From Bacteroidota bacterium (GTDB lineage Bacteria > Bacteroidota > Bacteroidia > SXHM01): a DNA stretch of 64,000 bases. The stretch covers positions 4,441-68,440 of the forward strand of contig CANKAM010000015.1 in the NCBI GenBank assembly GCA_947479755.1. Reading direction: 5' to 3'. Positions 1-64,000 of the stretch are shown here, piece by piece. The notes beneath the pieces were generated by a model, which was given only the letters and a program-made list of their open reading frames with translations, was not told the origin of the DNA and did no database searches. Position 1 is the first letter of the stretch. Each line of letters starts with the position of its first letter. The position numbers were made by a program, and so were the translations under genes.

Positions 1-920
1 GCACTTCGCAAGGGCAGTTCAATATCAAAGACCCGCGCTATGCACAATATACTATTGACCGTACAGGCGTGCTTCAGTTTATTGCAGAAGAAGTGCAGGA
101 TTCACTTTGCGTAATCGGTTTTCCTACTATGACTCTTTACGCGAAAACAAATCCGGGCGGTGCATCGGAAGGCGACCCAACCGATACCGACTTTATGGTG
201 CGTATCGTTGATGTATATCCTGACGGACGCGAATTCTTTGTGATTGAAGGCTGCGTAAATGCACGTGCACGTGATTATGTGCGCAATTTAGTGGAACATC
301 CTGAGATGGACAGCGAATGGCCTTACCCCAATGACCAGACACCTTATACCAATATTGAGGCGGGAAAAATTTATGAGTATGTTTTCTCAATGCCTCCTAT
401 TGCTTACACCTTTGGTGACGGACACAAAATTAAAATCCTTGTCAGCAGCAGTATTTTCAGCCGTTTTCAGGTTAATCCAAACCTACCTATTGAGGATGGT
501 GAATTTTTCAGACGCAAACCCGGTGACGGACAAACGTATGTTTATCAGGGCGTAGAAATGGCTCCCCGCATAGCGGTTCAGCGTGTTCACTTTTCGCCTG
601 AACATCCTACCAACATCAGCCTGCCTATTTACACCAACCTGTACACCGATGTTGCGGATGACGATTCACCTCCGCTATTTACCTTGGATGCCTTGGTTTA
701 TCCTAACCCTGCACAAACCGATGTTACCGTGTTCATGAACAAAAAATCAAACTACGTAGCACGTGTTATGAATATTGCAGGCGACCTGGTAACAACCTCG
801 CCTCAATTTGCCGAGCAGATAAAATTAGATGTAAACAAACTTTCTGCAGGATTGTATTTTGTAGAAGTTACCGATATGAAAACACAGGATAAAGTGGTGA
901 AGAAGATTAACGTGTTGTAA
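1..920 (+). CDS. CocE/NonD (X-Pro dipeptidyl-peptidase C-terminal domain) family hydrolase, C-terminal fragment with T9SS C-terminal sorting domain; 5' end lies outside the window
   Basis: The reading frame is open from position 3 with no upstream stop. The segment ...VRIVDVYPDGREFFVIEGCVNARARDY... is typical of the CocE/NonD C-terminal beta-sandwich. The tail LVYPNPAQTDVTV...GLYFVEVTDMKTQDKVVKKINVL is a canonical T9SS CTD. Confidence 0.6.
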   Translation, partial: TSQGQFNIKDPRYAQYTIDRTGVLQFIAEEVQDSLCVIGFPTMTLYAKTNPGGASEGDPTDTDFMVRIVDVYPDGREFFVIEGCVNARARDYVRNLVEHPEMDSEWPYPNDQTPYTNIEAGKIYEYVFSMPPIAYTFGDGHKIKILVSSSIFSRFQVNPNLPIEDGEFFRRKPGDGQTYVYQGVEMAPRIAVQRVHFSPEHPTNISLPIYTNLYTDVADDDSPPLFTLDALVYPNPAQTDVTVFMNKKSNYVARVMNIAGDLVTTSPQFAEQIKLDVNKLSAGLYFVEVTDMKTQDKVVKKINVL

Positions 921-936
921 TATTCTTCAGACCAAA

Positions 937-971
937 TAAGAAAGCCCGCGCAAATGCGCGGGCTTTCTTAT
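937..971. terminator. Bidirectional rho-independent terminator hairpin between convergent genes
   Basis: The sequence aagaaagcccgcgc-aaat-gcgcgggctttctt is a perfect GC-rich stem with A/T-rich flanks. Confidence 0.55.
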
Positions 972-988
972 TTTAAGCTATTAAAGAT

Positions 989-1606
989 TTAATGTGTTGC
1001 CGGAGCAGTTTCAGCCGTTTTCAGCGAATCACCTGTTGCTATTTCTGCAACCGCAGGCGCTTCATCGGGCATACTTTCAACAAGTGCTTTAAGGTTGTTA
1101 AGACCCTGTTCAAAGTCTTTCCCGATTGTACCATCCATCATCAGTCCGAAGTAATGTGCCATAGGATTCATACCCAAATCCATGTCCATTCCCCAAACAA
1201 CTTTTGTGTTCTCGCCTTCGGGCGCAAAATTGAAGAACCCTGTTCCTTCGCCATACTCCTCTCCGGCCTCACCAAAAAGCATCTTGGCTTTAATGGCCTC
1301 GTTAGGTACGCTTTCAGTTATCGTCTGACTTCCCGAGCCCACTTCTTTGTGGTCGCTTTTCCAGGTGTTGGTATTTCCTACACCCGATTCAGGTCCTGTA
1401 TAATTATTCTGAACATTAGGATCTTTTTTCTGCCACGGATCCCAGGCAGCCCATTTCTGAAGACTGTTTACTTCATTGAAAATTTTTGCAGCCGGTGCAT
1501 TAATAACAATGCTGCGCTCCACATGCACCTTTGATGGAAGAACCAGCGAAACAAGCAGCGCCAACACTATGATGCCGCCAATTACAAGTAATACTTTTTT
1601 TAACAT
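989..1606 (-). CDS. SRPBCC (START/Bet v1-like) family secreted protein
   Basis: There is an N-terminal hydrophobic anchor or signal (LLVIGGIIVLALLVSLVL). The size is about 200 aa, and the composition and pattern resemble polyketide-cyclase/SRPBCC-fold proteins. This is a weak, pattern-based call. Confidence 0.4.
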   Translation of the reverse strand: MLKKVLLVIGGIIVLALLVSLVLPSKVHVERSIVINAPAAKIFNEVNSLQKWAAWDPWQKKDPNVQNNYTGPESGVGNTNTWKSDHKEVGSGSQTITESVPNEAIKAKMLFGEAGEEYGEGTGFFNFAPEGENTKVVWGMDMDLGMNPMAHYFGLMMDGTIGKDFEQGLNNLKALVESMPDEAPAVAEIATGDSLKTAETAPATH

Positions 1607-1730
1607 GATATTTAGTTTTTAAGAGTTAATAATTAGGCTTTAGTTATAACGAAAGTATAAAAATTCATTTTAAATCAAAAGTCTGATTCATGAAAAGCGT
1701 TCGCATATATTATTTAGTTTTGAAAAAATT

Positions 1731-2453
1731 ATGCGAATGAAAAAGTTTTGTCTCTTGCTTCTTACCTCTTGCTTCCTGTTTCTTTTCGGAAATGCTCAGG
1801 AAGTTCTTTTGCATGAAGAAGTAACAGCCGACACCATTACCCCAACATTTGGCCCAAACTACCGCAATTTTCTGCATTCGTTTATGGGCTATGGCGCTAC
1901 CTTTGGCGGAACCGAAGGCCCGGGAACAGCAATTCGCTATGGCAACTCAGGCAACTTTCTGTTTGGTCTCCGTTATAAATACCGTGTCAGCAATTTCTTC
2001 TCATGGGGTACCGATGCCTACTATAGCGGACTGTTTTATGCTATTAAACAAGACTCACTCAAAGCCTTCCCCGATACACTTATAAACGACAAAGAACGCC
2101 TCACCTTTCACAGCCTGAGTATAGCACCTTATCTGCGCTTTAACCTTGAAAAGAAACGCGGAAACCGTGTAGGCAATTTCATTGACATTGGCGCTTATGG
2201 CGAGTGGACCTTCCGTCTTTCGCAGTTCACCAGAAACAAACTTCCCGATGGAAGAGTGGTGCGTGCTACCGCCACCGGTCTTGATTATTACCATGCTCTG
2301 AATTACGGAGCAATGGCGCGACTGGGTTTTAACCGTTGGATATTTTTTGCTTCGTGGCGCTTTTCAGATTTATTCAAAACTTCAAAAACCCACCCTGTCT
2401 TGCCACCTGAATTACCCAGACTTACTGTTGGAGTGCAGGTTGGGTTTTATTAA
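1731..2453 (+). CDS. Outer-membrane beta-barrel protein (porin-like)
   Basis: It has a signal peptide (MRMKKFCLLLLTSCFLFLFGNAQ), alternating amphipathic strands, and an aromatic C-terminus (..VGFY). Confidence 0.5.
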   Translation: MRMKKFCLLLLTSCFLFLFGNAQEVLLHEEVTADTITPTFGPNYRNFLHSFMGYGATFGGTEGPGTAIRYGNSGNFLFGLRYKYRVSNFFSWGTDAYYSGLFYAIKQDSLKAFPDTLINDKERLTFHSLSIAPYLRFNLEKKRGNRVGNFIDIGAYGEWTFRLSQFTRNKLPDGRVVRATATGLDYYHALNYGAMARLGFNRWIFFASWRFSDLFKTSKTHPVLPPELPRLTVGVQVGFY

Positions 2454-2457
2454 AACC

Positions 2458-2548
2458 CGTCATTGCGAGGAAGCAACGACCGAAGCAATCTCCTGATTAA
2501 ACTACTGCATATTATAATGAGATTGCTTCGCTATCGCTCGCAATGACG
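2458..2548. repeat. Nested imperfect palindromic intergenic element (terminator-like) between convergent genes
   Basis: The outer stem is cgtcattgcgag (2458-2469) paired with ctcgcaatgacg (2537-2548). The inner stem is cgaagcaatctc (2481-2492) paired with gagattgcttcg (2519-2530). The ends are CGTCA..TGACG, as in the other REP-like elements of this window. Confidence 0.5.
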
Positions 2549-2552
2549 AAAA

Positions 2553-4223
<1,671 letters not shown>

Positions 4224-4255
4224 TTAAAAACACTTATTGAAAGTATATTTGTTGC

Positions 4256-6058
4256 GTGAGCCAAGAAAAGGAACAGCATCTTAAAAATATCATCTCCACC
4301 CTGCCCGACAATCCTGGAGTGTACCGTTTTTCCAACGAAGAGGGAACTATTATTTATGTGGGCAAAGCCCGAAACCTGAAGAAAAGGGTAAGCAGTTACT
4401 TCAACCGCGAACAATACGAAAACCGTAAAACATGGGTGATGGTGAACAAGGTTGCAGATATTGCATACACCGTTGTTGAAACCGAACTTGATGCCCTTCT
4501 TCTTGAAAACAGCCTGATAAAAAAATACCAGCCACGCTATAATATCCGTCTCAAAGACGATAAAAGTTTTCCATGGATTTGTATCCGTGACGAACATTTT
4601 CCGCGTGTTTATGCCATGCGCAATCCGGTTAAAGATGGTTCAACTTATTATGGTCCTTATGCAAATGTGAAGATGATGCATGCCGTGCTGGAGCTGGCAC
4701 GCAGACTTTATCCAATCAGAACATGTAATTTGAATTTGACTGAAGAAAATATAAAGGCAAAAAAATTCAAAGTGTGTCTGGAATACCAGATCGGCAATTG
4801 CCTTGGTCCTTGTGAAGGTTTGCAAAGTGAGCAGGAATACAATGAAAATCTGCAACAGGTAAAACACATCATCAAAGGAAATATCCGTTCAGTTTTGGAG
4901 CATCTTGAAACGCAGATGAACGATTTTGCTGTGAAATTAGAATTTGAAAAGGCTCAGGTTGTGAAGCACAAACTTGATATGGTGGAAAAGTTCCGCGGTA
5001 AGTCAACTGTTGTGAATCCTGCGATTGGCAAGGTGGATGTGTTCAGCATTATGAGCGATGAGAAAAATGCGTACGTAAATTTTATGCGTGTAGTGGATGG
5101 AGCCATTGTGCAAACCCACACTATTGAGTTGAATAAACGATTGGATGAAAGCGATGAAGAATTATTATCGTTTGCAATCGGAGAAATTTTTGAACTCTTC
5201 GGAAGCGAGATGAAGGAAGCGATTGTGCCGTTCAGCCCCGGAATTGAATTTCCGGGTGTTGAATTTTTTGTTCCTCAACGCGGTGATAAAAAAAGTCTGT
5301 TGGATCTTTCGTTGCGTAATGCAAAATATTTCCGTCAGGATAAACTGCGAATACAGGAAAAAATAAATCCTGAGCGACATACACAGCGAATATTGGAGCA
5401 AATGAAAGTTGATTTGAGGATGAAGGAATTGCCTGCACACATTGAATGTTTTGACAATTCCAACATACAAGGTGCACACCCTGTTTCGGCAATGGTGGTT
5501 TTCAAAAATGCCAAGCCGTCCAAAAAAGATTATCGGCATTTTAACATACGCACAGTGGTAGGTCCTGATGATTTTGCATCCATGGAAGAAGTAATTACCA
5601 GACGTTACTCTCGCATGCTGGAAGAAAACCAACACATGCCCCAACTGATAATTATTGATGGCGGCAAAGGACAACTGAGCAGCGCATTGCAAAGTCTTGA
5701 AAAATTAGGACTGCGCGGAAAGATCACTGTCATCGGCATTGCAAAAAAACTGGAAGAGATTTATTTCCCTGGAGATTCGCTACCGCTTTATATAGACAAA
5801 AAATCAGAAACACTGAAAGTTATTCAACATGCGCGTAATGAAGCGCACCGCTTTGGAATTACTCACCACCGAAATCGCAGAAGCAAAGCAACCGTAAAAA
5901 CTGAACTGACTGAAATAAAAGGTATCAGCAACATTACCGCACAGAAATTATTGAAAACTTTTGGTTCAGTAAAAAAACTAAAAGAAGTAACGGAAGAAGA
6001 AATTTCAAAAGTGATTGGAAAGGCGAAAGGGAAATTGGTAGCCGAACATTTTAAATAG
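4256..6058 (+). CDS. uvrC: Excinuclease ABC subunit C
   Basis: A GIY-YIG N-terminus is present (GVYRFSNEEGTIIYVGKARNLKKRVSSYF). The length is 600 aa and the C-terminus is an RNase H-like/HhH region. It starts with GTG. Confidence 0.93.
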   Translation: MSQEKEQHLKNIISTLPDNPGVYRFSNEEGTIIYVGKARNLKKRVSSYFNREQYENRKTWVMVNKVADIAYTVVETELDALLLENSLIKKYQPRYNIRLKDDKSFPWICIRDEHFPRVYAMRNPVKDGSTYYGPYANVKMMHAVLELARRLYPIRTCNLNLTEENIKAKKFKVCLEYQIGNCLGPCEGLQSEQEYNENLQQVKHIIKGNIRSVLEHLETQMNDFAVKLEFEKAQVVKHKLDMVEKFRGKSTVVNPAIGKVDVFSIMSDEKNAYVNFMRVVDGAIVQTHTIELNKRLDESDEELLSFAIGEIFELFGSEMKEAIVPFSPGIEFPGVEFFVPQRGDKKSLLDLSLRNAKYFRQDKLRIQEKINPERHTQRILEQMKVDLRMKELPAHIECFDNSNIQGAHPVSAMVVFKNAKPSKKDYRHFNIRTVVGPDDFASMEEVITRRYSRMLEENQHMPQLIIIDGGKGQLSSALQSLEKLGLRGKITVIGIAKKLEEIYFPGDSLPLYIDKKSETLKVIQHARNEAHRFGITHHRNRRSKATVKTELTEIKGISNITAQKLLKTFGSVKKLKEVTEEEISKVIGKAKGKLVAEHFK

Positions 6059-6062
6059 ACAT

Positions 6063-6130
6063 TTCGTCACCTTGAACTTGTTTCAGGGTCTTTCTTATAG
6101 AGATGCTGAAACGAGTTCAGCATGACGAAA
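6063..6130. repeat. REP-like nested palindromic element (GTCACCYTGAACTTGTTTCAGGGTC family), copy A
   Basis: The sequence is ttcgtcaccttgaacttgtttcagggtc..gatgctgaaacgagttcagcatgacgaa, which contains two internal hairpins plus outer CGTCA/TGACG arms. It is more than 85% identical to the copy at 7184-7243. Confidence 0.7.
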
Positions 6131-6134
6131 CTTA

Positions 6135-7169
6135 CTACTTCCTATGATTTTCAATCTTATCAATAAACCCTCCAAACAAAATCTGCTTCACGCCCTCCTG
6201 AGTTAAAAATTCATGTGGAAATCCTAACTCAATTTTGCTCACTTCATTCATTCTGTTGATATGCTCCTGACTTAGTTTTACGTCAACACATTTCAGATTG
6301 TCTTTCAATTGTGCAGCATTTCGTGCGCCTACCACAGGAATTACAACACCTTTATGATTCATAACCTATTGCAATGCTACATTTCCTGCTGAACAGCCAA
6401 TTTCTTCTGCAATCTTAACCACCTCGGCAGCGATAGCCACTGAACGTTCGTTTATTCGTTTGCTTCCTTCTTTTATTCGTTTCGGGTCGTCACTTTTGGC
6501 AAGGTATTTTCCTGTTAGAGCGCCTCCTGCAAGGGGAGCCCAAGCTGTAGCAGCCAAGCCCAATTCATTTGCCATAGGCAACAAGTCACGCTCGGCATCG
6601 CGGGTAATTAAACTGTATTCAACCTGAATTCCAGCAAAGGCAGTCCACCCTCGCAAATCAGCAATTGCATCGGAGCGCGAAATAATCCATGCCGGAGTGT
6701 CTGAAATAGCAATGTGTAAGACTTTTCCTGAACGCACCATATCATCCAAGGGGCGCAATACTTCTTCAATGGGTGTAGTGAAATCCCATGCGTGAACATA
6801 AAGCACATCCACATAATCCAAACCCAAACGTTTCAGACTTCCATCTAAAGTTTGAACTAAGTTTTTGCGGTGATTCCCACTGTCGTTTATTCTTCCGATT
6901 TTGGTGGCAAGACTGTATTTTGTAGCAACAACCAGTTCATCTCTTCTTCCGCTATCTTTAATAAACTCACCAAGAAATTTTTCGCTCGTTCCTTCAGTAT
7001 AGCGGTTGGCGGTATCGATAAAATTTCCACCTGCTTCCAGAAAGGCATTAAATATGTTTTGGCTTTCTTGTTTATTGGCTCCGTAGCCCCATTCCTCTCC
7101 AAAAGTCATAGTGCCCAGGCAAATTTCAGATACACGTAAGCCTGATTTTCCAAATAGTTTGTAGTTCAT
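6135..7169 (-). pseudogene. Aldo/keto reductase interrupted by a single in-frame TAG (two ORFs, 6366..7169 and 6135..6362, in the same frame)
   Basis: The reverse-strand translation reads ...GCSAGNVALQ*VMNHKGVVIPVVGARNAAQLKDNL. The stop sits where AKRs carry the conserved Trp of the VALAW motif, so TGG became TAG. The rest of the protein has full-length AKR hallmarks: DTANRY, a Lys-containing ..ATK.., and IPVVGAR. Confidence 0.7.
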
Positions 7170-7183
7170 AGATTTTTATTTGA

Positions 7184-7243
7184 ACGTCACCCTGAACTTG
7201 TTTCAGGGTCTTAAAATGAGATGCTGAAACAAGTCAGCAAGAC
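7184..7243. repeat. REP-like nested palindromic element, copy B (direct orientation relative to copy A)
   Basis: The sequence is acgtcaccctgaacttgtttcagggtc..gagatgctgaaacaagtcagcaagacg. Confidence 0.7.
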
Positions 7244-7257
7244 GGATGGATAGCTAA

Positions 7258-7554
7258 TTAGTTCCACATCAGTTCAGGAAAACGCAATGCCTTGCTTTCC
7301 ACAAAAGCCAGTTCATCAATTTTCACTTTCATGAATTTGAATAAAGGGAAACGCTTGATAACTCTGCGCACATGGTCTTCGTCTTTTGCATTAAACGCAA
7401 TCCATAGTTTTGAACGGTCAGCTGCAAGCGAATAGTTGAGAATGATATTTTTTTCCACCAAACGATTTACAACAAAACGCTGTTGCGGAATGAGTGAGAT
7501 AAATTCTTCCGTCAGTGTTTCGGGAAGAATAATGGTTGCCATAAACTTTTGCAT
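7258..7554 (-). CDS. Small hypothetical protein (ferredoxin-like/muconolactone-isomerase-like fold suspected)
   Basis: The ORF is 7258..7623. The ATG at 7554 (MQKFMATIILPE..) gives a compact protein of about 98 aa. No confident family assignment could be made. Confidence 0.35.
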   Translation of the reverse strand: MQKFMATIILPETLTEEFISLIPQQRFVVNRLVEKNIILNYSLAADRSKLWIAFNAKDEDHVRRVIKRFPLFKFMKVKIDELAFVESKALRFPELMWN

Positions 7555-7647
7555 CGTAAACTTTTTTGATGAATGATTGTTTATTAGGTATCGCAAATTT
7601 AATTCAATTAATTTGCATTCCATAGATTAAACTTCAATTCATAACAA

Positions 7648-8397
7648 ATGGCAATAACAATTGTTCCAAAAGACAAGCAAGCCAGTGGGCATTTTAACGG
7701 TGGCGCTATCATGGAGAAGAAACCTATCGGCTTTCCGCAGGATGGCGGTGGCGTGAAAGCCTATTCCAACCTTTTTTACTGGGCTCACGCATGGAGCGAT
7801 AAAGGAAGCCTGATTGGCGAACATCCACACAAAGGGTTTGAAATTTTATCATTTGTGCTGGAAGGCGATATTGAACATTACGATAGCAAACTGCGTGGCT
7901 GGAAACCCTTGAAGAAAGGCGATGCACAAATTATCCGTGCAGGGCACGGAATTTCACATGCCGAAAAAGTAAATGCAAAATCTGAAATTTTTCAAATCTG
8001 GTTTGACCCAAACCTTGAAAAAACTCTGACAAAACCGGCTACCTATAATGATTATCCCGATGCTGAATTTCCTGTTACCAAACAAAACGGAATGAGTATT
8101 AAAACATTTAAAGGAGAAAATTCTCCTTTACAAATGGATACCGAAGGTGTCTCCATAAAAGAATTTACGTTGAGTGAAGGGGATCATAAATTACCACTCG
8201 ACAAGAATTCTGTTTACTCGGTATTTGTTGTGGGCGGAACTGTTCTTGCAGAAAATAATCTAATGAATAAAGGTGATTACTCCATTATCAAAGAACAGGA
8301 AACAGTTGAGATTTCTGCCACTCAGGAAAGTAAATTATTTATTATAGAAACGCCTCTTAGTCCAAGTTACAGGACGTATGCAGAGATGTATATGTAG
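7648..8397 (+). CDS. Pirin family protein (bicupin)
   Basis: It carries an HPHKGFEI..EGDIEH metal-binding cupin motif, and its 249-aa size is typical of pirin/YhhW. Confidence 0.8.
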   Translation: MAITIVPKDKQASGHFNGGAIMEKKPIGFPQDGGGVKAYSNLFYWAHAWSDKGSLIGEHPHKGFEILSFVLEGDIEHYDSKLRGWKPLKKGDAQIIRAGHGISHAEKVNAKSEIFQIWFDPNLEKTLTKPATYNDYPDAEFPVTKQNGMSIKTFKGENSPLQMDTEGVSIKEFTLSEGDHKLPLDKNSVYSVFVVGGTVLAENNLMNKGDYSIIKEQETVEISATQESKLFIIETPLSPSYRTYAEMYM

Positions 8398-8410
8398 CCT
8401 CACCCCAACC

Positions 8411-8433
8411 CTCTCCGGGGAGAGGGAGCAAAG
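8411..8433. terminator. Palindromic hairpin (ccctctccGGggagaggg) between convergent genes
   Basis: It is a perfect 8-bp GC-rich inverted repeat immediately after the stop of the pirin gene. Confidence 0.45.
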
Positions 8434-8435
8434 TG

Positions 8436-9641
8436 CTATTGAGTTTGGGTTAAATACAGACTTAGTTTTTTCGCAATCTCCTCATACGCTTTCCCGTTCG
8501 GGTGCGGGTCGCTGTAATGACTGCGGTATTCTTTTGAATTAATGTCAAAGAGCAACGAGTAATCCACAAAATCAATATTGCTTTTGGCAAGTAGCGCAGC
8601 CAACTCACCTGAGCATTTTGAACCCGGACAAAACAGCACTATAAACTTTGAACCCGGAAAATTTTTCTCAAATTCTTTTTTGCTTTCCTTAATTACGGCA
8701 GCAGCTAATTTAAAATTATCATCACTTATAGTGAACGGAATTTCCAAATCCAGAATATCAACAATAGCGCTATTGGTAAGAACTTTGTAGAAAAGAGTTT
8801 TCCATTTTCTTCCTGTTTTGAAAGTTCCGTCTTGTTGTAATTTCTTTTCATCATCCAAAAAGAAATACGGAAAATTTTCGCCCCAAAGTTTTATTATTCT
8901 GCGTGAGCCAATCAAACGATTAAGATGGTTATCAATGAAAAAATAAATCAGAATTCCATGTTTCTGTTTTATTTCTGTGGGTGTTACTTTTTCTCTTGTC
9001 TGCAATAACAAATGTTGTGTTCCATAACCTGAAACTCCATAGTTGTAACCTTTATATCCGGGCATTTGTTGTTGCAGAAAATAAGGAAGTGTTTCATTTT
9101 CTTTTACTCCATAACCAAAAGCAAAAGAACAGCCCGCAACTGCAATAAATTTATCTTTTGCAATTGTATCAGTTGGAGTTTCTCTTCTTGAAAACGAATC
9201 AATTTTATAGTTCTGTTCGTAAATCAAGGTATCGTTTACAAGGTAGCGATGATTGATGATTTTATTCTTGGGAAGGCGGTAAGCAAATATGCTGTCGGGA
9301 ACAGTTGGCTGGGGTTTCCATTCGGTTACATCTTTAAAAGGCGGTTTGTAAAAATGTTTGAAATAATAGCGTGTTCCGAATTCTGCACAACAGAAAACTA
9401 TAAACGAAACAAACAGGCCGAAATAGAGTGCAGATAGCTTGGGAAATCTTCTTGCTGAGACAGAGAGCAATAAAAGAATAATAACAGGAAGTAGAAAAAA
9501 CACATCTGCGATAAGAACAAGAAAGCGCACAAAATAATCTACCTCTCGTTCAGTGGGCAATACAAATTCAAACGCCCATTCGTTCAGCGCAAGAGCTAAT
9601 AGAAAAAGAATAAACCCGAATATCCGAGCAGAGATTTGCAA
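8436..9641 (-). CDS. Membrane-anchored SGNH/GDSL-type hydrolase family protein
   Basis: There are three N-terminal transmembrane segments. The C-terminus ..YSDPHPNGKAYEEIAKKL resembles the SGNH catalytic His block (DxxHP). Confidence 0.4.
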   Translation of the reverse strand: MQISARIFGFILFLLALALNEWAFEFVLPTEREVDYFVRFLVLIADVFFLLPVIILLLLSVSARRFPKLSALYFGLFVSFIVFCCAEFGTRYYFKHFYKPPFKDVTEWKPQPTVPDSIFAYRLPKNKIINHRYLVNDTLIYEQNYKIDSFSRRETPTDTIAKDKFIAVAGCSFAFGYGVKENETLPYFLQQQMPGYKGYNYGVSGYGTQHLLLQTREKVTPTEIKQKHGILIYFFIDNHLNRLIGSRRIIKLWGENFPYFFLDDEKKLQQDGTFKTGRKWKTLFYKVLTNSAIVDILDLEIPFTISDDNFKLAAAVIKESKKEFEKNFPGSKFIVLFCPGSKCSGELAALLAKSNIDFVDYSLLFDINSKEYRSHYSDPHPNGKAYEEIAKKLSLYLTQTQ

Positions 9642-9677
9642 GCGATTTTTTCAGGTAAAGATAAGAAGTAACAGAAA

Positions 9678-11741
9678 CTATTTTCCTGCCACTACAATCT
9701 TTTCCGTCACATCCAAATTATCAGAAACTAAATGCAGGAAATAAATACCTGAGCTAAGAGAAGAAATATCTATGATTGATTTTTGACCTTCGACTACGCT
9801 CAGGGTGACAACAACTTGTCCTAATGTATTTCTGATTTCTGATTTTGAGTTTTTGATTCCGTTTGGCAATTGAATATTCAATAGACTTGAGGCAGGATTA
9901 GGATAAATTGAAATTCCTGCTTCCTGTGCTTCGCTGATGCCAACTGAACCCGTAATATTTATGTCATCTATGTAAAGGAAGTTGCCTCCGCCACAAGTGA
10001 ATTCAAATTTAAAACGGACGTTATCTGACGCTGCAACATTGGTTGGCAGGCTTACTTCTACTTCTTTCCACTGGCTTAGTGATGTAGGATAAAGCGGACC
10101 ATTTTGTGCAGTAACAGTTCCTAATGCTGCGTTTGAACTTACCCAGCGCGTTGCCCATGTTTCACCGCAATTAGTAGAAACCTGTACACGCAATCTGTCT
10201 GTATTATCAGTGGTGCGCTGCGCAAATGCATAATTAAAAGTCATAGTAGGATCGGTTACCATACCCAAATTATAACTTGGGCTTATCAAATCATCAACTT
10301 CTCCAACGGTATTTGAATAGTTATTCATTCTTACCGAAGCTGCTCCTGAATATTTATAAGAAGTATTTCTGTCCCACGTGTAAGCCGTTGCATAATTTAC
10401 AATTGTCCAATCGCTTGAGAAACCGGAAGCAGATTCGAATCCTTCGCTGTAAAACTGTGCATTAAACATAGCATCACCGCTTACGTTTACATAATTGGTG
10501 CGAGTGAAACTGTCACTTCCTGTATTGTTGCTTGCAGTAAGTGTTGCACTGTAAGTTCCTGCTGTGTTATAAGTGATAGTTGGATTTTGTTCGGTTGAAG
10601 TTGAAGGTGTTCCTCCGGGAAAAGTCCAATCCCATGAAGTAGCATCACCGCCCCATGAAATGTCGTTATAGGTAATGGTTCCACCTTCGCAAACCTGCTG
10701 AACAGTTGATGCAAAATCTGCAGTTGGTGCGCATATATCCAAAATCAAATCGTTGGTTCCTGTGGCAGTAAGATTAGAACCTGATATAAGTGTTGAACGG
10801 TAATTTGAGAACGTGCTGTTGAAAATATTTTTCTGTCCGTTGGTGAAAGTTATCTGACAATTGTCGTTTGAGTAGTCCATGTAATTCTCAATCATATCAG
10901 GCTTGTCAGGATTTTCGTTGGTGCAGGAGTTGATGCTGAAATCACAACCAAAATTTGCATCAGCAGCTTTTGGTGTATCGCTAACACCATCACCACTTCC
11001 CTGACAACCACCTGAAAATGTGTGGTCAAGGCCAAGGTAATGACCAATTTCGTGTGTCAGTGTTCTGCCTGTTCCACCACTTGTTCCTATTGTTCCAACT
11101 CTGTCAGCACGCACAACAATTCCATCAATTTCAGGACCCCAGTTTACAACATCAGGCAGATAGGCATAACCAAGCGTAATAAATCCGGGCTCGCTTCCTC
11201 CTATAGATTCAACAGTCCAGACATTAAAGTATTTGTTGTTGGGCCAGCGGCTTAATCCTTTTACATTATCGTCTGCATCGGTAGTAAGGCTTGAATACAC
11301 GCGCACAATTCCTTCGGTGCAATTTCCGTTCGGGTCTTTGTTAGCCAAACGAAATTCTATTTCGGAGTTTGCTGAAACGGAAGCAAAAGTGGAACGCAGA
11401 TTTCCCGCATCGGGATTAGTTAAACTGAAGTCCTGATTTAATTGTGTAATGGCAGATTGTATTTGCGCTTTTGAAATGTTTTCAGAACCATTCTGGTGAA
11501 TTACGTGAAAAACCACAGGAATTATTCTGGTAGCTGCACGGTTTTCAATCGGGGTTACATCTGCGTGTGCACGCTCCTGACGGTAGGCTTCGCGTTGTTC
11601 TGCAATTGCAGGGTTTTCTGTAATCTTTTTAGCATACATAAAATCATTGCCGCAACGTGTTTGTTCCTGAGCAATGGAGATTTGTACTGTGAAGAAAAGT
11701 GTAGCAACTACTGCCGTTGAAAAAATGGATTTAAAATTCAT
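9678..11741 (-). CDS. Secreted M43 (ulilysin/pappalysin/cytophagalysin-like) zinc metalloprotease with T9SS C-terminal sorting domain
   Basis: It has a signal peptide and a propeptide. The extended metzincin motif HEIGHYLGLDHTF is followed by a GGC...DTP Met-turn region and beta-sandwich/PKD-like domains. The CTD is ..IYPNPASSLLNIQL..GIYFLHLVSDN..KIVVAGK. Confidence 0.8.
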   Translation of the reverse strand: MNFKSIFSTAVVATLFFTVQISIAQEQTRCGNDFMYAKKITENPAIAEQREAYRQERAHADVTPIENRAATRIIPVVFHVIHQNGSENISKAQIQSAITQLNQDFSLTNPDAGNLRSTFASVSANSEIEFRLANKDPNGNCTEGIVRVYSSLTTDADDNVKGLSRWPNNKYFNVWTVESIGGSEPGFITLGYAYLPDVVNWGPEIDGIVVRADRVGTIGTSGGTGRTLTHEIGHYLGLDHTFSGGCQGSGDGVSDTPKAADANFGCDFSINSCTNENPDKPDMIENYMDYSNDNCQITFTNGQKNIFNSTFSNYRSTLISGSNLTATGTNDLILDICAPTADFASTVQQVCEGGTITYNDISWGGDATSWDWTFPGGTPSTSTEQNPTITYNTAGTYSATLTASNNTGSDSFTRTNYVNVSGDAMFNAQFYSEGFESASGFSSDWTIVNYATAYTWDRNTSYKYSGAASVRMNNYSNTVGEVDDLISPSYNLGMVTDPTMTFNYAFAQRTTDNTDRLRVQVSTNCGETWATRWVSSNAALGTVTAQNGPLYPTSLSQWKEVEVSLPTNVAASDNVRFKFEFTCGGGNFLYIDDINITGSVGISEAQEAGISIYPNPASSLLNIQLPNGIKNSKSEIRNTLGQVVVTLSVVEGQKSIIDISSLSSGIYFLHLVSDNLDVTEKIVVAGK

Positions 11742-11746
11742 GTGAT

Positions 11747-13870
11747 TTAGAAAAATAAAATTTTGCGGACGATGATTGAATTAGTTGTTTTCAGATTCAG
11801 GAAATAAATTCCTGAAGCATGGAGTTCGTTTTTATTAATAACAATAGAATGTGCTCCTTTGTTCAGATTTGAATTAATGATGGTTCTCACATTTTTTCCG
11901 GTAATGTCGTTTACTGAAAGTTCAACCTGTTCATCAGTATTCAATGTAAAGTTTACAAATACAGTATTATCCGAAGGATTTGGAAACACGCTGAAATCGT
12001 TTTCTGAAATTACTTCTTCCACTCCCACAGGACCTGTTAAATTGATATCATCAATGTAAACATTATTACCTCCATCGCTGGTGGCTTCAAACTTAATAAG
12101 CACGTTATCCTGTGTTGCAAAGCTGCTCAGGTTAACCGAAATCTCTTCCCACTGGCTCTGCGCAGTTGGGGTAAATGATGAACTGGATGTACCCACTGTT
12201 GCAAGGTCTGCGCCCGCTTTGTTGTAACGTGTTTGCCATGTTTTTCCGCAGTTGGTTGAAATCATCACTTTCAATCTGTCTTCGCTGGCAGAGGTGAACT
12301 GTGAACCAGGGCGTTGTGCATTCGCCACTTTAAAACGCAATGTTGGCGGTGTGCTGATTGCCGTAAAATCAATAGAAGGAAAAACCAAGGCATCAACTGC
12401 GCCTGTTGTGTTTCCTGTGAAGTTGGAGATTTTCATGCACTTTGAACCGGAGTAAGCAGCGTTAGAAACCTGCTGCCAGGTGGTGGTAACATTTCCTTCG
12501 TTGAAAATCAGCCACTCGTTGTTGGTGTTATCGCCTTCAAAGCCTTCAAAAAACTGCCAGTTGCTGATGGTAGCGTTTTCGGGACTTACATAAATATAAG
12601 AGTTAATGGTTTTTGAATCGTTGCCTTGCGTGTTGGTAACAGTGAGTGAAACATTGTGAAAACCGGGAGTACTGAACTGAATATTTGGCGAAGCACTTGC
12701 TGAGCTTGTCGGGTTTCCGGTTGGGAAACTCCAGGCACGTGTATCAATGGTTCCGTTGTATGAATTGTCTGTAAAGTTGACAAGATCACCCTGACAAACC
12801 ATTGTGTTTTCTGCATAAAAATCGGCAACAGGTGCGCAGGCAACTACAGGTGTTCCATCCGTTCCGGTTGCAATAAGATTTGCAGATGAAACCAAGTCTT
12901 CACGGGTTCCGGTAAGCGTTGCATCAAACACATCTTTTTGTCCGAGGGTAAATATATTCATGCACTCGTCATTGGCGTAGTCCATGTAATTTTCAATCAT
13001 GTCGGGCAGGTCGGGATTATCATTTGTGCATGAGTTTGCAGTAGTATCACAACCAAAACTTGCATCAGCAACAGGAGGTGTGTCATCTATCTGCTCACCG
13101 AAGAAACCTCCGGTGCAACCACCCTGAAAGGTGTGAAACAAACCAAGGTAATGTCCTATTTCGTGGGTCAATGTTCTTCCTGTTCCGCCTATTTGCTGGT
13201 TCACATTTTCTATGGTTCCTATACAATCGGCACGCACAACAATACCATCGTTGCCACCACCGCCAAAACCGGGAAGTGATGAAAATCCAAGGGTAACTCC
13301 TCCTGATGTTCCATCTGATGCGATGGTGCGAACTACCCAGATGTTAAGATATTTGGTATTGTCCCACCAGATCAGGCCTTTTACATTATCACCTGCATTG
13401 CTGGTTTGTGCTGAAAAGGTGCGGGTAATTCCTTCGGTGCAATTTCCATCGGGGTCAAGTTGTGCCAAACGGAAATTGATATTAGGATTTGCTGCAACGG
13501 GTTTAAAAATATCGCGGGTATTCACGGTATCTGCATTGGTGCGGGTAAAATCTTCATTCAATACGCGTATCTGATCTTCAAGCTGTGCTTTTGAAATATT
13601 CTCCGTGCCTCCTTCGTGTATTACGTGAAAAACAACGGGGATATAACGCAAAGGATTGCCGCCTCTTAAACCTGCTTCACGCTCTTCTTTTATTATGCGT
13701 GCATTTTCAAAAAGGCGTGAATAGTTTTGTAAAGCTTCGGGGCTTTCCAGTAAATGTTTGGTTACTTTTTCATCGGTTGCGCACCGGTTTACTTGTTGGG
13801 CAGTGGTGCTGTTCAGTATGCAAAAAACAGAAAAGGCGAGGGCGGTAATTCGGGTAAAAGAGAAGTGCAT
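11747..13870 (-). CDS. Secreted M43 zinc metalloprotease, a tandem paralogue of 9678..11741, with T9SS CTD
   Basis: It has the same architecture as its neighbour: IPVVFHVIH..GTENISKAQ, HEIGHYLGLFHTF, and the CTD ..VFPNPSDNTVFVNF..GIYFLNLKTTNSIIVRKILFF. Confidence 0.8.
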   Translation of the reverse strand: MHFSFTRITALAFSVFCILNSTTAQQVNRCATDEKVTKHLLESPEALQNYSRLFENARIIKEEREAGLRGGNPLRYIPVVFHVIHEGGTENISKAQLEDQIRVLNEDFTRTNADTVNTRDIFKPVAANPNINFRLAQLDPDGNCTEGITRTFSAQTSNAGDNVKGLIWWDNTKYLNIWVVRTIASDGTSGGVTLGFSSLPGFGGGGNDGIVVRADCIGTIENVNQQIGGTGRTLTHEIGHYLGLFHTFQGGCTGGFFGEQIDDTPPVADASFGCDTTANSCTNDNPDLPDMIENYMDYANDECMNIFTLGQKDVFDATLTGTREDLVSSANLIATGTDGTPVVACAPVADFYAENTMVCQGDLVNFTDNSYNGTIDTRAWSFPTGNPTSSASASPNIQFSTPGFHNVSLTVTNTQGNDSKTINSYIYVSPENATISNWQFFEGFEGDNTNNEWLIFNEGNVTTTWQQVSNAAYSGSKCMKISNFTGNTTGAVDALVFPSIDFTAISTPPTLRFKVANAQRPGSQFTSASEDRLKVMISTNCGKTWQTRYNKAGADLATVGTSSSSFTPTAQSQWEEISVNLSSFATQDNVLIKFEATSDGGNNVYIDDINLTGPVGVEEVISENDFSVFPNPSDNTVFVNFTLNTDEQVELSVNDITGKNVRTIINSNLNKGAHSIVINKNELHASGIYFLNLKTTNSIIVRKILFF

Positions 13871-14024
13871 TCGTGAGATTTAAAGATATAAATACTGTTA
13901 CTTACGTTTGGCGGCAATCTTTGTCCGACAAGCGGTTAGCCCCTTTTTTGTTGAGGCGCACGAAGATAGCACTATTCTTAAATCTTGTTAAGAAATGTTA
14001 AAAATCATGAGCATATTTGCAGGT

Positions 14025-15287
14025 ATGAAAAAACTACTTTTTATTCTTCTGATTCTCCCTTCGTTTGTTTTCGCGCAAAACAAGGTTCTTTGTCCTACTC
14101 CGCCCATGGGCTGGAATAGCTGGAACGTGTTTGCTTCTGACATCAACGAAAAAATTGTGATGGAAATTGCTGATGCCATGGTGAGCACAGGCATGAGCAA
14201 GATAGGTTATGAATACATTAACATTGATGATTACTGGCATGCCGACACGCGCGCTGTTGACGGCAAACCATTAGTCGACACCTTGAAATTTCCACATGGC
14301 ATGAAATACCTTGCCGATTATGTTCACAGCAAAGGTTTGAAACTGGGCATTTATTCCTGCGCAGGAAACATGACCTGCGGCAGAAGATTTGGCGGCTATA
14401 ATTATGAAGAGATTGATGCAAAAGCCTATGCCGAGTGGGGAATTGATTTATTGAAATACGATTACTGTTATGCTCCCGCTTCACGCAAAGCAGCTGTTGA
14501 GCGCTATACCAAAATGGGAACAGCTTTAAAAAATTCGGGCCGCGATATTGTATTCAGTGTGTGCGAATGGGGTGTGCGCAAACCCTGGCTTTGGGGTGCC
14601 GAAGCAGGCGGAAGCTACTGGCGCACCACCCCCGATATTTTTGATGTATGGAGTGGCGGAAATCTATGGATGATGAGCGTGATGAAAATTCTGAAACGCC
14701 AGCAAGGTTTGGAAAAATATGCAGGGCCCGGCCACTGGAATGACCCCGATATGCTTACCGTTGGCAACTACGGAACGGGCAAAGCCACCTCAGCAAAGGG
14801 TCTGTACAAAGGCATGAACGATACCGAATACCAGAGCGAAATGAGTATGTGGTGTATGTTAAACTCACCCTTGCTGGCAAGCTGCGATTTGCGCAGTATG
14901 AACGAGGCTACGAGGAACATTCTTACCAACCCCGAGATTATTGCCATCAATCAGGATAAGCTGGGCGAGCAGGCAACGCTAATACATAAAGCCGGAAAAA
15001 TATGGGTGTACCGTAAAAAGCTGGAAGGCGGAAAATGGGCGGTTGCTGTTTTAAACACTTCGGGAAAAGAAGAAACGTTTGAACTCAACACCAAAATGCT
15101 GGACATAGATGGCATCTGGAAAACAGTTGATGTCTGGCAACAGAAAGAAGCAGGACTTCTTTCGCCTGAACCAACAAAGGGACAAACGGGCGAACTGATT
15201 GTGCCTGGAAGTATTTCGCTTACGGTGAAGCCACACGAAACGGTGGTGCTGAGGTTAGAGAAGTTTGTGGCGAAGGTGGGGTATTAG
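14025..15287 (+). CDS. Alpha-galactosidase / alpha-N-acetylgalactosaminidase, glycoside hydrolase family 27
   Basis: A signal peptide is followed by the GH27 signature TPPMGWNSWN and then ..DDYW..KLGIY..C. The ORF opens at 13995, but the start is probably MKKLLFILL at 14025. Confidence 0.85.
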   Translation: MKKLLFILLILPSFVFAQNKVLCPTPPMGWNSWNVFASDINEKIVMEIADAMVSTGMSKIGYEYINIDDYWHADTRAVDGKPLVDTLKFPHGMKYLADYVHSKGLKLGIYSCAGNMTCGRRFGGYNYEEIDAKAYAEWGIDLLKYDYCYAPASRKAAVERYTKMGTALKNSGRDIVFSVCEWGVRKPWLWGAEAGGSYWRTTPDIFDVWSGGNLWMMSVMKILKRQQGLEKYAGPGHWNDPDMLTVGNYGTGKATSAKGLYKGMNDTEYQSEMSMWCMLNSPLLASCDLRSMNEATRNILTNPEIIAINQDKLGEQATLIHKAGKIWVYRKKLEGGKWAVAVLNTSGKEETFELNTKMLDIDGIWKTVDVWQQKEAGLLSPEPTKGQTGELIVPGSISLTVKPHETVVLRLEKFVAKVGY

Positions 15288-15440
15288 GATTCTTTAACCG
15301 CAAAGTGCGCAAAGGTTAATAGCTGCCTAAACACAAAGAGCGCAAAGCAATACAACCCTTTGCCTTTTCTTTGCGGTTTTTCTTTGCGTGCTTTGCGGTT
15401 AAACTCTTCTTTTTTACTTTTACAGCAAAATCCCATTCCC

Positions 15441-16145
15441 ATGAGCCAAGAAGAAACATCCCACCTCAAGGCAGAAATTGCCCGTCTCAACAAGATTATT
15501 AATGTGTTGTTGGAACAAAACGATGCTATTAAGGCAACTTACTCCCAACTGCTTCTTCGTTTTGAGGCAAATAATCCGACTGATAGGAAAACCTATACCC
15601 ACTTGGGACTAAGCACGTCAGTTCAATCCCAATCGTCAACCCACTTGGGATTAAGCACGCCAACTCAATCCCAACTGCCAACAGACTTGGGAATAAACCA
15701 AGCAACACAATCCCAACTGCCAACCGACTTAGGACTAAACACAGCAACTCAATCCCAGCTGCCAACCGACTTGGGAATGAGTAGGCCGCTTCATCCCGAA
15801 TCGCCAACACCTCTTCCTCTGAAACAAGAAACTATAGTTTTGCCCGAACAGATTGTTCCATCCAACACCCTGTTTGCATCCGTAGCACAGAAACTAGGGG
15901 CAGCGGGTTTCACGCGTGTAAAGAGCGGCACGCTCCAAACGGCAGCGCAACTGTTTATTCATTTTCATAACGGGGGCAATGCCGATTATGCAGGTTTGCA
16001 ACAACTCACCGGCTACTCGGCAGGCGGATTGAGCAAACTCCTGATAACCCTTCGCAAGCGCGGATTTATTCAACGCACCGGCTACGGCAAATATGGCTTA
16101 ACCGAGAGCGGAAAAACTATTTTAGCCCAAGCATTAACAACATAA
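15441..16145 (+). CDS. Hypothetical protein: N-terminal coiled coil, a 14-aa T/Q/S-rich tandem-repeat linker, and a C-terminal winged-helix-like domain
   Basis: The ORF is 15360..16145 and the likely start is MSQEETSHLK at 15441. The protein repeat THLGLS..QSQLP / TDLG..TQSQLP is encoded by 42-bp DNA tandem repeats. The C-terminus ..LRKRGFIQRTGYGKYGLTESGK.. is MarR/wHTH-like. Confidence 0.4.
   Translation: MSQEETSHLKAEIARLNKIINVLLEQNDAIKATYSQLLLRFEANNPTDRKTYTHLGLSTSVQSQSSTHLGLSTPTQSQLPTDLGINQATQSQLPTDLGLNTATQSQLPTDLGMSRPLHPESPTPLPLKQETIVLPEQIVPSNTLFASVAQKLGAAGFTRVKSGTLQTAAQLFIHFHNGGNADYAGLQQLTGYSAGGLSKLLITLRKRGFIQRTGYGKYGLTESGKTILAQALTT
15597..15785 (+). repeat. 42-bp tandem repeat x about 4.5 within the CDS
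   Basis: The units begin at 15597, 15639, 15681, 15723 and 15765 (partial). The consensus is ACCSACTTGGGAMTAARCACRBCARCTCAATCCCAACTGCCA. Confidence 0.8.
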
Positions 16146-16156
16146 TATCCTATACC

Positions 16157-16597
16157 ATGCTCACCCAACCAATCCGCGACCTCTACCTCCGCGACCTCAA
16201 CAAACTGAAAGAAGAAATCGCGCTCTTCAAAAACGAAACAGAACTTTGGCACACGCAAGGCGATGTAAAAAACTCACCCGGAAATCTTGCCCTGCACCTT
16301 ACCGGAAACATCAAACATTTTATTGGTGCTGTACTCGGAAATAGTGGCTATGTGCGTGAACGCGAAAAAGAATTTGGTGATAAAAACATACCCCGCGAAA
16401 AAATAATTGCCGGAATTGATGAAGCAATTGAAGTTTTAAATTCAACACTTTCAAAATTTACTGACGAAGATTTGCAGAAAAATTTTCCAATCGAATTTAT
16501 GGGTAAACAACACAGCATAGTTGAAATGCTTTTCTTTTTCTTCGGGCATTTAAATTATCACCTGGGTCAGATAAATTATCAGCGAAGGTTACTTTAG
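16157..16597 (+). CDS. DinB-family (DinB_2/DUF1572-like four-helix bundle) protein
   Basis: The 146-aa protein has a helical H..H pattern (HLTGNIKHF..., ..GHLNYHLGQI) typical of DinB/YfiT-like metal-binding bundles. Confidence 0.5.
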   Translation: MLTQPIRDLYLRDLNKLKEEIALFKNETELWHTQGDVKNSPGNLALHLTGNIKHFIGAVLGNSGYVREREKEFGDKNIPREKIIAGIDEAIEVLNSTLSKFTDEDLQKNFPIEFMGKQHSIVEMLFFFFGHLNYHLGQINYQRRLL

Positions 16598-16647
16598 CTG
16601 CTGACCGTAAGCGATTTCGGCTTACTTTAGCGTCCCCTAAAAAAATC

Positions 16648-18981
16648 GTGAATATCGGCACTAAACCATTTCTTGCATTTTTCTGTTCATGGATTTTTAT
16701 CCATTCTGCTCACGCGCAGCAGTTTTCGCAAACTGTGCGTGGCCGCGTAATTGATGCCGAAAGCCATGCAAGTCTGCCCGGAGCTACAGTAGTTATAACC
16801 ACACTTACGCCCGTTATGGGCACCGCAACTGATATAGACGGGTATTTCCGTTTTGAAAAAGTACCGGTTGGGCGCCAGGATATTAAGGTCAATTACATAG
16901 GCTACAAAGAGCAATTTCTTTCTCAGGTATTAGTAGGTTCAGGCAAAGAAATAGTACTGGAAATAATGCTCGAAGAATCAATAAAAAAACTGAACGAAGT
17001 AGTTATCAAATCACGTGAAGAAGGAAGTGAAGCGGTAAACGAAATGGCCACGATAAGTTCACGCTCCTTCTCCGTAGAACAAACCGGAAAATTTGCCGCT
17101 ACAGGTGATGACCCTGCGCGACTGGCTATGTCATTTGCAGGCGTAAGCACGCAAGACGATCTCTTTAATCAAATCGTTATCCGTGGAAATTCTCCCCGCG
17201 GCTTATTATGGAAACTGGAAGGAATCGAGATACCGAATCCAAATCATTTGGCACAGGAAGGAGGAAGCGGTGGTACTGTCAGCATGCTGAGTAATAATGT
17301 GCTTGGCTCTTCTGATTTTTTAACCTCAGCATTCCCTGCTGAATACGGCAATGCAAGTTCAGGCGTATTTGATCTTCACATGAAAAAGGGCAACAACGAA
17401 AAACGTGAATATGCCATCCAACTGGGAACACTTGGTCTGGAAGCAGCTCTTGAAGGTCCTTTTATTAAAGGTAAAAAATCATCTTACCTTATTAATTACC
17501 GCTACTCTACCTTATCGGTAATTGAGGCTACGGGTTACAAAATAACAGGTGATATCCGCATCGGTTTCCAGGATTTGAATTATAATTTTTTCTTCCCAAC
17601 TAAAAAGTTCGGAACATTTACAGTTTATGGCGTGGGAGGCTTAAGCTGGTCAAAAATTGACAAGCAGAAAACCTACAATAAAATACCATATACAGACCGC
17701 GGCATAAGCGGTTATAATATGGGGGCAGCAGGGCTTACCCATACCTTTTTCTTCAATGACAAGACCTGGATAAAAACCGTTTTATCTGCATCGGGATACG
17801 ATGCAAGCTGGCAGCAGGGCAACTGGACTAACAACACTTATGATCAGTATTACCGCTCTGATTTTATTAATAAGTATGCGCGTGCTGCAACTCAGCTCAA
17901 CACAAAATTTGATGCTAAAAATTCCATTCGCGCAGGAGCTATTTTCAGTTTGCTTTACTATACCAATAGCTGGGAAAATAATTACTACCAAATCTCTGAC
18001 AAAACAAACGGTAGTAGTTCTTTTACGCAAGCATACGCTCAATGGAAGCACCGCTTTACTGAAAAGCTGGCTTTGATTTCAGGAATGCATTATTCCTATT
18101 ATGCGTTAAATAAATCTTCTTATTTCGAGCCGCGCCTCGGTCTTGTGTGGGATGCCACCACGCGAAATTCATTCAGTCTGGGCGCAGGTTTGCACAGCCG
18201 CCTTGAACCACTTGGTACTTATATGTTGCCCTTTAACTATAAAGGAAATTCCATTACAAATTCAGCGCTAACACTTACCCGCGCCTTTCATGCAGTTGTT
18301 GGTCATACCACCAAACTTGCAAAAACACTCACGTTCAAAACAGAGGTATATTTCCAATACCTCTATAATGTGCCAATTGACATAAAAGGCAGTAAATATT
18401 ACTCTACCATAAACAGTGATGACGAGAACAAACAAACCATAATGCAAAATAATGGTTTTGGAAAAAATTACGGTGTTGAATTTACATTGGACAAACGCCT
18501 GGCAGGTAAATGGTATTTGTTGCACACCATTTCATTATACCAATCTAAATACATGCCGCGCAATGGCGAATGGCTTAGCACCCGTTACAACGGAAATTTC
18601 ATTATCAACTTAACCGCAGGAAAAGATTTTGCTGTCGGCAAAAAGAAAAACGATTTGTTCAGTATCAACATTCGTGCTTTCTGGGGTGGTGGCAATCGCT
18701 ACATTCCTATTGATCTTTCACAATCACAACAGAAGGGTGATGAAGTAAAAATTTATTCATTAGGTTATGCAGACAGGGGAGCTAATTATTATCGGATTGA
18801 TGCAGGTGTGAGTTTCCGAAAAAACAAACCTAACTGGGCCTGGATGATAAAAGTAGACATTCAGAATGTGACCAATCATCTGAACGAAATCACCAGAAAT
18901 TACGACCCCGACAAACAGGCAATTGTCCCCGTTACACATTTAGGAATTCTTCCTGCATTGAAATACAGGGTAGAGTTTTAA
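16648..18981 (+). CDS. TonB-dependent receptor (carboxypeptidase-regulatory-like N-domain + plug + 22-strand barrel)
   Basis: A signal peptide is followed by ..VRGRVIDAESHASLPGATVV.., a plug region (NEVVIKS..), a barrel, and a C-terminal ..LKYRVEF aromatic terminus. It is a paralogue of 23971..26325. Confidence 0.85.
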   Translation: MNIGTKPFLAFFCSWIFIHSAHAQQFSQTVRGRVIDAESHASLPGATVVITTLTPVMGTATDIDGYFRFEKVPVGRQDIKVNYIGYKEQFLSQVLVGSGKEIVLEIMLEESIKKLNEVVIKSREEGSEAVNEMATISSRSFSVEQTGKFAATGDDPARLAMSFAGVSTQDDLFNQIVIRGNSPRGLLWKLEGIEIPNPNHLAQEGGSGGTVSMLSNNVLGSSDFLTSAFPAEYGNASSGVFDLHMKKGNNEKREYAIQLGTLGLEAALEGPFIKGKKSSYLINYRYSTLSVIEATGYKITGDIRIGFQDLNYNFFFPTKKFGTFTVYGVGGLSWSKIDKQKTYNKIPYTDRGISGYNMGAAGLTHTFFFNDKTWIKTVLSASGYDASWQQGNWTNNTYDQYYRSDFINKYARAATQLNTKFDAKNSIRAGAIFSLLYYTNSWENNYYQISDKTNGSSSFTQAYAQWKHRFTEKLALISGMHYSYYALNKSSYFEPRLGLVWDATTRNSFSLGAGLHSRLEPLGTYMLPFNYKGNSITNSALTLTRAFHAVVGHTTKLAKTLTFKTEVYFQYLYNVPIDIKGSKYYSTINSDDENKQTIMQNNGFGKNYGVEFTLDKRLAGKWYLLHTISLYQSKYMPRNGEWLSTRYNGNFIINLTAGKDFAVGKKKNDLFSINIRAFWGGGNRYIPIDLSQSQQKGDEVKIYSLGYADRGANYYRIDAGVSFRKNKPNWAWMIKVDIQNVTNHLNEITRNYDPDKQAIVPVTHLGILPALKYRVEF

Positions 18982-19332
18982 TTAATCTCTTTCAACAGGC
19001 GAAGATGAAACCTGATTAGTTGCATCAATAATTATTTCATATTCCCAGCAATCAACCATAGTAACTGTAATCATCGTATCGCCAGGCATACCCTGAACAG
19101 CAACTGTAAACTCAGTATTACCTGAAGCAAATGAACTCCATGCAGAAACCTGCCCCGACTCAATATTGTTGATATTTTCAGTGCTTCCACCGGAAGTTTT
19201 TATTTGTACGCTTGCTTTATCTGTACCATTATTTACGATACGGGCTCTTGGGTCTTCATTCTCGCAGGGCTGGTTACAGGCAGAGATGAGCAGGGAAATA
19301 ATAATTGATGTTAGAAAAAGAAATTGCTTCAT
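18982..19332 (-). CDS. Small hypothetical lipoprotein
   Basis: It has a lipobox-like signal (LISAC), is 116 aa, and abuts the TBDR stop with zero spacing (convergent). Confidence 0.45.
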   Translation of the reverse strand: MKQFLFLTSIIISLLISACNQPCENEDPRARIVNNGTDKASVQIKTSGGSTENINNIESGQVSAWSSFASGNTEFTVAVQGMPGDTMITVTMVDCWEYEIIIDATNQVSSSPVERD

Positions 19333-19363
19333 TTTAGTGTTTTAAATTTTGGCAAAGGTGCAA

Positions 19364-21442
19364 CTAATTTGAGTTGGGGTGATAAATCCGCTCCGCATTC
19401 TTCAGAATTTCTTCTTTGTCAAACGTCATCGGTTTAAATTTTTCTTCAGAGAATAATTTCATCTGGTCAGTGAAGTGCGGACTATCGGGATGAGCTGATG
19501 CACCATAAGTATTTATTGAGTTAATTTCAACTCCAGCCTTTGAAAATTTTACCATCTGCATATACCCGTCACCACTGCCGATTTTGAAAATTCCATTTTT
19601 CTTGTCATACAATTTCGGGTCGGCAGCGCGTGGTACTTCACGCAAACCACTTGCCGCAAAACTTACCTCTCCACGAATATGCCTTTGCACGTCACCTAAC
19701 GCAATATCAATAGTGCCGTGTGTTTTCAGAAGAAATTTTTTGGCATACATCAACGCTTCCACCAAATCATTTTCAGGCACAGGTGTTTTTGCAATCATAA
19801 AAAAAGCAAATGGTGCGTCTAACTTTTTTGTCAGGTAATTATGCGTCAGCATGGCTAAAGCTGCTTCACGGTTATCTTTAGCACCATCTAAATTCCATTT
19901 CCTGATTTTCAATATAGCATCCGCTATTTCGGGATGTTTTTTTTCATCAAGCGAGTACATTTTTTTGAAATGCAATAAATAAGAAGAGGCAGAATCACTA
20001 TCATACGATTTATCAAATTTGATTCTGTGAAAATCATCCCACGAAAATTTGCCCTTGTGGTTTTCAAACAGATTTTTGAAACGCTCACCGCGATTGTAGG
20101 TAAATTTGTGTAAGCCCACAAAATCACCACCCCACTCACACTGCTCACCTGTGCAAAAAAGCGGAGTGTTATTGGCATTGTAGATATATCCGCAATCAGG
20201 ATTTGTTACAGTGGGCATTTTATCATATGGCACAATATCGGTCCACTTATAGTTGGATGATGTCCCTTCAATTGGTTGCCTCCAATCCAATTTCGGGTCG
20301 CGCAAAGGAACATTTCCTCCCGAATGCAAATAAATATTTCCCTCAACATCACCGTAAATAATATTGAAAAGCGGAATGGCTTTCATCTTTACTGCATTCT
20401 CAAACTCGGCAAAATTTTTTGCCTTATTCATCTGATACCATTGGTCAGTAGCACGTATATCATTATACGAAGGATAACGAATAGCAAATAAACCCTGCTT
20501 GCTTTTATAGGTTGGTCCATATTCGGTGAGGAGCACTTTTTTCTTTACACCGATTACCATTCCTGCAATTTTTACTTTCAGTTTAACATTGCGCACACCA
20601 AAGTTGCGCCAATCTCCATCATACTTGTATTGCTTTTTATTTTTCGGATTTATTTCAATTTTATAAATATCGCCAAACGTGTGGTAGTTGGTGGTGTGCG
20701 CCCATCCTAAATGTCTGTTCGTTCCTACAAAAATACTGGTGCCTCCCGGAAATAACCCACCAATAATATCCCAGCCTTCTTCGCTTTGCACATGTGCTTC
20801 ATACCATGCAAAGCGCCCTTCCAGCGGCTGATGCGAATTAATGGCTAGATACGTTTTTCCGTCTTCGGTTTGCGAAGGAGCAATTGCCATAGCATTAGAA
20901 CCAACATCATTTACCTCATAAAATTCTTTAATCCGATTGTCGCGAATAGACTTGATTGCCATACCCACACCAGCCAACAAGGAGGTTTGCAAAACAGAAC
21001 CCTTCAGCAAATCCATTTCGGTAATCGGAAACGCTTTTTTGTAAAGCACTTCTTTCGGATGTGCAGCAGCATATGAATTCAATCCCTCCACGAATCCTGA
21101 CAAAACTTTTTTGTATTCGGGCGAAATTTTGCTTTGATAATCTGCCTCAACAATAGAATCAATATTCAAAAACTGCAAACCAAAATCAAACAACACACCT
21201 TCTTTTCCCAACACTCTGCCAAGCATTTTTTTTCCTGCCAGAACATTATACTGAATGTTTTTAAAATCATCTTCGCTGTGCGCCCATGCCAGCCCGTAAG
21301 CTGCGTCAGCATCCGTTTTTCCGAAAATATGTGGAACGCCAAACGTATCGCGTGCAATTGTAACATCATGAGGATTTACCTGAGCAAAAAGAATTGCGGA
21401 ATGCGTTATAAAAAATAATAAGAGAACTGAAAAACGAATCAT
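19364..21442 (-). CDS. Penicillin acylase family protein (Ntn-hydrolase, S45; candidate acyl-homoserine-lactone acylase)
   Basis: A signal peptide is followed by the diagnostic N-terminal block RDTFGVPHIFGKTDADAAYGLAWAHSEDDF (the RDxxGVPHI..D..YG.GYA.AEDR motif of PGA/PvdQ/QuiP). The length is about 690 aa. Confidence 0.8.
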   Translation of the reverse strand: MIRFSVLLLFFITHSAILFAQVNPHDVTIARDTFGVPHIFGKTDADAAYGLAWAHSEDDFKNIQYNVLAGKKMLGRVLGKEGVLFDFGLQFLNIDSIVEADYQSKISPEYKKVLSGFVEGLNSYAAAHPKEVLYKKAFPITEMDLLKGSVLQTSLLAGVGMAIKSIRDNRIKEFYEVNDVGSNAMAIAPSQTEDGKTYLAINSHQPLEGRFAWYEAHVQSEEGWDIIGGLFPGGTSIFVGTNRHLGWAHTTNYHTFGDIYKIEINPKNKKQYKYDGDWRNFGVRNVKLKVKIAGMVIGVKKKVLLTEYGPTYKSKQGLFAIRYPSYNDIRATDQWYQMNKAKNFAEFENAVKMKAIPLFNIIYGDVEGNIYLHSGGNVPLRDPKLDWRQPIEGTSSNYKWTDIVPYDKMPTVTNPDCGYIYNANNTPLFCTGEQCEWGGDFVGLHKFTYNRGERFKNLFENHKGKFSWDDFHRIKFDKSYDSDSASSYLLHFKKMYSLDEKKHPEIADAILKIRKWNLDGAKDNREAALAMLTHNYLTKKLDAPFAFFMIAKTPVPENDLVEALMYAKKFLLKTHGTIDIALGDVQRHIRGEVSFAASGLREVPRAADPKLYDKKNGIFKIGSGDGYMQMVKFSKAGVEINSINTYGASAHPDSPHFTDQMKLFSEEKFKPMTFDKEEILKNAERIYHPNSN

Positions 21443-21592
21443 AAACGAAGTGTGAAAAATTATATTCGGCTAAAATACAGAACCACTAAAGACATGCAGC
21501 ATATATTCGTATTAAATAATTACTAATCAGATTTCATTTTCATTTGTTATGTTTCTTTACGTTCTTTGTCATTGCAAACGCTTAGTAAATTT

Positions 21593-22561
21593 ATGTCAAG
21601 AATTTTAACAGGAATACAAAGTTCAGGAATACCTCATCTGGGAAATATACTCGGTGCTGTGATGCCTGCCATTGAGCTATCAAAAAAATCAGAAAACGAA
21701 TCATTTTTCTTTATAGCCGATTTACATTCGCTTACTACTATTAAGGATGCGGCTGTGCGGAAACATAATGTGCATTCTGTTGCAGCAACCTGGTTAGCGT
21801 TTGGTTTTGATACAGAAAAAAATTATTTCTACCGCCAGAGTGATATTAAAGAAGTTACTGAACTTACCTGGTATCTGAGTTGCTTCACACCTTTCCCAAT
21901 GCTGGCAAACGCACATTCTTTCAAAGACAAATCCGATAAACTTTCTGACGTTAATGCAGGACTTTTTACCTATCCCGTTTTAATGGCGTGTGATATTTTG
22001 TTGTATGACGCAAAGTATGTTCCTGTTGGAAAAGACCAGATGCAGCATCTTGAAATGGCACGCGACATTGCTGAATCATTTAATCATAAATACGGAGAAA
22101 CATTTGTTGTGCCTGAAGGAAAAGTGGATGAAAACGTGATGATTGTTCCCGGAATTGACGGACAGAAAATGAGTAAATCTTATAACAACTTCATTGATAT
22201 TTTTCTTTCTGATAAAGAATTAAAGAAAGTGGTGTTATCAATTATTACCGACAGCACACCGCTTGAACAACCCAAAAACCCTGACACCTGTAACGTTTTT
22301 GCATTGTATAAGTTAGTGGCTTCACCTCAGCAAACAGAAGAAATGCGCCAGAATTATTTGCGTGGCGGCTATGGTTACGGTCATGCAAAAACTGCTCTTT
22401 ACGAAGTGATTATTCAGCGTTTTGAAAAAGAACGCAGACAATACAATGAATATATGAGCAACCCTGCCGAGCTTGAAAAGCAATTAAAAGCAGGTGCCGA
22501 TAAAGCCCGTAAAATTGCGGTAGAAGTGATTGGGAGGGTGAGGGATAAGATTGGATTTTAG
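21593..22561 (+). CDS. trpS: Tryptophan--tRNA ligase
   Basis: A class I aaRS with the HIGH-like GIQSSGIPHLGN block and KMSKS (QKMSKSYNN). The ORF opens at 21566, but the conserved N-terminus starts at ATG 21593. Confidence 0.9.
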   Translation: MSRILTGIQSSGIPHLGNILGAVMPAIELSKKSENESFFFIADLHSLTTIKDAAVRKHNVHSVAATWLAFGFDTEKNYFYRQSDIKEVTELTWYLSCFTPFPMLANAHSFKDKSDKLSDVNAGLFTYPVLMACDILLYDAKYVPVGKDQMQHLEMARDIAESFNHKYGETFVVPEGKVDENVMIVPGIDGQKMSKSYNNFIDIFLSDKELKKVVLSIITDSTPLEQPKNPDTCNVFALYKLVASPQQTEEMRQNYLRGGYGYGHAKTALYEVIIQRFEKERRQYNEYMSNPAELEKQLKAGADKARKIAVEVIGRVRDKIGF

Positions 22562-22564
22562 GCT

Positions 22565-22590
22565 GTCACCCTGAGCGTAGTCAAAGGGTC
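22565..22590. repeat. REP-like unit GTCACCCTGAGCGTAGTCAAAGGGTC between convergent trpS and DinB-family genes
   Basis: It is a hairpin (accct..agggt) of the same GTCACCCTGA family. A near-identical 25-mer is embedded in the CDS at 9786-9810. Confidence 0.6.
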
Positions 22591-22591
22591 T

Positions 22592-23116
22592 TTACTTTTC
22601 TAAATTCCTCTTCGTAATCTCCAAATGCTGATTAACATGGTGCATTGTGAAATACAACATTTCGCGCACCGTTAGTTTTCCTAAAAGTGGATGCGGCAAA
22701 ATGTATTCATCCAATTGCTGTTCAGAAAATAAGTTGACTTGTTTGCAAAGTTTTTCAACTTTTGAATTTACCTGTTTGCAGAGTATCTCTTTTTTGTCAT
22801 AGTCGATTGCAGGCGGAACAAATGCTCCTGTTGCAACACCTCCCTTTGCCAGTTTCTCTTTGTATTTACTAACCAATTCATCATACGATTTGGAAGGGCG
22901 GTTTGCTTTACCAAATAACAAACCCGGAATAAACTTAGGAAGCATAAACGCCTGCACCAATGGTGAAACACTTCTAACAATATGGTCTGACTGTTGCCCT
23001 GCTGACCATTTGCCATCTTTTGAAAAAGTAAAGTCTCTTTCATTTAGTGATTGAATGTAGGTGGTGAAAGTTTTATGTCTTTCGTTGAGTTGTGTGGAAA
23101 TTTGTTGTTTGGTCAT
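22592..23116 (-). CDS. DinB-family (DinB_2) protein
   Basis: The 174-aa protein is all-helical and its C-terminus ..HHVNQHLEI.. is DinB_2-like. It contains an internal in-frame duplication LCKQVN. Confidence 0.45.
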   Translation of the reverse strand: MTKQQISTQLNERHKTFTTYIQSLNERDFTFSKDGKWSAGQQSDHIVRSVSPLVQAFMLPKFIPGLLFGKANRPSKSYDELVSKYKEKLAKGGVATGAFVPPAIDYDKKEILCKQVNSKVEKLCKQVNLFSEQQLDEYILPHPLLGKLTVREMLYFTMHHVNQHLEITKRNLEK

Positions 23117-23121
23117 AAACT

Positions 23122-23895
23122 TTAGCTAGCCATTTTTAAATTTTTCGCATAGTTAATCGCTTCAAAAGTATTAGTAACATTCAGTTTTTCAATAATCCTT
23201 TGACGGTGTGTATTTACAGTATGAACACTTATAAAAAGCTTATCTGCAATTTGCTTACTGATAAAGCCTTTTGCAATAAGGTCAAGAACTTCAATTTCGC
23301 GAGATGAAAGAAGTTGGTCTTCGCTTTCTTCATTTGGAAGAACAAATAATTCACCAGTATTAATATTAATTAATCTTGCCCTGAAGGGTGCTTCCATATC
23401 CTGATCTGATGAAATATCCATAAAGCAAAGGGCCAACCAAACATTTCCATCCTTATCTAATTCAAGCCCCTGAAATTGTTCCACTACTCTCAACATTTCA
23501 CCTTTACCGTTTAGTATTCTGTAATCAGTAATCAGTTTATAGTCCTTCCTTTTTTCAGGGCTAAGACTAAAAGCAAGTTTAAGAAAATACGTTCCTGTCT
23601 TTATAAGGGTATTGAGGTCTTCCGGATAAACTTTTCGGTCAAAATAGTCTGTTCCTTCTTTATGTGCTTCATCAATATTATAACCTAAAGTAGATTCAAA
23701 CTTTTTAGATAGAAAAACATGCTCCCGTTTACATAAATCAAAAATGGAGATAGAACTACCTTTAATTACATCCAATTGATTAAGAAAAGACAGGTGTTTA
23801 TCCAATATAGCATAGTCAAGTGCATCAACATCAAACTGCTGTGTTTCCAGCACAGCAGCATATTTCATCATACTCTTTTGTATTTCTTCTTCCAT
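23122..23895 (-). CDS. LuxR-family transcriptional regulator with N-terminal PAS-like sensor domain
   Basis: The C-terminal HTH LSSREIEVLDLIAKGFISKQIADKLFISVHTVNTHRQRIIEKL is of the LuxR/GerE type. It is divergently arranged from the TonB-dependent receptor at 23971. Confidence 0.75.
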   Translation of the reverse strand: MEEEIQKSMMKYAAVLETQQFDVDALDYAILDKHLSFLNQLDVIKGSSISIFDLCKREHVFLSKKFESTLGYNIDEAHKEGTDYFDRKVYPEDLNTLIKTGTYFLKLAFSLSPEKRKDYKLITDYRILNGKGEMLRVVEQFQGLELDKDGNVWLALCFMDISSDQDMEAPFRARLININTGELFVLPNEESEDQLLSSREIEVLDLIAKGFISKQIADKLFISVHTVNTHRQRIIEKLNVTNTFEAINYAKNLKMAS

Positions 23896-23970
23896 AGATT
23901 AATGATAAATCAGTATTGCAGGGAGTATATACACTACTGAACTTTGCCCAAAGTTAAAACTCTAAAATCT

Positions 23971-26325
23971 ATGCGCACAATTATAAATCATTTAACCGTT
24001 GTTTTTCTGTTCTTTTTCCTCATTGGGGAACTACAATCACAAATCATTACACAAACATTGCGGGGCAAAGTGATTGATTCAGAAAATCTAAGTCCCCTCC
24101 CATTTACAAATGTTTCATTGCCCGGAACTGATCCCTTACTTGGAACAACAACAGATATAGATGGAAATTTCAGAATAGAAAAAATTCCTGTAGGGAGGCA
24201 TGAAGTAAAAGCAAGTTTTATAGGATATGAAACAACTGTAATGCGTGAAATCATTTTGAATTCGGCTAAAGAAACTGTAATTGAAATCAAATTGAAAGAA
24301 TCAATAACATCACTTGGCGAAATTGTAATTAAAGCAACGGATAAAAAAGAATCCGCATTAAATACAATGGCTATTGTAAGTGCCAGACAATTGAGTGTGG
24401 AAGAGGCTTCGCGGTATGCAGGAGGTTTTAATGATCCTGCACGCGTTGCTGCTTCTTTTGCCGGTGTTGCGGGCAACATGGGCAACAACGGTATTGTTAT
24501 CCGAGGAAATGCACCCCGCGCGCTGCTCTGGAGAATGGAGGGAGTAGAGATCCCAAATCCAAATCATTTTGCAGACATTCTTTCTTTCGGAGCAGGCGGA
24601 CTAACTGCACTCAGCAGCCAGATGCTAGCCAATTCTGATTTTTTTACCGGTGCTTTTCCTGCTGAGTATGGTAATGCTTTGTCGGGTATAATGGATTTAC
24701 AATTGCGCAGCGGCAATAATCAAAAGCGCGAACATACTCTTCAAATAGGAGGAATTGGACTTGACGCCTCTTCTGAAGGGCCATTCAAAAAAGGGAAACG
24801 CTCGTCTTACCTTTTCAATTATCGCTATTCAACTCTGGCATTACTTTCACCAATTCTTCCGGAAGATGCACAGGGAACCCGTTATCAGGATTTGGCCTTT
24901 AAGCTTAATTTTCCTACAAAAAAGGCAGGAACATTTTCTTTATGGGGTTTAGGAGCAGACGATGTTTCGCAGGCAGAAGCGGAAACAAACTCAACTCTTT
25001 GGACTTATGATCAGGATAAAGAACAGCAGGACAGTCGCCAAAGCATGGGAGCCGTTGGTCTAAATCATAAAATGATTTTGTCTGAAAAATCTTATCTCCA
25101 TACTGTACTTTCAGCCTCGGGCAATCGTGTGGAAGTTGAAACTAAGCAAATGGATAGTTTGATTCAATTACAACCTTTGGAAAAAATAAAAAACAATAAT
25201 TGGAAATATACCTTATCAACTTATCTGAATACCAAATTCAGTGCAAGGCATACAAACAGAACTGGAATTATTGTGAATAATCTCAATTACAATGTTCAGC
25301 TCAGAAACGCACAGAAAGCTGGCGATTCAGTACTTACCGTTGCTGATGAAAAAGGTAGTGCTTATTTTTTGCAAGGTTATTCCCAATCCAAATTTGACAT
25401 TTCGCAAAAATTATTTCTAAACATTGGATTTCATTTTCAATACCTGACATTAACCGGAAAATATTCGCTTGAGCCCAGAGCCGGTATGAGTTGGAATATT
25501 AATGATAGAAATGCCTTTAGCTTTGGTTATGGATTACATAGCCGCATTGAAATGATTGGCATTTACCTTTCACAACAGCAAAACGGTTCAGGTATTGTTC
25601 AACCAAACAAAAATCTTGACTTCGCAAAAGCTCATCATTTTGTTCTTGCTTACGATTTGCAAATTAATGAATTCACACGATTTAAAATTGAACCTTATTA
25701 CCAGATTCTTTTCAATGTTCCTGTTGTGGAGAACACATCATTTTCACTCACCAATCTGGATCAAAACTGGTTTGTAAACCAAACATTTGCAAACAAAGGA
25801 GAAGGAAGAAATATGGGAATTGACTTTACTCTTGAACGATTTGTAAAAAAAGGATTTTACTACCTCTTTACCACATCAATATTTGATTCGCAGTATAAAG
25901 GAGGTGATGGGATCTGGCGCTCATCACGATATAACAAAAACTACATTTTTAATCTTACAACCGGTAAGGAGTGGAATATCGGGAGGCAGAAACAACATAT
26001 TTTCAGTATGAATGTGCGACTTACTTATCAGGGTGGTGATCGCATCAGTCCAGTTGATGAGCAAACGACATTAGCTTTGAAAGAAGTAATATATGACGAA
26101 ACAAAAGCATTCAGCGAACAAAAACCGAATGCACTGTTGCTGCACTTTACAGTTAATCTTCAACGAAACCGTCCAAAGTTTTCGGGGACATGGTCACTAC
26201 AAATTTTAAATATTCTGGGGAATAAAGAGTTCTACGGTTATCGCTATAATCATAAAACAGGAACAATTGACCCTTTTAAGGAGGCAATCTTGTTGCCCAA
26301 TATCAGCTATAAGATTCAGTTTTAA
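23971..26325 (+). CDS. TonB-dependent receptor (paralogue of 16648..18981)
   Basis: A signal peptide is followed by ..LRGKVIDSENLSPLPFTNVSL.. (CarbopepD_reg-like), a plug, a barrel, and a terminal ..ISYKIQF. The ORF opens at 23944. Confidence 0.85.
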   Translation: MRTIINHLTVVFLFFFLIGELQSQIITQTLRGKVIDSENLSPLPFTNVSLPGTDPLLGTTTDIDGNFRIEKIPVGRHEVKASFIGYETTVMREIILNSAKETVIEIKLKESITSLGEIVIKATDKKESALNTMAIVSARQLSVEEASRYAGGFNDPARVAASFAGVAGNMGNNGIVIRGNAPRALLWRMEGVEIPNPNHFADILSFGAGGLTALSSQMLANSDFFTGAFPAEYGNALSGIMDLQLRSGNNQKREHTLQIGGIGLDASSEGPFKKGKRSSYLFNYRYSTLALLSPILPEDAQGTRYQDLAFKLNFPTKKAGTFSLWGLGADDVSQAEAETNSTLWTYDQDKEQQDSRQSMGAVGLNHKMILSEKSYLHTVLSASGNRVEVETKQMDSLIQLQPLEKIKNNNWKYTLSTYLNTKFSARHTNRTGIIVNNLNYNVQLRNAQKAGDSVLTVADEKGSAYFLQGYSQSKFDISQKLFLNIGFHFQYLTLTGKYSLEPRAGMSWNINDRNAFSFGYGLHSRIEMIGIYLSQQQNGSGIVQPNKNLDFAKAHHFVLAYDLQINEFTRFKIEPYYQILFNVPVVENTSFSLTNLDQNWFVNQTFANKGEGRNMGIDFTLERFVKKGFYYLFTTSIFDSQYKGGDGIWRSSRYNKNYIFNLTTGKEWNIGRQKQHIFSMNVRLTYQGGDRISPVDEQTTLALKEVIYDETKAFSEQKPNALLLHFTVNLQRNRPKFSGTWSLQILNILGNKEFYGYRYNHKTGTIDPFKEAILLPNISYKIQF

Positions 26326-27421
26326 ATCTGGTTATGTTAACCTCTTTATCCAGTGGCTGGTTATTTTCTATATGCCCTGCGAATTGCTTTGCAAAAAACG
26401 GTGCAATCATCACACCTTTTGTTCCCATGCCGTTAAAAATTCCTATGCGTTTATCTTCAGAATGCAGGCCAATCAATGGTCTGCGGTCTTTTACTGTTGG
26501 GCGAATTGCAGCAGCCTGATCAAGGATTTGATAATCACATTTCAAAACCTTTTTCAGTTTTTCAACTAAATCTGTTTTTCCTTTTTCGGTTGGAATAACA
26601 GTTAAGTCGTCCCAGTCATAAGTTGCTCCTACTTTAAAAACATCATCGAATTGATGAGCCACATAAATACCTTTTGAAATAATATTTTTAGGCAAGAAAT
26701 CTTTGATACGAATAGTCAGCATCTCACCTTTTGTCAAAACAAAGGGAAGGTTTTTAAAGAACTTATTTTCAGTTGCAAGACTTCCTTCACAGAAAATTAT
26801 TTTTTCAGCGGATACATTTTCCCATTCTAATAATTCAACAGAGGTATTCAACTTTTCATAATCCAGTTTTTTTATGCTGAGTAATTTATTAGCGATTAAA
26901 AATTTACGGTAGGCACTCAGCAACTTTGGTGTATCCAGCCAACCTGAACTCAACACATTTGCACTGCCCAATTCATCATTTACAATAGTTGTGTATTGTG
27001 ATTGCTCTTTTGTAGTATCCAGAAAAGCCATAGCCTCACCATTGTGCATTTTCTTCTCCCAAAAAGTGCGTTCATCTTTTGAAGAGAATAATTTCAGAAT
27101 TGTGTTTTTGTGCAAAGCTTTTACACCAAGCGCATTTTCCATCTCTTTATAAAGCTCTTCAGCAACCGGAATTAGTTCATCTGCCTTCCAGCTTTTGGTC
27201 ATGCGCTTAAACACAACCGGGTTGTATATACCAAGTGCAATTTCAGATGAATTTGGTTTATCGCGGTGGTCAACAACCAACACTTTTTTACCTTGCTGCA
27301 TCAGTGTCCACGATAACACTGTTCCTGCTATTCCTTGACCAACTATGATGTAATCGTAATGCAAATTACAACGGAATATTTCCGTGCTTTTTCTTAGGCA
27401 ACTTTGCAACTTTTGTCTCAA
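26303..27421 (-). CDS. FAD-dependent oxidoreductase (DAO/amino-acid-oxidase-like)
   Basis: It has a Rossmann dinucleotide motif [21 protein letters not shown] and a C-terminal ..[16 protein letters not shown].. The ATG at 27421 would overlap the upstream gene by 56 nt. The alternative TTG at 27364 gives the canonical N-terminus MHYDYIIVG. Confidence 0.65.
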
Positions 27422-28886
27422 GCATTTTAAACGCCTTGATTAATTTCTCACGCGTTTGCTCAGGAACAATTACTTCATCAACATAGCCTCTTTCTGCCGC
27501 ACGGTAAGGATTTGCAAAGTGTTCTGTGTATTCCTCTTCTTTCTTTTTCAAATCTTTTTCGCCTTTGAAAATAATTTCCACTGCACCTTTCGGCCCCATC
27601 ACGGCAATCTCAGCAGAAGGCCATGCGTAGTTCATATCAGCGCCAATATGTTTACTGTTCATCACATCATACGCGCCACCATAAGCTTTGCGGGTGATAA
27701 CTGTTATGCGTGGCACTGTAGCTTCACTGAATGCATACAGCAATTTTGCTCCGTTGGTAATAATGCCGTGCCACTCCTGGTCGGTGCCGGGAAGAAAGCC
27801 GGGAACATCTTCAAACACAAGCAAAGGAATATTAAACGCATCACAGAAACGCACAAAGCGCGCGGCTTTTGCAGATGAATTAATATCCAGAACTCCAGCT
27901 AAAAATGCAGGTTGATTTGCAACAACACCAATGCTTTTTCCGGCAAGTCGTGCAAAACCAACCACCATATTTTCTGCAAAGTTTTTATGCACCTCAAAAA
28001 AAGTTCCCTCATCAATTACGCCATCAATCACCTCGCGCATATCGTAAGGTTGATTTGGGTTTTCCGGAATAATATTATTCAGTTTAGGGCGACTTTCGCT
28101 TTCAGGTTTATCATAAGGAATTGATGGTGCTTCTTCTTCGCAATTCTGAGGAATATAGCTCAGCAATTTTTTGATGTAGGTAATACATTCCAATCCATTT
28201 GCACAAGAAAAATGCGTTACTCCTGATTTTGTTGAATGTGTTGATGCGCCACCCAATTCTTCACTGGTTACTTCTTCATGTGTAACTGTTTTCACCACAT
28301 TGGGGCCTGTTACAAACATGTAGGAAGTATTTTCTACCATCAGGATAAAGTCAGTCAAAGCAGGCGAATAAACTGCTCCACCTGCGCATGGGCCCATAAT
28401 CGCAGAAATCTGAGGAATAACTCCTGAAGCTAATGTGTTGCGATAAAAAATATCCGCATAACCGCCCAACGAAACAACACCTTCCTGAATACGTGCGCCA
28501 CCTGAATCATTTAGCCCGATAACAGGAGCACCGTTTTGCATTGCCAGATCCATAATGCGACAGATTTTTTCTGCATGTGCTTCAGCCAATGAACCACCAA
28601 ACACCGTAAAATCCTGCGCAAAAACATAGACCATTCTTCCTGAAATAGTGCCATAGCCTGTAACAACTCCATCACCAAGAAATTTTTGTTTCTCCAATCC
28701 AAATTCCTGTGAGCGGTGGGTTACAAACATTCCGATTTCTTCAAACGAACCTTCGTCCAGTAAAAAATGTATGCGCTCACGTGCGGTCAGCTTTCCTTTT
28801 TTGTGTTGTGATTTTATGCGCTCTTCACCGCCACCTAATTTGGCTTCGGCAATTTTACCCTCAAGTTCTTTTATTTTCTTTTTCAT
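27366..28886 (-). CDS. Acyl-CoA carboxylase carboxyltransferase subunit (propionyl-CoA carboxylase beta / methylmalonyl-CoA decarboxylase alpha family)
   Basis: The 506-aa protein has an N-terminal biotin-handling coiled segment and tandem crotonase-fold CT domains (..[28 protein letters not shown].., ..[17 protein letters not shown]..). Confidence 0.88.
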
Positions 28887-29918
28887 TTAAAGCGCAGATT
28901 TAAACTGGTTTAAAAACCTTACATCATTTTCAAAAAATAAACGCAAATCGTTGATGCGGTATTTCAGCATCGTGATGCGTTCAATTCCCATTCCGAAAGC
29001 AAAGCCGGTGTATTTTTTACTGTCAATGCCGCAATTTTCCAAGACATTCGGGTCAACCATTCCGCAACCCAGAATTTCTACCCAGCCTGAATATTTGCAA
29101 ATGTTACAACCTTTTCCTTCGCAGATAAAACACGAAACATCCATCTCCGCACTTGGCTCGGTGAAAGGAAAATAAGAAGGGCGCAAACGGATTTGGGTTT
29201 TCTCACCAAACATTTCACGGGCAAAATAAAGCAGCGTTTGTTTCAGGTCAGCAAACGAAACATTTTCGTCAATATAAAGTCCTTCTACCTGATGAAAAAT
29301 ACAGTGTGCTCGGGCAGAAATTGCTTCATTACGAAAAACTCTGCCAGGCATAATGCTGCGAAAAGGCGGTTTGCCACTTTCCATCAAACGCACCTGCACC
29401 GATGAAGTATGTGTGCGTAACGCAATCGAGTTCTTCTTATTGGTAACATCAATGAAAAAGGTGTCCTGCATATCGCGAGCAGGATGCTCTTCAGGGAAAT
29501 TCAACGCAGAGAAATTATGCCAGTCATCTTCTATTTCCTGTCCGTCCTGAACGGTATATCCAATGCGCGAAAAAATACTGATGATTTCATTTCGAATAAT
29601 TGAAAGTGGATGGCGTGAACCCGACTCGGCAGGCTCACCTGGAGCTGTCAAATCAAAATCAACGGTGCTTGTGTCAACTGAATTTTCAAGCTTTTCTTTT
29701 AATTCATTAAACTTTGTTTCAGCTGCGGTTTTTACTTCGTTCAGTTTTTTACCAACTTCACGCTTTTGTTCGTTGGGAACGGTTTTAAATTCTTCAAAAA
29801 GCTCTGTCAGTAAGCCTTTACGAGATAAATATTTTAAACGGAAGTTTTCAAGTTCATCAACCGTTGTAGGTTGCAAACCATTGATTTCTTCCAGTATTGA
29901 ATTCAGTTTTTTCTGCAT
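28887..29918 (-). CDS. pheS: Phenylalanine--tRNA ligase alpha subunit
   Basis: It has class II aaRS motifs (..FRPSYFPFTEPS.., ..GFAFGMGIERITML..) and a length of 343 aa. Confidence 0.92.
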   Translation of the reverse strand: MQKKLNSILEEINGLQPTTVDELENFRLKYLSRKGLLTELFEEFKTVPNEQKREVGKKLNEVKTAAETKFNELKEKLENSVDTSTVDFDLTAPGEPAESGSRHPLSIIRNEIISIFSRIGYTVQDGQEIEDDWHNFSALNFPEEHPARDMQDTFFIDVTNKKNSIALRTHTSSVQVRLMESGKPPFRSIMPGRVFRNEAISARAHCIFHQVEGLYIDENVSFADLKQTLLYFAREMFGEKTQIRLRPSYFPFTEPSAEMDVSCFICEGKGCNICKYSGWVEILGCGMVDPNVLENCGIDSKKYTGFAFGMGIERITMLKYRINDLRLFFENDVRFLNQFKSAL

Positions 29919-30004
29919 AAATTTTTAAAACGAGGCGTAAAGTTGCATAAATTCTTAAATAATCGTGCTTTCGCTTATCTTTGCGCCCGCAAAATATTAC
30001 AATC

Positions 30005-31054
30005 ATGCTGTTGCACAACCGCGTAGACAAAAGAGAACTTAAAAAACGTTTGATGGAAGAACCCATTAAACGTGTTACGCTTTCGTTTTATCGCTACGTT
30101 ATCATTGACACACCTAATGAGTATCGCGATGAACTCTACAAGCGCTGGGAATCATTGAATGTGAAAGGAAGAATATACGTAGCGAGGGAAGGGATAAATG
30201 CACAGCTTTCTGTTCCGGAAGAACATTTTGAAACGTTCAGAAAAGACATTTACAACGATAAATATTTAACAAACGTTCCTTTTAAAGTTGCAGTGGAAGA
30301 TGATGGGAAATCATTTTACAAGTTATTACTTAAAGTCCGTAGAAAAATAGTAGCTGACGGTTTGAATGACGATGCATTTGATGTAACGAATGTTGGAAAA
30401 CACCTGTCGGCAAAGGAATTTAACGAAGCATTGGAGCAGGAAGGAACAGTAGTAGTGGATATGCGCAATCATTATGAAAGCGAAGTTGGAAGATTTGAAA
30501 ATGCAATTTGTCCCGATGTAGATACTTTTCGTGAGGAACTGGAATGGGTTACTGAAAATCTGAAAGACAAAAAAGACAAAAAAGTACTGTTGTATTGCAC
30601 CGGAGGTATTCGCTGCGAAAAGGCAAGTGCTTATTTTAAACATGAAGGTTTTAAAGATGTAAACCAGTTGCATGGCGGCATTATTGACTATGCAAGACAA
30701 ATAAAACAGGAAGGTTTGGAATCAAAATTCAAAGGCAAAAATTTTGTGTTTGATGAACGTTTGGGTGAAAAAATTACGCATGATGTAATCAGCGTTTGTC
30801 ACCAGTGCGGTGAGCCTTGTGATGAACACACCAATTGCGCGAATGATGATTGCCATTTGCTTTTCATTCAATGTGAAAAATGTAAAGAGAAAATGAAAAA
30901 CTGCTGCACACCCGAATGCATCAGTATTACTGAATTACCAATAGAAGAACAGCGTAAACTCCGCAAGGGAAGAATAAAGAATGACAGCCTTTCGGTGTAT
31001 AAAAGCCGCCTGCGCCCCGATTTGAAAAAACTTTTCACCACTAAGACCACATAG
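30005..31054 (+). CDS. trhO: Rhodanese-domain tRNA uridine(34) hydroxylase (TrhO/YceA, UPF0176 family)
   Basis: The rhodanese active-site loop is [13 protein letters not shown], preceded by a UPF0176 N-domain. There is a Cys-rich C-terminus. The ORF opens at 29981 and the ATG is at 30005. Confidence 0.75.
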
Positions 31055-31113
31055 ACCACTAAGAAAACACTAAGAAAAAAGCTAAGTGAACTTGTGTCCT
31101 TAGTGGTAAAAAA

Positions 31114-32763
31114 ATGTTCTCAGCGCTCAATCGCAACAATTTTATTGAAAAATTACAGGAAAAAGAATTTGACCTGCTCGTTATTGGCGGAGGAATAACA
31201 GGCGCAGGAATAGCGCTGGATGCAGCCTCGCGCGGCATGTCTGTTGCCTTAGTAGAAAAGCAGGATTTTGCAGCCGGTACATCAAGCCGCAGTACCAAAT
31301 TAATTCACGGTGGTTTGCGTTACCTTAAACAATTTGAATTTGCGCTGGTAGCAGAAGTAGGTCAAGAACGCGAAATTGTTTACCGCAATGCTCCGCATCT
31401 TGTTATTCCCGAAAAAATGTTGCTGCCTATTACAGAAAAAGGTTCGCTGAATATGTTTTCTTCTTCAATCGGAATTTATGTTTACGATGTTCTGGCAGGA
31501 GTAGAACGTTCGGAAAGACGAAGAATGTTAACCAAACAGGAAACGATTGCACACGAACCTCTTTTGAAAAGAGAAAAACTGAAAGGTGCAGCACTTTATA
31601 CCGAATACAGAACGGATGACGCACGACTTACCATTGAAATCCTGAAAACAGCTGCAAACAGAGGCGCAGTTTGTCTCAATTATGTTTCAGCCGAGGAGTT
31701 TATTTATAATGAAGGAAAAGTTGCAGGGGCAAAAGTGCACGATGTTATTTCCGGGAAAAGTTTTGAAATAAAAGCAAAGAAAACTGTCAATGCCTGCGGC
31801 CCATGGGTTGATAAGCTGCGTGAAAAAGACAATTCACTTAAAGGAAAACGACTGCACCTTACCAAAGGAGTACATATTGTTTTTGAACATAAAAGATTTC
31901 CTCTTTCTCAGTCACTTTATTTTGATGTAAGTGATGGCAGAATGATTTTCGCTATTCCGCGCGGAAACGCAACCTACGTTGGCACAACTGATACCAATTA
32001 CACAGGAGAATTGGAACGACCTTCGGTTACGCAGCAAGATGTAGATTATTTATTGGCAGCTGTAAATGCCATGTTTGAAGGAATTAATCTGACACAAAAC
32101 GATGTTACTTCAAGCTGGTGCGGCTTGCGACCATTGATACACGAAGACGGAAAATCACCTTCAGAACTTTCACGAAAAGACGAAATTTTTATTTCCGAAA
32201 GCGGAGTTATTTCCATTGCAGGTGGTAAGCTAACAGGCTACCGAAAAATGGCAGAAAAAACGGTGAATCATGTTGCGCAGCAGCTAACAGCCGAAACAGG
32301 AAAATCGTTCAGCTCCTGCAACACCGACCGCATTATTCTTTCGGGCGGAAATTTTAACAGCCCAAAAGCAATTGCCGGTTTTATCCGTTCACTCAATCAT
32401 ATTGCCCGTACAGTTGATTGCAGCGAAGAAGAAACGCAACTTTTGGTTTATAAATACGGAACTAACACGATACAAATTCTGGAAAAAGCAAAGGAACTTT
32501 CCTCTGTTGCCGAGGCTGAAATCTGGTATTCTGTAAACCATGAAATGACAACTTCACTATCTGATTTTCTTATTCGCAGAACCGGTAAACTTTATTTTTC
32601 AAGACCTGAGATTACTGCAACCTACAAAGAAATAGCGAAACAGCTGGCAGCTTGTTTAGAACAGGAACAAATTGCGCAAATCAAATCTCTCACTGAGTTC
32701 GAAAAAGAGCTTGAATCGGTTCTTAGTTTTCAGCAAATCTTAGTTGAAAATCAGGCGATATAA
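31114..32763 (+). CDS. glpD: FAD-dependent glycerol-3-phosphate dehydrogenase/oxidase
   Basis: It has the motif DLLVIGGGITGAGIALDAASRGMSVALVEKQDFAAGTSSRSTKLIHGGLRYL, which is canonical for GlpD/GlpA, and is 549 aa. Confidence 0.85.
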   Translation: MFSALNRNNFIEKLQEKEFDLLVIGGGITGAGIALDAASRGMSVALVEKQDFAAGTSSRSTKLIHGGLRYLKQFEFALVAEVGQEREIVYRNAPHLVIPEKMLLPITEKGSLNMFSSSIGIYVYDVLAGVERSERRRMLTKQETIAHEPLLKREKLKGAALYTEYRTDDARLTIEILKTAANRGAVCLNYVSAEEFIYNEGKVAGAKVHDVISGKSFEIKAKKTVNACGPWVDKLREKDNSLKGKRLHLTKGVHIVFEHKRFPLSQSLYFDVSDGRMIFAIPRGNATYVGTTDTNYTGELERPSVTQQDVDYLLAAVNAMFEGINLTQNDVTSSWCGLRPLIHEDGKSPSELSRKDEIFISESGVISIAGGKLTGYRKMAEKTVNHVAQQLTAETGKSFSSCNTDRIILSGGNFNSPKAIAGFIRSLNHIARTVDCSEEETQLLVYKYGTNTIQILEKAKELSSVAEAEIWYSVNHEMTTSLSDFLIRRTGKLYFSRPEITATYKEIAKQLAACLEQEQIAQIKSLTEFEKELESVLSFQQILVENQAI

Positions 32764-32848
32764 CAAGGCAAATTCTACCAACTTTTGTTGTTAAGCGTCT
32801 AGTTTGTAACCATTTTCCCTTCTATTCCATATAAGCCAATCCTTTTAT

Positions 32849-34135
32849 ATGGATACACTTCAACTTACACGAAACGGTGAAATGCTTGTTAACCTGCTCT
32901 TAGAAAAGAGCATTGACGGCATTTTTATACTTGATGCCGATTTCCGGATTATCGAGTGGAACCGCGCTATGGCAAACATCTCAGGCGAAAGAAAAGAAGA
33001 TATACTGGAGAAAAATTTGTTCGTTAGCATTCCTTTTTTTGATGCCATTGAGGAAATAAAGTTCATCCGCAAAGCACTTGGTGGTGAAGAGGCGCTTTCA
33101 ACAGACAGGCCTTATTACTTCCAAAGCAACAACAAAAAAGGTTTTTTTGAAGCTCATTATACTCCCCTTACCAATATTGCCAATCAGGTTACAGGAGTAC
33201 TTGCCATCTTCAGGGATATTACTCAATTAAGAACCTTTGATGACCAGCTCATCAACCTTACAGATAAGTTGCGCGAAACCATAGGACAAAAAACGCGTGA
33301 ATTGCTTGACACCAATGACAAACTGAAAAAACAGTTACGGGAACGCAAAATGTTCGGTTATGATATTTTGCTTAAAAACATTGAGCTTACAGATAGCATT
33401 GCTTATGCCCGACACATTCAGGAAGCTATTCTCCCTCTCAAAAAAGAAATTGAAATAGCCTTTCCGCAAAGTTTTGTGTTCTTCCGACCTAAAGAAATTG
33501 TAAGCGGTGATTTTTACTGGTACAACACCAAAGGCAACAAACATTATATGGCTGCGGTTGACTGCACAGGCCATGGAGTTCCGGGCGCTTTGATTAGTAT
33601 TCTTGGTTACAATTCACTTAACCAGGCAATCAATGAACACAACATGGTTCATCCTTCTGATATATTGAACTACCTGAACAAAAGTGTAGGCAGTGTTTTT
33701 AATCACAGCGAGCGTTCAACTGTGCGTGACGGTATGGATATCTCACTTTGTTGTGTTGATTATACCACTATGACACTTGAATATGCAGGCGCATTTAATC
33801 CGCTCTACTATTTCAGCAACGGAGTTTTCAAAAAAATAAAAGGTAATCGTTTTCCAATTGGTTCGTTTCAGGGCGAAGAACTGAAAGAGTTTGTAAACCA
33901 CGAAATCAATATCAAACCCGGTGATGTGTTCTACATTTTCACCGATGGTTTTGCCGACCAGTTTGGCGGCCCAAAAGAGAAAAAATTCAAACAACGCCAG
34001 TTTGTTGAACTGTTGCTCGAAAACTACGATACTCCCATGCATAATCAGGAAAACCTGCTTCGCAAAAACATCTTAGACTGGCAAGGCAACAACGAGCAGG
34101 TAGATGATATGCTGGTTATCGGTTTCAGGATTTAG
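32849..34135 (+). CDS. PAS-domain sensor fused to PP2C-type (SpoIIE/RsbU-like) serine phosphatase
   Basis: An N-terminal PAS domain (IFILDADFRIIEWNRAMANISG) is followed by the phosphatase blocks SGDFYWY, DCTGHGVPGALIS, DGMDISLC, FTDGFADQ and DDMLVIGFRI. Confidence 0.8.
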   Translation: MDTLQLTRNGEMLVNLLLEKSIDGIFILDADFRIIEWNRAMANISGERKEDILEKNLFVSIPFFDAIEEIKFIRKALGGEEALSTDRPYYFQSNNKKGFFEAHYTPLTNIANQVTGVLAIFRDITQLRTFDDQLINLTDKLRETIGQKTRELLDTNDKLKKQLRERKMFGYDILLKNIELTDSIAYARHIQEAILPLKKEIEIAFPQSFVFFRPKEIVSGDFYWYNTKGNKHYMAAVDCTGHGVPGALISILGYNSLNQAINEHNMVHPSDILNYLNKSVGSVFNHSERSTVRDGMDISLCCVDYTTMTLEYAGAFNPLYYFSNGVFKKIKGNRFPIGSFQGEELKEFVNHEINIKPGDVFYIFTDGFADQFGGPKEKKFKQRQFVELLLENYDTPMHNQENLLRKNILDWQGNNEQVDDMLVIGFRI

Positions 34136-34622
34136 CAGGAAAAAACTCTTCCACCGTTTTCTCCATCTCCCGTTCTTTTTGCGTTCCTATCAGCAACCTG
34201 TCCCCATTCTTTAGCTCCAGTTGCAAACCCATATTCCCCGAAACATTACGCGCTTTATCCTTTCCCCACCCGCGAATTCCCCAGCCTCCATATTCATAAA
34301 TTGGTTTGTATTGGCGCACGTAAGCCTTTTCAATTTCATCCCATTTTTTCACTTTGTAGTTTATCTGAAAAGGAAAAAAACGATAATGCACACCTTCCGC
34401 ATCAACCTTAGTATCTAACCGCAAGAACAAAAACAAAACAATTAAAAGCACAGGAATTATGCTGAACATAATCAGCCCCTCATTACTTGCCGGGTTATCA
34501 CCAAACGGCTCACCCAAATAAAACTGTTTGTATAAACCATAAAGGTGTAATCCTGCAACTCCAATAATAATTAGCCATAGCCACCATTGGGTAAAGCGTT
34601 GTGTTTCGGTGAAGATTTTCAT
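34125..34622 (-). CDS. Hypothetical membrane protein (two TM helices + cytoplasmic PH-like domain), downstream partner of the XRE regulator
   Basis: The TM helices are WWLWLIIIGVAGLHLYGLY and LIMFSIIPVLLIVLFLFL. Its start overlaps the stop of 34619..34990 by 4 nt. Confidence 0.4.
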   Translation of the reverse strand: MKIFTETQRFTQWWLWLIIIGVAGLHLYGLYKQFYLGEPFGDNPASNEGLIMFSIIPVLLIVLFLFLRLDTKVDAEGVHYRFFPFQINYKVKKWDEIEKAYVRQYKPIYEYGGWGIRGWGKDKARNVSGNMGLQLELKNGDRLLIGTQKEREMEKTVEEFFPAKS

Positions 34623-34990
34623 TGCTTCTTCTTATTTAACTCCTCCATCCTTATTTTAAGCATCTCCGCCTCAAATATTTTCACCTTTGCAATCGGTTGC
34701 GATTTCAAAAAAGTCACCACATCCGTACTCTCATTTACCCGCAACAATTCATATAAATGATGCTCGGGTGGATAAACCTTCCCCGCATCAGCCTTCATTA
34801 CAAAAAGGTCATTCGGTGTACATTGAAAAATATCACATACCTTTTCAATATCCTTCACATCCCATTTCTTCATCCTCCCCGTTCCCATCCGCCAGGCTTT
34901 TTGTTTCTCAATTCCACCCTTTACCAGTGCTTCAGTAACGTTGGTCCAGCCCTTCTTCTGGGCTACTCGTCTCAAGTCAAATTTCATCAT
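34619..34990 (-). CDS. XRE-family (Cro/C1-type HTH) transcriptional regulator
   Basis: The HTH_XRE-like segment is LRRVAQKKGWTNVTEALVKG..WDVKDIEKVCDIFQCTPNDLF. The protein is 123 aa. Confidence 0.6.
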   Translation of the reverse strand: MMKFDLRRVAQKKGWTNVTEALVKGGIEKQKAWRMGTGRMKKWDVKDIEKVCDIFQCTPNDLFVMKADAGKVYPPEHHLYELLRVNESTDVVTFLKSQPIAKVKIFEAEMLKIRMEELNKKKQ

Positions 34991-35046
34991 AATTATTTGA
35001 TATTAAAATGTTTAAATTAAATTATTCCGTAAAATATAGTAAGCAA

Positions 35047-35201
35047 TTAAGTCTAGTTATTTATCCTTTAAGTCTGTCTATTTAGTAATTAAGTCTGGTT
35101 ATTTAGCAATTAAGTCTAAACATTTAGCATTTAAGTCTGTCTATTTAGCAATTAAGCCATAATATTATTAAATTAAGTCCAAATATAAAACAATTAAGTC
35201 T
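35047..35201. repeat. Array of eight direct repeats with exact 21-bp periodicity (core TTAAGTCT..TATTTAGC) in a divergent promoter region
   Basis: The TTAAGTCT cores are at 35047, 35068, 35089, 35110, 35131, 35152 (ttaagcca), 35173 (ttaagtcc) and 35194. Every spacing is exactly 21 bp. Confidence 0.85.
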
Positions 35202-35393
35202 TCCAACACAAAAACCCCTCTTAAAATTCAAAATAAGAGAACAACATTTGCATAAACTTTTGGCTTAGGTCTGCGAATTAAATCTGTGCTAATCTGTGAA
35301 ATCTGTGGCAGAAATAAGATTGCTGAAAAATTGCCCTCGCCCCTCCGCACCTTTGCCAGCAATCTTATTTATATTTGCCCAAAACCTATCATC

Positions 35394-36701
35394 ATGAAAT
35401 ACGCTCAGATATCAAACAAACTCTTTATTGAAAACCGCAACCGTTTAACGCAAAAACTAAAACCAAACTCGGTTGCCATTTTCAACAGCAACGATATTAT
35501 GCCCACCAATGCCGATGGCACCATGGCCTTCCGCCAAAACAGCGATTTGTTTTACCTCAGCGGCATTGATCAGGAAGAAAGCATCCTCATCCTCTTCCCC
35601 GATTCATTGAATAAGGACTACAAAGAAGTTCTCTTCGTGCGCGAAACCAACGAATACATAGCAGTGTGGGAAGGAGCGAAGCTCACCAAAAAAGAAGCCA
35701 CCGAAGTTTCGGGAATAAAAACTGTTTTCTGGCTCTCGGAATTCGAACGCGTCTTCAATACCCTGGTGGCCGAAGCACAAAACGTTTACCTCAATACCAA
35801 CGAACACCTGCGCGCCACCATTGAAGTTGAAACCCGCGATGCCCGCTTCATTAAAAAGTGCAAAGACCGCTTTCCCCTGCATAATTACGAGCGCAGCTTT
35901 CCCCTGCTCATGGAACTCCGCTCCATAAAATCCGAAACCGAAGTAGAGTTAATCCGTCAAGCCTGCGCCATTACCAAAAAAGGATTTATGCGCACCCTCG
36001 CCTTTGTAAAACCGGGCGTTATGGAATATGAAATTGAAGCCGAACTAATCCACGAGTTTGTCCGCAACCGCTCCCGTGGCTTTGCCTACGGACCAATCAT
36101 TGCTTCGGGCCTCAACTCCTGTGTACTGCACTATGTTGAGAATAATAAAGAGTGCAAAGACGGTGATATCTTATTAATGGATGTAGCTGCCGAATACGCC
36201 AACTATGCTTCAGACCTTACCCGCTGCATTCCCGTAAATGGTAAATTCACCGAAAGACAAAAGCAGGTTTACAATGCCGTATTGCGTGTAATGAAAGAAG
36301 CTACCTCCATGCTTCGCCCAGGAATTATCATCAGCGAGTTTAATAAGGAAGTAGGTAAAATAACCGAAAAGGAATTAATAGGTCTTGGCCTCTTCACCGA
36401 AAAAGAGGTGCGCGACCAAAACCCCGACCAGCCTTTGTACAAAAAGTACTTTATGCACGGCACTTCGCACTTTCTTGGATTGGATGTTCACGATGTAGGC
36501 GACTTCAACAAACCCGTTCAACCCGGAATGGTGTTTACTTGCGAACCCGGCATCTATATACCTGCAGAAAAAATAGGTATCCGCTTAGAAAACGACATTT
36601 TGGTTACCAACGGCAACCCCATCGACCTGATGGCCGATATTCCTTTAGAAGCAAATGATATTGAAGCCCTGATGGCTGAATCAGTGAAGGTTCTTATATA
36701 A
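35394..36701 (+). CDS. pepP: Xaa-Pro aminopeptidase (M24B, aminopeptidase P/prolidase family)
   Basis: It has the M24B metal-ligand blocks ..DILLMDVAAEY.., HGTSHFLGLDVHDVG and ..GMVFTCEPGIY. The ORF opens at 35286 and the likely start is MKYAQIS at 35394. Confidence 0.85.
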   Translation: MKYAQISNKLFIENRNRLTQKLKPNSVAIFNSNDIMPTNADGTMAFRQNSDLFYLSGIDQEESILILFPDSLNKDYKEVLFVRETNEYIAVWEGAKLTKKEATEVSGIKTVFWLSEFERVFNTLVAEAQNVYLNTNEHLRATIEVETRDARFIKKCKDRFPLHNYERSFPLLMELRSIKSETEVELIRQACAITKKGFMRTLAFVKPGVMEYEIEAELIHEFVRNRSRGFAYGPIIASGLNSCVLHYVENNKECKDGDILLMDVAAEYANYASDLTRCIPVNGKFTERQKQVYNAVLRVMKEATSMLRPGIIISEFNKEVGKITEKELIGLGLFTEKEVRDQNPDQPLYKKYFMHGTSHFLGLDVHDVGDFNKPVQPGMVFTCEPGIYIPAEKIGIRLENDILVTNGNPIDLMADIPLEANDIEALMAESVKVLI

Positions 36702-37538
36702 GTCCTCGCAGTTCTGGTAGCGGTCGCCTTTGGCATTCTTGCCATCGCACCTCCCAAAATAGTATATCAGCGAAAAGCTTACGTCTATAAAGCTGTCTTT
36801 TTGGTCAGGATTTCCGCGTGTTGCTCTGTTTGCTCTTGCCACACCTCCTGTCGGGTCAGAGTAATAAACCGTTGCAGCCCCTCCCGGTGAAGTCGCCAGA
36901 ATATTTGGAGCAAGGTAATCGGTACTTACATCGTCTAAGTAATCTGTAAAGGTAACATGGTAAACAGCCTCCAACTTAACACCCCAGTTGCAATGAAAAC
37001 GGTAACGCACACCCAAACCAACAGGAATAACAGGCTGCCACAAAGAATAGGCCTTGGCATAACCGCCTCCCGCAGCATATTGTCCCTCAGTGCCCAGCGG
37101 CTGCAAAGCCACCCCATGTGAAAGCGGGCTGAAATGGAATACCCCACCTCCTACTGTAATATAAGGAACTACACGCCCCGCCCTTTCACGCAATATGTTA
37201 AAGGTAATTCGCAACGAAATCTCGTCTATTTTTGAGTAAAAGCCTAAGTTGCGCAGCTGCATAGCTGCGTTTGTAGAATAAGTGTCGTCAGCCGCAAGCG
37301 AACCATGCAAATAGTGCAACTGCAATCCCCAGCGGGTATTAATATCATAATGAACACCTGCATTAATAGCCAATTTCACAGTCTTAAAATCAGGCAGAGC
37401 TGTCTCTTTCAGATCACCCAAATAATACATACCTCCTACCCCAACATAAACCGAAAACCTTCCCTGGGGCTTTGCCGTTCCCGCCAGAGTAAGAAGAAAG
37501 ATAACCGTAAATAGAATTCGTGAACCGCTGATTTTCAT
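36681..37538 (-). CDS. Outer-membrane beta-barrel protein (OmpA-like barrel/DUF6089-like)
   Basis: It has a signal peptide, alternating beta-strand pattern, Gly/Tyr-rich loops, and a length of 285 aa. It overlaps the 3' end of pepP by 21 nt (convergent). Confidence 0.45.
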   Translation of the reverse strand: MKISGSRILFTVIFLLTLAGTAKPQGRFSVYVGVGGMYYLGDLKETALPDFKTVKLAINAGVHYDINTRWGLQLHYLHGSLAADDTYSTNAAMQLRNLGFYSKIDEISLRITFNILRERAGRVVPYITVGGGVFHFSPLSHGVALQPLGTEGQYAAGGGYAKAYSLWQPVIPVGLGVRYRFHCNWGVKLEAVYHVTFTDYLDDVSTDYLAPNILATSPGGAATVYYSDPTGGVARANRATRGNPDQKDSFIDVSFSLIYYFGRCDGKNAKGDRYQNCEDLYKNLH

Positions 37539-37665
37539 GTGCTTTTACTGATAGAACGTAAATTAGGGCAAAGTTAGTATGTGGCTGGCAAACTTTTATT
37601 TGCTATTAAAATTTAAATAAGATATGTTTGCACATCAAACTGTTGAAAATTAAACACATTTATTC

Positions 37666-38097
37666 ATGTTCAACTCAGAAAACAAATCTCAGAAGTCAAA
37701 TAGCGGCACTGATGTTAACCCAAACTCAAGCAACCGTATTCTTGCCGGAACCATTATAGAAGGTAGCATCCAGACCGAAGGCCATATCCGTATTGACGGA
37801 ACGTTAATAGGTTCTATTACCTGCAAAGGCAAAATAGTAATCGGCTCAACCGGAAAAGTGGAAGGCGACATCAAATGTCAGAATGCCGACATTGAAGGAA
37901 CTATTAAAGCCAATATTTCGGTTTCAGAACTGTTAAGTCTAAAATCTACGGCAAAACTTACCGGTGATATATATGCTAATAAATTAGCCATTGAGCCGGG
38001 CGCAATGTTTACCGGAAGCTGCAGCATGGGTGCTATTATAAAAGACATGCAGCATGGAAAATCCGGAGAAGCCCAAAGAACCCAAAAAACAGCTTAA
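37666..38097 (+). CDS. Bactofilin family cytoskeletal protein
   Basis: The DUF583 beta-helix repeats are IIEGSIQTEGHIRIDGTLIGSITCKGKIVIGSTGKVEGDIKCQNADIEGTIKANI.., with disordered N- and C-terminal tails. Confidence 0.8.
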   Translation: MFNSENKSQKSNSGTDVNPNSSNRILAGTIIEGSIQTEGHIRIDGTLIGSITCKGKIVIGSTGKVEGDIKCQNADIEGTIKANISVSELLSLKSTAKLTGDIYANKLAIEPGAMFTGSCSMGAIIKDMQHGKSGEAQRTQKTA

Positions 38098-38281
38098 CGA
38101 TTACGCCCGCTACTCGGGAATGGCTGTGCAGATGATTGCCATTATCCTTATTGGTGTGTTGGGCGGAATAAAGTTGGACGAGGTTCTTTCACTTAAATTT
38201 CCTGTTTTCACCTTAGTGCTTACACTGTTGTCGGTTTTTCTATCCATGTTCTTTGCAATCAGGGATTTTTTGAAGAAATAA
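38054..38281 (+). CDS. AtpZ/AtpI-like small membrane protein
   Basis: The block KKQLNDYARYSGMAVQMIAIILIGVLGGIKLDE..FPVFTLVLTLLSV matches the AtpZ/AtpI family pattern. It overlaps the bactofilin 3' end by 44 nt in another frame. Confidence 0.45.
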   Translation: MENPEKPKEPKKQLNDYARYSGMAVQMIAIILIGVLGGIKLDEVLSLKFPVFTLVLTLLSVFLSMFFAIRDFLKK

Positions 38282-38285
38282 TAAA

Positions 38286-38657
38286 ATGGTAGTCTTTTCA
38301 AAAAACCTTATTCTGTTCACACTGGCAATTGGTGCAAGCATATTTGCCTGGAATAGCTTTATGCCTGCGGAGTATGTTTTTGCAAAAGCCTGGTTTATTC
38401 TTGCTCTGTATTTTGCAATAACTGCCGCACTCCACTGGGGCGCAATACAATCAGGAAGTAAGGGCGGACAGCAGTTTATCCGCTATTTTCTGGCGGCAAC
38501 CATGCTTAAACTATTTCTCCTACTCATCATTATAACACTCTATGTTATGACAAAGCCTGCCGATGCTATGCATTTCGCAGTTTGCTTTCTTGTTCTCTAC
38601 TTATTTTATACGGTTTTTGAAACCATCCACCTGCTGGAACACTTTAAAAATAAGTAA
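38286..38657 (+). CDS. Hypothetical four-TM membrane protein
   Basis: It has a hydrophobic profile only and no recognisable motif. Confidence 0.35.
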   Translation: MVVFSKNLILFTLAIGASIFAWNSFMPAEYVFAKAWFILALYFAITAALHWGAIQSGSKGGQQFIRYFLAATMLKLFLLLIIITLYVMTKPADAMHFAVCFLVLYLFYTVFETIHLLEHFKNK

Positions 38658-39072
38658 GTCACTTTTACACAAACTCTCAACATCTTGTGAACAAAAGCAA
38701 GTAGAATTTCTACACAGGAACTTCTCTTTATTATCAGTTAATTCAGGATTAACAACCCGCTGAAACCCTTGTCACGAAAAGGGTTATCGATGTATGTACT
38801 ATGCAGTATTACCGCAATGTTAAAAACTTTGCACGATTGTTTAAAACTATGAATCGAATCCTAAAAAAAATTATCCAAAATTTGCTGCAACGAAAATCGA
38901 AGAAATTACAACTCGTAATTTCTTCATTTCCAAAAAATCAGGTTAATTGTCTGTGAAAGGCAGACTTTAAGCGGCAAATTGCGCTATAAAGTTTGAGTGA
39001 GAACTTTTTCACTCTTTTTTCAGGCAAAATACCGCAGAAAATGAAGATTTACCGGGTAAAAAGCATATATAT

Positions 39073-40107
39073 ATGGAGCAAAAAATACAACAACAGGAAA
39101 AAGTAAATATCTCGGAAGTTTTACCTGCAAACACATCGCTTCCGGTTGAACCGATTTTAGTAGAAAATACTGACCGCTTCGTGTTGTTTCCTATTAAACA
39201 TAATGACATCTGGAGTTTTTATAAAAAAGCTGAAGCCAGTTTCTGGACCGCAGAAGAAATTGATCTTTCGCAAGACACCGTTGACTGGGAAAATAAACTA
39301 AATGATGACGAGCGTCATTTCATTAAACACGTTCTTGCTTTCTTCGCAGCAAGCGATGGAATTGTAAATGAAAATCTTGCTATCAATTTTTTAAATGAAG
39401 TCCAATACCCTGAAGCCCGCTGTTTCTATGGTTTTCAGGTAATGATGGAAAATATACACTCTGAAACGTATTCATTACTGATTGATACCTATATCAAAGA
39501 CACGGCAGAAAAAAAGCATCTTTTTAAAGCGATTGATACACTACCCTGCGTGAAGAAAAAAGCAGAGTGGGCTGTGCGTTGGATTAACAAAGGTTCTTTT
39601 GCAGAAAGACTGATTGCATTTGCAGCCGTTGAAGGAATTTTCTTCTCTGGTAGCTTCTGCTCTATCTTCTGGCTCAAGAAACGCGGTTTAATGCCCGGTC
39701 TGAGTTTTTCAAACGAATTGATTTCGCGTGACGAAGGCTTGCACTGCGATTTTGCATGTCTGCTTTACACTCAATTGGTAAACAAGCTTCCTGAAGATAG
39801 CGTGAAAGAAATTATTGCCAACGCAGTGGAATACGAAAAAGAGTTTGTGAGCGATGCACTGCCTGTAAAACTGATTGGGATGAATGCAGAATTGATGTGT
39901 CAATACATTGAGTTCTGTGCCGACCGATTGCTGCTTTCACTTGGCGTTGGAAAAATTTACAACGCAAAAAATCCTTTCGACTTTATGGAAATGATTTCGT
40001 TGCAAGGCAAAACAAATTTTTTTGAGAAACGTGTTAGCGAATATCAGAAATCAGGAGTAATGAGCAGCACATCAGAACAACAGTTTAGCCTCGATGAGGA
40101 TTTTTAA
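39073..40107 (+). CDS. nrdB: Ribonucleoside-diphosphate reductase class Ia beta (R2) subunit
   Basis: It has ferritin-like diiron ligands (..[13 protein letters not shown].., ..[10 protein letters not shown]..) and the C-terminal R1-binding tail ..FSLDEDF. Confidence 0.9.
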
Positions 40108-40168
40108 GTTCTAGAAATTTGGATTTAGAGATACTAATACACAACACTAACGACAAAACCTTTACCCG

Positions 40169-42541
40169 ATGTATGTAATTAAAAGAGACGGCAGACGCGA
40201 GTCAATTAAGTTTGACAAAATAACCGCGCGCATTCAAAAGCTTTGCTACGGCTTAAATCCCATCGTTGACCCAGTGCCGGTGGCAATGAAAGTTATCAAA
40301 GGAATTTACGAAGGCGTTACAACCATCGAGTTGGATAACCTTGCTGCCGAAGTGGCGGCATCATTCACCATCAAACATCCTGACTATGCGCTATTAGCTT
40401 CACGCATTGCTGTTAGTAATCTGCATAAGATTACTAACAAATCGTTCTCAGGAACAATGAAAGCATTGTATGAGTATGTTGACCCTGTTACCGGTGAAAA
40501 CGCATCATTGCTTGCCAATGATGTTTATGAAATCATTGAGAAAAATGCAGAGCTTTTAGACTCAACAATTATTTACGATCGCGATTTCGGTTACGATTAT
40601 TTTGGATTTAAAACTTTAGAGCGTTCTTATCTTTTAAAATTAGATGGCAGAATTGCAGAGCGTCCGCAACACATGCTGATGCGCGTTTCTGTTGGTATTC
40701 ATAAAGATGATATTAACTCCGCAATTGAAACCTACAACCTGATGAGCGAGCGTTGGTTTACACACGCAACGCCAACACTTTTCAATGCAGGAACTCCAAA
40801 GCCACAAATGTCAAGTTGCTTTTTGTTAACCATGAAAAGCGACAGCATCGATGGTATTTACGATACATTAAAACAATGTGCTAAAATTTCTCAATCTGCT
40901 GGTGGAATTGGATTAAGCATCAATAACATTCGCGCAACAGGTTCATACATCAAAGGCACCAACGGAACATCCAACGGAATTGTGCCGATGCTTCGTGTAT
41001 TCAATGATACCGCACGTTATGTTGATCAGGGCGGAGGCAAACGCAAGGGCTCTTTTGCTATTTATCTGGAGCCATGGCATGCAGATGTTTTTGATTTCCT
41101 TGACCTGAAAAAGAATCATGGAAAAGAAGAAAATCGCGCACGTGATTTATTCTTCGCGTTGTGGGTTCCTGATTTGTTCATGAAACGTGTGGAAGAAAAT
41201 GGTGATTGGTCATTATTCTGCCCGCATGAAGCGCCTGGATTAGCAGATACTTACGGAGATGAATTTGAAACGTTGTATTTCAAATACGAAAAAGAAGGCA
41301 AAATGCGCAAGACTATTAAAGCGCAGGAATTGTGGTTCGCCATTTTAGAATCACAAACTGAAACAGGCACACCTTACATGCTTTACAAAGATGCCTGCAA
41401 CAAAAAATCAAATCAAAAAAACCTCGGAACAATCAAAAGCAGCAATCTCTGCACCGAGATTATTGAATACACATCACCTGAAGAAGTTGCAGTTTGTAAT
41501 CTTGCTTCTATTGCATTGCCTCACTTTGTGATTGACGGTCAACTTGATCACCAGAAACTATTTGAGGTAACGTATGTAATCACTAAAAATCTGAACAAAA
41601 TTATTGACAGGAATTTTTATCCTGTTGAAGAAGCACGCAGAAGCAACATGCGTCACCGTCCTATCGGAATTGGTGTTCAGGGATTGGCAGATGCTTTCAT
41701 TCTCTTGCGCATGCCTTTTGATTCAAACGAAGCGAAAAAATTGAATAAAGAAATTCACGAAACCATTTACTATGCTTCCATGACCGCGTCCAAAGACCTT
41801 GCAAAGGTTGATGGTGCTTATGAAAGCTATGAAGGCTCACCAGTTTCCCAAGGGGTTTTCCAATTCGACATGTGGGGTGTTACTCCTTCCAGCCGCTGGG
41901 AATGGGATATTCTGAAAGATGAAGTGAAAAAACACGGAGTAAGAAACTCATTGCTGCTTGCACCCATGCCAACAGCTTCTACGTCACAGATACTTGGCAA
42001 TAACGAGTGTTTTGAGCCCTACACTTCTAACATTTACACACGCAGAGTATTGTCAGGAGAATTTATTGTGGTGAACAAACACCTGCTGAAAGACCTTGTA
42101 AATCTAGGCTTGTGGAATGACGGATTGAAAAACGATCTTATCGCTGCCAATGGCTCTGTACAAAATCTTGATGTAATTCCTCAAAACATAAAAGACCTTT
42201 ACAAAACGGTTTGGGAAATAAAACAAAAAGACCTGATTGATATGGCTGCTGACCGCGGAGCATATATCTGCCAAAGCCAATCGTTAAATCTTTTCGTTCA
42301 AAATCCGAATTTTGGGAAGCTAACTTCGATGCACTTTTATGCTTGGAAAAAAGGCCTGAAAACAGGAATGTATTACCTGCGAACCAAAGCTGCAACAGAT
42401 GCAATTAAGTTCACTGTTGAGAAACAAGCAGCGGTTCAACCAGAAGTTGTACAGGTAGCACCTAAAACTGTTGAAGAACAACAGGCAGCAATTGCATGCT
42501 CATTAGATGATCCGGATAGTTGCGAGGCTTGCGGTAGTTAA
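40169..42541 (+). CDS. nrdA: Ribonucleoside-diphosphate reductase class Ia alpha (R1) subunit
   Basis: It has an ATP-cone ([20 protein letters not shown]), a catalytic Cys/Asn/Glu region (..SSNLCTEI..) and a C-terminal Cys pair (CEACGS). The length is 790 aa. Confidence 0.95.
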
Positions 42542-42562
42542 GAAATAATCGATAAAATAAAA

Positions 42563-42592
42563 AAGCCACGCTTTTAGTGTGGTTTTTTTATT
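42563..42592. terminator. Probable rho-independent terminator after nrdA
   Basis: The sequence aaagccacgcttttagtgtggttttttt is a short stem followed by a U-run. Confidence 0.4.
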
Positions 42593-43652
42593 TGCAGTAA
42601 ACTATGTTTTCTAAAATCAATGCCAGCCTGTGTGCTTCACATTTATATTTTAAATGGAATAAAGAATTTCCGGCAAGGTTGTAAGTAATTGGATTTTCAA
42701 ATGCGGTGAGTAATCCTGCATGAAAGAATGACCACCGATGATTAGTAAGCTGACCGGGATTTACAATTCCGATTGTATTACTTTTTGCACCCAACCTAAT
42801 TAGTGAAGTCGAAAGAATAACTCTATTCATCTCATCACTTTCCTTTTCAATCAAAGAATTTAAATCAGCTATAATTTTGGATTTTATTTCTGACAATCCA
42901 TGTACCTCGTATTTTTCCAGCAAACGTGCAACATGATACAAAATCACAGCCGCAGAAGGATATGAATGAGAAGCATAAAATGGCTTCTCTAAATATTTTT
43001 TCTTCTCAATCGCTGAACAAATAAAGGAAATGGAATCGAGGTCATGTTGATTTAATTCCAGTTTATTCTGAAAAACAAAATACAGGATATTGCACAGCAC
43101 ACAAACATCAAACTCAATGAACATATTCTTCCCGAAGAAAGTGGAATATGCTTTCAGGTTTTTGTATTCGGGAAAAGTATTGGTGATTTGCTTTTTGCTG
43201 AGATTGGCATGTTGTGCTAATTTATTTTTCAGCCACAAAGCTGTTTCGCAGCTTGGATTTAAAGTCAGGTAAATCAGTGAAGTATCATCTGCATCATCTG
43301 GTATTCGAACTTTTTTAACACGAGATAAAATTTTTCCGTTAGGGAAATGCGGAGAACCATCTGTTCTCCAGAAGTTATAAGTATCAAGTCCGTCTTTATT
43401 TTTATAATCAGGATAATTAGTAATTGCTTTTGTGCAAATTTCGTCCGCAAGTTTTTTTTCTTCCTGCGATAATTTCTCTCGCAGATTTTGAAGAATAAAA
43501 ATAATGCTTGCCGTAAAAAAAATGTTGTTGTCTTCGCGCTCAAAAGGAAAATACAGATGAAAACACTGTGAAGGAAAAATTCCGGGAGCATAATATTTGT
43601 CTCCTTTTGACTGAAGTTCTGAAATTTTTAAAAGCAGTTCTGTCGAGGACAT
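42588..43652 (-). CDS. Uncharacterised 354-aa all-helical protein, translationally coupled to the sirtuin gene
   Basis: The start ATG overlaps the cobB stop (TGATG on the coding strand). It contains ..RIPDDADDTSLIYL.. (DxDDT(S)), a motif reminiscent of class II terpene-cyclase/alpha-alpha-toroid proteins. No confident family assignment could be made. Confidence 0.5.
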   Translation of the reverse strand: MSSTELLLKISELQSKGDKYYAPGIFPSQCFHLYFPFEREDNNIFFTASIIFILQNLREKLSQEEKKLADEICTKAITNYPDYKNKDGLDTYNFWRTDGSPHFPNGKILSRVKKVRIPDDADDTSLIYLTLNPSCETALWLKNKLAQHANLSKKQITNTFPEYKNLKAYSTFFGKNMFIEFDVCVLCNILYFVFQNKLELNQHDLDSISFICSAIEKKKYLEKPFYASHSYPSAAVILYHVARLLEKYEVHGLSEIKSKIIADLNSLIEKESDEMNRVILSTSLIRLGAKSNTIGIVNPGQLTNHRWSFFHAGLLTAFENPITYNLAGNSLFHLKYKCEAHRLALILENIVYCK

Positions 43653-44347
43653 CAGGCAGCAAATTCTTTAATCAGTTTTTCAGCTAAATCAGGTAAGCCT
43701 TTCCCGGCATTTTCTTTAATCACACGTATATCAGCAAAGTTGTAAACCAGATCAGGATGCGGATCTACATAAAATTTAGGAATATCAGCAGAAGCATAAT
43801 CAAGCAGATTGGCTGCAGGATAAGCGTTGAGTGAAGTTCCTGCCACAATAAAAATATCTGCCTGCTGAACCAATTCTATTGCATTATCCATTTCAGGAAC
43901 AGCTTCACCAAACCACACAATGTGCGGACGAAGCTGATAGCCTTTCTCGCAACGTTCACCCGTTTTCAGCTCCCAACCATTGATATCATAAATCAAATTT
44001 GGATAAGCAGAGCTGCGCGCTTTTTTTATTTCACCGTGCAGGTGCACTACTTTTTTTGAACCTGCACGCTCATGTAAATCATCAATGTTTTGGGTGATAA
44101 CTTGAACTTTAAAATGCTTTTGCAACTCTGCAATTGCAAGATGTCCTGCATTTGGCTTGGCTTCTAATGCCTGCTTTCTGAGTTGGTTATAAAATTCCTG
44201 AACCAGCGCAGGATTTTTAGACCAGGCCTGTGGTGTAGCAACATCTTCAATTTTGTGTTCTTCCCACAAACCTCCGCTGTCGCGGAATGTTTTAATACCA
44301 CTTTCAGCGCTTATTCCTGCTCCTGTAAAAACAACCAATCGCTTCAT
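43652..44347 (-). CDS. cobB: NAD-dependent protein deacylase, Sir2 family (short zinc-less bacteroidete CobB type)
   Basis: It has GAGISAESGIKTFRDSGGLWE, QNIDDLHERAG, a catalytic H in ..HLHGEI.., and ..LRPHIVWFGEAVPE... The length is 231 aa. Confidence 0.85.
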   Translation of the reverse strand: MKRLVVFTGAGISAESGIKTFRDSGGLWEEHKIEDVATPQAWSKNPALVQEFYNQLRKQALEAKPNAGHLAIAELQKHFKVQVITQNIDDLHERAGSKKVVHLHGEIKKARSSAYPNLIYDINGWELKTGERCEKGYQLRPHIVWFGEAVPEMDNAIELVQQADIFIVAGTSLNAYPAANLLDYASADIPKFYVDPHPDLVYNFADIRVIKENAGKGLPDLAEKLIKEFAA

Positions 44348-44356
44348 TTTTAAAAT

Positions 44357-47035
44357 TTATTCAAATTCAATCTTCATCTCCGTTTCTTCTTTTTTATTCT
44401 GGTCTGCTTTCACTTTTTTTAAAATCTTTTTCTTCTCCTTCTCGGATTTTCCGACAGTATCAGGCATTTCATCCCATTCAATTTTCAGTTCTGCATTTTT
44501 CTCTTGTTCTTTTTTTTTGAAAGAAGCAGTGTCCTTTTTAAACCAACCAAACTCTTCATTCAACAAAGCTTTCATGTTCTGGTTTTCTTTTTTCATATCG
44601 CTCTTAATTTTATCCCTCACAGATTTATTGTCATACGAAAACTTATAATCGCCCCCACTTCCTTTCATAGTCAAATAAAGCGAGGTTTTTCCTCGACCAT
44701 CATCCTCAAGATAACCAAACTCTTCGTTTTCTTTTTTTGCTTTACGAGCTTTTCCGAACAAAATATCAGAAAGAAAAACCCGGAAATGATACTCCACATC
44801 GTTGTTAAAACCATGTGTTCCCGAAACATCAAGGTCAAGTGCAGAGGATTGAATTTTCATCAACGGGATAATTACCTGCTTATCTTTTATCTCAATATTG
44901 TTGCTCATGCTGGCAAATTTCACATGGTTCAGATCTTCGACTTTAATAAACCTTGAAAGCTCCTGCAGCGGTTTGAAATCAACCAACTCGCCTTTACTGA
45001 TTGCAAGATTGCTTTTCACAACCAGTTTGGATAAATCCATTTTCAATGACGATGACAATACTCCGGAAAGATTAATGTTTGCAGTTGCTCTTCCTCTCAG
45101 ATTTTCATCTGTTATAAATTTTTGTCCGAAATTTTCGCACTCATAAAATAGTTGTTGTACATCAATATCAGAAATTACTGTATTGCATAAAATATCAAAA
45201 TTATTTTCCGGATTTTTCATTAGTGAAAGGTCTGCTTTTGCCAACCCGCTCATTCCGGTGAATGCAAGATTGGTTGCAGTAAAATAAGCGTCTTTTAACT
45301 TAACAACACCTTGAATTTTCTTTGCTGAAAACTTTCTAAATCTTAATTCTTCAGCAGAAAACATCAGATCAAAAGCTAGGTTGGGCGAAAGATTGAGATG
45401 ATATTCTTCATTAGTGACAGTTGTTGTTTCTGTTACATTTCCTTCTTCCAGCAATTGGTCAAGGTTAATGAGTTTTGATTTTGCAGTTGCATTAATATAA
45501 AGTTGTTGGTCAGGCAAAAGAAAGTATTGTAGAATATTTCGGAAATACCCGGTGAGTGCAAAATCGGTTCCTGAAATAACTCCTGAGAAGTTTTCAATTT
45601 TAAGTTCGTTGTTATGGAATGCAAAATCACCGTTGAGTTCTTTAAAGCTACGTTTATTCCCTTTCAATTTGAATAGGGCATTTCTAAGAGCAACGTTTCC
45701 TGAAGTAGTAGCCTGAGTGATTTCGGCAGCGGTAATATTTTCAATATCAGCGAATAAAGCACGGAAAGACGCATTGAGTGATGCATTACCTGAAATTTCT
45801 TCCAGTGTATCAATGTGTAAAAAATGAGCTAATTTCTCAAGGTCAAATTCTGCATCCAACGTAGTCTGCACATCAGGATGCAAAAAATTACGAATGCTGA
45901 AAGCTCCGCTCAGCCTCCCGTCTGCAAGCGATGCATGAAAAGAAGAAACACTCAATATTGCTGTTTCGGGTTTACGGATATCCTTCATCGCATAATTTCC
46001 TTTTACACTTACTTCTTCCAACGAAACACCCGAAGGTTTATGACTGATGTCCCCTTTTTCAATTCCGAAATCTGCATTCAATGACGGAGAATTTCCTTCA
46101 CCGCTTTTGCCTTTATAATTTGCTTTAAAATAAAGACTGCCATCGCTGCTGTAGTCAGCCAGTTTTTTTGCAGCACTCTCTGGAAGCAATGAAATTATTT
46201 CGCTGACATCAAAGTTTTTACCTTCTACCATCAGATCGGTTTCACCACCTGCACAGGCTGAACGAATGCTACCAAACAAAGAAACCTCCATGGCAGCAAT
46301 CGTTATTTCCCCTTTTTCAAATGTGTAAATGCCTTCCTTAGAATTGACATTGAGTTCCAATTCAACAAGGAATTTTTTGTCGTGTAATATTTCTTTTTTG
46401 CTTTGCTCAAATGCAAGCAGTTGTCCTTCGCTTTCAATAGCAAGAGTAAATTGTTTTTCTGAAAAATCTCCATTCAGTTTTATGATTTTCTGATAAGAAG
46501 AAATATCTTGTCCCAACGCATCATCACGGTAATACAATCTTGTATCGCGAAACTTTACTTCATTCAACGCCAATGAAAAAGAAGAAGGAACAGTATCTTT
46601 TCGTGTTTTAAAAATTTCATAGTTGCCTTTACCTTCTTTGTCACGTGCTATTTTCACAACACCATGTTCTGCATTTATTTTTTTGATGTTGTAATTTTTG
46701 TTGATGATATCAAGCAGGTTAAAACCAAGATACACTTCACGGAAATAAAATAAGGTATCTTTTTTAGCACTTACTTCCCGCACAAACACTTCGTTAAGCT
46801 CTAATGAAACATACGGAAACTGTTGAAAGAGCGTAAGATTAACTTTGTCGCTGATGCTGACGGGTGTGAGCAATTCCTTGTTTACTTCGGCTAGCACATA
46901 GTCTTTTATTTTATCGCGGTAAAGGGTAGCCAAAACCACGCTTGTCAATGGAATCAGGACAACAAGCGAAAGCAAAACAATGAGTATTGTTTTGAAAATA
47001 GTAAATCGTTTCGACTGTTCCTGTACTTCTTCCAT
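44357..47035 (-). CDS. AsmA-family outer-membrane biogenesis protein (TamB/AsmA-like)
   Basis: It has a single N-terminal TM anchor, a long beta-rich periplasmic body of 892 aa, and a K/E-rich C-terminal tail. The architecture is typical of AsmA-like proteins. Confidence 0.65.
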   Translation of the reverse strand: MEEVQEQSKRFTIFKTILIVLLSLVVLIPLTSVVLATLYRDKIKDYVLAEVNKELLTPVSISDKVNLTLFQQFPYVSLELNEVFVREVSAKKDTLFYFREVYLGFNLLDIINKNYNIKKINAEHGVVKIARDKEGKGNYEIFKTRKDTVPSSFSLALNEVKFRDTRLYYRDDALGQDISSYQKIIKLNGDFSEKQFTLAIESEGQLLAFEQSKKEILHDKKFLVELELNVNSKEGIYTFEKGEITIAAMEVSLFGSIRSACAGGETDLMVEGKNFDVSEIISLLPESAAKKLADYSSDGSLYFKANYKGKSGEGNSPSLNADFGIEKGDISHKPSGVSLEEVSVKGNYAMKDIRKPETAILSVSSFHASLADGRLSGAFSIRNFLHPDVQTTLDAEFDLEKLAHFLHIDTLEEISGNASLNASFRALFADIENITAAEITQATTSGNVALRNALFKLKGNKRSFKELNGDFAFHNNELKIENFSGVISGTDFALTGYFRNILQYFLLPDQQLYINATAKSKLINLDQLLEEGNVTETTTVTNEEYHLNLSPNLAFDLMFSAEELRFRKFSAKKIQGVVKLKDAYFTATNLAFTGMSGLAKADLSLMKNPENNFDILCNTVISDIDVQQLFYECENFGQKFITDENLRGRATANINLSGVLSSSLKMDLSKLVVKSNLAISKGELVDFKPLQELSRFIKVEDLNHVKFASMSNNIEIKDKQVIIPLMKIQSSALDLDVSGTHGFNNDVEYHFRVFLSDILFGKARKAKKENEEFGYLEDDGRGKTSLYLTMKGSGGDYKFSYDNKSVRDKIKSDMKKENQNMKALLNEEFGWFKKDTASFKKKEQEKNAELKIEWDEMPDTVGKSEKEKKKILKKVKADQNKKEETEMKIEFE

Positions 47036-47116
47036 AGTTAAAAAGCGCTGTAAAGCTATTAACGTAAATGCAGAATAAAAATTGTTTTAGTTTTGAAGGC
47101 ATTAAATCTTAATTCT

Positions 47117-47668
47117 ATGGCCGAAACAGGAATTCTTAAAAAAGGGAAAACAGCCTTTATCATTATTGATGTTCAGGAACGGTTGATGCCCGTTATCTTT
47201 AATAACACTGAAGTTTTTGAAAATGTGAACCGATTGATAGAAGGCTCAAAAATACTGAGTGTTCCGCTTCTTATTACCGAACAATACCCTAAAGGATTAG
47301 GAAAAACCTGTGCAGAAGTAACCATTCCCGAAGGACAGGACGTGATTGAAAAGGTTTGCTTCTCGTGTTTGCTTTCAGATCCTGTGAATGAAAAACTGAA
47401 AGCACTGGGAATTGAACAGATTGTGCTTGCAGGCGTTGAAAGCCATATCTGTGTTTTAAAAACTGCTTTGGATGCATTGAACAGTGGTTTTCAGGTTCAT
47501 GTAGTAGCCGATGCAGTTTCATCACGTAAAGAATATAGCAAGCAAATTGCATTAGAAAGAATGCGACAAGCCGGTGCTTTTATTGCCACTACCGAAATGG
47601 TTCTTTTTCAATTGATGGATGCAGCAGGAACCGAAGAATTCAAACAAATCAGCAAATTAATACGATAA
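47117..47668 (+). CDS. Isochorismatase-family cysteine hydrolase (YcaC-like)
   Basis: It has ..TAFIIIDVQERLMP.. (Asp of the catalytic triad), ..VLAGVESHICVLKTALDA.. (catalytic Cys), and a fold length of about 183 aa. The ORF opens at 47093. Confidence 0.75.
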   Translation: MAETGILKKGKTAFIIIDVQERLMPVIFNNTEVFENVNRLIEGSKILSVPLLITEQYPKGLGKTCAEVTIPEGQDVIEKVCFSCLLSDPVNEKLKALGIEQIVLAGVESHICVLKTALDALNSGFQVHVVADAVSSRKEYSKQIALERMRQAGAFIATTEMVLFQLMDAAGTEEFKQISKLIR

Positions 47669-47672
47669 GAAA

Positions 47673-49451
47673 ATGAAAGACTATACACGCCTGTTCGACC
47701 TGCTTCCCTATCAGCAGTCAAATCATCCGCAAGAGATTTGTCTTGCGGAAAAAGTAACAGAAAACGGACAAAAGTTCTACAAAGGTTACAGTACACAGGA
47801 GTGTATCAACATCATTAATCAACTGAGTAAAGCCTTGCTGAAACTGGGTGTTAAGCCAAACGACAAAATCGGTTTGATTGCTAACAATCGTCCGCAATGG
47901 AATTTTGTTGATTTAGCTGCACAGCAAATAGGAGCTATAAATGTACCCATCTATCCTACTATTACTGAAAGTGAATACAAATTTATTTTCAACGATGCAG
48001 AGATTATTTACTGCTTTGTTTCGGATGCTGATTTGTATACAAAAATTCAAAGCATAAAATCTGATGTTCCTACATTGAAAGATGTTTTCACATTTAATGA
48101 AGTCGCAGGAGCAAGGAACTGGAAAACATTATTGGAAGAAGTAAGTGCTGATGACCTGAAGCAAATTGAAATACTTAAAGCAACAATAAAACCAAACGAT
48201 CTTGCTACCATTATTTATACTTCCGGAACTACAGGAAATCCAAAAGGTGTGATGCTTTCACACAACAACATCATCAGCAACATCAAATCAACACTTTCCA
48301 TTCAGCAAATGATGGTTGCAGGCAAACGAAGTATTAGTTTTTTACCACTTTGCCATAGTTTTGAACGCATGGTGGTTTATACGTACATGGCTGTTGGTAT
48401 GTCGGTTTATTATGCCGAAACATTAGAAACCATTGGCGAAAATCTAAAAGAAGTAAAACCTCATTTCTTTACCACCGTTCCGCGTCTGCTTGAAAAAGTG
48501 TATGAAAAAATATTGGAGAAGGGCAATGCTTTAGAAGGCTTCCGCAAGAAATTATTTTTCTGGAGCTTTGACTTAGGTTTAAAGTTTGAACTGAATAAAT
48601 TTCAGGGAATATCTTACACGCTTCAACTTGCCATTGCACGCAAATTAGTTTTCTCTAAATGGAAAGAAGCCCTGGGCGGAGAAGTGGAAGCTCTTGTAAG
48701 CGGTGCTGCTGCATTGAATGCAAAACTGGGAACGCTGTTTACCGGAGCAGGAATTCCTATTATTGAAGGTTACGGATTAACAGAGACTTCGCCTGTACTT
48801 ACCTCAAACCGCTTGGAAGAAAAGGACCGCAAACTCGGAACGATTGGTATTCCTATTCCGGGTGTTGAAATAAAAATTGCTGAAGACGGTGAGATACTTG
48901 CCAAAGGACCAAACATCATGTTGGGTTATTACAAACGCCCTGATTTAACAGCGGAGGTGATTGATAAAGAGGGCTGGTTTCACACCGGTGATATAGGAGT
49001 GTATGACGGAAATTTTCTGAAAATAACTGATCGCAAAAAAGAGCTTTTCAAAACTTCAGGAGGAAAATATGTTGCGCCACAACCTATTGAAAACAAAATG
49101 AAAGAATCTCCATTGATTGAGCAAGTGATGGTAGTTGGCAGCGAACGCAAATTTGTTTCGGGATTGATTGTACCTTCATTTGTGAACTTAGAAGCATGGT
49201 GCAAAAACAACAATGTTATTTTTCCGGGAACTGTGGGAGTAATACGAATTCCTGAAGTGATAGAGGCTATTCAGAAAGAGGTAGAACGCATTAATCAGGA
49301 TATTAATCATGTGGAGCAGATAAAGAAGTTTACACTCTTGCCAACAGAATGGGGCGTTGCAACAGGAGAACTTACTCCTACCATGAAACTGAAACGAAAA
49401 ATAATTCTGGAAAAATTCAGCGTAGAAATTGAGCAGATGTACAAAGAATAA
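47673..49451 (+). CDS. Long-chain-fatty-acid--CoA ligase (AMP-dependent synthetase/ligase)
   Basis: It has the AMP-binding motif IIYTSGTTGNPKGVMLSHNN, ..GYGLTETSP.. and ..TGDIG..DG.L.ITDRKKELFK. The length is 592 aa. Confidence 0.85.
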   Translation: MKDYTRLFDLLPYQQSNHPQEICLAEKVTENGQKFYKGYSTQECINIINQLSKALLKLGVKPNDKIGLIANNRPQWNFVDLAAQQIGAINVPIYPTITESEYKFIFNDAEIIYCFVSDADLYTKIQSIKSDVPTLKDVFTFNEVAGARNWKTLLEEVSADDLKQIEILKATIKPNDLATIIYTSGTTGNPKGVMLSHNNIISNIKSTLSIQQMMVAGKRSISFLPLCHSFERMVVYTYMAVGMSVYYAETLETIGENLKEVKPHFFTTVPRLLEKVYEKILEKGNALEGFRKKLFFWSFDLGLKFELNKFQGISYTLQLAIARKLVFSKWKEALGGEVEALVSGAAALNAKLGTLFTGAGIPIIEGYGLTETSPVLTSNRLEEKDRKLGTIGIPIPGVEIKIAEDGEILAKGPNIMLGYYKRPDLTAEVIDKEGWFHTGDIGVYDGNFLKITDRKKELFKTSGGKYVAPQPIENKMKESPLIEQVMVVGSERKFVSGLIVPSFVNLEAWCKNNNVIFPGTVGVIRIPEVIEAIQKEVERINQDINHVEQIKKFTLLPTEWGVATGELTPTMKLKRKIILEKFSVEIEQMYKE

Positions 49452-49492
49452 GTAATCACCTTATTCTTAATTTCGCACAGAATTTCCTTCCC

Positions 49493-50056
49493 GTGCTTAT
49501 TACCCATCCTAAACTAACCAAGCTTCTTCAACAGGCATATTCTGCTGAAAAAGCTGCTGCTTTTGCTTATCAGGGACATGCCGGTTCATTAAAAAATCAG
49601 GATGAAAAAATTCCTGTTCGCCAGATAGAACTTGACGAATGGAAACACCGCGAAGAAGTACTGAAGATAATGAAACAGTATCAAATTCCTGTTTCAAAAA
49701 AGTTTGAAGTTCAGTTTCATGTTATCGGCAAAATTATTTCAGGGAGTTGTTATGTTATCGGCTGGTTTATGCCTTATTACTTTGCGGGCAGATTAGAAAG
49801 CGGAAACGTATGCGAGTATTTTGTGATGATCCATTATTTTCATGAGTTGGGTATTAAGGAGCACGACCAGATACTATATGAAATGGCTATCAAAGAAAAA
49901 GAACACGAAGTTTTTTTTCTTGAAAAAGTAAAGGGAAGTAAGTTGTTGCCTTTCTTTGAAAAGCTGTTCAACTGGGGAAAGAAAAGCAGCTTTAATGATG
50001 TTGATCTGGAAAATAAATTTCCGGCAGAACAATCCGAAAGTTATTGCAAGAAATAA
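49493..50056 (+). CDS. Ferritin-like diiron protein (MiaE/Coq7-like hydroxylase family suspected)
   Basis: It has two E-x-x-H pairs (ELDEWKH.., ..KEKEHE..) in a four-helix pattern. It starts with GTG. The family assignment is tentative. Confidence 0.35.
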   Translation: MLITHPKLTKLLQQAYSAEKAAAFAYQGHAGSLKNQDEKIPVRQIELDEWKHREEVLKIMKQYQIPVSKKFEVQFHVIGKIISGSCYVIGWFMPYYFAGRLESGNVCEYFVMIHYFHELGIKEHDQILYEMAIKEKEHEVFFLEKVKGSKLLPFFEKLFNWGKKSSFNDVDLENKFPAEQSESYCKK

Positions 50057-50058
50057 CA

Positions 50059-50112
50059 CTTCGACAAGCTCAGTGTGACAATACGCTTGGGTCATCCTGA
50101 GCTTGTCGAAGG
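50059..50112. repeat. Imperfect 21-bp-arm inverted repeat (CTTCGACAAGCTCAG-TGTGAC ... GTCATCCTGAGCTTGTCGAAGG) between convergent genes
   Basis: The arms are 50059-50079 and 50091-50112. It is related to the GTCAYCCTGAGC REP family. Confidence 0.6.
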
Positions 50113-50134
50113 AGTGCGGGTGTATTACTATTTT

Positions 50135-51013
50135 TCAGTTTCTCTTATCTGCTCCCCACATCATTTTGTTGCGCAGGGTAGTTATAAAATTATCACCGGG
50201 AAAACGTACCAGACCTAAGGTAAATACACCTCTTGATATCTGAAGTTCAAATGAACTGGGTAAGGTAACCGAGCGTGAGTCCAATGTTGCAAGAAAATTT
50301 TCACTGCGGCTTTCTACTTTTAATTTTACTTTGCTTTTGTTAGAGATAACAAAAGGACGCACCGTTAAACCATGCGGTGCAATGGGAGTAATTACAAAGT
50401 TACCGCAACCGGGACTAAGAATAGGTCCTCCGCAACTGAGTGAATAACCGGTAGAACCTGTTGATGTGGCTATAATTAATCCATCGGCCCAATAGGAGTT
50501 TACAAATTCATCGTCCACCCAGGTATGAATGGTGATCATGCTGGAAGTGTCTTTTTTGGTAACGGTTATTTCATTCAATGCAAAATTATTTTCACCGAAA
50601 TAATCTGTTCCGTTTATAAAACTTACCAACGTACGCTGCTCAATCGAATAGTTTTTCTCAAAAATGTTTTGCAGTGCATGGTTAATATTTTCCTGCGAAA
50701 CACCGGAGAGAAATCCCAGTCTTCCGGTATTAATTCCCAAGACAGGAATTCCTGAACTGCCCACCAATAAAGCACTTTGCAGCAAGGTTCCATCCCCTCC
50801 TATTGAAAACAGAAAATCTACTTTGCCCTCAATATCTTCTTTTGATTCAAAAACTTTTGCGGCTGCAAGTGCAGGAATTTCATTTGGCAATTGTTGATGA
50901 AACTCGCGGTGAATAAAAACCTGAACATTATTTTCTGCCAGTTTTTTCAGTAATTCTGAAAAGCCGGAAAAGAAATCGGAGTTATATTTTTTGCCGTAGA
51001 GCGCAATGTTCAT
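50135..51013 (-). CDS. nadK: NAD(+) kinase
   Basis: It has the GGDGT motif (FSIGGDGTLLQ), NE/D..T. and ..ATSTGSTGYSLSCGGPIL... The length is 292 aa. Confidence 0.9.
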   Translation of the reverse strand: MNIALYGKKYNSDFFSGFSELLKKLAENNVQVFIHREFHQQLPNEIPALAAAKVFESKEDIEGKVDFLFSIGGDGTLLQSALLVGSSGIPVLGINTGRLGFLSGVSQENINHALQNIFEKNYSIEQRTLVSFINGTDYFGENNFALNEITVTKKDTSSMITIHTWVDDEFVNSYWADGLIIATSTGSTGYSLSCGGPILSPGCGNFVITPIAPHGLTVRPFVISNKSKVKLKVESRSENFLATLDSRSVTLPSSFELQISRGVFTLGLVRFPGDNFITTLRNKMMWGADKRN

Positions 51014-51029
51014 GTGTCAAATATAGGAA

Positions 51030-52532
51030 CTATGACTGAAACTTACCTTTCAGCCATTTGTTGTAATTAATAACATCTGTATCGCTGCTGGTGTGCTGCT
51101 CTTCTTTAAGGAATTGAGCAACCTGCTCATTCAGCTTTTTATTCTTTTTAGTAATACCGTTTAGTGCTACATAACGAATGATTTCTATCAACTTCAGTTC
51201 GCGTTTATTTTCTTCGTTTTGTAACAGGTCTTTGTATTCTTTCTTTATCTGTGTGGTGCGGTAATCCAGGAATTCCATATCATCCAGTTCAAGACGGATA
51301 ATCAGTTCGGCAATGGCAATACGGAAACGTAATGAACGGTCTGCATTCTGATAACTCTTGTGCAGAAAAAGTTTGTTCAGGTTTTTTATCGAGTTTCGGT
51401 AATCACCTTTCTCGAAACGGAAGATGGCAAGATTGAGGTACACAAACACTTCGTAGAACGGTGTATTTTTCAGTTGCTCGTTGTTCTCTAATTGTTCAAG
51501 TATTTCAATGGCTTTATCAATATCAATTTTGGAGTAGTTAATCACCAATGAATTGTAGTAGAAGAACAAATACTTATCGTAATGCAAGCTGCCGAACTCT
51601 TCCATTGCAGCCTTCAGCTTTTCGGCATAGGAGAGGCTTTCCTGTATTTTTCCGTTTTTAAACAAGGTGTTCACGCTGTAGGTAAGCATCTGCAATTTGG
51701 TAAGATGATTCCCTTTGTTGAACAAATGCTCTTCTGTAAACTGGTTGTAGGTTGTTAAAAGATAATCTTCCAGGTTTTTATAATCATGGCGTTGTAACAA
51801 TACCTGACTAACAGCCTGATAAATTTTAAAACGAAGGGCAGGACTTTTTTTCAATTCATTGTCGTGCGAAAAATCATCAACCGTTTTGCTCAGCATTTCA
51901 ACAACGGGATTTTCGCCCGGTGAGAAATTTTGTGTTATTTTCAGTTTGTACTTTACTGCTGCCAGAATATCATCAATCTGTCGAATATCGTGCAGGCGAA
52001 CACTGTTTTCTTTGCGCAGTTTAATATAGGTTTCGGGGTTGATGGAAACCATCTCATGCGAAAGTTTGATGTATTCGCTGTAGATAATATCCAGCAACTC
52101 GTAGTTTTCCTGTGCTGTAGCTTTCTTCTCGGCCTTGCGGATAAAATGATACGCAACCGGGTAATTGTTGCGGTTAAAAAATAAATACGCCAGTGAAATT
52201 AATTGCAGGGTGTTAGATGCTTCGTCTTCGCCAAAATGCTGAAGCATTAAACTCTTGTTTACTTCTTCGGTCATCCGGTTCTTTAAACGGTAGAACGAAT
52301 TTTTTTCACCATCGGGATAAAGCTTCAGCGCTGCTTTATCTTCATCATAAGCTTCGCCTTTTTTGCGGATGTAATCAAAGAGCACCACATCTTTACGATC
52401 GCCTTCGGCAGTGTTGCGCGAAATATAGATTTTGAAGAACCGCAGTTCTTCTTTGGTCATGCTTTCTATAATACGGTTGATAATATCCACGGGTGCTAAA
52501 TTAAAAAAGAAAACTCCGCCATGCGAATGCAT
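51030..52532 (-). CDS. Hypothetical 500-aa all-alpha (TPR-like) protein immediately upstream of nadK
   Basis: It has no recognisable catalytic motif. It is Lys/Glu/Tyr-rich and helical, and lies 16 bp from nadK on the same strand. Confidence 0.35.
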   Translation of the reverse strand: MHSHGGVFFFNLAPVDIINRIIESMTKEELRFFKIYISRNTAEGDRKDVVLFDYIRKKGEAYDEDKAALKLYPDGEKNSFYRLKNRMTEEVNKSLMLQHFGEDEASNTLQLISLAYLFFNRNNYPVAYHFIRKAEKKATAQENYELLDIIYSEYIKLSHEMVSINPETYIKLRKENSVRLHDIRQIDDILAAVKYKLKITQNFSPGENPVVEMLSKTVDDFSHDNELKKSPALRFKIYQAVSQVLLQRHDYKNLEDYLLTTYNQFTEEHLFNKGNHLTKLQMLTYSVNTLFKNGKIQESLSYAEKLKAAMEEFGSLHYDKYLFFYYNSLVINYSKIDIDKAIEILEQLENNEQLKNTPFYEVFVYLNLAIFRFEKGDYRNSIKNLNKLFLHKSYQNADRSLRFRIAIAELIIRLELDDMEFLDYRTTQIKKEYKDLLQNEENKRELKLIEIIRYVALNGITKKNKKLNEQVAQFLKEEQHTSSDTDVINYNKWLKGKFQS

Positions 52533-52569
52533 AACGGAGCTTTCTTCACTCTAAAACCCACGTTGCCGT

Positions 52570-53133
52570 TTACTTCTGCGGAGGCAACAACACCGCATCA
52601 ATCACATATACCATACCGTTTGAAGCTTGAACAGCACCAAGTATATTGGCTCCGTTAATCTGCTTTTTTCCGTCTTTAATGGTAATGGTTGCTTTTCCAC
52701 CGTTAACCATTCCAAGCACCATTCCGTCTTTCAGATAATCTTCACGAAGAGCGCTGGTTGTTACATGGTACTCGAGAATGTTGGTTAAATCTTTTTTTGC
52801 TTCCGGTTTCAGCAAACCTTCTACGGTTCCTGCAGGCAAAGCATCAAACGCTGTGTTAACCGGAGCGAATACTGTAAACGGTCCTGCATTGGAAAGCACA
52901 TCAACCAAACCTGCAGCCTGAACTGCTGCAACCAGGGTTGTATGATCAGGTGAGCCAACTGCAACTTTTACAACGTCTTTTTGAGACATGTCGTCTTTAA
53001 CGGCAGATTGTCCTGCAAGCGGAGCACCTTGCTCACTGGTTGCTGATGTTGCTGCATTTTCATCGGGTGAACTGCAGGCGGCTACAAAAAAGCCTAATGC
53101 AATAATTTTTGTGATGGAAGAAATTGTTTTCAT
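52570..53133 (-). CDS. Fasciclin (FAS1) domain lipoprotein
   Basis: It has a lipobox (..LGFFVAACSS) and the FAS1 blocks ..GPFTVFAPVNTAFDALPAGTV.. and ..NGMVYVIDAVLLP. The ORF runs to 53214 and the likely start is MKTISS at 53133. Confidence 0.75.
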   Translation of the reverse strand: MKTISSITKIIALGFFVAACSSPDENAATSATSEQGAPLAGQSAVKDDMSQKDVVKVAVGSPDHTTLVAAVQAAGLVDVLSNAGPFTVFAPVNTAFDALPAGTVEGLLKPEAKKDLTNILEYHVTTSALREDYLKDGMVLGMVNGGKATITIKDGKKQINGANILGAVQASNGMVYVIDAVLLPPQK

Positions 53134-53219
53134 TTTTAAATAGTTTTTATGTTTATGGTTTCGGTGACAAATGTATTTTGCCATAATAACAGCAGTAATG
53201 AGTTTTGTCAGCAAAAAAT

Positions 53220-53244
53220 ATGATAATTATCAATAAAAAGACCT
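53220..53244 (-). promoter_or_regulatory. 25-bp conserved element containing a CRP/FNR-type TGAT-N4-ATCA palindrome, copy 1 (oriented toward the fasciclin gene)
   Basis: The sequence atgataattatcaataaaaagacct is 23/25 identical to the reverse complement of 54369-54393. The palindrome centre lies 51.5 nt from a TAcaTTTG -7 box (53168-53175, minus strand). Confidence 0.55.
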
Positions 53245-53336
53245 TATTGTCTTCTTTTCTTTGTGGCCGAAAAACTTATTGATTTAATTTCAAACAGGAA
53301 AGAAGCTTAACTCATTGATAATATAGAAATAAAAAT

Positions 53337-53798
53337 ATGGCTTACATCTTACAATCCGCTATGTTACTGTGCTGTATTGTTTTCATTGCAACCGGGTGCA
53401 ATGATAGTGCAGAATCAAAAAACAGTTCACCTCTATCAACCGGTAATTTTGTTTCAGAAAAAATAAACGGAAAATATACGGTTGACCGTGCTACATCTGA
53501 AGAGCTGAAAGTGATGGAAAATACAGTGATTAATTTTTCGCTTATGATAAAACGTCAGCCAACTAATCTGGCTGCTTATAATGAGTATGGCAACCTGCTG
53601 CAAAATCATATTGAACGCACCACAAACTATTGCGGTCTTGATAAAAATTCTAAAACCATACTTTGTAACAACCTGAATCTTATAAGTGAGAAAATTCCTG
53701 TGCTACAGCAAAATGATGTTGCTGCCGCAGCACAGGCAAGTAATGAAATCTATTTTCTTTTCTCAAAAATCGATTCTTCGTTTGCATTCCGCAACTAA
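53337..53798 (+). CDS. Hypothetical lipoprotein
   Basis: It has a signal with a Cys (..FIATGCNDS) and is 153 aa. It is upstream of, and co-oriented with, the Rrf2 regulator. Confidence 0.4.
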   Translation: MAYILQSAMLLCCIVFIATGCNDSAESKNSSPLSTGNFVSEKINGKYTVDRATSEELKVMENTVINFSLMIKRQPTNLAAYNEYGNLLQNHIERTTNYCGLDKNSKTILCNNLNLISEKIPVLQQNDVAAAAQASNEIYFLFSKIDSSFAFRN

Positions 53799-53818
53799 TA
53801 AATATTTTTGCAGACATT

Positions 53819-54256
53819 ATGATGTTCTCTAAAAGTTGCGAGTATGCCATTAAAGCAGTACTGCATTTATGTATTCATACCAAAGACGGAAGCAAACTGA
53901 GCATACACGAAATTGCTGAGGCCATAGAATCACCTGAGCCTTTTACGGCAAAAATTCTGCAAACGCTGGTAAAACATAAAATCATTTCATCATCAAAAGG
54001 TCCGGGTGGTGGCTTTTATATTGATAAAAAAGCTAAGCCCATTGTGGTAATGGATATTGTTGAAATCATTGATGGCAAACAGGCTTTTGAACGTTGCGGC
54101 CTTGGTTTAAAAAACTGCGATGCCAGCCACCCCTGCCCTATTCACAATGAATTTACAAGCTATTCAAACAAGCTCAAAAATTTGCTGGAAAAGAAAACCA
54201 TACAAGAGTTTTCGGATAGTATCATAGCAGGTAAATCATTTATATCTAATCTTTAG
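53819..54256 (+). CDS. Rrf2-family transcriptional regulator (NsrR/IscR-like, three-Cys Fe-S ligand set)
   Basis: It has an N-terminal wHTH (SKSCEYAIKAVLHL..) and C-x6-C-x5-C (CGLGLKNCDASHPC) typical of Fe-S-binding Rrf2 regulators. It is immediately upstream of the nos cluster. Confidence 0.8.
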   Translation: MMFSKSCEYAIKAVLHLCIHTKDGSKLSIHEIAEAIESPEPFTAKILQTLVKHKIISSSKGPGGGFYIDKKAKPIVVMDIVEIIDGKQAFERCGLGLKNCDASHPCPIHNEFTSYSNKLKNLLEKKTIQEFSDSIIAGKSFISNL

Positions 54257-54273
54257 TAATTATCTGGCATAAT

Positions 54274-54330
54274 CGTCATGCTGAACTTGTTTCAGCATCT
54301 CTGAGACCCTGAAACAAGTTCAGGGTGACG
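54274..54330. repeat. REP-like nested palindromic element, inverted-orientation copy of the 6063/7184 family
   Basis: The sequence is cgtcatgctgaacttgtttcagcatctctgagaccctgaaacaagttcagggtgacg. Confidence 0.7.
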
Positions 54331-54368
54331 TAGTGCAAACCTGTTTCCTTAATTAATAAAAGATAAAA

Positions 54369-54393
54369 AGGTCTTTTTATTGATATTAATCAT
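54369..54393 (+). promoter_or_regulatory. 25-bp conserved element with TTGAT-ATTA-ATCAT (CRP/FNR-type box), copy 2, upstream of nosC-nosZ
   Basis: The sequence is aggtctttttatTGATattaATCAt. The palindrome centre is 51.5 nt upstream of the -7 box at 54438. Confidence 0.55.
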
Positions 54394-54437
54394 GTTTTTG
54401 CCTGACCAACCTCATTATCTCCCGCTTAAAGAGCGGC

Positions 54438-54445
54438 TACTTTTG
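54438..54445 (+). promoter_or_regulatory. Bacteroidete sigma-A -7 promoter element (TAnnTTTG) for nosC-nosZ
   Basis: TACTTTTG lies 23 nt upstream of the nosC ATG. Confidence 0.5.
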
Positions 54446-54468
54446 TCCCGTAATCAAAAACTATCTAT

Positions 54469-54984
54469 ATGAAAAACTCAATATTTAAACTCATTACAGG
54501 AAGCATACTGGCAACAGCAATTGCACTGATAGCAAGCTGTTCAGGAAATGAAACCACCAACACTTCGGGCACAGCACCTGAAAGCATGATGAACAAACCG
54601 GCAGCTGATAATGGCGAAGGAATTGGAAAATTCAGTGGAGTAACATTAGCAGCATTTGATGCTGCAGTTGCAGCATCGGGTAAAACAGTATTTGAAACCA
54701 AATGCTCTGCCTGCCACAAAATAACAGAACAAAAAATTGTAGGTCCGGGACTAAAAGGCGTAACACAACGCAGGAAGCCAACCTGGATTTTAAATATGAT
54801 TACCAATCCTGAAGAAATGACAAAGAAAGATCCGCAGGCAATGAAACTGCTGGAAGAACACCTTACCCAAATGACGTTCCAGAATGTAACCGATGATGAG
54901 GCAAAAGCCATTCTCGAATACTTGAGAGAAATTGATGGAGCGGGTGGTGACACAGACGATGATAAAACCGATGATAAAGACTAA
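54469..54984 (+). CDS. Lipoprotein mono-haem c-type cytochrome (NosC-like electron donor of clade II NosZ)
   Basis: It has a lipobox (LIASCSG), the haem site CSACHK, and an acidic C-terminal tail. It is immediately upstream of nosZ. Confidence 0.75.
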   Translation: MKNSIFKLITGSILATAIALIASCSGNETTNTSGTAPESMMNKPAADNGEGIGKFSGVTLAAFDAAVAASGKTVFETKCSACHKITEQKIVGPGLKGVTQRRKPTWILNMITNPEEMTKKDPQAMKLLEEHLTQMTFQNVTDDEAKAILEYLREIDGAGGDTDDDKTDDKD

Positions 54985-55023
54985 GAAAAACAATAAATAA
55001 AAACCAATCAAAACCAGTTAACA

Positions 55024-57006
55024 ATGAAAACAATCACATTAAAATCAATTGGAATATTTGCCTCCTGCATAGCAGCGGCAGGTATTATCAGCAGTTGCAA
55101 ACCCAAAAAGGTTGACTCTGCTTTATCCGGTGACGCAGCAGCAAAAGTTTATGTTGCACCCGGAAAATACGATGAGATTTACTTGTTTACCTCAGGCGGC
55201 TTCAGCGGACAGGTAGGCGTTTATGGTATTCCATCAGGACGCATGCTCAAACAGGTTCCTGTATTTTCTATGGATGCAGAAACAGGCTGGGGATACAGCG
55301 AAGAAACAAAACCAATGCTGATGACCTCACATGGTTTTGTTCCATGGGATGATAGTCACCACCCGCAACTTTCACGCACCGAAGGGCAGGATGACGGACG
55401 TTGGTTATTTATTAATGCCAACAACACTCCGCGTATTGCACGTTTAGACTTAGGTGTTTTTAAAACACGCGAAATTATTGAGTTGCCTAATACAGGTGGA
55501 AACCATGCTTCGCCTTTCACTACTCAGAATACCGAGTATGTAGTTGGCGCATCACGTTTTTCTGTTCCTTACGACAAACAAGGTGACGAAGCAATTGCCG
55601 AGTATAAAGACAAATTCAAAGGCACCATTTCTTTCATTAAAGTGGACAAAGAGACAGGAAGAATGAATCTTAATTTTCAGTTGCTGGTTCCCGGAGTTGA
55701 CTACGATTTGGCTCGTGCAGGTAAAGCAGTTTCTGACGGATGGGTGTTTTTCAGCTGCTATAACAGCGAAAAAGCGCACTCCTTATTAGAAGTAAATGCT
55801 TCGCAACGCGATAAAGATTTTATAATGGCGGTGAACTGGAAAAAAGCAGAAGAATATCTGGCAGCCGGTAAAGGACAAAAATGGTCTGCTAATTATGCAC
55901 ACAATGTGTATGACGAAAAAACACATACAGCAACAACTACTATGGAAAAAGAAGTTACTGTGTTGGATGTAAAAGATTTGCCGGGAGTATGTTATTTTAT
56001 TCCTTGTCCTAAATCACCACATGGTTGCGATGTTGACCCTACAGGCGAATATATCTGCGCATCAGGTAAACTGGCTGCTGTAATTCCGGTTTATTCATTC
56101 AGCAAAATGATAAAAGCGATTGAAGCAAAAGACTTTGAAGGAGATTATGACGGAGTTCCTGTAATAAAATACGAAGCTGCTCTTGATGGTGAAGTTGAGC
56201 GTCCGGGACTTGGTCCGCTACACACTGAGTTTGACGCAAACGGAAATGCTTACACATCATTCTTCGTTTCTTCAGAAATTGTGAAATGGAATGTTAAAAC
56301 CAAACAGGTTATTGATCGCGTTCCTACTTACTATTCAATCGGTCACCTTTGTGTGCCAATGGGCGATAACATTACTCCTTACGGAAAGTATGTAATTGCA
56401 TTGAATAAAATTACCAAAGACCGTTACCTGCCTACCGGTCCTGAGTTAACACAATCAGCGCAGTTGTATTCTATTGAAGGCGAAAAAATGCAATTGTTGC
56501 TTGACTTCCCTACTATCGGTGAGCCGCACTATGCTCAGGCTTGTCCTGCAGAGATTGTGCGCAAACACGAAGTGAAGTTTTATAAACTGGAAGAAAACAA
56601 CCATGCTTATGTTGCAAAAAATGAGAAAGACGCAAAAGTTGTGCGCAACGGCAACGATGTGCATATTTATGCAACAGCTATCCGTTCACACTTTACACCT
56701 GATAATATTGAAGGTGTTAAAGTTGGCGACAATGTATATTTCCACCTTACCAATCTTGAACAGGATTGGGATGTACCACATGGATTTTCAATTAAAGGTG
56801 CTAACAATTCAGAGTTGTTGATACTGCCGGGCGAAACACAAACACTGAAATGGGTACCGGACAGAGCAGGTGTATTTCCAATGTATTGCACCGACTTTTG
56901 TTCTGCACTGCATCAGGAAATGCAAGGATACATTCGCGTATCTCCTGCGGGCAGCAATCCAACGTTAAAATACTCAACCGGAGAGGAAGCAGTTTCTGCA
57001 AAATAG
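55024..57006 (+). CDS. nosZ: Sec-dependent (clade II) nitrous-oxide reductase
   Basis: It has a Sec signal rather than Tat, the 7-bladed propeller CuZ region with conserved His blocks, and a C-terminal cupredoxin CuA site (..CTDFCSALHQEM..). The length is 660 aa. Confidence 0.93.
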   Translation: MKTITLKSIGIFASCIAAAGIISSCKPKKVDSALSGDAAAKVYVAPGKYDEIYLFTSGGFSGQVGVYGIPSGRMLKQVPVFSMDAETGWGYSEETKPMLMTSHGFVPWDDSHHPQLSRTEGQDDGRWLFINANNTPRIARLDLGVFKTREIIELPNTGGNHASPFTTQNTEYVVGASRFSVPYDKQGDEAIAEYKDKFKGTISFIKVDKETGRMNLNFQLLVPGVDYDLARAGKAVSDGWVFFSCYNSEKAHSLLEVNASQRDKDFIMAVNWKKAEEYLAAGKGQKWSANYAHNVYDEKTHTATTTMEKEVTVLDVKDLPGVCYFIPCPKSPHGCDVDPTGEYICASGKLAAVIPVYSFSKMIKAIEAKDFEGDYDGVPVIKYEAALDGEVERPGLGPLHTEFDANGNAYTSFFVSSEIVKWNVKTKQVIDRVPTYYSIGHLCVPMGDNITPYGKYVIALNKITKDRYLPTGPELTQSAQLYSIEGEKMQLLLDFPTIGEPHYAQACPAEIVRKHEVKFYKLEENNHAYVAKNEKDAKVVRNGNDVHIYATAIRSHFTPDNIEGVKVGDNVYFHLTNLEQDWDVPHGFSIKGANNSELLILPGETQTLKWVPDRAGVFPMYCTDFCSALHQEMQGYIRVSPAGSNPTLKYSTGEEAVSAK

Positions 57007-57016
57007 GTTGAGCCTT

Positions 57017-57052
57017 GAAAAGGGGAGGGAGGGTTTACCTCCCCTTTTTTTT
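57017..57052 (+). terminator. Rho-independent terminator/attenuator directly after nosZ
   Basis: The sequence aaaaggggagggagggtttacctcccctttttttt is a GC stem followed by a U8 run. Downstream nos accessory genes continue on the same strand. Confidence 0.6.
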
Positions 57053-57073
57053 AACTTTCTAAAAATAAAAATT

Positions 57074-57649
57074 ATGAAAACCATCAAACCTTTTCTTAGG
57101 GTAGTGCTATTGCTATGTGCTGTTGCAATGGTTGCCTCTCTCAAATTTCCGGTATGGAAAATTATTCTTGAAGCACCCCAATACCCTGAAGGGCTAAAAA
57201 TGGAAATTTGGTCAAACAAAATTGCTGGGGATGTTGATAAAATAAATGGGTTAAACCATTACATTGGAATGGGTGTTATTTTGGATGAAAATTTTCCTGA
57301 ACTAAAAATTATTCCTTATTGTGTAGTAATAATGGGGATATTGGGTCTGCTGGTAGCTGCCACAGGAAAAAGATGGGCATTATGGCTCTTTGTTATTTAT
57401 CAATTTATTTTTGGGGCCTGGGGTATGTATCGTTTCTGGTATTGGGAATATGAATATGGACACAATCTTGACCCGCATGCTGCCATAAAAATTGAAGGCA
57501 TGGCTTATCAACCTCCACTATTAGGTTGGAAGCAATTACTAAATTTTGTTGCAGGCTCTTTCCCTGATACCGGTGGTTTACTTGTAATTATTCCATCGGT
57601 TATTATAGTCTTAATATTGCTTTACGAGCAATTCTTCAGAAAAAACTAA
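57074..57649 (+). CDS. NosB-like integral membrane protein of clade II nos clusters
   Basis: It has four or five TM helices, a W/Y-rich region (YRFWYWEYEYGHNLDPH), and lies between nosZ and nosL. The ORF opens at 57008 and the ATG is at 57074. Confidence 0.5.
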   Translation: MKTIKPFLRVVLLLCAVAMVASLKFPVWKIILEAPQYPEGLKMEIWSNKIAGDVDKINGLNHYIGMGVILDENFPELKIIPYCVVIMGILGLLVAATGKRWALWLFVIYQFIFGAWGMYRFWYWEYEYGHNLDPHAAIKIEGMAYQPPLLGWKQLLNFVAGSFPDTGGLLVIIPSVIIVLILLYEQFFRKN

Positions 57650-57676
57650 TTATCTTACCAGCTTAATTCATCAATC

Positions 57677-58108
57677 ATGAGTAAGATTAGTGCGTTCATT
57701 TCAGTTGTATGCATATTTATTGTTTCGTGTTCTACCGAACCACAACCAATTAACTTTGGAAAAGATTTATGCGCACATTGCAGCATGACAATCATGGATA
57801 AGAAATTTGGTGCTGAAATGGTAAACTCAAAAGGAAAAGCATTAAAATTTGATTCAGGTGAATGCATGGTGAACTACATAAATTCAGAAACAAAATTTGA
57901 AGCCGCACAATACCTTATTGTAAATTACACTTCAGAAGGCGAATTGATAAAAGCAGAAGAAGCATTTTTTCTTCATGGAGGCAATGTAAATAGTCCCATG
58001 GGTGGAAATCTTGCTGCATTCAACACCAAAGCAGATGCAGAAAAAATGCAGGCTGAGCTTGGCGGTGATTTGATGTTGTGGAACGATGTTAAGAAAATTG
58101 ACTTTTGA
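57677..58108 (+). CDS. nosL: Copper chaperone lipoprotein NosL
   Basis: It has a lipobox (FIVSCST) and the NosL copper-binding pattern CAHCSM..M. It is about 140 aa. Confidence 0.75.
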   Translation: MSKISAFISVVCIFIVSCSTEPQPINFGKDLCAHCSMTIMDKKFGAEMVNSKGKALKFDSGECMVNYINSETKFEAAQYLIVNYTSEGELIKAEEAFFLHGGNVNSPMGGNLAAFNTKADAEKMQAELGGDLMLWNDVKKIDF

Positions 58109-59343
58109 AAACGCTTGTATTATCTTGTCTCCTGCTTCTTGTCTTCTGCTTCTTTTCCGAAGCAAAAACAATTGTGGTCTGTCCCGATTGCAAGGTAAAA
58201 CAACTAACCGAAGCACTTGATTTAGCTGCTGATTACGACACCATTCTTATAAAAAAAGGCATCTACAGTTCGGTAAACACCGAAATAAAAAAGCAGGTTG
58301 TTATTATGGGAGAGAACTACCCAATAATTGACGGACAAGAAAAAGATGAAGTGCTGGTAGTGAAAGCAGATAACGTTACCCTTTCGGGTCTATGGGTAAA
58401 AAACTCTAAACGTGGGAGCATGAAAGATTACGCGGGAATAAGAGTAGTTGATTCGCGCAACGTGAAAATAATTAACTGCAAACTAGAGAATACTTTTTTC
58501 GGAATATACCTTGCTAATTCTAAGAACTGCCTGATAAGCGGCAACCACAGCAAAGGTGCTAACTACGGCAAGAGCGATACCGGAAACGGTGTTCAGTTAT
58601 GGAAATGCGACAGTATCACAATTGAGAACAACCACATGGAAGGACACCGTGATGGTATCTATTTTGAGTTTGCGCATTTTTGTTTGATTGAAAAGAACCT
58701 TTGCGAAAAAAATTTCCGCTATGGTTTGCACTTCATGTTTTCAGACAGTGATATATACCGTCAAAATACTTTTCAGAATAACGGAACAGGTGTAGCTGTG
58801 ATGTACACTAAAAACGTTGAAATGTATGACAACATTTTTCGAAATAACTGGGGCGATGCGGCATACGGTTTGCTTTTAAAAGATATCAGCAACAGCATTA
58901 TTGAAAGGAATACATTTACCAATAACACCGTTGGTGTAACCATGGAAGGTTCAAACAGGATAACCTTTTCTAAAAACAATTTTGCTTCCAACGGTTATGC
59001 ATTGAAGGTCATGGCAAACTGCATTGGTGATACATTTATGTATAATAATTTTACGGCAAACACCTTTGATGCTGCCACCAATGGCGAGCTGCGCGAAAAC
59101 AGTTTCAAGTATAATTACTGGGATAAATACGAGGGCTATGATTTAAACCGTGATAAAATCGGTGACATTCCCTTTCGCCCCGTAAGTCTTTATTCCATGA
59201 TAATTGAGCAAATGCCTTATGCCGTAATGCTTCTGCGTAGTTTTACGGTTGAAATTTTAAACCGTGCTGAAAAAAGTATTCCCGGAATTGTTCCCGAAAC
59301 ATTTCAGGATTATGAACCCATGATGAAACCAAACGTTTTATGA
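58105..59343 (+). CDS. nosD: Nitrous-oxide reductase maturation protein NosD (periplasmic right-handed beta-helix)
   Basis: It has parallel beta-helix repeats (..NN.I.N... many times). It is 412 aa and overlaps nosL and nosF by 4 nt each. Confidence 0.88.
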   Translation: MKTLVLSCLLLLVFCFFSEAKTIVVCPDCKVKQLTEALDLAADYDTILIKKGIYSSVNTEIKKQVVIMGENYPIIDGQEKDEVLVVKADNVTLSGLWVKNSKRGSMKDYAGIRVVDSRNVKIINCKLENTFFGIYLANSKNCLISGNHSKGANYGKSDTGNGVQLWKCDSITIENNHMEGHRDGIYFEFAHFCLIEKNLCEKNFRYGLHFMFSDSDIYRQNTFQNNGTGVAVMYTKNVEMYDNIFRNNWGDAAYGLLLKDISNSIIERNTFTNNTVGVTMEGSNRITFSKNNFASNGYALKVMANCIGDTFMYNNFTANTFDAATNGELRENSFKYNYWDKYEGYDLNRDKIGDIPFRPVSLYSMIIEQMPYAVMLLRSFTVEILNRAEKSIPGIVPETFQDYEPMMKPNVL

Positions 59344-60053
59344 TTCGAACCGAACGACTGGAAAAAAGTTTTGGTAAACTACATGTTCTGAAAGGGATTG
59401 ATGTTGAATTTAAAGCAGGACAGGTGGTGAGTGTTATCGGACACAACGGTTCCGGAAAAACCACGCTTATCAAATGTATTCTGGGAATGGTGCTGGCAGA
59501 TAAAGGCAACATCTATGTTGACGAAAAAAGTATTGCAGGAGATTTTCGCTACCGCGAAAACATCGGCTATATGCCGCAAATAGGGCATTATCCTGAGAAC
59601 ATGAAAATCGGGCAGATATTCAGGATGATGAAAGACCTGCGTAAAAATGCAGACGTGCTGGATGAAAGTTTAATGGAAGAATACAAACTTTCTGAACTTT
59701 TTGAAAAACCAATGCACGCCCTTTCGGGAGGAACAACACAGAAAGTAAGTGCATCACTTGCATTTTTATTTAATCCCAAGGTGCTGATTTTAGATGAACC
59801 CACAGCAGGACTTGACCCTTTGGCTGCTGAGATTTTAAAAACAAAAATTATAGAAGCAAAGAGTAAAGGAAAGCTGGTTATCATTACCTCACACATTATG
59901 AGTGAGGTAGAAGAAATGGCGGATACTGTAATGTATTTGTATGAAGGGAAAGTGAATTTCTACAATTCAGTTACCGAATTAAAAAAACAAACCGGTGAAG
60001 AAAAAGTCGGAAAAGCAATTGCTAAAATCATGAAAGAATCAGCGCATGTTTAA
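59340..60053 (+). CDS. nosF: ABC transporter ATP-binding protein NosF
   Basis: It has Walker A (GHNGSGKTT), the signature LSGGTTQK, and Walker B (LILDEPT). Confidence 0.88.
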   Translation: MIRTERLEKSFGKLHVLKGIDVEFKAGQVVSVIGHNGSGKTTLIKCILGMVLADKGNIYVDEKSIAGDFRYRENIGYMPQIGHYPENMKIGQIFRMMKDLRKNADVLDESLMEEYKLSELFEKPMHALSGGTTQKVSASLAFLFNPKVLILDEPTAGLDPLAAEILKTKIIEAKSKGKLVIITSHIMSEVEEMADTVMYLYEGKVNFYNSVTELKKQTGEEKVGKAIAKIMKESAHV

Positions 60054-60813
60054 GATAGCAAAATATGTGATGTATGATATTTTGCGCAGCAAAGTATTGA
60101 TTGCTTATTCCCTGTTTCTGTTGCTCGTTTCATTCAGCCTATTCAGCATGGAAGAGAACAGCTCAAAGAGCCTGATAAGTCTGATGAGTGTGGTGATGAT
60201 TATTGTTCCGCTGGTAAGCATTATTTTTTCAACAACGTATTTCTATAATGCTTATCAGTTTATAGAATTACTGGTGGCTCAACCTATAAGTCGCAGCTCA
60301 ATTTTGCTGGGCGAATTTTTAGGTGTTTCCGTTTCATTGCTTACTGCATTGCTGATAGGAGTTGGAATTCCTGTTCTGATTTATGCACCCGACTCAACAG
60401 GTTTCGTATTAATGATTTCAGGTTTTGCACTGACGCTTTCGTTTATATCATTGGCATTTTTCTCTTCTGTTGCCATGCGCGACAAAGCAAAAGGTATTGG
60501 CATGTCACTGATGCTGTGGTTTTATTTTTCGGTGATTTATGACGGACTTGTTTTAGGAATTCTCTTTTCGTTCAATGAATATCCGTTAGAGAAAGCTGTG
60601 ATTGCACTGGCATCCTTCAACCCTATTGATCTGGGCAGAATAATTATTCTGATGAAGATGGATATTTCAGCATTGATGGGACTGACAGGTGCCGTTTATA
60701 AACAGTTTTTCGGAAGTAGTTTTGGTATCATTTACAGTCTTTCCATTATGTTGATGTGGATTATTACCCCGCTTTTGATTGCATTGCGTATTTTCAAGAA
60801 AAAGAACTTATAG
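60046..60813 (+). CDS. nosY: ABC-2 type permease NosY
   Basis: It has six TM helices and follows nosF with an 8-nt overlap. Confidence 0.8.
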   Translation: MFKIAKYVMYDILRSKVLIAYSLFLLLVSFSLFSMEENSSKSLISLMSVVMIIVPLVSIIFSTTYFYNAYQFIELLVAQPISRSSILLGEFLGVSVSLLTALLIGVGIPVLIYAPDSTGFVLMISGFALTLSFISLAFFSSVAMRDKAKGIGMSLMLWFYFSVIYDGLVLGILFSFNEYPLEKAVIALASFNPIDLGRIIILMKMDISALMGLTGAVYKQFFGSSFGIIYSLSIMLMWIITPLLIALRIFKKKNL

Positions 60814-60995
60814 CATTCTGCAGCATGCAGTTATAGGTCATAAGAGCGCTAACCTCTTCCATTTCCTGATTAAAATCATTGTTAAATCTGAGGCTGACAT
60901 TTGGAAGGATCCCAAGAAAACCCTAGTATTACAAATGTTCAATTTAGCACTGAACCCGCCATTTTGCCAAACTGCTGTTAGCCGTTCGGTTTTTA

Positions 60996-62348
60996 TTAAT
61001 GTTTTATGAATTTTGCTGTTTTAGAATTTCCATTTTCATTTAATTTAATAATATAAACACCGTTTGTTAAATTAGAAATGTCTATAATAAAATCATTTGA
61101 ATTCATTTTTTTAGTGAACACTATCTGACCAACTGAATTGTAAATAGTTATGAGGGATTCATCTTTTAAAATTAAATTAATAAAATCTTTAGCTGGATTT
61201 GGATAAAAAATGATACTATTATTATTTACTATTTGTTCAGAAATACCTAAAACAGTAGAAGTATTCCAATACACATTTGTGTCATCTGCAAATCCTTGAA
61301 TAATGATATCTTTTAGTCCATCTCCATTAAAATCGGCTATGACACAATCGGCAATATATTCACCTCCCAAAATTTGGGTTTGAACAAAAGTATTATTACC
61401 ATCATTTCTATAAACTATATTGAAAATATTCGGCAAACCACCAGCTTGACTACCCACTATTAATAAGTCTTGGTCTCCATCGTTATCCAAATCTGCAAAG
61501 GCATTTTTTCCAGCAAAAGTTTGTTGAAGATTGGTGGAAATAGATGAAAAAAGTCCTGCTCCATTATTGATGTATAATAAATTTTGAGTATTGCCATTGA
61601 TAATTAAATCTAAATCTCCATCATTATCTGTATCAGCCACTTCAATACCTTCAGCAGAAATTGCTGGGAATGTTGTATTTATGTTTAAAGTATATACCCC
61701 AGAACCATTATTTTGATATAATTTAATGGTATTTGAACCAGAAATAATAACATCTTGGTCTCCATCGTTTTCAATATCAATAATTTGTACAATTCCATCT
61801 ACTGGAGTAAAAACGGAGTTTCCTTGTGGCGTGAAAACTGCATTTCCGTTGTTAAGGTAAATATCAGAAATTGTAGCAGTTGTAATAACCAAGTCTTGGT
61901 CACCATCATTGTCCACATCAGCAATAGCAGCTCCTTCAATAAATACAGGCAAATTATTAGGTACTTGTGTAAAATTTCCCAAGCCATCATTTCTATAAAT
62001 ATTTGCAAATTTTTGGGCAAGTTCATTCTGTCCAGAGAAAAACAAGTCTAAATCTCCATCACCATCTAAATCTTTAAAAAATGCTTGGCTATTTCCTGAA
62101 CGAGGAAAATTATGAGTTACCTCTGTGAAATTTCCAGTTCCATCGTTTTTATAAAGTTTCGTCCAAGGACCTATTCGAGTCATCAATAAGTCTAAGTCTC
62201 CGTCTCCATCTATATCTCCACTTGCAAATATTCCGCCATAACCCTCCATTATGTTAGGCTGTGGATTTGCTAAAGTGAAATTTAATGTTTGACTGTAGCC
62301 ATTTATACAAATTAGTATAATGGTCTGAATTAATAAAATTTGTCTCAT
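60996..62348 (-). CDS. FG-GAP/VCBS-repeat (integrin-alpha-like beta-propeller) protein with T9SS C-terminal sorting domain; AT-rich gene
   Basis: It has a signal peptide, at least seven D.DGDGD.D calcium-binding FG-GAP loops, and the CTD ..IFYPNPAKDFINL..GVYIIKLNENGNSKTAKFIKH. Its GC content is visibly much lower than that of the flanks. Confidence 0.7.
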   Translation of the reverse strand: MRQILLIQTIILICINGYSQTLNFTLANPQPNIMEGYGGIFASGDIDGDGDLDLLMTRIGPWTKLYKNDGTGNFTEVTHNFPRSGNSQAFFKDLDGDGDLDLFFSGQNELAQKFANIYRNDGLGNFTQVPNNLPVFIEGAAIADVDNDGDQDLVITTATISDIYLNNGNAVFTPQGNSVFTPVDGIVQIIDIENDGDQDVIISGSNTIKLYQNNGSGVYTLNINTTFPAISAEGIEVADTDNDGDLDLIINGNTQNLLYINNGAGLFSSISTNLQQTFAGKNAFADLDNDGDQDLLIVGSQAGGLPNIFNIVYRNDGNNTFVQTQILGGEYIADCVIADFNGDGLKDIIIQGFADDTNVYWNTSTVLGISEQIVNNNSIIFYPNPAKDFINLILKDESLITIYNSVGQIVFTKKMNSNDFIIDISNLTNGVYIIKLNENGNSKTAKFIKH

Positions 62349-62389
62349 ATATTTTGTATTAAATTGTTATTTTAGTTTATTAAATTCTC

Positions 62390-64000
62390 ACACGTTTCGC
62401 CAAACTGACGGCTAACGTCAGTTCGTCTAAGAACTCCGTTTCGCCCTCAAATATAAATCAATTTAAAGCGATTAGCCGGAGGCTGAAAAATACTTTTGTG
62501 TAAAGTGTTTGAAAAAATAGCGTTCGTTATTTTGAAGCAAATCGCGTTTATAACAAGGTTTATTTGAGAAAATAAAGAGCCAAGTTCTTTGAGGAACTTT
62601 TTAAGCACATCCTGCCCTACAATATTGAAAATCCTGCGCAGGTTGTAGGCGATAAATATAAATCCTACATCAGCGCTGGCGCGTTTCATACCTTTTTTTG
62701 TCATGATGTAGTAGAAACCCCATTGTCGTTTGATAACACCGTAAGGGTGTTCTACAATGGCTTGCCGCTTTTTGTAGAGTTGTGGATTAGCATCAATGTT
62801 TGTTTTGTTCTGTTCAATGTATTCAGCGTATTGACTGCGCTCTATGAGCCTGCCCTCCGGGTTGCGAGTGCATAAGTTTCTGGCGGGGCAGGTTTCGCAG
62901 GCGTTGGTTTTATAGTGTTTTACTAATGTAACAGACTTGCCCCTGTTTTTCTTGTACCAACTTCCGTTGGTAACTAAAACCTGTTGCTGCGGACAGGTAT
63001 AAGTGTCTTTCTCTTTGTCATAAATAAAGTTCACCACATCGTAGTTTAAGTCTGGTGCGTGCGAACCGGTTTCGGGTATGGCTACCATTACCTGCACACC
63101 TATTTTATTGGCTGTTTCAAATTCACTTCCGGTGTGGTAGCCTTTATCATAGAGAGCAGTAAATTCATTGGTTTGTAAAATCACTTTACTTCTGCGCAGC
63201 ATGCCGCCCATTGCTTTGCTGTCGTTCTGATTGGTTACTTTATAATCAATAGGAATACAGTGTTGAGCATCCACTACTGTCTGCACATTGTAGGCTACTT
63301 CGGTAATGGTGTTTCGGGTAATGAGTTGCCGGCTTTCAGGGTCAGATGTTGAAATCTGTACTTCGCCTGTTGCTTCCAATTGCTGCTGCATAGCCTGGTA
63401 TTTGGCTTTGCGCCCTTCATGCTTTTTTATTTCTTTTTCAATAATCTTTTTGTTGTCGTTATCTGCTGTGCTCAATGCTCTGTTGTATTCATCCAGCTTT
63501 GCTTCAATGTAGGCTTGGTGCTTTTCAATTTTGCGTGGAGTAAAATTATTCTTCTTGCTGTTTTGCGCACGCAACTTGGTGCTGTCACCGGCAACGAGTA
63601 TGCCGCCAATGAGTTTAAACTCGCGTGCCAGACTTACGGTGTGGCGAAACACTTTACGGATTGCTTTTTCATTATCGCGCCTGAAGTTGGAGATGGTGTT
63701 GTGATCTGGAACCAGTTGTTTCATCAGCCACATTACTTCAATGTTGCGTTTGCATTCTTTTTCTAAAGCCCTGCTTGAACGGATGCTGTTGAGATAACCG
63801 TACACATACAACTTCAATAAATCTTTCGGGTGATAAGCAGGTCTGCCTTCGGCAGTGGTTTTAATCACAAACTTAAAGTCGGTGATGTTGATGCTTTCAA
63901 CAAATAGATCAATGATGCGTACTTCGTTATCGTCTGCAACAATTCCGTCCAGGTTGTCGGTGAATAGAACGCTTTGTTCTCTGTCTTGTCCTTGTATAAA
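62390..64000 (-). mobile_element. Partial IS1182-family insertion sequence (left end near 62390-62446, right end outside the window)
   Basis: It contains the transposase CDS above. A terminal palindromic motif ctgacggctaacgtcag sits at 62407-62423, just beyond the transposase stop. Confidence 0.6.
62447..64000 (-). CDS. IS1182-family (IS5 superfamily) DDE transposase, N-terminus beyond the window edge
   Basis: The frame stays open to position 64000. It encodes ..QGQDREQSVLFTDNLDGIVADDNEVRIIDLFVE.. followed by ..GRPAYHPKDLLKLYVYGYLN.., typical of IS1182 transposases, and has a Cys-rich insertion domain. Confidence 0.85.
   Translation of the reverse strand, partial: FIQGQDREQSVLFTDNLDGIVADDNEVRIIDLFVESINITDFKFVIKTTAEGRPAYHPKDLLKLYVYGYLNSIRSSRALEKECKRNIEVMWLMKQLVPDHNTISNFRRDNEKAIRKVFRHTVSLAREFKLIGGILVAGDSTKLRAQNSKKNNFTPRKIEKHQAYIEAKLDEYNRALSTADNDNKKIIEKEIKKHEGRKAKYQAMQQQLEATGEVQISTSDPESRQLITRNTITEVAYNVQTVVDAQHCIPIDYKVTNQNDSKAMGGMLRRSKVILQTNEFTALYDKGYHTGSEFETANKIGVQVMVAIPETGSHAPDLNYDVVNFIYDKEKDTYTCPQQQVLVTNGSWYKKNRGKSVTLVKHYKTNACETCPARNLCTRNPEGRLIERSQYAEYIEQNKTNIDANPQLYKKRQAIVEHPYGVIKRQWGFYYIMTKKGMKRASADVGFIFIAYNLRRIFNIVGQDVLKKFLKELGSLFSQINLVINAICFKITNAIFSNTLHKSIFQPPANRFKLIYI

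Follow-up and report, generated by a model that had tools for sequence, protein, structure and literature searches.

The window (the whole 64-kb stretch of DNA analysed, from an uncultured Bacteroidia lineage) carries palindromic units of one shared architecture at six intergenic sites and one intragenic site. The intergenic sites comprise four inverted dimers with their tags facing outward, one dimer with its tags facing inward and one single unit. Every element site listed in the first-pass annotation was present on per-site sequence inspection, with slight coordinate adjustments only. The first dimer (2458-2548, GTCATTGCGAG type, tags outward) separates the stops of an OMP beta-barrel gene (2453) and CTP synthase (2553). 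Its left arm (2458-2492, plus strand) is of a variant type, CGTC-ATTGC-GA-(variable inner hairpin)-GAA-GCAAT-CTC, and its right arm (2519-2548, minus strand) reads CGTCATTGCGAGCGATAGCGAAGCAATCTC. This hairpin had been described as structurally analogous to the other elements; it is indeed present, but it is more than an analog, as it shares their CGTC tag and architecture. The 6065-6127 dimer, whose palindromic flanks extend to 6062-6130, lies between the stops of uvrC (6058) and an AKR gene (~6135) and consists of two CGTC-2 units, CGTCACCTTGAACTTGTTTCAGGGTCTT (6065-6092, plus strand, one G.T pair) and CGTCATGCTGAACTCGTTTCAGCATCTC (6100-6127, minus strand). The 7185-7246 dimer, which has the AKR start (7169) on one side and the stop (7258) of an upstream gene of 94-121 aa on the other, pairs the CGTC-2 unit CGTCACCCTGAACTTGTTTCAGGGTCTT (7185-7212, plus strand) with a degenerate CGTC-2 arm, CCGTCTTGCTGA-CTTGTTTCAGCATCTC (7219-7246, minus strand), which has decayed through an A>T change in the tag-proximal stem and a 1-nt deletion.

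The intragenic unit, TGTCACCCTGAGCGTAGTCGAAGGTC (9786-9810, minus strand), lies inside the ORF of an M43/PKD protease (9678-11741, minus strand). The single unit TGTCACCCTGAGCGTAGTCAAAGGGTC (22564-22590, plus strand) is flanked by the stops of a class-I aaRS gene (22561) and a DinB-family gene (22592). The 50056-50116 dimer separates ORF 49493-50056 from NAD kinase (stop 50135) and is oriented in reverse of the other dimers, with the tags of its members TGTCACACTGAGCTTGTCGAAGTGT (50056-50080, minus strand) and GGTCATCCTGAGCTTGTCGAAGGAGTG (50090-50116, plus strand) facing inward. Lastly, the 54274-54330 dimer begins 17 nt past the stop of an Rrf2 regulator gene and is formed by the CGTC-2 units CGTCATGCTGAACTTGTTTCAGCATCTC (54274-54301, plus strand) and CGTCACCCTGAACTTGTTTCAGGGTCTC (54303-54330, minus strand). 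A 63-nt inverted repeat spans 53196-54417, and its two inner ORFs encode the Rrf2 regulator and an unknown protein.

Architecture and folding of the units

Each unit is composed of an unpaired (C/T)GTC tag, a stem of eight positions opening with A, a loop of 5-6 nt and a C-Y-N tail. CGTC tags are located at 2458, 2548(-), 6065, 6127(-), 7185, 54274 and 54330(-), TGTC tags at 9810(-), 22564 and 50080(-), and a GGTC tag at 50090. The loops read CTTGT, CTCGT or CGTAGT: the first two are shared by the CGTC-2 copies and the units at 50056-50116, the 6-nt CGTAGT occurs in the 22564 and 9810 units, and a nested mini-hairpin is found at 2458-2548. All CGTC-2 copies possess an 8-bp stem in which position 1 is always A; position 2 is T in the TGCT and TCCT types but C in CCCT-type units, which make up 41 of the 163 counted in other genomes, and about half of the window units open the stem with A-C rather than A-T. 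The GAGC...CGAA variants fall short of eight stem positions unless tandem G.A pairs are included, a reading made by eye and not from a computed fold.

The first-pass annotation had judged the recurrence of these sequences, the copy within the coding region included, to be far beyond chance, and four motif and shuffle-type searches bear this out. The 25-mer, allowing up to three mismatches, yielded three matches in the window versus none in 100 shuffles; GTCAYNNYGARC yielded 10 matches versus 0.54 +/- 0.67 expected; GTCAYNNYGA yielded 12, of which 11 fell within the described units; and the 23-mer GTCACCCTGAGCGTAGTCGAAGG yielded two (with 0 and 1 mismatch) versus none expected. Folded as RNA, the dimers reached -31 to -38 kcal/mol with z-scores of -6.7 to -8.9 (2458-2548: -38 kcal/mol, z -7.7; 50056-50116: -33.3 kcal/mol, z -6.8; 54274-54330: -35 kcal/mol), and folded as DNA they reached -17 to -25 kcal/mol; isolated single units showed non-significant stability in both settings. 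An Rfam covariance-model search of the whole window returned zero matches at the gathering score, and a permissive search of 6040-7260 returned only chance-level miRNA matches (E ~1-3). Readings as a hammerhead, CRISPR repeat, attC, dif or tRNA-like element were dropped owing to the absence of the core motifs or array organization.

Comparison across genomes revealed that the hairpin is maintained by compensatory change. At two variable stem pairs, for which the search pattern permitted 16 combinations, 162 of 163 units carried one of only three complementary combinations, and relatives were found in which the GAGCGTAGTCGA loop is enclosed by a CTTC/GAAG stem in place of CCCT/AGGG. Stems with a single mismatch had G.T (31) and A.C (30) equally often, which gives no sign of strand-specific selection, whether at the RNA level or on the tag strand.

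Distribution and family assignment

The 25-mer is present in more than 120 genome loci from many phyla, including isolates of Sphingomonadales and Bacteroidota; it was also found in Treponema, in candidate-phyla-radiation and archaeal MAGs, and in GTA and prophage clusters. The GAGCGTAGTCGA unit likewise occupies more than 120 metagenome loci on contigs of widely varying composition, often as inverted dimers, and these copies appear to be mostly non-coding, as judged by reading their flanks. The fetched loci contained 452 perfect units, whose tags were CGTC (261), TGTC (160), AGTC (21) and GGTC (10); their loops included CTTGT (255) and CTCGT (59), and their tails included CCA (163), CTC (88), CTA (63) and CTT (62). 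By eye, and not from a tabulation by taxon, the CCA tails occurred mostly in alphaproteobacterial-type dimers. In IMG/VR, 96 contigs contained the 25-mer; phage carriage was considered as a vehicle and rejected, as approximately 30 of these contigs are alphaproteobacterial GTA-like clusters, i.e., chromosomal loci. Seven sites, five of them dimers, lie within the 64 kb of the window, further copies are present in the loci of relatives, and short-read contigs break exactly where a dimer ends; the multi-copy status of the element is based on these three sources.

These features agree with a known group. CGTC-tagged REPs, including the family CGTC-2, were described by Di Nocera, De Gregorio and Rocco (BMC Genomics 2013; PMC3733652). 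By the published definition, they carry an unpaired CGTC or TGTC tag (with a CCTC variant), a stem of 8-9 bp that opens with A-T, one of a few recurrent loops of 4-5 nt and a 3-nt tail that is mostly CCA; they occur mostly as inverted dimers near the 3' ends of convergent or unidirectional ORFs, intragenic copies are known, and they lack a dedicated transposase (PMC3733652). The window elements share with CGTC-2 the CGTC/TGTC tag, the CTTGT/CTCGT loop, in their CGTC-2 copies an 8-bp stem beginning with A, and a 3-nt tail, though of another sequence, as well as the predominance of inverted dimers (often heterodimers), the 3'-end placement, in-frame intragenic copies and the lack of a flanking transposase. 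Additionally, CGTCATTCTGAACTTGTTTCAGGATC encodes RHSELVSGS, the same peptide as that given for a CGTC-2 example in Sulfurovum (PMC3733652). We therefore consider it very probable that the window elements are CGTC-tagged REPs, with the main copies belonging to CGTC-2, and that they represent non-autonomous mobile DNA near gene ends. The earlier recognition of a REP-like palindromic family at gene 3' ends was thus right, and the family can now be equated with the published CGTC-tagged superfamily.

Several differences should be recorded. The clearly Bacteroidetes host in the published survey is Gramella forsetii (PMC3733652), whereas the window derives from an uncultured Bacteroidia lineage; its tails read CTT or CTC instead of the published CCA, and many of its units start with A-C. 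The GAGC...CGAA and ATTGCGAG... forms are variants within the same CGTC-tagged superfamily, although variants with tandem G.A pairs or with 6-nt or nested loops fall outside the four published CGTC families. The superfamily also includes RPE-4 and RPE-6 of Rickettsia (CGTC-4 and CGTC-1, respectively) and dRS3 of Neisseria (CGTC-1) (PMC3733652). The Rickettsia elements are known for in-frame copies in coding genes that are not destroyed by them; RPE copies are described as residue-adding insertions, whereas the window unit stands in place of equally long sequence (+1 codon) in a T9SS C-terminal domain (CTD). Neisseria dRS3 belongs with the window units among tagged palindromes between genes but to a different family, with a 4-nt loop and another stem. 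Filamentous prophages use dRS3 as an integration target, a use that was not observed for the window units. Literature searches with the raw sequence returned only primer noise, and searches with REP-encoded peptides returned no match. The family is already described and very widespread, and the window copies are added members of it, with the one in-frame copy as the unusual detail.

Placement at gene ends

The distance to a stop codon is 1-17 nt at each of the six intergenic sites, of which four are convergent, two tandem and none divergent, relative to 12, 30 and 11 such junctions in the window, respectively, in agreement with the initial description of short gaps at gene 3' ends, often between convergent genes. 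The window is 92.7% coding, and 10 of 11 units fall in the non-coding 7.3% (nominal p 4e-11, with units taken as independent though they represent only seven sites); counted by site, six of seven lie in non-coding DNA (~1e-6, a hand estimate). In 120 loci from other genomes, convergent, tandem and divergent placements numbered 27, 52 and 7 against baselines of 109, 425 and 99, corresponding to an enrichment of convergent and a depletion of divergent placements (convergent versus divergent, OR 3.5, p 0.005). The units are thus concentrated no more than about 20 nt from stop codons, chiefly where neighboring genes converge or run in the same direction, and insertion there would presumably be tolerated.

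The first-pass annotation had read such positions as consistent with terminator or mRNA-stabilizer roles. Placed 1-17 nt from stops, mostly between convergent genes, and forming very stable hairpins, the elements could be read as bidirectional intrinsic terminators, evolved where they stand at the ends of genes, rather than as mobile DNA. A terminator scan flagged a few inner single-unit hairpins with T-rich spacers (6069-6089 and 7239-7222), but only these: no T-run follows the whole-dimer hairpins, and the 50056-50116 and 54274-54330 dimers were not flagged, although ordinary hairpin-plus-T-run terminators exist in the same window (52547-52506 and 57027-57043). Overall, terminator-like matches exceeded the shuffle mean by under 2 sd (27 versus 20 +/- 4.8; 24 versus 16 +/- 4.3). 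Moreover, sequences that are nearly identical between unrelated junctions and across many phyla cannot have originated in place, and relatives differ in the presence or absence of the elements. We regard this explanation as highly unlikely, and a terminator role in the canonical sense was not sustained. As mobile REPs at gene ends, the units would be co-transcribed into mRNA 3' ends. Most of them sit as inverted pairs able to fold into one long hairpin, and by analogy with E. coli REPs a dimer may form a stable 3' structure that limits exonucleolytic decay or read-through. The main value of these observations lies in annotation, where masking the units as REPs is advisable: contig breaks and spurious small ORFs can be traced to them, and the gene ends that they mark are hot spots of palindrome insertion.

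Insertion polymorphism among syntenic relatives

Presence/absence polymorphism was observed at four sites among syntenic relatives, and at three of the four another palindrome fills the site in at least one relative, which indicates that the elements are, or were, mobile. At the uvrC/AKR junction, approximately 83 nt including the 6065-6127 dimer are missing in relatives L127, L128 and L130, whose uvrC and AKR genes overlap. At 7185, L130 is empty, L127 carries the same dimer including its degenerate arm, and L128 carries a different CGTC family. Downstream of the M43 protease stop, four different states were found across nine relatives, and at the CTP-synthase junction L132 has the same 2458-2548-type dimer and L128 a different hairpin. 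In these comparisons, the units behave as non-autonomous mobile DNA: at a given gene-end junction, close relatives may carry a copy, lack it or have another palindrome instead.

The dispersal had previously been called MITE-like. Its mobile-DNA component is upheld by the insertion polymorphism; the strict sense of the term is not. Dimers do resemble two inverted repeats around a short variable core, dispersed and polymorphic, as would be expected if they were deletion derivatives of an IS with a DDE transposase, with the two arms as terminal inverted repeats of 26-28 bp. Bacterial MITEs such as Correia elements are likewise small, non-coding, co-transcribed inverted-repeat DNA dispersed near genes, but their terminal repeats match an IS and they are accompanied by target-site duplications. 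In the filled versus empty comparisons no duplication was visible, as far as can be read from junctions blurred by an extra 7-20 nt of difference and by diverged intergenic DNA; no flanking direct repeats were seen at the copies, and no full-length IS with such ends was present in any locus. In addition, single units exist (22564-22590 and the copy within the protease gene), arms of unlike families pair with each other, tags-outward and tags-inward pairs both occur, and every arm is an autonomous, covarying hairpin of its own. For these reasons, a strict MITE origin is not supported and appears very improbable.

Candidate movers

The tag-plus-hairpin layout of the units copies the guide-tetranucleotide-plus-hairpin substrate of HUH Y1 nucleases; on this analogy, the most likely mover would be an HUH Y1 (IS200/RAYT-type) single-strand DNA nuclease acting in trans. 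Genes adjacent to the copies offered no candidate. All-against-all ORF clustering of 120 loci revealed no meaningful recurrent neighbor gene, an HUH...Y motif regex found nothing in 3505 ORFs (first 134 loci plus the window), and 49 ORFs bracketed by inverted units contained 0 transposases, being housekeeping or phage/GTA structural proteins. No transposase lies beside any copy in the 64-kb window, in agreement with the published absence (PMC3733652). The ORFs inside the 53196-54417 inverted repeat were rejected as movers, as neither the Rrf2 regulator nor the unknown protein is a transposase.

The elements might instead be REPINs of a classical RAYT system, in which a unit-flanked RAYT gene elsewhere moves single-stranded hairpins by cut-and-paste. 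Like the window units, the GTAG REPs, REPINs and BIMEs of E. coli and Pseudomonas are short hairpins preceded by an unpaired tetranucleotide on the 5' side; they form inverted doublets outside genes near 3' ends, have been proposed to stabilize the 3' ends of mRNAs and behave as mobile DNA. The layout resembles the GTAG REPs cut by E. coli TnpA-REP, the inverted dimers are organized like REPINs, and one RAYT subclass, 2.6, is particular to Bacteroidetes and has "atypical secondary structures" on its flanks. Nevertheless, the tag is of the (C/T)GTC type in every window copy (GGTC at 50090), not GT[AG]G, and RAYT-linked REPs are species-specific, whereas the 25-mer is nearly identical across phyla. 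Furthermore, no CGTC-flanked RAYT or IS200 gene was found in any host of Di Nocera et al. (PMC3733652) or in approximately 1 Mb of loci examined here, the window included. A classical RAYT system is therefore possible but doubtful. The filled, empty and differently filled junctions among Bacteroidia relatives would be good material for finding the mover of CGTC REPs.

An in-frame copy in a T9SS C-terminal domain

The 9786-9810(-) unit lies in frame within the Por_Secre_tail (T9SS CTD) of the M43/PKD protease and encodes V-T-L-S-V-V-E-G-Q. Both the copy and the translation first reported for it, ..GQVVVTLSVVEGQKS.., are real, and the unit matches the cosmopolitan REP consensus exactly (23/23). 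It overwrites about nine CTD codons in frame and is nearly length-neutral (+1 codon).

It had been recognized at the outset that the element might derive from conserved CTD coding sequence, with the GTCACCCTGAGCGTAGTCGAAGG unit arising there and the intergenic copies being decayed gene fragments. The in-frame position suits a beta-rich CTD, V-x-T-L is common in CTDs, and a second ortholog, L129, carries a related patch, with the same codons affected on two different CTD backgrounds. Comparison across orthologs, however, showed that the unit is missing in 14 of 16 clusters, where unrelated sequence of equal length stands, and that the conserved Ser at the patch is encoded by different codon families (AGC versus TCA/TCT). 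Relatives hold the GTCACCCTGAGCGTAGTCGAAGG-type unit as an intergenic dimer with a covarying stem, and the 24-mer occurs in more than 120 metagenome contigs, apparently mostly non-coding and often in inverted dimers. An origin in the CTD is excluded because the unit is cosmopolitan, apparently mostly non-coding and missing in 14 of 16 ortholog clusters; we consider it extremely improbable. By these comparisons, the copy within the protease gene is instead a REP-derived patch, and the REP is not derived from the CTD.

A very broadly shared trans-acting system may move CGTC REPs, keep them uniform and write units by templated patch replacement, although we consider this unlikely. Under such a system the same 25-mer would be expected across phyla, and templated replacement would account for T9SS CTD sequence being overwritten in frame, without a shift in length, at the same codons on two backgrounds. 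An exact in-frame REP in a T9SS sorting domain, polymorphic among orthologs, provides a small natural case of selfish DNA becoming protein.

Elements in the window

The palindromic elements reported by the first-pass annotation were confirmed at their positions, with small coordinate corrections. Dimers of two inverted units with their tags facing outward lie at 2458-2548, between an OMP barrel gene and CTP synthase; at 6065-6127, between uvrC and an aldo-keto reductase (AKR) gene; at 7185-7246, where the right arm is degenerate, between a small MIase-like ORF and the AKR gene; and at 54274-54330, between an Rrf2 regulator and cytochrome c. A tags-inward dimer occupies 50056-50116, between an ORF without known function and NAD kinase. 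Single units were found at 22564-22590, between a class-I aminoacyl-tRNA synthetase and a DinB-family gene, and intragenically at 9786-9810 on the minus strand, within ORF 9678-11741(-). The genes beside the elements are ordinary ones. Chance cannot account for these repeats: with as many as three mismatches allowed, the 25-mer matched three times in the window and never in shuffles, GTCAYNNYGARC matched 10 times against 0.54 +/- 0.67 expected, and 11 of the 12 matches to the looser pattern GTCAYNNYGA fell within the described units.

Each unit comprises a (C/T)GTC tag, an 8-position stem starting with A, a short loop, the complementary stem, and a C-Y-N tail. In the main type, the stem reads A-(TG, CC or TC)-CTGAA, the loop CTTGT or CTCGT, and the tail CTT or CTC. 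Variants that appear to have a short stem and a big loop match this frame only when tandem G.A pairs are allowed, as in ATCCT-GA-G-CTTGT-C-GA-AGGAT (50090), ACCCT-GA-G-CGTAGT-C-GA-AGGGT (22564 and 9810), and ATTGC-GA-(variable inner mini-hairpin)-GA(A)-GCAAT (2458-2548). In our reading, G.A pairs, to which nearest-neighbour folds give no credit, would unify the variants with the main type. Folding predicted long hairpins for the dimers, both as RNA (-31 to -38 kcal/mol, z-scores -6.7 to -8.9) and as DNA (-17 to -25 kcal/mol), and no significant stability in either form for single units alone. When two stem pairs were left free, giving 16 possible combinations, the scanned loci contained only TG/CA (73), TC/GA (48) and CC/GG (41), apart from one mismatch. 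One relative carried the GAGCGTAGTCGA loop on a CTTC/GAAG stem rather than CCCT/AGGG. Because G.T (31) and A.C (30) were equally frequent among single-mismatch stems, the strand on which the hairpin is constrained, and whether as RNA or DNA, are indistinguishable.

Family identity and host range

Rfam returned no match in the window. The units correspond to a published family. CGTC REPs have an unpaired CGTC (or TGTC) tag, stems of 8-9 bp starting with A-T, loops of 4-5 nt and a 3-nt tail, mostly CCA; they occur mainly as inverted dimers near 3' ends, between convergent and unidirectional ORFs, with occasional intragenic copies (Di Nocera et al. 2013, PMC3733652). Family CGTC-2 combines an 8-bp stem with a 5-nt loop, forms heterodimers, and includes an intragenic copy in Sulfurovum encoding the peptide RHSELVSGS (PMC3733652), which CGTCATTCTGAACTTGTTTCAGGATC also encodes. 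Relative to the published consensus, the window copies depart only at the tail (CTT/CTC) and in a frequent A-C start. Among 452 perfect units collected, the tag was CGTC in 261 and TGTC in 160, the loop CTTGT in 255 and CTCGT in 59, and the tail CCA in 163 and CTC, CTA or CTT in 213.

Reported hosts are Proteobacteria, Chlorobi, Bacteroidetes (Gramella forsetii), Spirochaetes and Thermotogae (PMC3733652). A scan with GTCAYSCTGAACTYGTTTCAGSRTC, using one genome per species, yielded more than 120 loci among the matches listed, in isolates including Sphingomonas, Novosphingobium, Erythrobacter, Pedobacter, Roseivirga, Flavobacterium, Cnuella and a Rickettsia endosymbiont, and in MAGs labeled as Treponema, Ignavibacteria, Nitrospirota, Elusimicrobia, Melainabacteria, several candidate-phyla-radiation groups and one Nanoarchaeota. 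The elements of the window are of a known kind; the host lineage is new.

Two other settings were recorded. A Melioribacteraceae MAG (L093, 147-869) carries a tandem array of five CGTC-2 units, directly oriented and repeating about every 145 nt, as opposed to the usual inverted dimer. The CGTC-2 25-mer also occurs on 96 "viral" IMG/VR contigs (L135-L230); in about 30 of these, REP dimers lie between the genes of RcGTA-like head-tail clusters (portal, S78 prohead protease, capsid, GTA-gp10), and others carry terminase, baseplate and Mu GemA genes.

Placement at gene ends and turnover among relatives

Coding sequence makes up 92.7% of the window, which contains about 54 genes. Its junctions number 12 convergent, 30 tandem and 11 divergent, of which 4, 2 and 0, respectively, bear elements, and a stop codon lies 1-17 nt from the intergenic elements. 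Enrichment at convergent and depletion at divergent junctions hold in other genomes as well, where REP junctions were distributed 27/52/7 (convergent/tandem/divergent) against a baseline of 109/425/99 (convergent versus divergent, OR 3.5, p 0.005).

Syntenic loci of relatives, reached through M43 protease orthologs (73-89% protein identity), revealed differences in occupancy. At the uvrC/AKR junction, the convergent genes overlap in L127, L128 and L130, whereas the window has about 83 additional nt including the dimer, and the stop codons of both genes are new. The site at 7185-7246 is a 10-nt gap in L130, holds the same dimer in L127, degenerate arm included, and a CGTCATTGCG-type dimer instead in L128. 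The region 3' of the M43 stop codon is empty in the window and L129, and contains a CGTC-2 dimer in L127, L134 and L128, a CGTC-2 dimer of different composition in L131, another palindrome in L132 (7199-7260) and L133 (3670-3730; CAGACCTTGAAGG..CCTTCAAGGTCTG), and a GC-rich hairpin in L130 (12061-12100; CCCCTCTCC..GGGAGAAG). The CTP-synthase junction has a dimer common to the window and L132 and an unrelated hairpin in L128; a hairpin preceded by GTAG occupies a gene-end junction in L128 (19185-19240). In this lineage, the 3' ends of genes serve in general as landing sites for several repeat families. Additionally, all four Logan short-read contigs with uvrC (L123-L126) end exactly 72 nt past its stop codon, at the dimer end; the repeat breaks the assemblies, the usual assembler behaviour at repeats.

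Presence, absence and replacement among syntenic relatives, together with stop-codon proximity, support the initial description of REP-like mobile palindromes at gene ends. The filled and empty junctions are not clean, and a target-site duplication can be neither demonstrated nor excluded from them. The MITE label is not supported. Nor does the proposed terminator role find support, given that the terminator scan detected no T-run after the whole-dimer hairpins and missed two dimers entirely, while flagging canonical terminators elsewhere in the window. By analogy with E. coli REPs, we infer a co-transcribed 3' hairpin that may act as a stabiliser or read-through barrier.

The AKR gene (6135-7169, minus strand), with a REP dimer on either side, has TGG>TAG at Trp268 (6363-6365) in the window and two other assemblies. 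This codon is intact in L128 and L130; L132 lacks the gene altogether and has a GAGCGTAGTCGA-type REP dimer in its place.

The copy within the M43 protease gene

The intragenic copy in the T9SS C-terminal domain (CTD) was likewise verified: the 23-mer GTCACCCTGAGCGTAGTCGAAGG has an exact match in the coding sequence and a one-mismatch match at 22565, against 0 expected. The protein has M43, PKD and Por_Secre_tail domains, and the unit at 9786-9810 (minus strand) encodes VTLSVVEGQ within ..GQVVVTLSVVEGQKS... Across 16 ortholog clusters, this CTD region reads GQVISQSLITNQKS or similar, and GQVVVTLSVVEGQKS is only one residue longer. At the DNA level, an exact 24-nt stretch of REP sequence occupies the place of 21 unrelated nt in relatives, and the conserved Ser codon is AGC versus TCA/TCT, so the change is a discrete replacement rather than gradual drift.

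The reverse derivation, in which the element stems from conserved CTD coding sequence, is contradicted by the unrelated nucleotides in relatives and by the 24-mer's occurrence on more than 120 metagenome contigs of very varied composition, often as dimers. Judging from their flanks, these copies are apparently mostly non-coding, and the CTD copy therefore derives from a REP. By DNA folding, the in-CDS unit no longer has the potential to form a hairpin. The L129 ortholog (75% identical) carries a related patch, GTCAACCTGAGCATAGTCGAAGGG, at the same codons but on a different CTD background, which means either two acquisitions or recombination. Similarly, in the relative Bin_39 (L003, 6413-6500), an in-frame CGTC-2 unit encodes a segment (VMLNLFQHQ) of the signal peptide of a T9SS cargo protein. 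In the 78%-identical ortholog (L351, 1455-1560), the copy is equally long but has diverged and lost the tag, and of this pair only L003 has a CGTCATTGCGAGC unit just 5' of the ATG. Such length-neutral, in-frame patches in T9SS cargo genes are a small oddity left by the analysis.

The protease gene is one of two tandem paralogous M43/PKD/T9SS-CTD genes (9678-11741 and 11747-13870, minus strand), with DNA repeat blocks 74-82% identical and proteins about 45% identical; the pair is kept in all relatives examined. In L129, an IS110-family (DEDD) transposase gene (5250-6257) lies 1.6 kb downstream of the M43 ortholog with the second REP-like patch. REPs are known targets of IS110 elements in other bacteria.

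Candidate mover and other repeats

No recurrent neighbour gene was found beside units at 120 loci, and no HUH...Y motif in 3505 ORFs; inverted units bracket 49 ORFs, which are housekeeping genes or encode phage/GTA structural proteins. The result matches the published absence of an associated transposase for CGTC REPs, in contrast to GTAG REPs (PMC3733652), and we found no later paper that settles the matter. We favour, as unproven, a Y1 HUH-type enzyme that would act in trans, because the tag-plus-hairpin layout of the units is that of Y1 HUH nuclease substrates.

The window also contains a 63-nt inverted repeat (53196-53258 and 54355-54417, 83% complementary) enclosing a 153-aa ORF of no known family, the Rrf2-type regulator gene and the dimer at 54274-54330, with no transposase inside (53196-54417); it may represent duplicated operator or promoter DNA. 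In the divergent gap that separates ORF 34619-34990(-) from ORF 35286-36701(+), positions 35037-35204 hold about eight 21-nt repeats in tandem (TATTTAGCAATTAAGTCTnnn), which resemble iterons or an array of binding sites. Coding tandem repeats occur at 15601-15810 (42-nt units, ORF 15360-16145(+)) and 61465-62226 (period about 144 nt, ORF 60996-62348(-)).

Follow-up and report, generated by a model that had tools for sequence, protein, structure and literature searches.

An exactly phased array of 21-bp direct repeats as the probable cooperative operator of an adjacent XRE-family regulator in a Bacteroidota bacterium

What is the role of eight direct repeats, always 21 bp apart, that lie between a gene for an XRE-family regulator and pepP in a Bacteroidota bacterium? 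An earlier note on this DNA had offered three answers: a regulatory array bound by the adjacent XRE protein, a remnant replication or partition origin, or a phase-variable spacer. We analysed the 64-kb stretch that contains the locus (hereafter the window) and compared it with related lineages. The comparison lends strong support to the first answer, in which binding is predicted, and we consider it likely that the eight repeats form the cognate multi-site operator of the adjacent downstream XRE/HTH_26 protein, which would thereby regulate its own gene.

Inspection of the sequence and TRF (period 21, 7.6 copies) bore out the eight copies and their invariant spacing (Table 1). The exact 21-bp phase amounts to two helical turns, so that all copies lie on one DNA face, as had been proposed. 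Read on the plus strand, the repeat unit is TTAAGTCT-N3-TATTTAGC-AA; the motif as first written, TTAAGTCT-N5-TATTTAGC, had no match in the array at up to 3 mismatches. Exact TTAAGTCT cores are present in six of the eight units, the deviants being TTAAGCCA at 35152 and TTAAGTCC at 35173. The TATTTAGC half is discernible in units 2-5 only, and the three units nearest to pepP are degenerate apart from the core. The copies are 63-79% identical to one another. Scoring with a self-PWM gave +15 to +25 bits for the eight in-phase units and dropped to about -19 bits at either edge. Of the 403-bp intergenic span, which the array had been said to fill, it occupies 168 bp.

Within the 64-kb window the array is the only one of its kind. 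TTAAGTCT occurs eight times, six of them in the array (expectation 2.2; 0 of 100 shuffles reach 8), and core pairs at 21-bp distance gave seven overlapping matches in the array and one weak match elsewhere (expected 0.69). Self-identity at lag 21 is 0.72 for the array versus 0.50 for the best other 400-bp chunk. No convincing dyad was found within the repeat unit, and the view that this is not a simple dimeric operator proved right. A search of the array region against Rfam returned nothing at E <= 1 and its RNA folding was less stable than that of shuffled sequence (z = +1.95), for which reasons a structured non-coding RNA was rejected. No conserved ORF runs across the array.

Table 1. Coordinates of the array, its cores and the neighbouring features in the window
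Feature	Position	Strand	Remarks
Array, eight 21-bp direct repeats	35035..35214	-	envelope of both registers; exact 21-bp phase and self-PWM
Array, plus strand register of the earlier note	35047-35214
Array, gene-strand register, unit nnGACTTAAttGcTaAATAnn	35035-35202
Core 8, GACTTAA, proximal	35047..35053	-	G 63 nt before XRE ATG; unit overlaps candidate core promoter
Core 7, GACTTAA	35068..35074	-
Core 6, GACTTAA	35089..35095	-
Core 5, GACTTAA	35110..35116	-
Core 4, GACTTAA	35131..35137	-
Core 3, GGCTTAA, single mismatch	35152..35158	-
Core 2, GACTTAA	35173..35179	-
Core 1, GACTTAA, distal	35194..35200	-
Candidate Bacteroidota-type -7 box for XRE operon, TATATTTT	35031..35038	-	begins 15 bp downstream of the G of core 8
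XRE-family regulator gene, 123 aa	34619..34990	-	HTH_26 core and ~55-aa C-terminal extension with a final long helix (100-122)
Downstream gene, 165-aa DUF6141-family protein, two hydrophobic segments	34125..34622	-	4-bp ATGA overlap with XRE stop
Candidate pepP -7 box, TATATTTG	35370-35377		~155 bp beyond array

The XRE assignment of the regulator gene was confirmed by a match above the cut-off to the Pfam profile HTH_26 (PF13443; residues 7-68, E 3.5e-7, 30.8 bits, cut-off 22), which was present in 20 of 20 relatives; a search against NCBIfam gave no match. The predicted recognition helix comprises residues 29-37 (E28 K29 Q30 K31 A32 W33 R34 M35). Across the 436 clusters of the wider family this helix is hypervariable, on a scaffold that is conserved. 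The AF2 model shows a confident XRE fold (pLDDT 86), whose N-terminal 57-68 residues were aligned by Foldseek at 1.9-3.3 A rmsd to SinR, CylR2, Stl, C.AhdI and 434 Cro; the small size of the domain keeps the E-values weak (0.04 or higher). These structural neighbours are repressors (phage repressor, Stl, CylR2, SinR and C-proteins), and the fold also resembles that of CapH; a sequence search of the PDB revealed no match to 2xcj or any repressor.

The ATGA overlap of the XRE gene with the downstream ORF was read in the sequence as described, and pepP indeed starts at 35394 and encodes M24 and AMP_N domains. The direct Pfam match of the 165-aa downstream protein to DUF6141 is weak (E 0.028, below the cut-off). 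It belongs to this family through its homologues, which form more than 3,190 clusters, many of them with PF19638 and the name 'DUF6141 family protein'; the full-length matches listed are 47-96% identical over at least 95% of its length.

All 12 related lineages with usable upstream DNA (29-100% protein identity to the window protein) have such an array on the coding strand ahead of the XRE gene; outside the close subfamily, the survey took in one member of the wide family (L189). Each lineage has 8-11 units of 21 bp with sharp edges, and a scan of periods from 8 to 40 bp gave exactly 21 as the best one in all 11 testable loci (identity 0.65-0.90). As a control, 12 short generic HTH_26 genes were examined, and a 21-bp upstream array was absent from all of them. 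Position and orientation relative to the XRE gene are fixed, and the flanking genes vary by lineage (pepP, a DNA_pol_A_exo1 gene, tRNA, acyl-CoA dehydrogenase, DUF922, CCG). The divergent promoter shared with pepP is therefore not a general feature, the upstream neighbour elsewhere being a tRNA, a co-directional or an unrelated gene. Nor is the XRE/membrane-protein operon a conserved unit: the gene downstream of XRE varies among lineages or is missing, and the DUF6141 membrane gene is a lineage-specific, variable cargo of the operon. In the literature, we did not find an upstream multi-repeat array of this kind described for this type of regulator.

Conservation of the 7-bp core GACTTAA extends across lineages to 29% protein identity, whereas the remainder of the unit is lineage-specific and kept only within an array. 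The unit positions conserved between lineages are G3, A4, T6, A9, T14 and T20; position 5 is 0.97 conserved inside arrays, yet switches between C and T from one array to another.

Array length, which the earlier note had proposed to compare between strains, differs between lineages by whole units (8 in the window, 10 in L001), but unit numbers are equal within a lineage. In this small sample of two to three per lineage, the window array is identical to that of L178 (403/403 bp), L001 to L003 (393/393 bp) and L180 to L181; L002 differs from L001 and L003 at 3 positions, and all three have 10 units. Whole-unit differences in a range of 8 to 11 would be expected of a neutral or phase-variable minisatellite that expands by slipped-strand events, its copy changes being either meaningless or an on/off switch. 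We regard this as extremely improbable, since independent samples of the same lineage match, frequent slippage is disfavoured by the divergence between units, positional orthology of distal units holds among lineages at 75-85% protein identity and the core persists to far lower identity. Moreover, insertions and deletions lie upstream of the -7 box and span whole units of two turns; such 21-bp steps would leave promoter spacing unaltered. A phase-variable promoter repeat or spacer was thus rejected, copy number being constant among the close relatives available.

The adjacent XRE protein as the binder is supported by the array accompanying the XRE gene in all lineages and contexts that were compared and by covariation of the core with the recognition helix. 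Core position 5 (C/T) tracks helix residue 30 (Q/H). E28/Q30 pairs with GACT in seven lineages of known core, and the Q30 lineage P0009 (G28G29) likewise retains GACT; N28/H30 pairs with GATT in three lineages, which sit at two positions in a tree from which the helix columns had been left out. P0009 has GACTGTAA and its sister lineage (E28K29) has GACTTAAA, while P0020 (29% identical, SDNF) has ACGACTTA. This covariation involves few evolutionary events, and the neighbour-joining tree behind it, of short proteins, is unsupported. In P0007 (H30), the single blind case, for which GATT was predicted, the contig stops two bases before the diagnostic position, which places it outside the comparison.

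XRE dimers usually read inverted repeats, which counts against binding of the XRE protein to direct repeats, and the mirrored half-site expected of such a dimer showed no covariation with the core. The layout could instead suggest that the array is an AT-rich element, intrinsically curved or UP-like, or else a site for some other factor of the host (e.g. a nucleoid-associated protein), which boosts or silences the promoter, and that it accompanies the XRE gene merely as part of that promoter. The AT-rich units (GC 0.29 in the intergenic region vs 0.40 across the window) and the two-turn phasing, which can give curvature, are in line with this. However, the most conserved positions take in G and C (G3, C5, G12) rather than A-tracts, position 5 switches along with the recognition helix, the site of a host factor should not differ among close hosts yet stay uniform within an array, and generic HTH_26 genes lack such arrays. 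We therefore consider a host-factor site improbable.

The established -7 promoter consensus of Bacteroidota is TAnnTTTG, and boxes were called by match to it. A -7-type box lies 13-18 bp past the last core in eight lineages (the window, L001, L007, L011, L182, L186, L180 and L190) and is perfect in L007 (TATATTTG) and L186 (TAATTTTG); the candidate XRE promoter thus sits in the proximal end of the array, so that filling of the array would feed back on XRE transcription. In L180 most of the array is ~130 bp further upstream, which indicates that tight coupling of array and promoter is not absolute. The distance to pepP's own candidate -7 box places the array outside the pepP core promoter. Relative to the candidate XRE promoter, the last unit covers about -30 to -10 and the penultimate one is centred near -41.

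This geometry also bears on a different use of an XRE-bound array, namely mainly as an establishment timer, or a bistable activator, of cargo that moves horizontally, like R-M C proteins or late BvgA promoters. A promoter without a -33 element would then fire only after the protein has filled many sites, and cargo expression would be delayed or gated. No -33 TTTG element was seen at the array-linked promoter, the penultimate unit may occupy a class II activator position, and the fold is like that of C-proteins and CapH. The module lies at different chromosomal places in related genomes (L182 vs L186), and in L010, L011 and L190 it is followed by a conserved 305-aa gene and then, two genes downstream of XRE, by a Type IIG MmeI-like R-M gene (PADLOC E 1e-136 to 1e-151). 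Many weak phased BvgA sites at Pptx can give high-threshold activation (PMC7250471). Nevertheless we find this use unlikely: overlap of the last unit with -30 to -10 favours repression, the R-M association is partial and lineage-specific (neither L001 nor the 64-kb window, searched throughout, has an R-M homologue), L182 and L186 lack any co-directional cargo, Type IIG enzymes are single polypeptides with no obvious need of delay, and the C-box architecture is absent.

For the preferred reading, a cooperative operator of the adjacent XRE protein, we propose the following mechanism. The N-terminal end of the recognition helix (residues 28-30) would read the core GACTTAA, the strongly specified contact of each unit; G12 and T14, one helical turn on, would be a second, weaker conserved contact. 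Proteins on the same face may touch their neighbours, probably via the family-specific C-terminal extension, and such contacts could make occupancy of ~170 bp cooperative and threshold-like. The filled array would then feed back on transcription of the XRE gene and its co-transcribed genes, here the DUF6141 membrane protein. We infer binding, cooperativity, stoichiometry and the sign of regulation: net autorepression appears most likely, and a concentration-dependent activate-then-repress logic, as in R-M controller proteins, would be geometrically possible.

Several known systems resemble this architecture. Plasmid iterons (P1, F, R6K, RK2, pSC101) are 17-22-bp direct repeats with a 21-22-bp period next to the autoregulated Rep gene of their binder. 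These binders are winged-helix Rep initiators on plasmids, found with DnaA boxes and an unwinding element, and their specificity varies among family members. Type II/III centromeres (parC-ParR, tubC-TubR) have about ten phased direct repeats upstream of the operon of their binder and form an extended nucleoprotein filament. The array is like iterons in the length and period of its tandem repeats and like centromeres in that phased direct repeats precede the operon of a predicted binding protein. With 8-11 two-turn repeats of ~21 bp directly upstream of a small DNA-binding protein gene, it could be an iteron-type origin, a partition centromere or a remnant of either, with the XRE protein as initiator or centromere-binding adaptor. 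This is very improbable. The protein is an HTH_26 protein, not a Rep_3/winged-helix initiator, RHH ParR or TubR; the locus has no DnaA boxes or unwinding element, and the cytomotive NTPase and RHH/winged-helix adaptor required by centromeres are both absent. No Rep, ParA, ParM, TubZ, helicase, primase or integrase gene was found in any context examined. The setting is a chromosome, not a plasmid, phage or secondary replicon, and synteny extends to the housekeeping genes pepP and ribonucleotide reductase as well as to bactofilin, in contigs at least 26 kb long; 72,556 plasmids yielded no relatives and phages none of this architecture. Every lineage has an intact array that is under selection, not a decaying remnant, and the remnant origin of the earlier note was discarded.

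The controller proteins of R-M systems are small XRE-fold autoregulators upstream of cargo, which at the array loci includes an R-M gene in some lineages. Their C-box operators, which include GACT and have natural GACT-to-GATT variants, take the form GACT-N3-AGTC-N4-GACT-N3-AGTC, a pair of palindromes over 26 bp (PMC2175313). The array units, however, read GACTTAATTGC... in 8-11 direct copies with no AGTC partner, C-proteins lack the C-terminal extension, and the window has no R-M gene. An R-M C-box was rejected because the operator palindromes are absent and the downstream gene in the window is DUF6141.

At Pptx and Pfha, 3-6 dimers of BvgA~P bind at two-turn spacing on the same face, and their cooperative filling sets a threshold; six dimers at 22-bp spacing can reach from far upstream up to the edge of the core promoter (PMC7250471). 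In contrast to the XRE/HTH_26 protein with its clear direct repeats, strong core and an array private to its own gene, BvgA, a phosphorylated response regulator of the NarL/FixJ type, acts in trans on many promoters, where it binds weak inverted heptads head-to-head.

P2 C, an XRE-fold dimer, binds cooperatively to 8-bp non-palindromic direct repeats 22 bp apart that overlap the core promoter, and only one HTH of the dimer is proposed to read the repeat specifically (PMC2995052). Two half-sites suffice for P2 C vs 8-11 units here. P2 C is a 99-aa prophage repressor without detectable sequence similarity to the array-linked XRE family, which has a distinct C-terminal extension and occurs in chromosomal, non-prophage Bacteroidota contexts: no prophage genes were found around the XRE loci examined, and 50,697 phage records contained no true member of the family. 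The array nevertheless shares with the P2 C operator a short core (7 bp), a two-turn period (21 bp), the absence of a dyad and a last unit overlapping the candidate core promoter, and the model of one specific HTH would fit its strong core and weak second contact (G12, T14).

As the earlier note had described, the array upstream of the XRE gene consists of eight head-to-tail 21-bp units (see table), and Tandem Repeats Finder assigned it a period of 21 with 7.6 copies. The octamer TTAAGTCT occurs 8 times in the 64 kb, 6 of these within the array (expected: 2.2; 0 of 100 shuffled sequences reached 8). Core pairs 21 bp apart were found seven times, overlapping, in the array and once, in weak form, elsewhere in the window (expected: 0.69). 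When the window was cut into 159 consecutive 400-bp chunks, strong short-period self-similarity was confined to the array chunk, with a lag-21 value of 0.72 vs 0.50 for the next best. The array signal is well above chance. The motif first proposed for it, TTAAGTCT-N5-TATTTAGC, had no match inside the array at up to three mismatches; the actual unit is TTAAGTCT-N3-TATTTAGC-AA. Two of the cores are imperfect, and the second half of the unit is recognisable in units 2-5 only. Nor does the array fill the intergenic region, as had been stated, since it covers 168 of its 403 bases. The annotation of both flanking genes was correct, as was the ATGA overlap of the XRE gene with an ORF of 165 aa bearing two hydrophobic segments. 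A further tandem repeat in the window (4.3 copies of 42 bp or 1.8 copies of 84 bp, 80-84% matches) is presumably a coding repeat.

Coordinates of features in the window and in the loci of relatives
Locus	Position	Strand	Feature
Window	15597-15778		42-bp / 84-bp tandem repeat inside ORF 15360-16145(+)
Window	34183-38995		region compared with L178
Window	34619-34990	-	HTH_26 XRE-family gene
Window	34626-36700		XRE gene, array and pepP; ~100% identical to L178
Window	35047, 35068, 35089, 35110, 35131, 35152, 35173, 35194	+	starts of the eight 21-bp units
Window	35280-35307		three tandem copies of 9-bp AATCTGTG-type unit, between array and pepP
Window	35312-35370		inverted repeat, 19-nt arms (89% complementary), 21-nt loop
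Window	35370-35377		pepP candidate -7 box TATATTTG
Window	35394	+	pepP start
Window	36701-37300		DUF6089 outer-membrane gene; ~72% identical to L178
L001	6459-7028		extra 189-aa gene, lipoprotein-like N-terminus, between XRE and DUF6141 genes
L007	640-1560		~305-aa gene region, after XRE gene
L010	1184-3714		~305-aa gene region, after XRE gene
L011	404-556		50-aa ORF called inside array
L011	1070-2826		~305-aa gene region, after XRE gene
L180	5413-6357		~305-aa gene region, after XRE gene
L180/L181	4830-4960		insert, ~-170 to -45 before XRE ATG
L188	1410-1604		64-aa ORF called inside array
L190	574-2950		~305-aa gene region, after XRE gene

Close relatives of the XRE protein are few: among 5.8 billion proteins they formed 6 clusters in a word search and 20 in a profile search. 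DNA from 12 lineages with 29-100% identity to the XRE protein of the window was compared. In every lineage with enough upstream sequence an array immediately precedes the XRE gene, its core being on the coding strand. When periods of 8-40 bp were tested, the best was exactly 21 in 11 of 11 testable loci (identity 0.65-0.90). With a self-trained matrix, 8-11 units were counted in every lineage and the array edges were sharp, scores dropping from about +18 to about -18 bits. This narrow range of unit numbers suggests a complex of defined size. No such array was found at 12 generic short HTH_26 genes from viral contigs, used as negative controls; a search of viral contigs for full-length family members had yielded only such short HTH_26 proteins, of ~70 aa. 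A protein-independent scan of viral and metagenome contigs for three cores (GACTTAA-N14-GACTTAA-N14-GACTTAA) returned at least 166 loci; no XRE relative was detected at the matches listed (tblastn; hmmsearch, E <= 1), and these were tandem repeats of 21 or 7 bp unrelated to the array, about half lying within long ORFs. Genome contigs scanned in addition gave a match in the window's own species only (L178). The sole phage match to the protein, from Lacticaseibacillus phage R23.1, was discarded as a 217-aa CI-type repressor with ordinary operators.

The arrays are identical or equal in unit number across independent samples of a lineage, which makes the phase-variable spacer considered in the earlier note unlikely. 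The repeat copies are moreover diverged, and the gain or loss of whole units upstream of the -7 box would leave promoter spacing unchanged. An RNA structure encoded by the repeats was rejected because the array matched no Rfam family and its transcript would fold less stably than shuffled sequence (z = +1.95). No open frame crosses the array of the window. Gene callers placed short ORFs inside two arrays (L188 and L011), in which the 21-bp repeat reads as a heptad, (DLMANVT)n; stop codons close this frame in other lineages, and these ORFs are artefacts of a stop-free repeat of seven codons. ORF calls within arrays of this XRE family should be annotated accordingly.

Locus L178, from the MAG contig CAMAVO010000041.1 labelled Chitinophaga pinensis, resembles the window as a mosaic: the tract with the XRE gene has flanks of 92-97% identity, and the DUF6089 gene is far more divergent (see table). 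This points to strain-level recombination or chimeric assembly, together with a fast-evolving surface protein. Special conservation of the array, 100% identical in an alignment of 94% overall, was not accepted, as the 2-kb tract also takes in all of pepP. In L180/L181, an insert displaces most of the array ~130 bp upstream and leaves one repeat-like unit and the -7 box beside the XRE gene. The insert, which may be a small mobile element or terminator, has two GC-rich hairpins: GGGGCTAAAGCCCC, with a T-run behind it, and CCCCGCCCTGAAGGACGGGG. Short GC-richer repeats distal to the array were seen in the window, L001 (GCACGGAG), L182 (GGCAGT x4) and L184 (CACAGA-type) and are absent from most other lineages; as they are lineage-specific and stand out clearly at only about 4 of the 11 loci, they were dismissed as a second conserved element.

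The upstream neighbour of the array is pepP in the window and L001, an exonuclease gene in L004, a tRNA in L010, a co-directional gene in L011, an acyl-CoA dehydrogenase gene in L180 and DUF922 in L186. Since neighbours are not conserved on either side, the conserved module consists of the array and the XRE gene. The membrane gene, named in the earlier note as part of the operon, gives way in other lineages to other genes or to none. In the window this gene is DUF6141, which in L001 follows the extra 189-aa gene behind an XRE gene 85% identical to that of the window; as the window lacks this extra gene, the ATGA coupling is not ancestral to the XRE/DUF6141 pair. Within Bacteroidota, DUF6141 numbers more than 3,190 clusters, and a member is labelled bacterial pleckstrin-homology by one source. 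DUF6141 greatly outnumbers the XRE subfamily and therefore represents cargo and not an obligate partner. Five loci (L007, L010, L011, L180 and L190) carry downstream orthologous proteins of ~305 aa (MTDKQSNH...) with 49-68% identity, for which a weak C-terminal CarboxypepD_reg-like match was the only hit and PADLOC and NCBIfam gave none. Other downstream genes encode a 1311-aa T9SS-type protein (L184) and a GldL_N protein (L188); L182 and L186 have nothing co-directional downstream. In L010, L011 and L190 the XRE gene and the ~305-aa gene are followed by a Type IIG MmeI-like R-M gene, of two different subtypes, and this cluster in three lineages raises the possibility of C-protein-like gating of mobile cargo. 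The earlier note had also offered a remnant replication or partition origin. An iteron origin or partition centromere lacks its defining features here: no Rep, Par, NTPase or integrase gene was found in any locus context examined, the window locus is syntenic with housekeeping genes, and no relative of the XRE protein was detected among 72,556 plasmids.

In gene-strand register, the unit of the window reads nnGACTTAAttGcTaAATAnn. Across 81 units from 10 arrays, G3, A4, T6, A9, T14 and T20 are conserved between lineages, and the remaining positions are conserved within an array only, a pattern that indicates concerted evolution. T14 lies one helical turn past the core, so each unit offers a strong and a weak putative contact on the same DNA face. 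Conservation of position 5 within arrays reaches 0.97, but the base differs between lineages (C or T), as would be expected for a specificity-determining base. A hidden dyad (ACTTA ... TAAAT) was rejected because its register shifts between lineages and, by reasoning, core position 5 shows no covariation with its mirrored counterpart. C-boxes consist of two palindromes, GACT-N3-AGTC-N4-GACT-N3-AGTC (PMC2175313); the units here have no AGTC partner, which speaks against reading them as C-boxes.

The XRE protein was modelled confidently (AlphaFold with a 20-sequence alignment, pLDDT 86) as an XRE core of five helices, in which residues 29-37 form the recognition helix; two short helices and a long helix (residues 100-122) come after the core. 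In a fold search the core had repressors as its structural neighbours (a Salmonella phage repressor, SaPI2 Stl, CylR2, SinR, C-proteins and CapH), and no structural match was found for the C-terminal extension. Residues 50-106 of the family profile showed a weak PDB sequence match to a blade of the GyrA C-terminal DNA-wrapping domain (E 0.006), which the fold search did not support and which is probably due to chance.

The core sequence covaries with the start of the recognition helix. Lineages with E28/Q30 have the core GACT and those with N28/H30 (P0011, P0015 and P0018) have GATT; P0009 (G28G29) is paired with GACTGTAA, its sister P0005 (E28K29) with GACTTAAA, and P0020 (SDNF, 29% identical) with ACGACTTA. 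P0007 was left outside this comparison, as its contig stops two bases before the diagnostic core position. A neighbour-joining tree that excluded the helix columns, and had no support values, places the H30 lineages at two positions, which implies at least two matched helix/core changes. An exhaustive HMMER search extended the family to 436 clusters at 50% identity (E <= 1e-10), nearly all of 113-125 aa with end-to-end matches. Conservation of their scaffold goes together with hypervariability at helix positions 28-35, a combination typical of families whose members each read their own site. The one member of this wider set whose upstream DNA was examined (L189) has an array of 11 units.

Bacteroidota promoters have a -7 box, TAnnTTTG, and a -33 TTTG element, and a sigma-70 promoter scan is uninformative for them. 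Counted from the G of the last core, a -7-type box starts 13-18 bp further downstream in eight loci: the window and L001 (both TATATTTT), L007 (perfect TATATTTG), L011, L182, L186 (perfect TAATTTTG), L180 and L190; no -33 element was evident at the XRE promoters. From the promoter consensus we infer that the last unit spans about -30 to -10 and that the penultimate unit is centred near -41. With units in or near the core promoter, array occupancy must, by the same consensus, affect XRE transcription. The overlap favours autorepression, and an activating state may still exist at low occupancy. The earlier note had placed the array in a divergent promoter between the XRE gene and pepP. This arrangement is not conserved and pepP has its own candidate -7 box, ~155 bp beyond the array, so that pepP is probably not a target. 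The inverted repeat upstream of pepP ends exactly at this box, and its second arm is absent from the syntenic L001; this repeat may serve pepP specifically, as operator or hairpin.

The closest mechanistic precedents for the array are P2 C and BvgA at Pptx. The XRE-fold dimer P2 C binds cooperatively to 8-bp non-palindromic direct repeats 22 bp apart; according to the proposed model, the repeat is recognised by one HTH, and the contacts of the other are less specific (PMC2995052). BvgA dimers, six of them at Pptx, line up with 22-bp spacing on one face as far as the core promoter and thereby create a threshold (PMC7250471). On these precedents we propose that the XRE protein fills the array cooperatively on one DNA face. 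One copy, as monomer or dimer, would occupy each 21-bp unit, contacts between neighbours, probably via the C-terminal extension, would lead to cooperative filling of ~170 bp, and the filled array would feed back on the protein's own promoter. A bolder reading, which we regard as rather doubtful, is that array and XRE gene form a self-contained relocatable module across the Bacteroidota family of 436 or more clusters, in which 8-11 protomers or dimers run along or wrap ~170-230 bp and control variable cargo (Type IIG R-M, the 305-aa protein, membrane proteins) as a bistable switch with a high threshold or as an establishment timer, each member having a co-evolved private core with immunity-like specificity. 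If true, this would be an XRE version of the logic known from iterons or C-proteins, with direct repeats replacing palindromes.

If binding is confirmed, the family would provide a natural series of matched protein/site pairs for learning how the XRE fold reads direct repeats and how its specificity is re-coded (Q30/C5 vs H30/T5), an autoregulatory part for synthetic biology in Bacteroidota that is compact, orthogonal and probably ultrasensitive, and a lead on the gating of some Bacteroidota defence and envelope genes. A search of the open-access full-text literature found no description of such arrays for XRE/HTH_26 proteins or Bacteroidota. The cooperative operator array at two-turn spacing is already known as a kind of system; new are the protein family, the 8-11-fold multiplicity of direct repeats and the private module of array plus gene. 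XRE/Cro-CI proteins are textbook readers of short palindromic operators. In contrast, each array of this XRE family is private and lines up 8-11 direct repeats exactly two turns apart, an arrangement kept from 100% to 29% protein identity with a core sequence that follows the recognition helix.

Follow-up and report, generated by a model that had tools for sequence, protein, structure and literature searches.

A predicted stand-alone relative of class II terpene-cyclase beta domains encoded next to a CobB-type sirtuin gene in Bacteroidota

In a 64,000-nt stretch of a Bacteroidota genome (GenBank assembly GCA_947479755.1, contig CANKAM010000015.1, forward-strand positions 4,441 to 68,440; hereafter the window), a sirtuin gene, cobB, runs directly into a gene for a 354-aa protein that a preliminary description could assign to no family. 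The locus raises two questions: whether the junction of the two genes reflects a conserved functional pair, and what the partner of the sirtuin is.

The sirtuin gene and its transcription unit

Both genes lie on the minus strand, cobB at positions 43652..44347 (231 aa) and its partner, a cyclase-like gene as described below, at 42588..43652. The open reading frame list and the junction sequence, gctgccTGATGtcc on the minus strand, agree on these coordinates and on the one-base overlap (TGATG) between the TGA stop of cobB and the ATG start of the partner, as originally claimed. An AsmA/YhdP-like gene (44357..47035, also minus strand) lies directly upstream of cobB, with a gap of 9 nt. Its earlier assignment to the AsmA family is upheld by a Pfam match scoring 30.6 bits, just over the cut-off of 29.8, and it is probably the first gene of an asmA-cobB-cyclase transcription unit in this lineage. 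The same gene order is common to seven closely related loci and to contigs carrying an identical 354-aa protein. A sigma-70 promoter scan returned matches at chance level, the sigma-70 model being unsuited to Bacteroidota promoters. At the other end, nrdA (40169..42541, plus strand) converges on the cyclase-like gene, and the 46-nt spacer between them holds a hairpin (42556..42592, scored on the minus strand) flanked by an A-tract and a T-tract, with a folding energy of −10.4 kcal/mol and a z-score of −3.98; an equally stable fold arose in one of 200 shuffles. The hairpin is plausibly a bidirectional intrinsic terminator between the convergent genes. Of the convergent terminator proposed for this site, the hairpin and the orientation of nrdA thus stood, but a simple consensus terminator scan was silent, the hairpin falling below its thresholds.

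The 231-aa protein matched the full extent of the Pfam SIR2 profile (E 8.9e-47). Its best relatives, Escherichia coli CobB, Sir2Af1 and SIRT5, all belong to class III of the sirtuins, and a class III-like assignment probably takes the place of the class U one made at the outset. The alignment with E. coli CobB (1s5p/6rxj; E 1.8e-51) spanned residues 3-227 of a single domain with no extra domain attached, and NCBIfam deacylase models scored ~200-210 bits, under their (equivalog) cut-offs. Like E. coli CobB (PDB 1S5P), the protein retains the catalytic His and the NAD-binding (Rossmann) blocks. By contrast, the zinc module, RCS/KCHCC in E. coli CobB, reads RSS/ERCEKG here, with most Cys ligands gone and one Cys left (a second Cys is present in one of seven orthologues), and Leu stands in for the Arg of the Y-x-x-R acyl-specificity pair. 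From its sequence, the protein is predicted to be a CobB-type (class III-like) NAD-dependent protein deacylase; it is a plain single-domain CobB-type sirtuin with no significant match to a defence model.

Extent of the sirtuin pairing

SIR2 domains with unknown partners recur in defence systems, which counts for the suggestion that the two genes form a SIR2-based anti-phage system acting by NAD depletion, as do weak PADLOC matches of the sirtuin (PDC-S65, E 9.5e-4, 16.5 bits, 45 residues). However, no PADLOC match was better than this, the matches were confined to the NAD-binding stretch of the sirtuin, and the partner gave none. The sirtuin is CobB-like from end to end, the pair is flanked by housekeeping genes (nrdAB, asmA, and genes for an acyl-CoA ligase and an NAD kinase) rather than by a defence island, and the two genes stand together in only seven of 80 loci, the partner being an enzyme homologue whose gene stands alone in hundreds of genomes. 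Measured against the known SIR2 defence systems (Thoeris, DSR, SIR2-HerA, SPARSA), neither PADLOC nor the 80 loci revealed a defence-type SIR2 clade with a cognate partner in a conserved pair. We therefore regard an anti-phage role of the pair as extremely improbable.

A second reading takes the two genes as a functional module, in which the partner is regulated by lysine (de)acylation or serves the sirtuin as substrate or adaptor. Each of the seven loci in the clade retains the stop/start overlap, from which such a module had been deduced, as TGATG or TTGA, so the coupling is real inside that shallow clade; moreover, the two genes share a transcript whose only terminator follows the second of them, and a GNAT acetyltransferase gene flanks a homologue in another lineage. 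Against this, the synteny called for as a check across Bacteroidota proved to be confined to close relatives. The sirtuin gene adjoins the partner in seven of the 80 genome loci (L001-L006 and L008), all with partner identity of at least 79%, a syntenic 10-kb neighbourhood throughout and nrdA 93-100% identical; it is absent beside a homologue of 68% identity and absent within ±6 kb of the partner homologue in 73 more distant loci (at most 55% identity). The GNAT neighbour is limited to two near-identical loci. CobB-type sirtuins are broad-specificity housekeeping enzymes, and the nearby genes for the acyl-CoA ligase and the NAD kinase are the more conventional sirtuin-related genes. A functional module is therefore improbable. 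Because the pairing is limited to one narrow lineage, the sirtuin adjacency is probably incidental, a case of compact operon packing and not of a conserved two-gene system; the asmA-cobB-cyclase packing would have been gained by a single shallow lineage of freshwater Bacteroidia, with co-expression there. The locus carries a caution, as a start codon sharing one base with the stop of a sirtuin gene resembled a system, and the resemblance dissolved once synteny was followed beyond the immediate clade.

An acetylation theme, joining the GNAT gene beside the homologue to the sirtuin gene here, was also considered and rejected on the same two near-identical loci.

Fold and predicted catalytic residues of the 354-aa protein

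Direct searches with the 354-aa protein gave no match in Pfam, PADLOC or PDB sequences and one stray NCBIfam match (E 0.047), and a 34-sequence profile of its family found no match in Pfam, NCBIfam, PADLOC or PDB sequences. The Pfam copy searched was without PF28380 (AstC-like_C), and the missing Pfam match therefore says nothing on that family; HMMs for AstC-like domains were purpose-built instead. Among precomputed PF28380 matches, none was found for the 120 homologues listed, and a faint one was found in one family member. Members are called 'hypothetical protein' in every naming source, save for one UniRef 'DUF2264' label.

An AlphaFold2 model of the protein (pLDDT 87, pTM 0.90) placed it by structure. 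In a Foldseek search of the PDB, the nine top matches were all chains of drimenol synthase (9m7f/9mhs/9mlo; E 4e-9 to 4e-8, TM 0.63-0.67), the next was a 342-aa squalene-hopene cyclase (8paj), and the remaining alpha/alpha toroids had E-values of 0.007 or worse. This search by structure, recommended in the preliminary description, thus put the cyclase domain of drimenol synthase first (E 4e-9, TM 0.66), and the cyclase-like domain covers all 354 residues.

Profile comparisons led to the same family. An hhalign comparison of 263 partner-family members with 53 AstC-like cyclase domains gave a probability of 98.7% and an E-value of 1.6e-16 over 170 columns. The AstC-like-domain HMM scored all 80 family ORFs at 11-37 bits and the others among 1787 six-frame ORFs at no more than 4.8 bits, the partner-family HMM matched residues 302-431 of the Aquimarina spongiae drimenol synthase (AsDMS) at 24 bits, and the partner-family and AstC-like HMMs found each other reciprocally. 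A strict degenerate DNA pattern for FPDDLDTTSMV gave no match in metagenomes. Most matches of a looser FPDDxDTT pattern were due to chance, but among them was one fungal AstC-like ORF (L118), the seed of the cyclase-domain alignment.

The protein contains VRIPDDADDTSLIYL (P118-T124, within RIPDDADDTS), a class II general-acid motif of the DxDD/DxDTT type encoded at 43281..43301 on the minus strand (P118-D-D120-A-D122-D-T124). Both hhalign and hmmsearch aligned IPDDADDTS of the partner with FPDDLDTTS of AsDMS, placing D120-A-D122-D-T124 on D321-L-D323-T-T (in the AsDMS stretch F318-P-D-D321-L-D323-T-T), and further blocks followed, FDVCVLCNILY on IDAIVAINVLY and SYPSAAVILYH on YYPAPDVFLFF. The latter Y-P block is conserved and includes Y231 (42960..42962, minus strand). 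D120, D122, N188 and Y231 are the most conserved positions of the family, at 99% each among 263 members, and since D120 and D122 are so conserved, the Asp-rich motif is no chance match. The resemblance of the DxDDT motif to the catalytic acid of class II terpene cyclases, initially noticed by eye, is thereby borne out by fold, profile-profile comparison, HMM and residue alignment to AsDMS alike.

In AsDMS, a D-to-N mutation at the general-acid Asp abolished cyclisation (PMC9128629, PMC12365925), and D331, D333 and Y427 mutants were inactive, Y427F included (PMC12365925); Y427 in one numbering corresponds to Y417 in the other. By alignment, D122 is predicted to be the proton donor, the counterpart of the AsDMS general acid, and Y231 the equivalent of the Tyr in AsDMS that is hydrogen-bonded to the catalytic Asp and activates it.

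The homology, the fold, the conservation of the catalytic residues and the lack of conserved synteny are observations, whereas the cyclase chemistry and the substrate class are inferred. Taking these observations together, we consider it somewhat probable that the 354-aa protein, a homologue of class II terpene-cyclase beta domains, is a stand-alone enzyme of that kind and that the overlap of its gene with cobB reflects operon packing. Its family is predicted to be a new, unannotated stand-alone variant of such beta-domain enzymes. The gene product would be a cytoplasmic, stand-alone beta-domain (alpha/alpha-barrel) enzyme. Its barrel would bind an isoprenoid chain, and D122 in PDDADDT, which Y231 would hold in place and activate, would donate a proton to a C=C (or an epoxide) at the end of that chain and so start a class II carbocation cyclisation. 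Searches of Pfam and NCBIfam and HMM searches against PDB sequences all missed the family, yet it retains the exact acid motif and the activating Tyr.

The head-group site, family context and known cyclases

In AsDMS, R368, R370, R415 and Y416 hold the phosphate (PMC12232559), and in the fungal cyclase AstC, K314 is critical for the alpha-phosphate (PMC13244436). The counterpart of the AsDMS/AstC phosphate-binding loop in the partner is, by alignment, Y169-STFFGKNMFIEFD182 (43107..43148, minus strand). The four AsDMS residues correspond to M177, E180, H229 and S/Q230, and AstC K314 likewise to M177, with an Arg of AstC at the position of E180. Among the 263 family members, M177 is conserved in 93%, position 180 is Glu in 78% and Asp in 15%, and position 229 is His in 47% and Pro in 35%, so the basic residues with which AsDMS and AstC bind diphosphate have no conserved equivalents at these positions; the nearby basic residues K175 and R116 are conserved in just 63% and 53%. 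As Met, Glu and His replace the Arg and Lys residues of AsDMS and AstC, the substrate probably does not bind as it does in AsDMS, with a bare diphosphate. Candidate substrates would be a prenyl diphosphate bridged by Mg, or else an isoprenoid or meroterpenoid that carries no phosphate.

The family comprises ~470 clusters at 50% identity, belongs to Bacteroidota and was found in 239 of the ~185,000 species genomes scanned. Except for a 482-aa outlier and some fragments, its representatives are 340-416 aa long and have a single matched stretch. Signal-peptide-like N-termini occur in 48 of the best 150 cluster representatives (about one third), the 354-aa protein itself being without a signal peptide. 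Enzymes that draw on prenyl diphosphates from the cytoplasm do not usually have such N-termini.

Neighbouring genes vary among the homologues, from NifU-like and ferredoxin-reductase genes in Dyadobacter and an outer-membrane beta-barrel gene in Runella to genes for MazG, exported amidohydrolases, an S15 peptidase, a sulfatase and YggS-like proteins. In one exported lineage, the homologue closes an arabinose-catabolism operon, lying 18 nt downstream of araB-araD-araA and an SSF transporter gene on the same strand. Across the homologue loci examined, no conserved neighbour named a pathway, no isoprenoid gene was a conserved neighbour, and no SusC/SusD or glycoside hydrolase gene recurred; around the 354-aa gene, a drimenol-type cluster (FPP synthase, AraC-like regulator) was not found.

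This context bears on a rival reading that keeps the terpene-cyclase-like barrel and the acid/Tyr pair and assigns them a non-isoprenoid substrate, for example in a glycoside- or ether-cleaving or isomerising enzyme of carbohydrate or polar metabolism. The signal-peptide-like N-termini, the arabinose operon and the exported amidohydrolases, S15 peptidase and sulfatase are consistent with it, as are the replaced phosphate-binding Arg and Lys, the polar nature of many invariant residues (H102, N105, H240, R243, E348) and faint structural similarity (E 0.02-0.1) to GH88, epimerases and GH8-type barrels. However, these glycoside hydrolase and epimerase matches are ~6-7 orders of magnitude weaker than those to drimenol synthase, with TM scores of 0.37-0.49 against 0.66, the profiles tie the family specifically to AstC-like cyclase domains with the whole catalytic motif included, SusC/SusD or glycoside hydrolase neighbours do not recur, and the arabinose context belongs to a single lineage. 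We consider a non-isoprenoid substrate unlikely. The N-termini, the arabinose operon, the replaced Arg and Lys and the polar invariant residues, along with the lack of a conserved isoprenoid neighbour, nonetheless count against the cyclase reading.

A variant of the cyclase reading, which we hold only tentatively and think rather doubtful, sees the family as a Bacteroidota-specific branch of mono-beta-domain cyclases with a rebuilt head-group pocket, about one third of them exported, acting on an isoprenoid other than a simple cytoplasmic prenyl diphosphate. Substrates might include prenyl-quinones, lipids of the polyprenol or carotenoid type, and terpenoids of exogenous origin; if true, terpenoid cyclisation would take place in the cell envelope and yield a new product class in Cytophagales and freshwater Bacteroidia. 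If the stand-alone cyclase homologues are active at all, terpenoid cyclisation would reach into Bacteroidota that are common in soil and freshwater (Dyadobacter, Runella, Larkinella), and the family would be a natural example of an altered head-group site, possibly of exported cyclases.

Among known systems, the closest in fold is the C-terminal beta domain of AsDMS (9MHS, 9MLO, 9M7D-F), one of the HAD-fused drimane synthases whose structures were solved only in 2025-26. The two proteins, both from Bacteroidota, share the alpha-helical barrel (TM 0.66), collinear conserved blocks, the [FI]PDDxD[TD]TS motif and the Tyr-Pro block. By contrast, they are ~16% identical and the partner is without the N-terminal HAD phosphatase domain of AsDMS; Pfam found no HAD phosphatase domain in the 354-aa protein, and no HAD gene adjoined partner homologues in the neighbourhoods examined. 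The AstC-type fungal HAD-like cyclases (PF28380; 22TY/22TZ) share the TWNFF/TYNFW, PDDLDTT, TYF..R.D..V.NVL and YYP blocks with the partner family, but they are fungal and HAD-fused, whereas the partner family is bacterial and stand-alone.

In domain layout, the partner resembles the merosterolic acid synthase MstE (6SBB) and a Sorangium cellulosum terpene synthase (WP_129572421), the only two characterised lone-beta-domain class II terpene cyclases, the latter from a 2025 preprint. By description, each is a single ~350-aa beta domain with no gamma domain and with its D-rich motif ~120-135 residues from the N-terminus, as in the partner; in the Sorangium enzyme, a mono-beta drimenyl-diphosphate synthase, the motif lies at residues 134-138. 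MstE was not among the best 50 Foldseek matches of the partner model. The two enzymes are the precedent for cyclisation by a lone beta domain. The Sorangium enzyme also marks where the partner family departs, as it retains R188, Y234 and Y235, equivalent to the phosphate- and acid-contacting residues of AsDMS, whereas the partner family retains the last Tyr only.

The sirtuin gene and its pairing with the partner

The ORF table places the 231-aa Sir2 ORF at 43652..44347 and the 354-aa partner ORF at 42588..43652, both on the minus strand and where the preliminary description had them. The minus-strand junction, gctgccTGATGtcc, contains the proposed overlap, in which TGA (stop) and ATG (start) have one base in common, and the AsmA-family gene placed upstream is an AsmA/YhdP-like gene 9 nt from the Sir2 gene on the same strand. 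The partner gene is convergent with nrdA, and the terminator claimed after nrdA was borne out in part: RNA folding revealed an A-tract/T-tract hairpin in the partner-nrdA spacer (dG −10.4 kcal/mol, z −3.98), which a simple terminator scan left unflagged. The 231-aa protein covered the full Pfam SIR2 profile (E 8.9e-47) and could be aligned to E. coli CobB over its full length (E 1.8e-51), with no additional domain. Given that coordinates, overlap, SIR2 match and neighbours all check out, the observation is correct as described except for the sirtuin class, assigned as U, since the nearest proteins are E. coli CobB, Sir2Af1 and SIRT5, all class III.

A scan of relatives, with one genome per species, yielded 239 loci, the best 80 of which were inspected with 6-kb flanks. 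By tblastn with the window's neighbours, CobB adjoined the partner in only seven of these 80 (L001-L006 and L008; partner identity 79-91%, nrdA identity 93-100%), where the acyl-CoA ligase-asmA-cobB-partner-nrdA-nrdB block was syntenic and the isochorismatase match was missing in one. In the remaining 73, where the partner is at most 55% identical, no Sir2 lay within 6 kb of it, even at E 1e-3, and a metagenomic homologue at 68% identity had a small ORF and a sulfatase gene as neighbours instead of Sir2. The synteny expected in relatives is thus restricted to one shallow clade, inside which the stop/start overlap is kept as TGATG or TTGA; the predicted co-expression of cobB and partner there is real and of little evolutionary weight. 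A conserved two-gene module was rejected on this restriction. The suggested NAD-depleting defence pair was also rejected, as the Sir2 is a single-domain, CobB-type protein with only marginal PADLOC matches, 45 residues long, and its gene is surrounded by housekeeping genes. With both readings failing, a link of the partner to the sirtuin is not supported.

Most cysteines of the sirtuin's zinc-binding module are lost (KARSS...GERCEKG versus KVRCS...KCHCC in E. coli CobB): the stretch holds one Cys in the window's sirtuin and in six of seven orthologues (those of the CobB-bearing loci, at about 5300..6001) and two in the seventh. In the class III Y-x-x-R pair, Leu replaces Arg (FYNQLRK versus FYNARRR). 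Genes more conventionally linked to a CobB-type sirtuin lie less than 7 kb off, namely an isochorismatase-family cysteine hydrolase, weakly YcaC/nicotinamidase-like (47093..47668, +), a long-chain acyl-CoA ligase (47673..49451, +; AMP-forming enzymes are among the classical substrates of CobB) and an NAD kinase (50135..51013, −), in an arrangement likewise conserved only inside the same shallow clade. Downstream of the ligase, a 187-aa ORF (49493..50056, +), conserved in position in related contigs, had no NCBIfam match and no precomputed Pfam match.

Homology of the partner family to the AstC/AsDMS cyclase domain

The partner, which bears VRIPDDADDTSLIYL, had been said to match no recognised family, and searches of Pfam, NCBIfam, PADLOC and PDB sequences indeed found nothing, whether with the single sequence or a 34-sequence profile. 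A large protein collection contained 649 homologues, called 'hypothetical protein' throughout save one UniRef 'DUF2264 domain-containing protein', and from Bacteroidota where an organism was named (Dyadobacter, Runella, Persicitalea, Salmonirosea and 'Bacteroidia bacterium' MAGs). When 1.84 billion cluster representatives were searched exhaustively by HMM, 474 family clusters emerged; the best 150 had one matched stretch each and were nearly all 340-416 aa, and ten clusters looked up were 'hypothetical protein' every time. The 34-sequence alignment contained the invariant blocks TYNFW, HFPNG, RIPDDxDDT, AYSTxFGKNMxIEFDxCVLxN, PF..H.YP...I.YH..RL and CEAH. As judged from these comparisons, the family is conserved yet unannotated.

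An AlphaFold2 model from the 34-sequence alignment (pLDDT 87, pTM 0.90) was nearly all-helical, and its best nine Foldseek PDB matches were drimenol synthase chains (E 4e-9 to 4e-8, TM 0.63-0.67), with 8paj, a squalene-hopene cyclase of 342 aa, following at E 2e-3. The generic alpha/alpha toroids (complement thioester domains, GH88, sugar epimerases, GH8-type barrels) scored E 0.007 or worse. Drimenol synthase of Aquimarina spongiae (AsDMS) is a fusion of a HAD phosphatase and a class II terpene-cyclase beta domain, a 12-helix bundle whose general acid is the middle Asp of DxDT(T), and the D-to-N, D331A/N and Y427F mutants are inactive (PMC9128629, PMC12232559, PMC12365925). The AsDMS motif, taken from published mutagenesis primers and then confirmed in the PDB chain, is KNEARPDNFPDDLDTTSMVLS, and the window protein has KKVRIPDDADDTSLIYL at the matching place.

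A cyclase-domain alignment was seeded with L118, a fungal AstC-like ORF of a metagenome fished with a degenerate DNA pattern for FPDDxDTT; it served solely as seed. Its product matches both known structures, AstC and AsDMS, and its homologues bear Pfam PF28380 (AstC-like_C). L118 itself (contig Ga0214501_1017261) is an open frame of 601 aa for an AstC-like HAD-terpene cyclase of fungal type that has the motif FPDDLDTTS. In hhalign, 263 family members matched 53 AstC-like cyclase domains with 98.7% probability (E 1.6e-16); the match spans 170 columns and residues 89-290 of the window protein. The two HMMs matched reciprocally (263/263 family members, 53/53 cyclase domains). Among 1787 six-frame ORFs from the 80 genome loci, the cyclase-domain HMM ranked 80 family ORFs on top (11-37 bits), the next ORF scoring 4.8 bits. 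The family HMM matched AsDMS residues 302-431 (24 bits), and one family member had a faint precomputed PF28380 match.

Numbered as in the PNAS paper on AsDMS, D321, the general acid D323, D372, N378 and the acid-activating Y417 (Y427 in other numbering) correspond to D120, D122, D182, N188 and Y231 of the window protein. Across the 263 members, D120, D122, N188 and Y231 are each 99% conserved, followed by Y239, H240, D182, E348 and R243. The top-conserved residues are thus those mapped to AsDMS, and it is well supported that the family is homologous to the cyclase domain of AstC and AsDMS and retains its catalytic pair. Fold, profile and residue alignment agree with the earlier comparison of DxDDT to the class II terpene-cyclase acid; the motif intuition was right.

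Export and other genomic settings

An additional N-terminal hydrophobic segment of 17-42 residues was present in 48 of the best 150 cluster representatives (about one third), and one further outlier had a 114-residue extension. Many segments close with a typical A-Q cleavage context and so look signal-peptide-like, which suggests that those members are exported; for a terpene-cyclase homologue, export would be unusual. Extended members (among P0143-P0270, e.g. P0185, P0187, P0203, P0251 and P0265) retain PDDxD; neither the window protein nor Dyadobacter-type proteins carried an extension.

Family neighbourhoods are varied. Dyadobacter members adjoin NifU-like and ferredoxin-reductase genes, in an order conserved over 30 species of the genus (e.g. 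L018 5220..8148 and 29 more loci), all on one strand: the NifU-like gene precedes the family member by about 80 nt, and the reductase, a ferredoxin-NAD(P) reductase that has a 2Fe-2S domain, follows it after about 6 nt. Elsewhere the neighbours are a divergent outer-membrane beta-barrel gene (Runella and relatives), MazG and thiamine pyrophosphokinase (other Cytophagales), exported amidohydrolases, an S15 peptidase, an acyltransferase-3 gene and a GNAT gene. YggS-like genes, encoding a PLP-binding Ala_racemase_N protein of about 215 aa, adjoin the family member in three exported lineages, 8-40 nt 3' on the same strand (L209-L213, e.g. L212 7..1909, L213 1145..2985); L212 has an IspH/LytB gene 3 kb away. 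A single exported lineage has its family member at the end of an araB-araD-araA-transporter operon, as the final gene, 18 nt past the transporter (L214 418..8185, L215 261..7266; NUDIX/NrtR-type regulator, ribulokinase, ribulose-5-P epimerase, arabinose isomerase, SSF transporter). Arabinose reportedly induces the drimenol cluster of marine Flavobacteriia (bioRxiv 10.1101/2025.09.20.677545), which may be a coincidence.

The main rival, a scaffold recruited for a non-isoprenoid substrate, gains some weight from the exported members, from the arabinose operon and from the number of invariant residues that are polar, but we consider it unlikely. We would rank above it a protonation-dependent (class II) cyclase, the reading that is probably correct.

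Proposed mechanism and comparison with known cyclases

As such a cyclase, the partner would admit an isoprenoid tail into its barrel, where D122, with Y231 polarising it and D120 at its side, would begin cyclisation by protonating the terminal double bond. Candidate pocket-lining, carbocation-stabilising residues are the invariant aromatics F94, W95, F103, Y169, F173, F181 and Y239.

The phosphate-holding residues of AsDMS (R368, R370, R415, Y416) and AstC (K314) are, by contrast, unconserved in the family, which has M177 (93%), E180 (E/D 93%), H229 and S/Q230 at the aligned places. On this alignment, a prenyl diphosphate cannot be held as it is in AsDMS, and the predicted head-group site is different from those of AsDMS and AstC. 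Mg2+-mediated diphosphate binding via an acidic residue is seen in beta-gamma cyclases; an acidic residue here may bind diphosphate likewise, with the moderately conserved basic residues K175 and R116 near, so that the substrate may still be a prenyl diphosphate.

Fold, motif and proposed chemistry are of a known kind; new are the unannotated, distant (about 16% identity to AsDMS), stand-alone family, its altered head-group site and the predicted export of part of it. Whereas AsDMS and AstC are HAD-fused, the partner is without a HAD domain and no HAD gene was found nearby. Lone beta-domain class II cyclases are rare, with MstE and a Sorangium enzyme (2025 preprint) as examples.

Follow-up and report, generated by a model that had tools for sequence, protein, structure and literature searches.

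A duplicated promoter module with a predicted CRP/FNR-type activator box at nosC-nosZ and a fasciclin lipoprotein gene, and a candidate Rrf2 operator, in a Bacteroidota nos locus

The stretch of DNA analysed (64,000 nucleotides of a Bacteroidota contig, referred to as the window) harbours a nos operon, preceded by a lipoprotein-Rrf2 gene pair on the same strand and by a fasciclin-domain lipoprotein gene on the opposite strand. The genes and the one large hairpin of the region are:

52570..53133, minus strand, fasciclin-domain lipoprotein gene, 187 aa, signal peptide ending in the lipobox VAAC (Pfam Fasciclin, E=2.1e-30)
53337..53798, plus strand, 153-aa lipoprotein gene upstream of Rrf2, no Pfam or NCBIfam match
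53819..54256, plus strand, Rrf2-family regulator gene with Cys3-His cluster ligands (Pfam Rrf2, E=1.5e-26)
54268..54336, plus strand, REP-like hairpin between Rrf2 and the nosC promoter (-35.2 kcal/mol, z=-6.6)
54469..60813, plus strand, nos operon: nosC, nosZ, a 213-aa membrane protein, nosL, nosD, nosF and nosY
54469-54984, plus strand, nosC, cytochrome c (Pfam)
55024-57006, plus strand, nosZ (Pfam)
57008-57649, plus strand, the 213-aa membrane protein, third gene of the operon, after nosZ

The Pfam matches in the nos operon comprise Cytochrom_C, nos_propeller, NosL, NosD, ABC_tran and ABC2_membrane_2. For comparison 80 Bacteroidota nosZ loci (L-numbered) and 12 metagenome loci of the same architecture were used, 92 in all. 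Fasciclin homologues lie within 54 of the 80 nos loci, directly after nosZ where the gene (fas) is not separately transcribed.

The first-pass annotation had singled out two 25-mers, ATGATAATTATCAATAAAAAGACCT at 53220-53244 on the plus strand and ATGATTAATATCAATAAAAAGACCT, the reverse complement of 54369-54393, as identical at 23/25 positions. This was confirmed, and when the whole window was scanned allowing up to 3 mismatches these two were the only copies found, with 0 expected by chance (100 shuffles), while a relaxed 20-mer scan of the window gave matches at chance level only. Alignments revealed that a 63-nt inverted repeat (arms 53196-53258 and 54355-54417, 52/63 identical) has the 25-mers at its core and that the homology between the promoters runs past this repeat, through the -7 box and into the 5' UTR, the nosC and fasciclin promoters being paralogous over ~125 nt. 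The left promoter copy was found only in the window and in the loci L001 and L002. Judged from these alignments, an inverted duplication of a promoter module appears to have taken place in this Chitinophagales lineage, the 25-mers being the stretch of the module that is conserved best.

Within each copy the order from distal to proximal is a 20-bp palindrome, 2 bp, a first box (box 1), 8 bp, a second box (box 2), 22 bp and the -7 box, the consensus parts being AAAAGAC-N6-GTCTTTT for the palindrome, TTGAT-N4-ATCAT for box 1, CTGAC-N4-CTCAT for box 2 and TAnnTTTG. Even among near-identical strains the sequence separating box 2 from the -7 box is divergent, while boxes and palindrome are unchanged. 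The individual elements are:

53168..53175, minus strand, predicted -7 box of the fasciclin promoter (TACATTTG), fits TAnnTTTG, at the same fixed offset from box 2 as phylum-wide
53198..53211, minus strand, box 2 of the fasciclin promoter, proximal (CTGACAAAACTCAT), centre 29.5 nt from the -7 box, 0.4 bits against the type-A matrix
53220..53233, no strand assigned, box 1, left copy (ATGATAATTATCAA), FNR-like, 9/10 to TTGAT-N4-ATCAA, 22 nt centre-to-centre from box 2
53236..53255, no strand assigned, palindrome AAAAGAC-CTTATT-GTCTTCT, left copy, candidate Rrf2 operator, 13/14 arm positions
53256..53263, plus strand, candidate -7 box of the lipoprotein-Rrf2 operon (TTTCTTTG, 5/6), putative, 29.5 nt from the centre of box 1
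54358..54377, no strand assigned, palindrome AAAAGAT-AAAAAG-GTCTTTT, right copy, candidate Rrf2 operator, 13/14
54380..54393, no strand assigned, box 1, right copy (TTGATATTAATCAT), centre 51.5 nt from the -7 box
54402..54415, plus strand, box 2 of the nosC promoter, proximal (CTGACCAACCTCAT), centre 29.5 nt from the -7 box, 4.1 bits
54438-54445, plus strand, predicted -7 box of the nosC-nosZ operon (TACTTTTG), fits TAnnTTTG

The motif TGAT-N4-ATCA is present in both 25-mers, as had been stated, and occurs four times in 64 kb against 1.5 expected; the two further matches in the window lie inside a coding region (51179) and, as an orphan missing from L001 and L002, between convergent genes (60867). 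Likewise the distance of 51.5 nt from the centre of box 1 to the 5' edge of the -7 box was recovered in both copies (centres 54386.5 and 53226.5), and the extension of the 25-mer is distal to the gene in both. The equal geometry is found because the whole promoter was duplicated and not through two independent occurrences; the two copies are recent paralogues and their common geometry is not independent evidence. Of the proposal that the 25-mer is one site with an asymmetric extension only the FNR-like box stands, whereas the extension is an arm of the separate palindrome.

TAnnTTTG is the consensus of the Bacteroidetes -7 box, which in housekeeping promoters is combined with a -33 TTTG ~19-21 nt upstream. 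When the nosC and fasciclin promoters were searched for the -33 TTTG it was absent from both, box 2 occupying the region, which is consistent with a dependence of both promoters on an activator. A scan with a sigma-70 promoter model gave results at chance level, the model not being informative for Bacteroidota, and was discarded. Against the consensus TTGAT-N4-ATCAA box 1 matches at 9/10 positions in both copies and box 2 at 6/10. The putative box 2 of the window was identified by position and orthology only and is a poor match (4.1 and 0.4 bits) to the matrix from other lineages, while the orthologous boxes in L007, L003 and L081 reach 14-15 bits.

In most upstream regions of nosC among the 80 loci a sequence with the consensus TATGAY-N4-RTCATA was found at ~20 bits, and the class, to which the TGAT-N4-ATCA of box 1 in the window belongs, recurs in about 75 promoters of related loci. 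Its centre is situated 29.5 nt from the -7 box (an offset of 23 nt after the ..CA) and this distance is constant in 52 nosC and 21 fas promoters. The earlier reading of an FNR-type box at 51.5 nt is in this respect modified: the geometry is correct but the box with a phylum-wide fixed position is the second one, 22 nt closer. Tandem boxes exactly 22 nt apart are found in all Rrf2-linked loci, and the tandem pattern of box 1 and box 2 is kept in every type-C nosC promoter examined. TATGAY-N4-RTCATA also precedes fas, at 16-22 bits, wherever this gene is its own transcription unit, as well as an operon of a ~410-aa membrane protein and a ScdA/hemerythrin (RIC-type) protein. The presence of the same class of box before nosC and before separately transcribed fas supports the suggestion made earlier that the fasciclin lipoprotein is co-regulated with N2O reductase, and as a prediction from promoter sequences the co-regulation with nosZ is well supported. 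A literature search revealed nothing linking fasciclin with nosZ, nitrous oxide reductase or denitrification. A metagenome scan for AGGTCTTTTTATTGAYNNNNATCA, seeking other targets such as nir or nor, gave 22 loci, 12 with the same Rrf2-nosC architecture and 10 in unrelated contexts; the ten lack box 2 or -7 box and add no new regulon members, and the exact composite was found before nosC only, never before nir or nor genes.

The left box 1 stands exactly 29.5 nt from the -7-like box TTTCTTTG on its other side, matches of at least 5/6 to the -7 box being found at 0.9% of window positions, and this -7-like box is kept in L001 and L002. In seven of eight type-B loci, where the Rrf2 operon is divergent, a mirrored -7 box is located at the 29.5-nt offset or at most 1 nt from it. 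For the lipoprotein-Rrf2 operon the left box 1 is probably of no less importance than for the fasciclin gene.

The three-Cys, Rrf2/NsrR-like regulator reported between the two copies is indeed encoded at 53819-54256, and its motif C-X6-C-X5-C-X2-H aligns with C92/C98/C104/H107 of IscR. In NCBIfam the protein passes rrf2_super only, its scores with the NsrR and IscR models being 26 bits (cutoff 182) and 60.6 bits (equivalog cutoff 207.55), respectively. By these scores it is predicted to be an Rrf2-family regulator of Fe-S type, and not a demonstrable NsrR orthologue. The 153-aa lipoprotein is kept upstream of Rrf2 in L001, L002, L004-L007 and the metagenome loci, and the Rrf2 genes of type-B loci are found in an operon with a ScdA-like gene.

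The palindrome AAAAGAC-N6-GTCTTTT is, like operators of the Rrf2/NsrR type (~19-23 bp), AT-rich and of similar length (20 bp). Its right copy is kept upstream of nosC in L001-L007 and the 12 metagenome loci, and at 12/14 or better it occurs within 300 nt of nosC in 14/17 Rrf2 loci vs 2/59 others (Fisher p=1e-10, a value that overstates independence as the loci fall into two related clades). Counted over the loci there are 24 matches in 249 kb of Rrf2 loci vs 3 in 834 kb of the remaining loci, and at a threshold of at least 11/12 there are 27 matches vs about 4 expected. Upstream of the Rrf2 operon the palindrome was found in the window, L001, L002 and L058, while in type-B loci it is located downstream of the nosC -7 box and in L004 and L005 over the fas -7 box. 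The palindrome moves with the promoter architecture, and such behaviour is typical of a repressor operator; it is predicted here as a candidate operator of the neighbouring Fe-S Rrf2 regulator.

The assignment of box 1 to a denitrification-type FNR-family site holds in so far as its class precedes nosC in most of the 80 loci, but no CRP/FNR gene is found in the window: a search for family paralogues with jackhmmer and a profile of 15 sequences revealed no such ORF in the 64 kb at E<=10, nor was any found in L001-L007 or the 12 metagenome loci of the same architecture. ORFs of the CRP/FNR family (cNMP_binding together with HTH_Crp_2) are present in 51/80 loci, usually beside the box, and in 29 loci directly upstream of nosC, mostly divergent. 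Their recognition helix reads RVETVIR vs TVETISR in FNR, i.e. E--IR, and they are without the FNR Cys cluster. It could be argued that the Rrf2 protein alone binds the whole 25-mer or 63-mer, box and extension, and that this lineage has no CRP/FNR protein, since the locus has no regulator gene other than Rrf2, no locus of its architecture contains a CRP/FNR gene, and both the 22-nt tandem boxes and the palindrome co-occur with Rrf2 genes. However, about 50 loci without Rrf2 and with a divergent CRP/FNR gene have boxes of the same class at the 29.5-nt offset, the missing -33 element points to an activator while NsrR and other Fe-S Rrf2 proteins act mostly as repressors, and the palindrome shifts relative to the boxes between architectures, as a separate site would. 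Binding by Rrf2 alone is on this evidence unlikely.

Less likely again is that the palindrome is an RNA element, either a weak intrinsic terminator of the Rrf2 operon or an attenuator. It can fold into a hairpin that has a run of T behind it (-7.2 and -6.9 kcal/mol, z about -3.2), the right copy is situated downstream of the Rrf2 gene and the type-B palindrome lies in the nosC 5' UTR. Its AT-rich stems are however weak, the hairpin already located between Rrf2 and the right palindrome is far stronger (-35 kcal/mol), and neither the left copy nor the palindrome of L058 has a gene ending upstream. Furthermore, the occurrence of the palindrome is tied to that of an Rrf2 gene at the locus, and a terminator would require no such gene; the terminator reading was rejected on the weak hairpins and this dependence. 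An Rfam scan of 50000-58000 gave two sub-threshold chance matches to miRNA families and no known RNA element. A mobile or invertible lipoprotein-Rrf2 cassette with the repeats as recombination substrates at its ends (an inverton or terminal inverted repeats) is suggested by the 63-nt repeats being 83% identical, 1096 nt apart and bracketing exactly two genes, by the invertible segments well known in Bacteroidota, by a DDE transposase about 8 kb off (62447-63868) and by the divergent Rrf2 of other lineages, which one inversion could explain, but it is highly improbable and was rejected on synteny: L004-L007 and the 12 metagenome loci keep the same gene order and orientation with the right copy only, so that the cassette is not delimited by the repeats, no flipped orientation was found among close relatives and no recombinase adjacent to the repeats, and the homology continues past the repeat into -7 boxes and 5' UTRs in promoter register.

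The reading we favour, with a probability of about 0.68, is that of a duplicated promoter with a predicted CRP/FNR-type activator at nosC-nosZ and the fasciclin gene and, in addition, a candidate Rrf2 operator. A CRP/FNR-family dimer would bind box 2 and activate RNA polymerase at both promoters in the class-II manner, the centre of box 2 being near -41.5 if a transcription start ~12 nt downstream of the T of the -7 box is assumed. The activator would be encoded elsewhere in the genome, have an FNR-like E--(I/S)R helix but no FNR Cys cluster, and play a role like that of Dnr or NnrR. A second dimer may bind box 1, two helical turns upstream of box 2, and the left box 1 would double as class-II site for the divergent lipoprotein-Rrf2 operon. 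The Fe-S Rrf2 protein, whose gene lies between the copies, would use the palindrome as its operator, and we infer both this pairing of site and protein and the sign of regulation from where the palindrome is placed: the left palindrome fills the spacer from box 1 to the -7-like box, suggesting Rrf2 autorepression, and the right one abuts box 1 at nosC, suggesting anti-activation. The signal would be loss of the cluster, in response to NO or redox state, relieving the Rrf2 repression.

The proteobacterial FNR/Dnr/NnrR box at nir, nor and nos promoters has the consensus CTTGATnnnnATCAAG (Rodionov et al. 2005, PMC1274295). Like it, the boxes described here are inverted repeats of the 5-4-5 type with TGA...TCA as their core, stand upstream of nosZ operons and have a placement resembling class II near -41.5 (with the start assumed), and the nos-linked regulators belong to the CRP/FNR superfamily and retain the Glu and Arg residues found in the recognition helix of FNR. 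They differ in that most Bacteroidota loci have ATGAY/RTCAT instead of TTGAT/ATCAA, in the helix E--IR instead of E--SR, in the Bacteroidetes -7 box, in the fasciclin lipoprotein among the targets and in having no gene for such a regulator near the locus of the window. HcpR, an FNR-like, NO-responsive protein of Bacteroides and Porphyromonas, is also a CRP/FNR-family regulator of nitrosative stress in Bacteroidota, but in Bacteroides and P. gingivalis the regulon of its HcpR2 branch consists of hcp only (PMC1274295), and no hcp gene is present at the window locus. An enrichment of Rrf2-family regulators, with an occasional NnrR-like gene, was noted before for clade II nos scaffolds in the CFB group (Calderoli et al. 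2018, PMC6264515); this remark on Rrf2 was all that a literature search for described regulators of Bacteroidetes nos clusters returned, and that study put forward neither binding sites nor a promoter architecture, and no link to fasciclin.

When compared with NsrR, the NO-sensing Fe-S repressor of the Rrf2 family in E. coli, Neisseria, Bacillus and Streptomyces, the window protein has the same fold and three Cys ligands, an AT-rich palindromic candidate operator at nitrogen-oxide gene promoters and, in the sister loci, Rrf2 genes linked to a ScdA/RIC-type gene; autoregulation, as with NsrR, is likely. Unlike NsrR it has a seemingly IscR-like Cys3-His ligand set and the nos operon as its predicted target, and the E. 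coli NsrR site is arranged as 11-1-11, which AAAAGAC-N6-GTCTTTT does not appear to match. Among proteins of solved structure the closest homologue is IscR of E. coli (4HF0, 4HF1, 4HF2; best PDB match, E=5.7e-07), from which the window protein differs in having no isc or suf gene context. Overall, the promoter in the window appears to be a Bacteroidota version of a familiar logic of denitrification control.

Bacteroidota with clade II nosZ are abundant in soils and wastewater as consumers of N2O, and to our knowledge the switching of their N2O reductase is essentially undescribed. The window and the 92 related loci provide concrete cis-elements, a phylum-wide predicted activator box with fixed geometry and a candidate Rrf2 operator, and they make the fasciclin lipoprotein a candidate for conserved membership in the nos regulon. 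Should the elements be confirmed, nos expression could be predicted with them from genomes, and a new accessory protein of N2O respiration would be indicated. A wider proposal, to which we give slightly less than even odds, is that of an undescribed clade II nos regulon in Bacteroidota, where a distinct CRP/FNR subfamily (E--IR, no Cys cluster) would act at TATGAY-N4-RTCATA 29.5 nt from the -7 box, the fasciclin target would be an unrecognised accessory of N2O respiration, and some lineages would add a new Fe-S Rrf2 repressor on AAAAGAC-N6-GTCTTTT; if true, this would place a two-input switch on the main biological N2O sink in these organisms.

The REP-like hairpin at 54268..54336 is likely a terminator or an insulator, and other copies of it were found at 6071-6121 and 7191-7206.

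The two 25-mers reported in the first-pass annotation are a genuine observation; they were found where it had placed them and share 23 of 25 positions. Allowing up to 3 mismatches, the window has no further match, and 100 shuffles gave none. Both -7 boxes (the Bacteroidetes TAnnTTTG element), both distances of 51.5 nt, the extension on the gene-distal side of each copy and the intervening Rrf2 gene were likewise correct when checked in the sequence. The genes of the locus are:

52570-53133, minus strand, fasciclin-domain lipoprotein (fas)
53337-53798, plus strand, 153-aa lipoprotein without Pfam or NCBIfam family
53819-54256, plus strand, Rrf2 regulator
54469-60813, plus strand, cytochrome c (nosC), NosZ, 213-aa membrane protein, NosL, NosD, NosF and NosY

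The inverted repeat exceeds the one first noted, its arms (53196-53258 and 54355-54417) being 63 nt long with 52 of 63 positions complementary, and the element, which had been read as a single site, is actually composite. Both copies hold the same parts in the same order, with a palindrome (AAAAGAC-N6-GTCTTTT) followed by the FNR-like TGAT-N4-ATCA box already noted (box 1), a weaker box nearer the gene (box 2) and the -7 box:

Parts of the right copy (nosC promoter, plus strand) and the left copy (fas promoter, minus strand)
Palindrome: right 54358-54377, left 53236-53255
Box 1: right 54380-54393, left 53220-53233
Box 2: right 54402-54415, left 53198-53211
-7 box: right 54438-54445, left 53168-53175

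For comparison, 80 Bacteroidota genome loci (L handles below) were collected with a NosZ query, the nearest being Chitinophagales MAGs with 83-98% NosZ identity. Almost every locus carries a consensus box, TATGAY-N4-RTCATA(A), 5' of nosC, scoring ~20 bits in most, and when promoters were anchored on this box the -7 element emerged as conserved columns at one fixed offset, starting 23 nt after the terminal CA of the box. The distance from the box centre to the 5' edge of TAnnTTTG is 29.5 nt in 52 nosC and 21 fasciclin promoters. An ORF of the CRP/FNR family (cNMP_binding and HTH_Crp_2, ~197 aa) was found in 51 of the 80 loci and lies immediately 5' of nosC, mostly divergent, in 29; its recognition helix reads RVETVIR, compared to TVETISR in E. 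coli FNR, and the N-terminal Cys cluster is absent from this nos-linked protein. The nos box is also situated 5' of an operon that adjoins the regulator gene and encodes a ~410-aa membrane protein and a ScdA/hemerythrin (RIC-type) protein. Together the box, its geometry, the CRP/FNR gene and the ScdA/hemerythrin target describe a putative NO/denitrification-type regulon, of which no published description was found in the literature searched. That the Rrf2 protein alone binds the whole element is disfavoured, because the same boxes and geometry occur in ~50 loci with a CRP/FNR gene and without Rrf2. Where the CRP/FNR gene is divergent, the second nos box of the ~410-aa/ScdA operon can be seen at L018 3497-5522 and in equivalent places in L033, L036, L047, L051, L080 and others; the membrane protein has no Pfam hit while its partner matches ScdA_N/hemerythrin, and L033 has genes for a COX1-family (norB-like) protein and for a cytochrome c near this operon.

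In the window the phylum-wide 29.5-nt position is taken by box 2, a predicted class-II box overlooked in the first-pass annotation, with the centre of box 1 lying 22 nt farther upstream. Scored with a matrix built from other lineages, box 2 is weak in the window (4.1 bits for nosC and 0.4 bits for fas); its orthologues in L007, L003 and L081 reach 14–15 bits. The CTCAT half-site and all spacings are unchanged in every L001-L007 nosC promoter with the architecture of the window, as well as in 7 of the 12 metagenome loci of this type that were inspected. The -33 TTTG is absent from both window promoters, its place being filled by box 2, and no CRP/FNR gene was found, either in the window or in the loci that share its architecture. 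At 60867-60878, closely following nosY in an intergenic region where two genes converge, is an orphan TGATTAAAATCA box (minus strand, 11.9 bits). It lacks a -7 box at the usual distance, is absent from the nearest relatives L001 and L002 and could be chance or a relic.

An alignment of the window and its two closest relatives showed that the fas and nosC promoters are homologous over ~125 nt, a stretch that takes in both -7 boxes and reaches into the 5' UTRs, with the divergence confined to a ~20-nt spacer before the -7 box. The identical 51.5-nt geometry is thus a product of promoter duplication. An inverton or mobile cassette as the origin of the repeats is disfavoured, since single-copy relatives are syntenic and flipped forms were not found among the relatives. 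A further inverted repeat of 28 nt (53123-53150 and 55007-55034) pairs the start of the fasciclin gene with that of nosZ, and is probably trivial, reflecting shared N-terminal coding sequence (both proteins begin MKTI) and similar ribosome-binding contexts.

A fasciclin homologue is present in 54 of the 80 nos loci, with 49-79% identity outside the closest strains, and is placed as follows:

Position of the fasciclin gene in the nos loci
Directly after nosZ, same strand: 17 loci
Opposite strand: 31 loci
Elsewhere on the plus strand: 6 loci
No fasciclin gene within the fetched DNA: 26 loci

In most loci with fas on the opposite strand a separate nos box (16-22 bits) precedes the gene, at the usual distance from a -7 box, and co-regulation of fasciclin and nosZ is therefore predicted to be general in these clusters. 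The earlier proposal of an FNR-type site co-regulating the fasciclin gene with N2O reductase is in this way supported by comparative evidence across loci, while no fasciclin-nosZ connection was found in the literature searched.

The asymmetric extension noted earlier is present, not as an independent extension but as half of a second site, as ATAAAAAGACCT runs on into AAAAGAC-N6-GTCTTTT. At a threshold of at least 11/12 this palindrome has 27 matches in 1.15 Mb of loci against ~4 expected. An overall count gave 24 hits in 249 kb of Rrf2 loci and 3 in 834 kb of the remaining loci. At 12/14 or better, and up to 300 nt upstream of nosC, it was found in 14 of 17 loci with Rrf2 and 2 of 59 without (Fisher p ~1e-10, the loci not being phylogenetically independent). 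Its place varies with the architecture. With Rrf2 and nosC divergent, it is found downstream of the nosC -7 box and ahead of the start codon (perfect form AAAAGACATCGATGTCTTTT in L043); copies are located over the fasciclin -7 box in L004 and L005 and 5' of the Rrf2 gene in L058, and in the window lineage it abuts box 1. The window Rrf2 protein passes the Rrf2 superfamily model and no other, scoring far under the NsrR and IscR cutoffs, and contains C-X6-C-X5-C-X2-H in alignment with the cluster ligands of IscR. The distribution pattern fits a predicted operator of the Rrf2 protein. A terminator is disfavoured: the stem is weak (-7 kcal/mol), a strong REP-like hairpin adjoins the palindrome, and the presence of the palindrome depends on Rrf2 being encoded in the locus.

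In the divergent-type loci Rrf2 and a ScdA-like gene make up an operon, with a PAS kinase and a receiver-CRP fusion nearby. The fusion protein (353 aa, receiver domain and CRP/FNR) is encoded at L023 2082-4375 and similarly in L032, L058 and L070, in L023 and L032 next to a PAS-type kinase-like ORF (~411-420 aa), and may, with its unusual domain combination, be the regulator acting on tandem boxes in those loci. In L003 the place of the Rrf2 region 5' of the nosC promoter is taken by a long near-perfect tandem repeat (5615-5971, period ~36 nt, open in several frames), and the palindrome and both boxes are retained.

Of 8 loci whose Rrf2 operon is divergent, 7 have a reverse-complement -7 box 22–23 nt left of box 1, and there the two boxes are predicted to serve two back-to-back promoters. 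The left copy of the window has a like arrangement: exactly 29.5 nt separate the centre of box 1 from TTTCTTTG (53256-63, plus strand), which is directed toward the lipoprotein-Rrf2 operon, the spacer being filled by the palindrome. The -7 consensus is matched equally well at 0.9% of window positions; the motif is kept in L001 and L002, and L081 shows an analogous arrangement without the palindrome. The right copy has no mirrored -7 box and its palindrome and box 1 are nevertheless conserved across lineages to 78% NosZ identity, which suggests an upstream activator site for nosC together with an anti-activation operator.

In the proposed mechanism a CRP/FNR-family activator would bind box 2 and, cooperatively, box 1, switching on nosC-nosZ and the fasciclin gene, while box 1 of the left copy would additionally drive the lipoprotein-Rrf2 operon. 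Holo-Rrf2 would bind the palindrome, repressing the operon that encodes it and weakening activation of nosC and fas for as long as its cluster stays unmodified. The chief weakness of this model is the absence of a CRP/FNR gene from the window and from the other loci built like it. Such control logic, an FNR-family activator with an Fe-S Rrf2 repressor at nitrogen-oxide genes, is familiar; the motif variant, the operator, the use of Bacteroidetes -7 promoters and the fasciclin target appear undescribed.

The 153-aa lipoprotein gene (53337-53798) is directly 5' of Rrf2 in every case of the window architecture, with 35-81% identity in L001, L002, L004-L007 and the metagenome loci; in other lineages the Rrf2 operon partner is a ScdA/RIC-like gene. 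The 213-aa membrane protein gene (57008-57649), which matches no family, comes next after nosZ or nosZ-fas in almost all of the 80 loci (43-93% identity) and is a conserved, unnamed component of the nos cluster. On the 3' side of nosY (60996-63868) an FG-GAP/T9SS-sorted protein and a DDE transposase (DUF772/DDE_Tnp_1_6) are encoded, and the genes here differ in each close relative with this flank fetched (L001, L002, L003, L005 and L007), so that the nosY-side flank is rearrangement-prone. A REP-like palindromic element (core CTGAAACAAGTTCAGG) is dispersed in the window, at 54268-54336, 6071-6121 and 7191-7206. Its copy in the gap separating Rrf2 from the nosC promoter has a folding energy of -35 kcal/mol, and since the same spot holds a different palindromic insert in L001 and a partial REP-like copy in L002, this gap seems to be an insertion hot spot for such elements.
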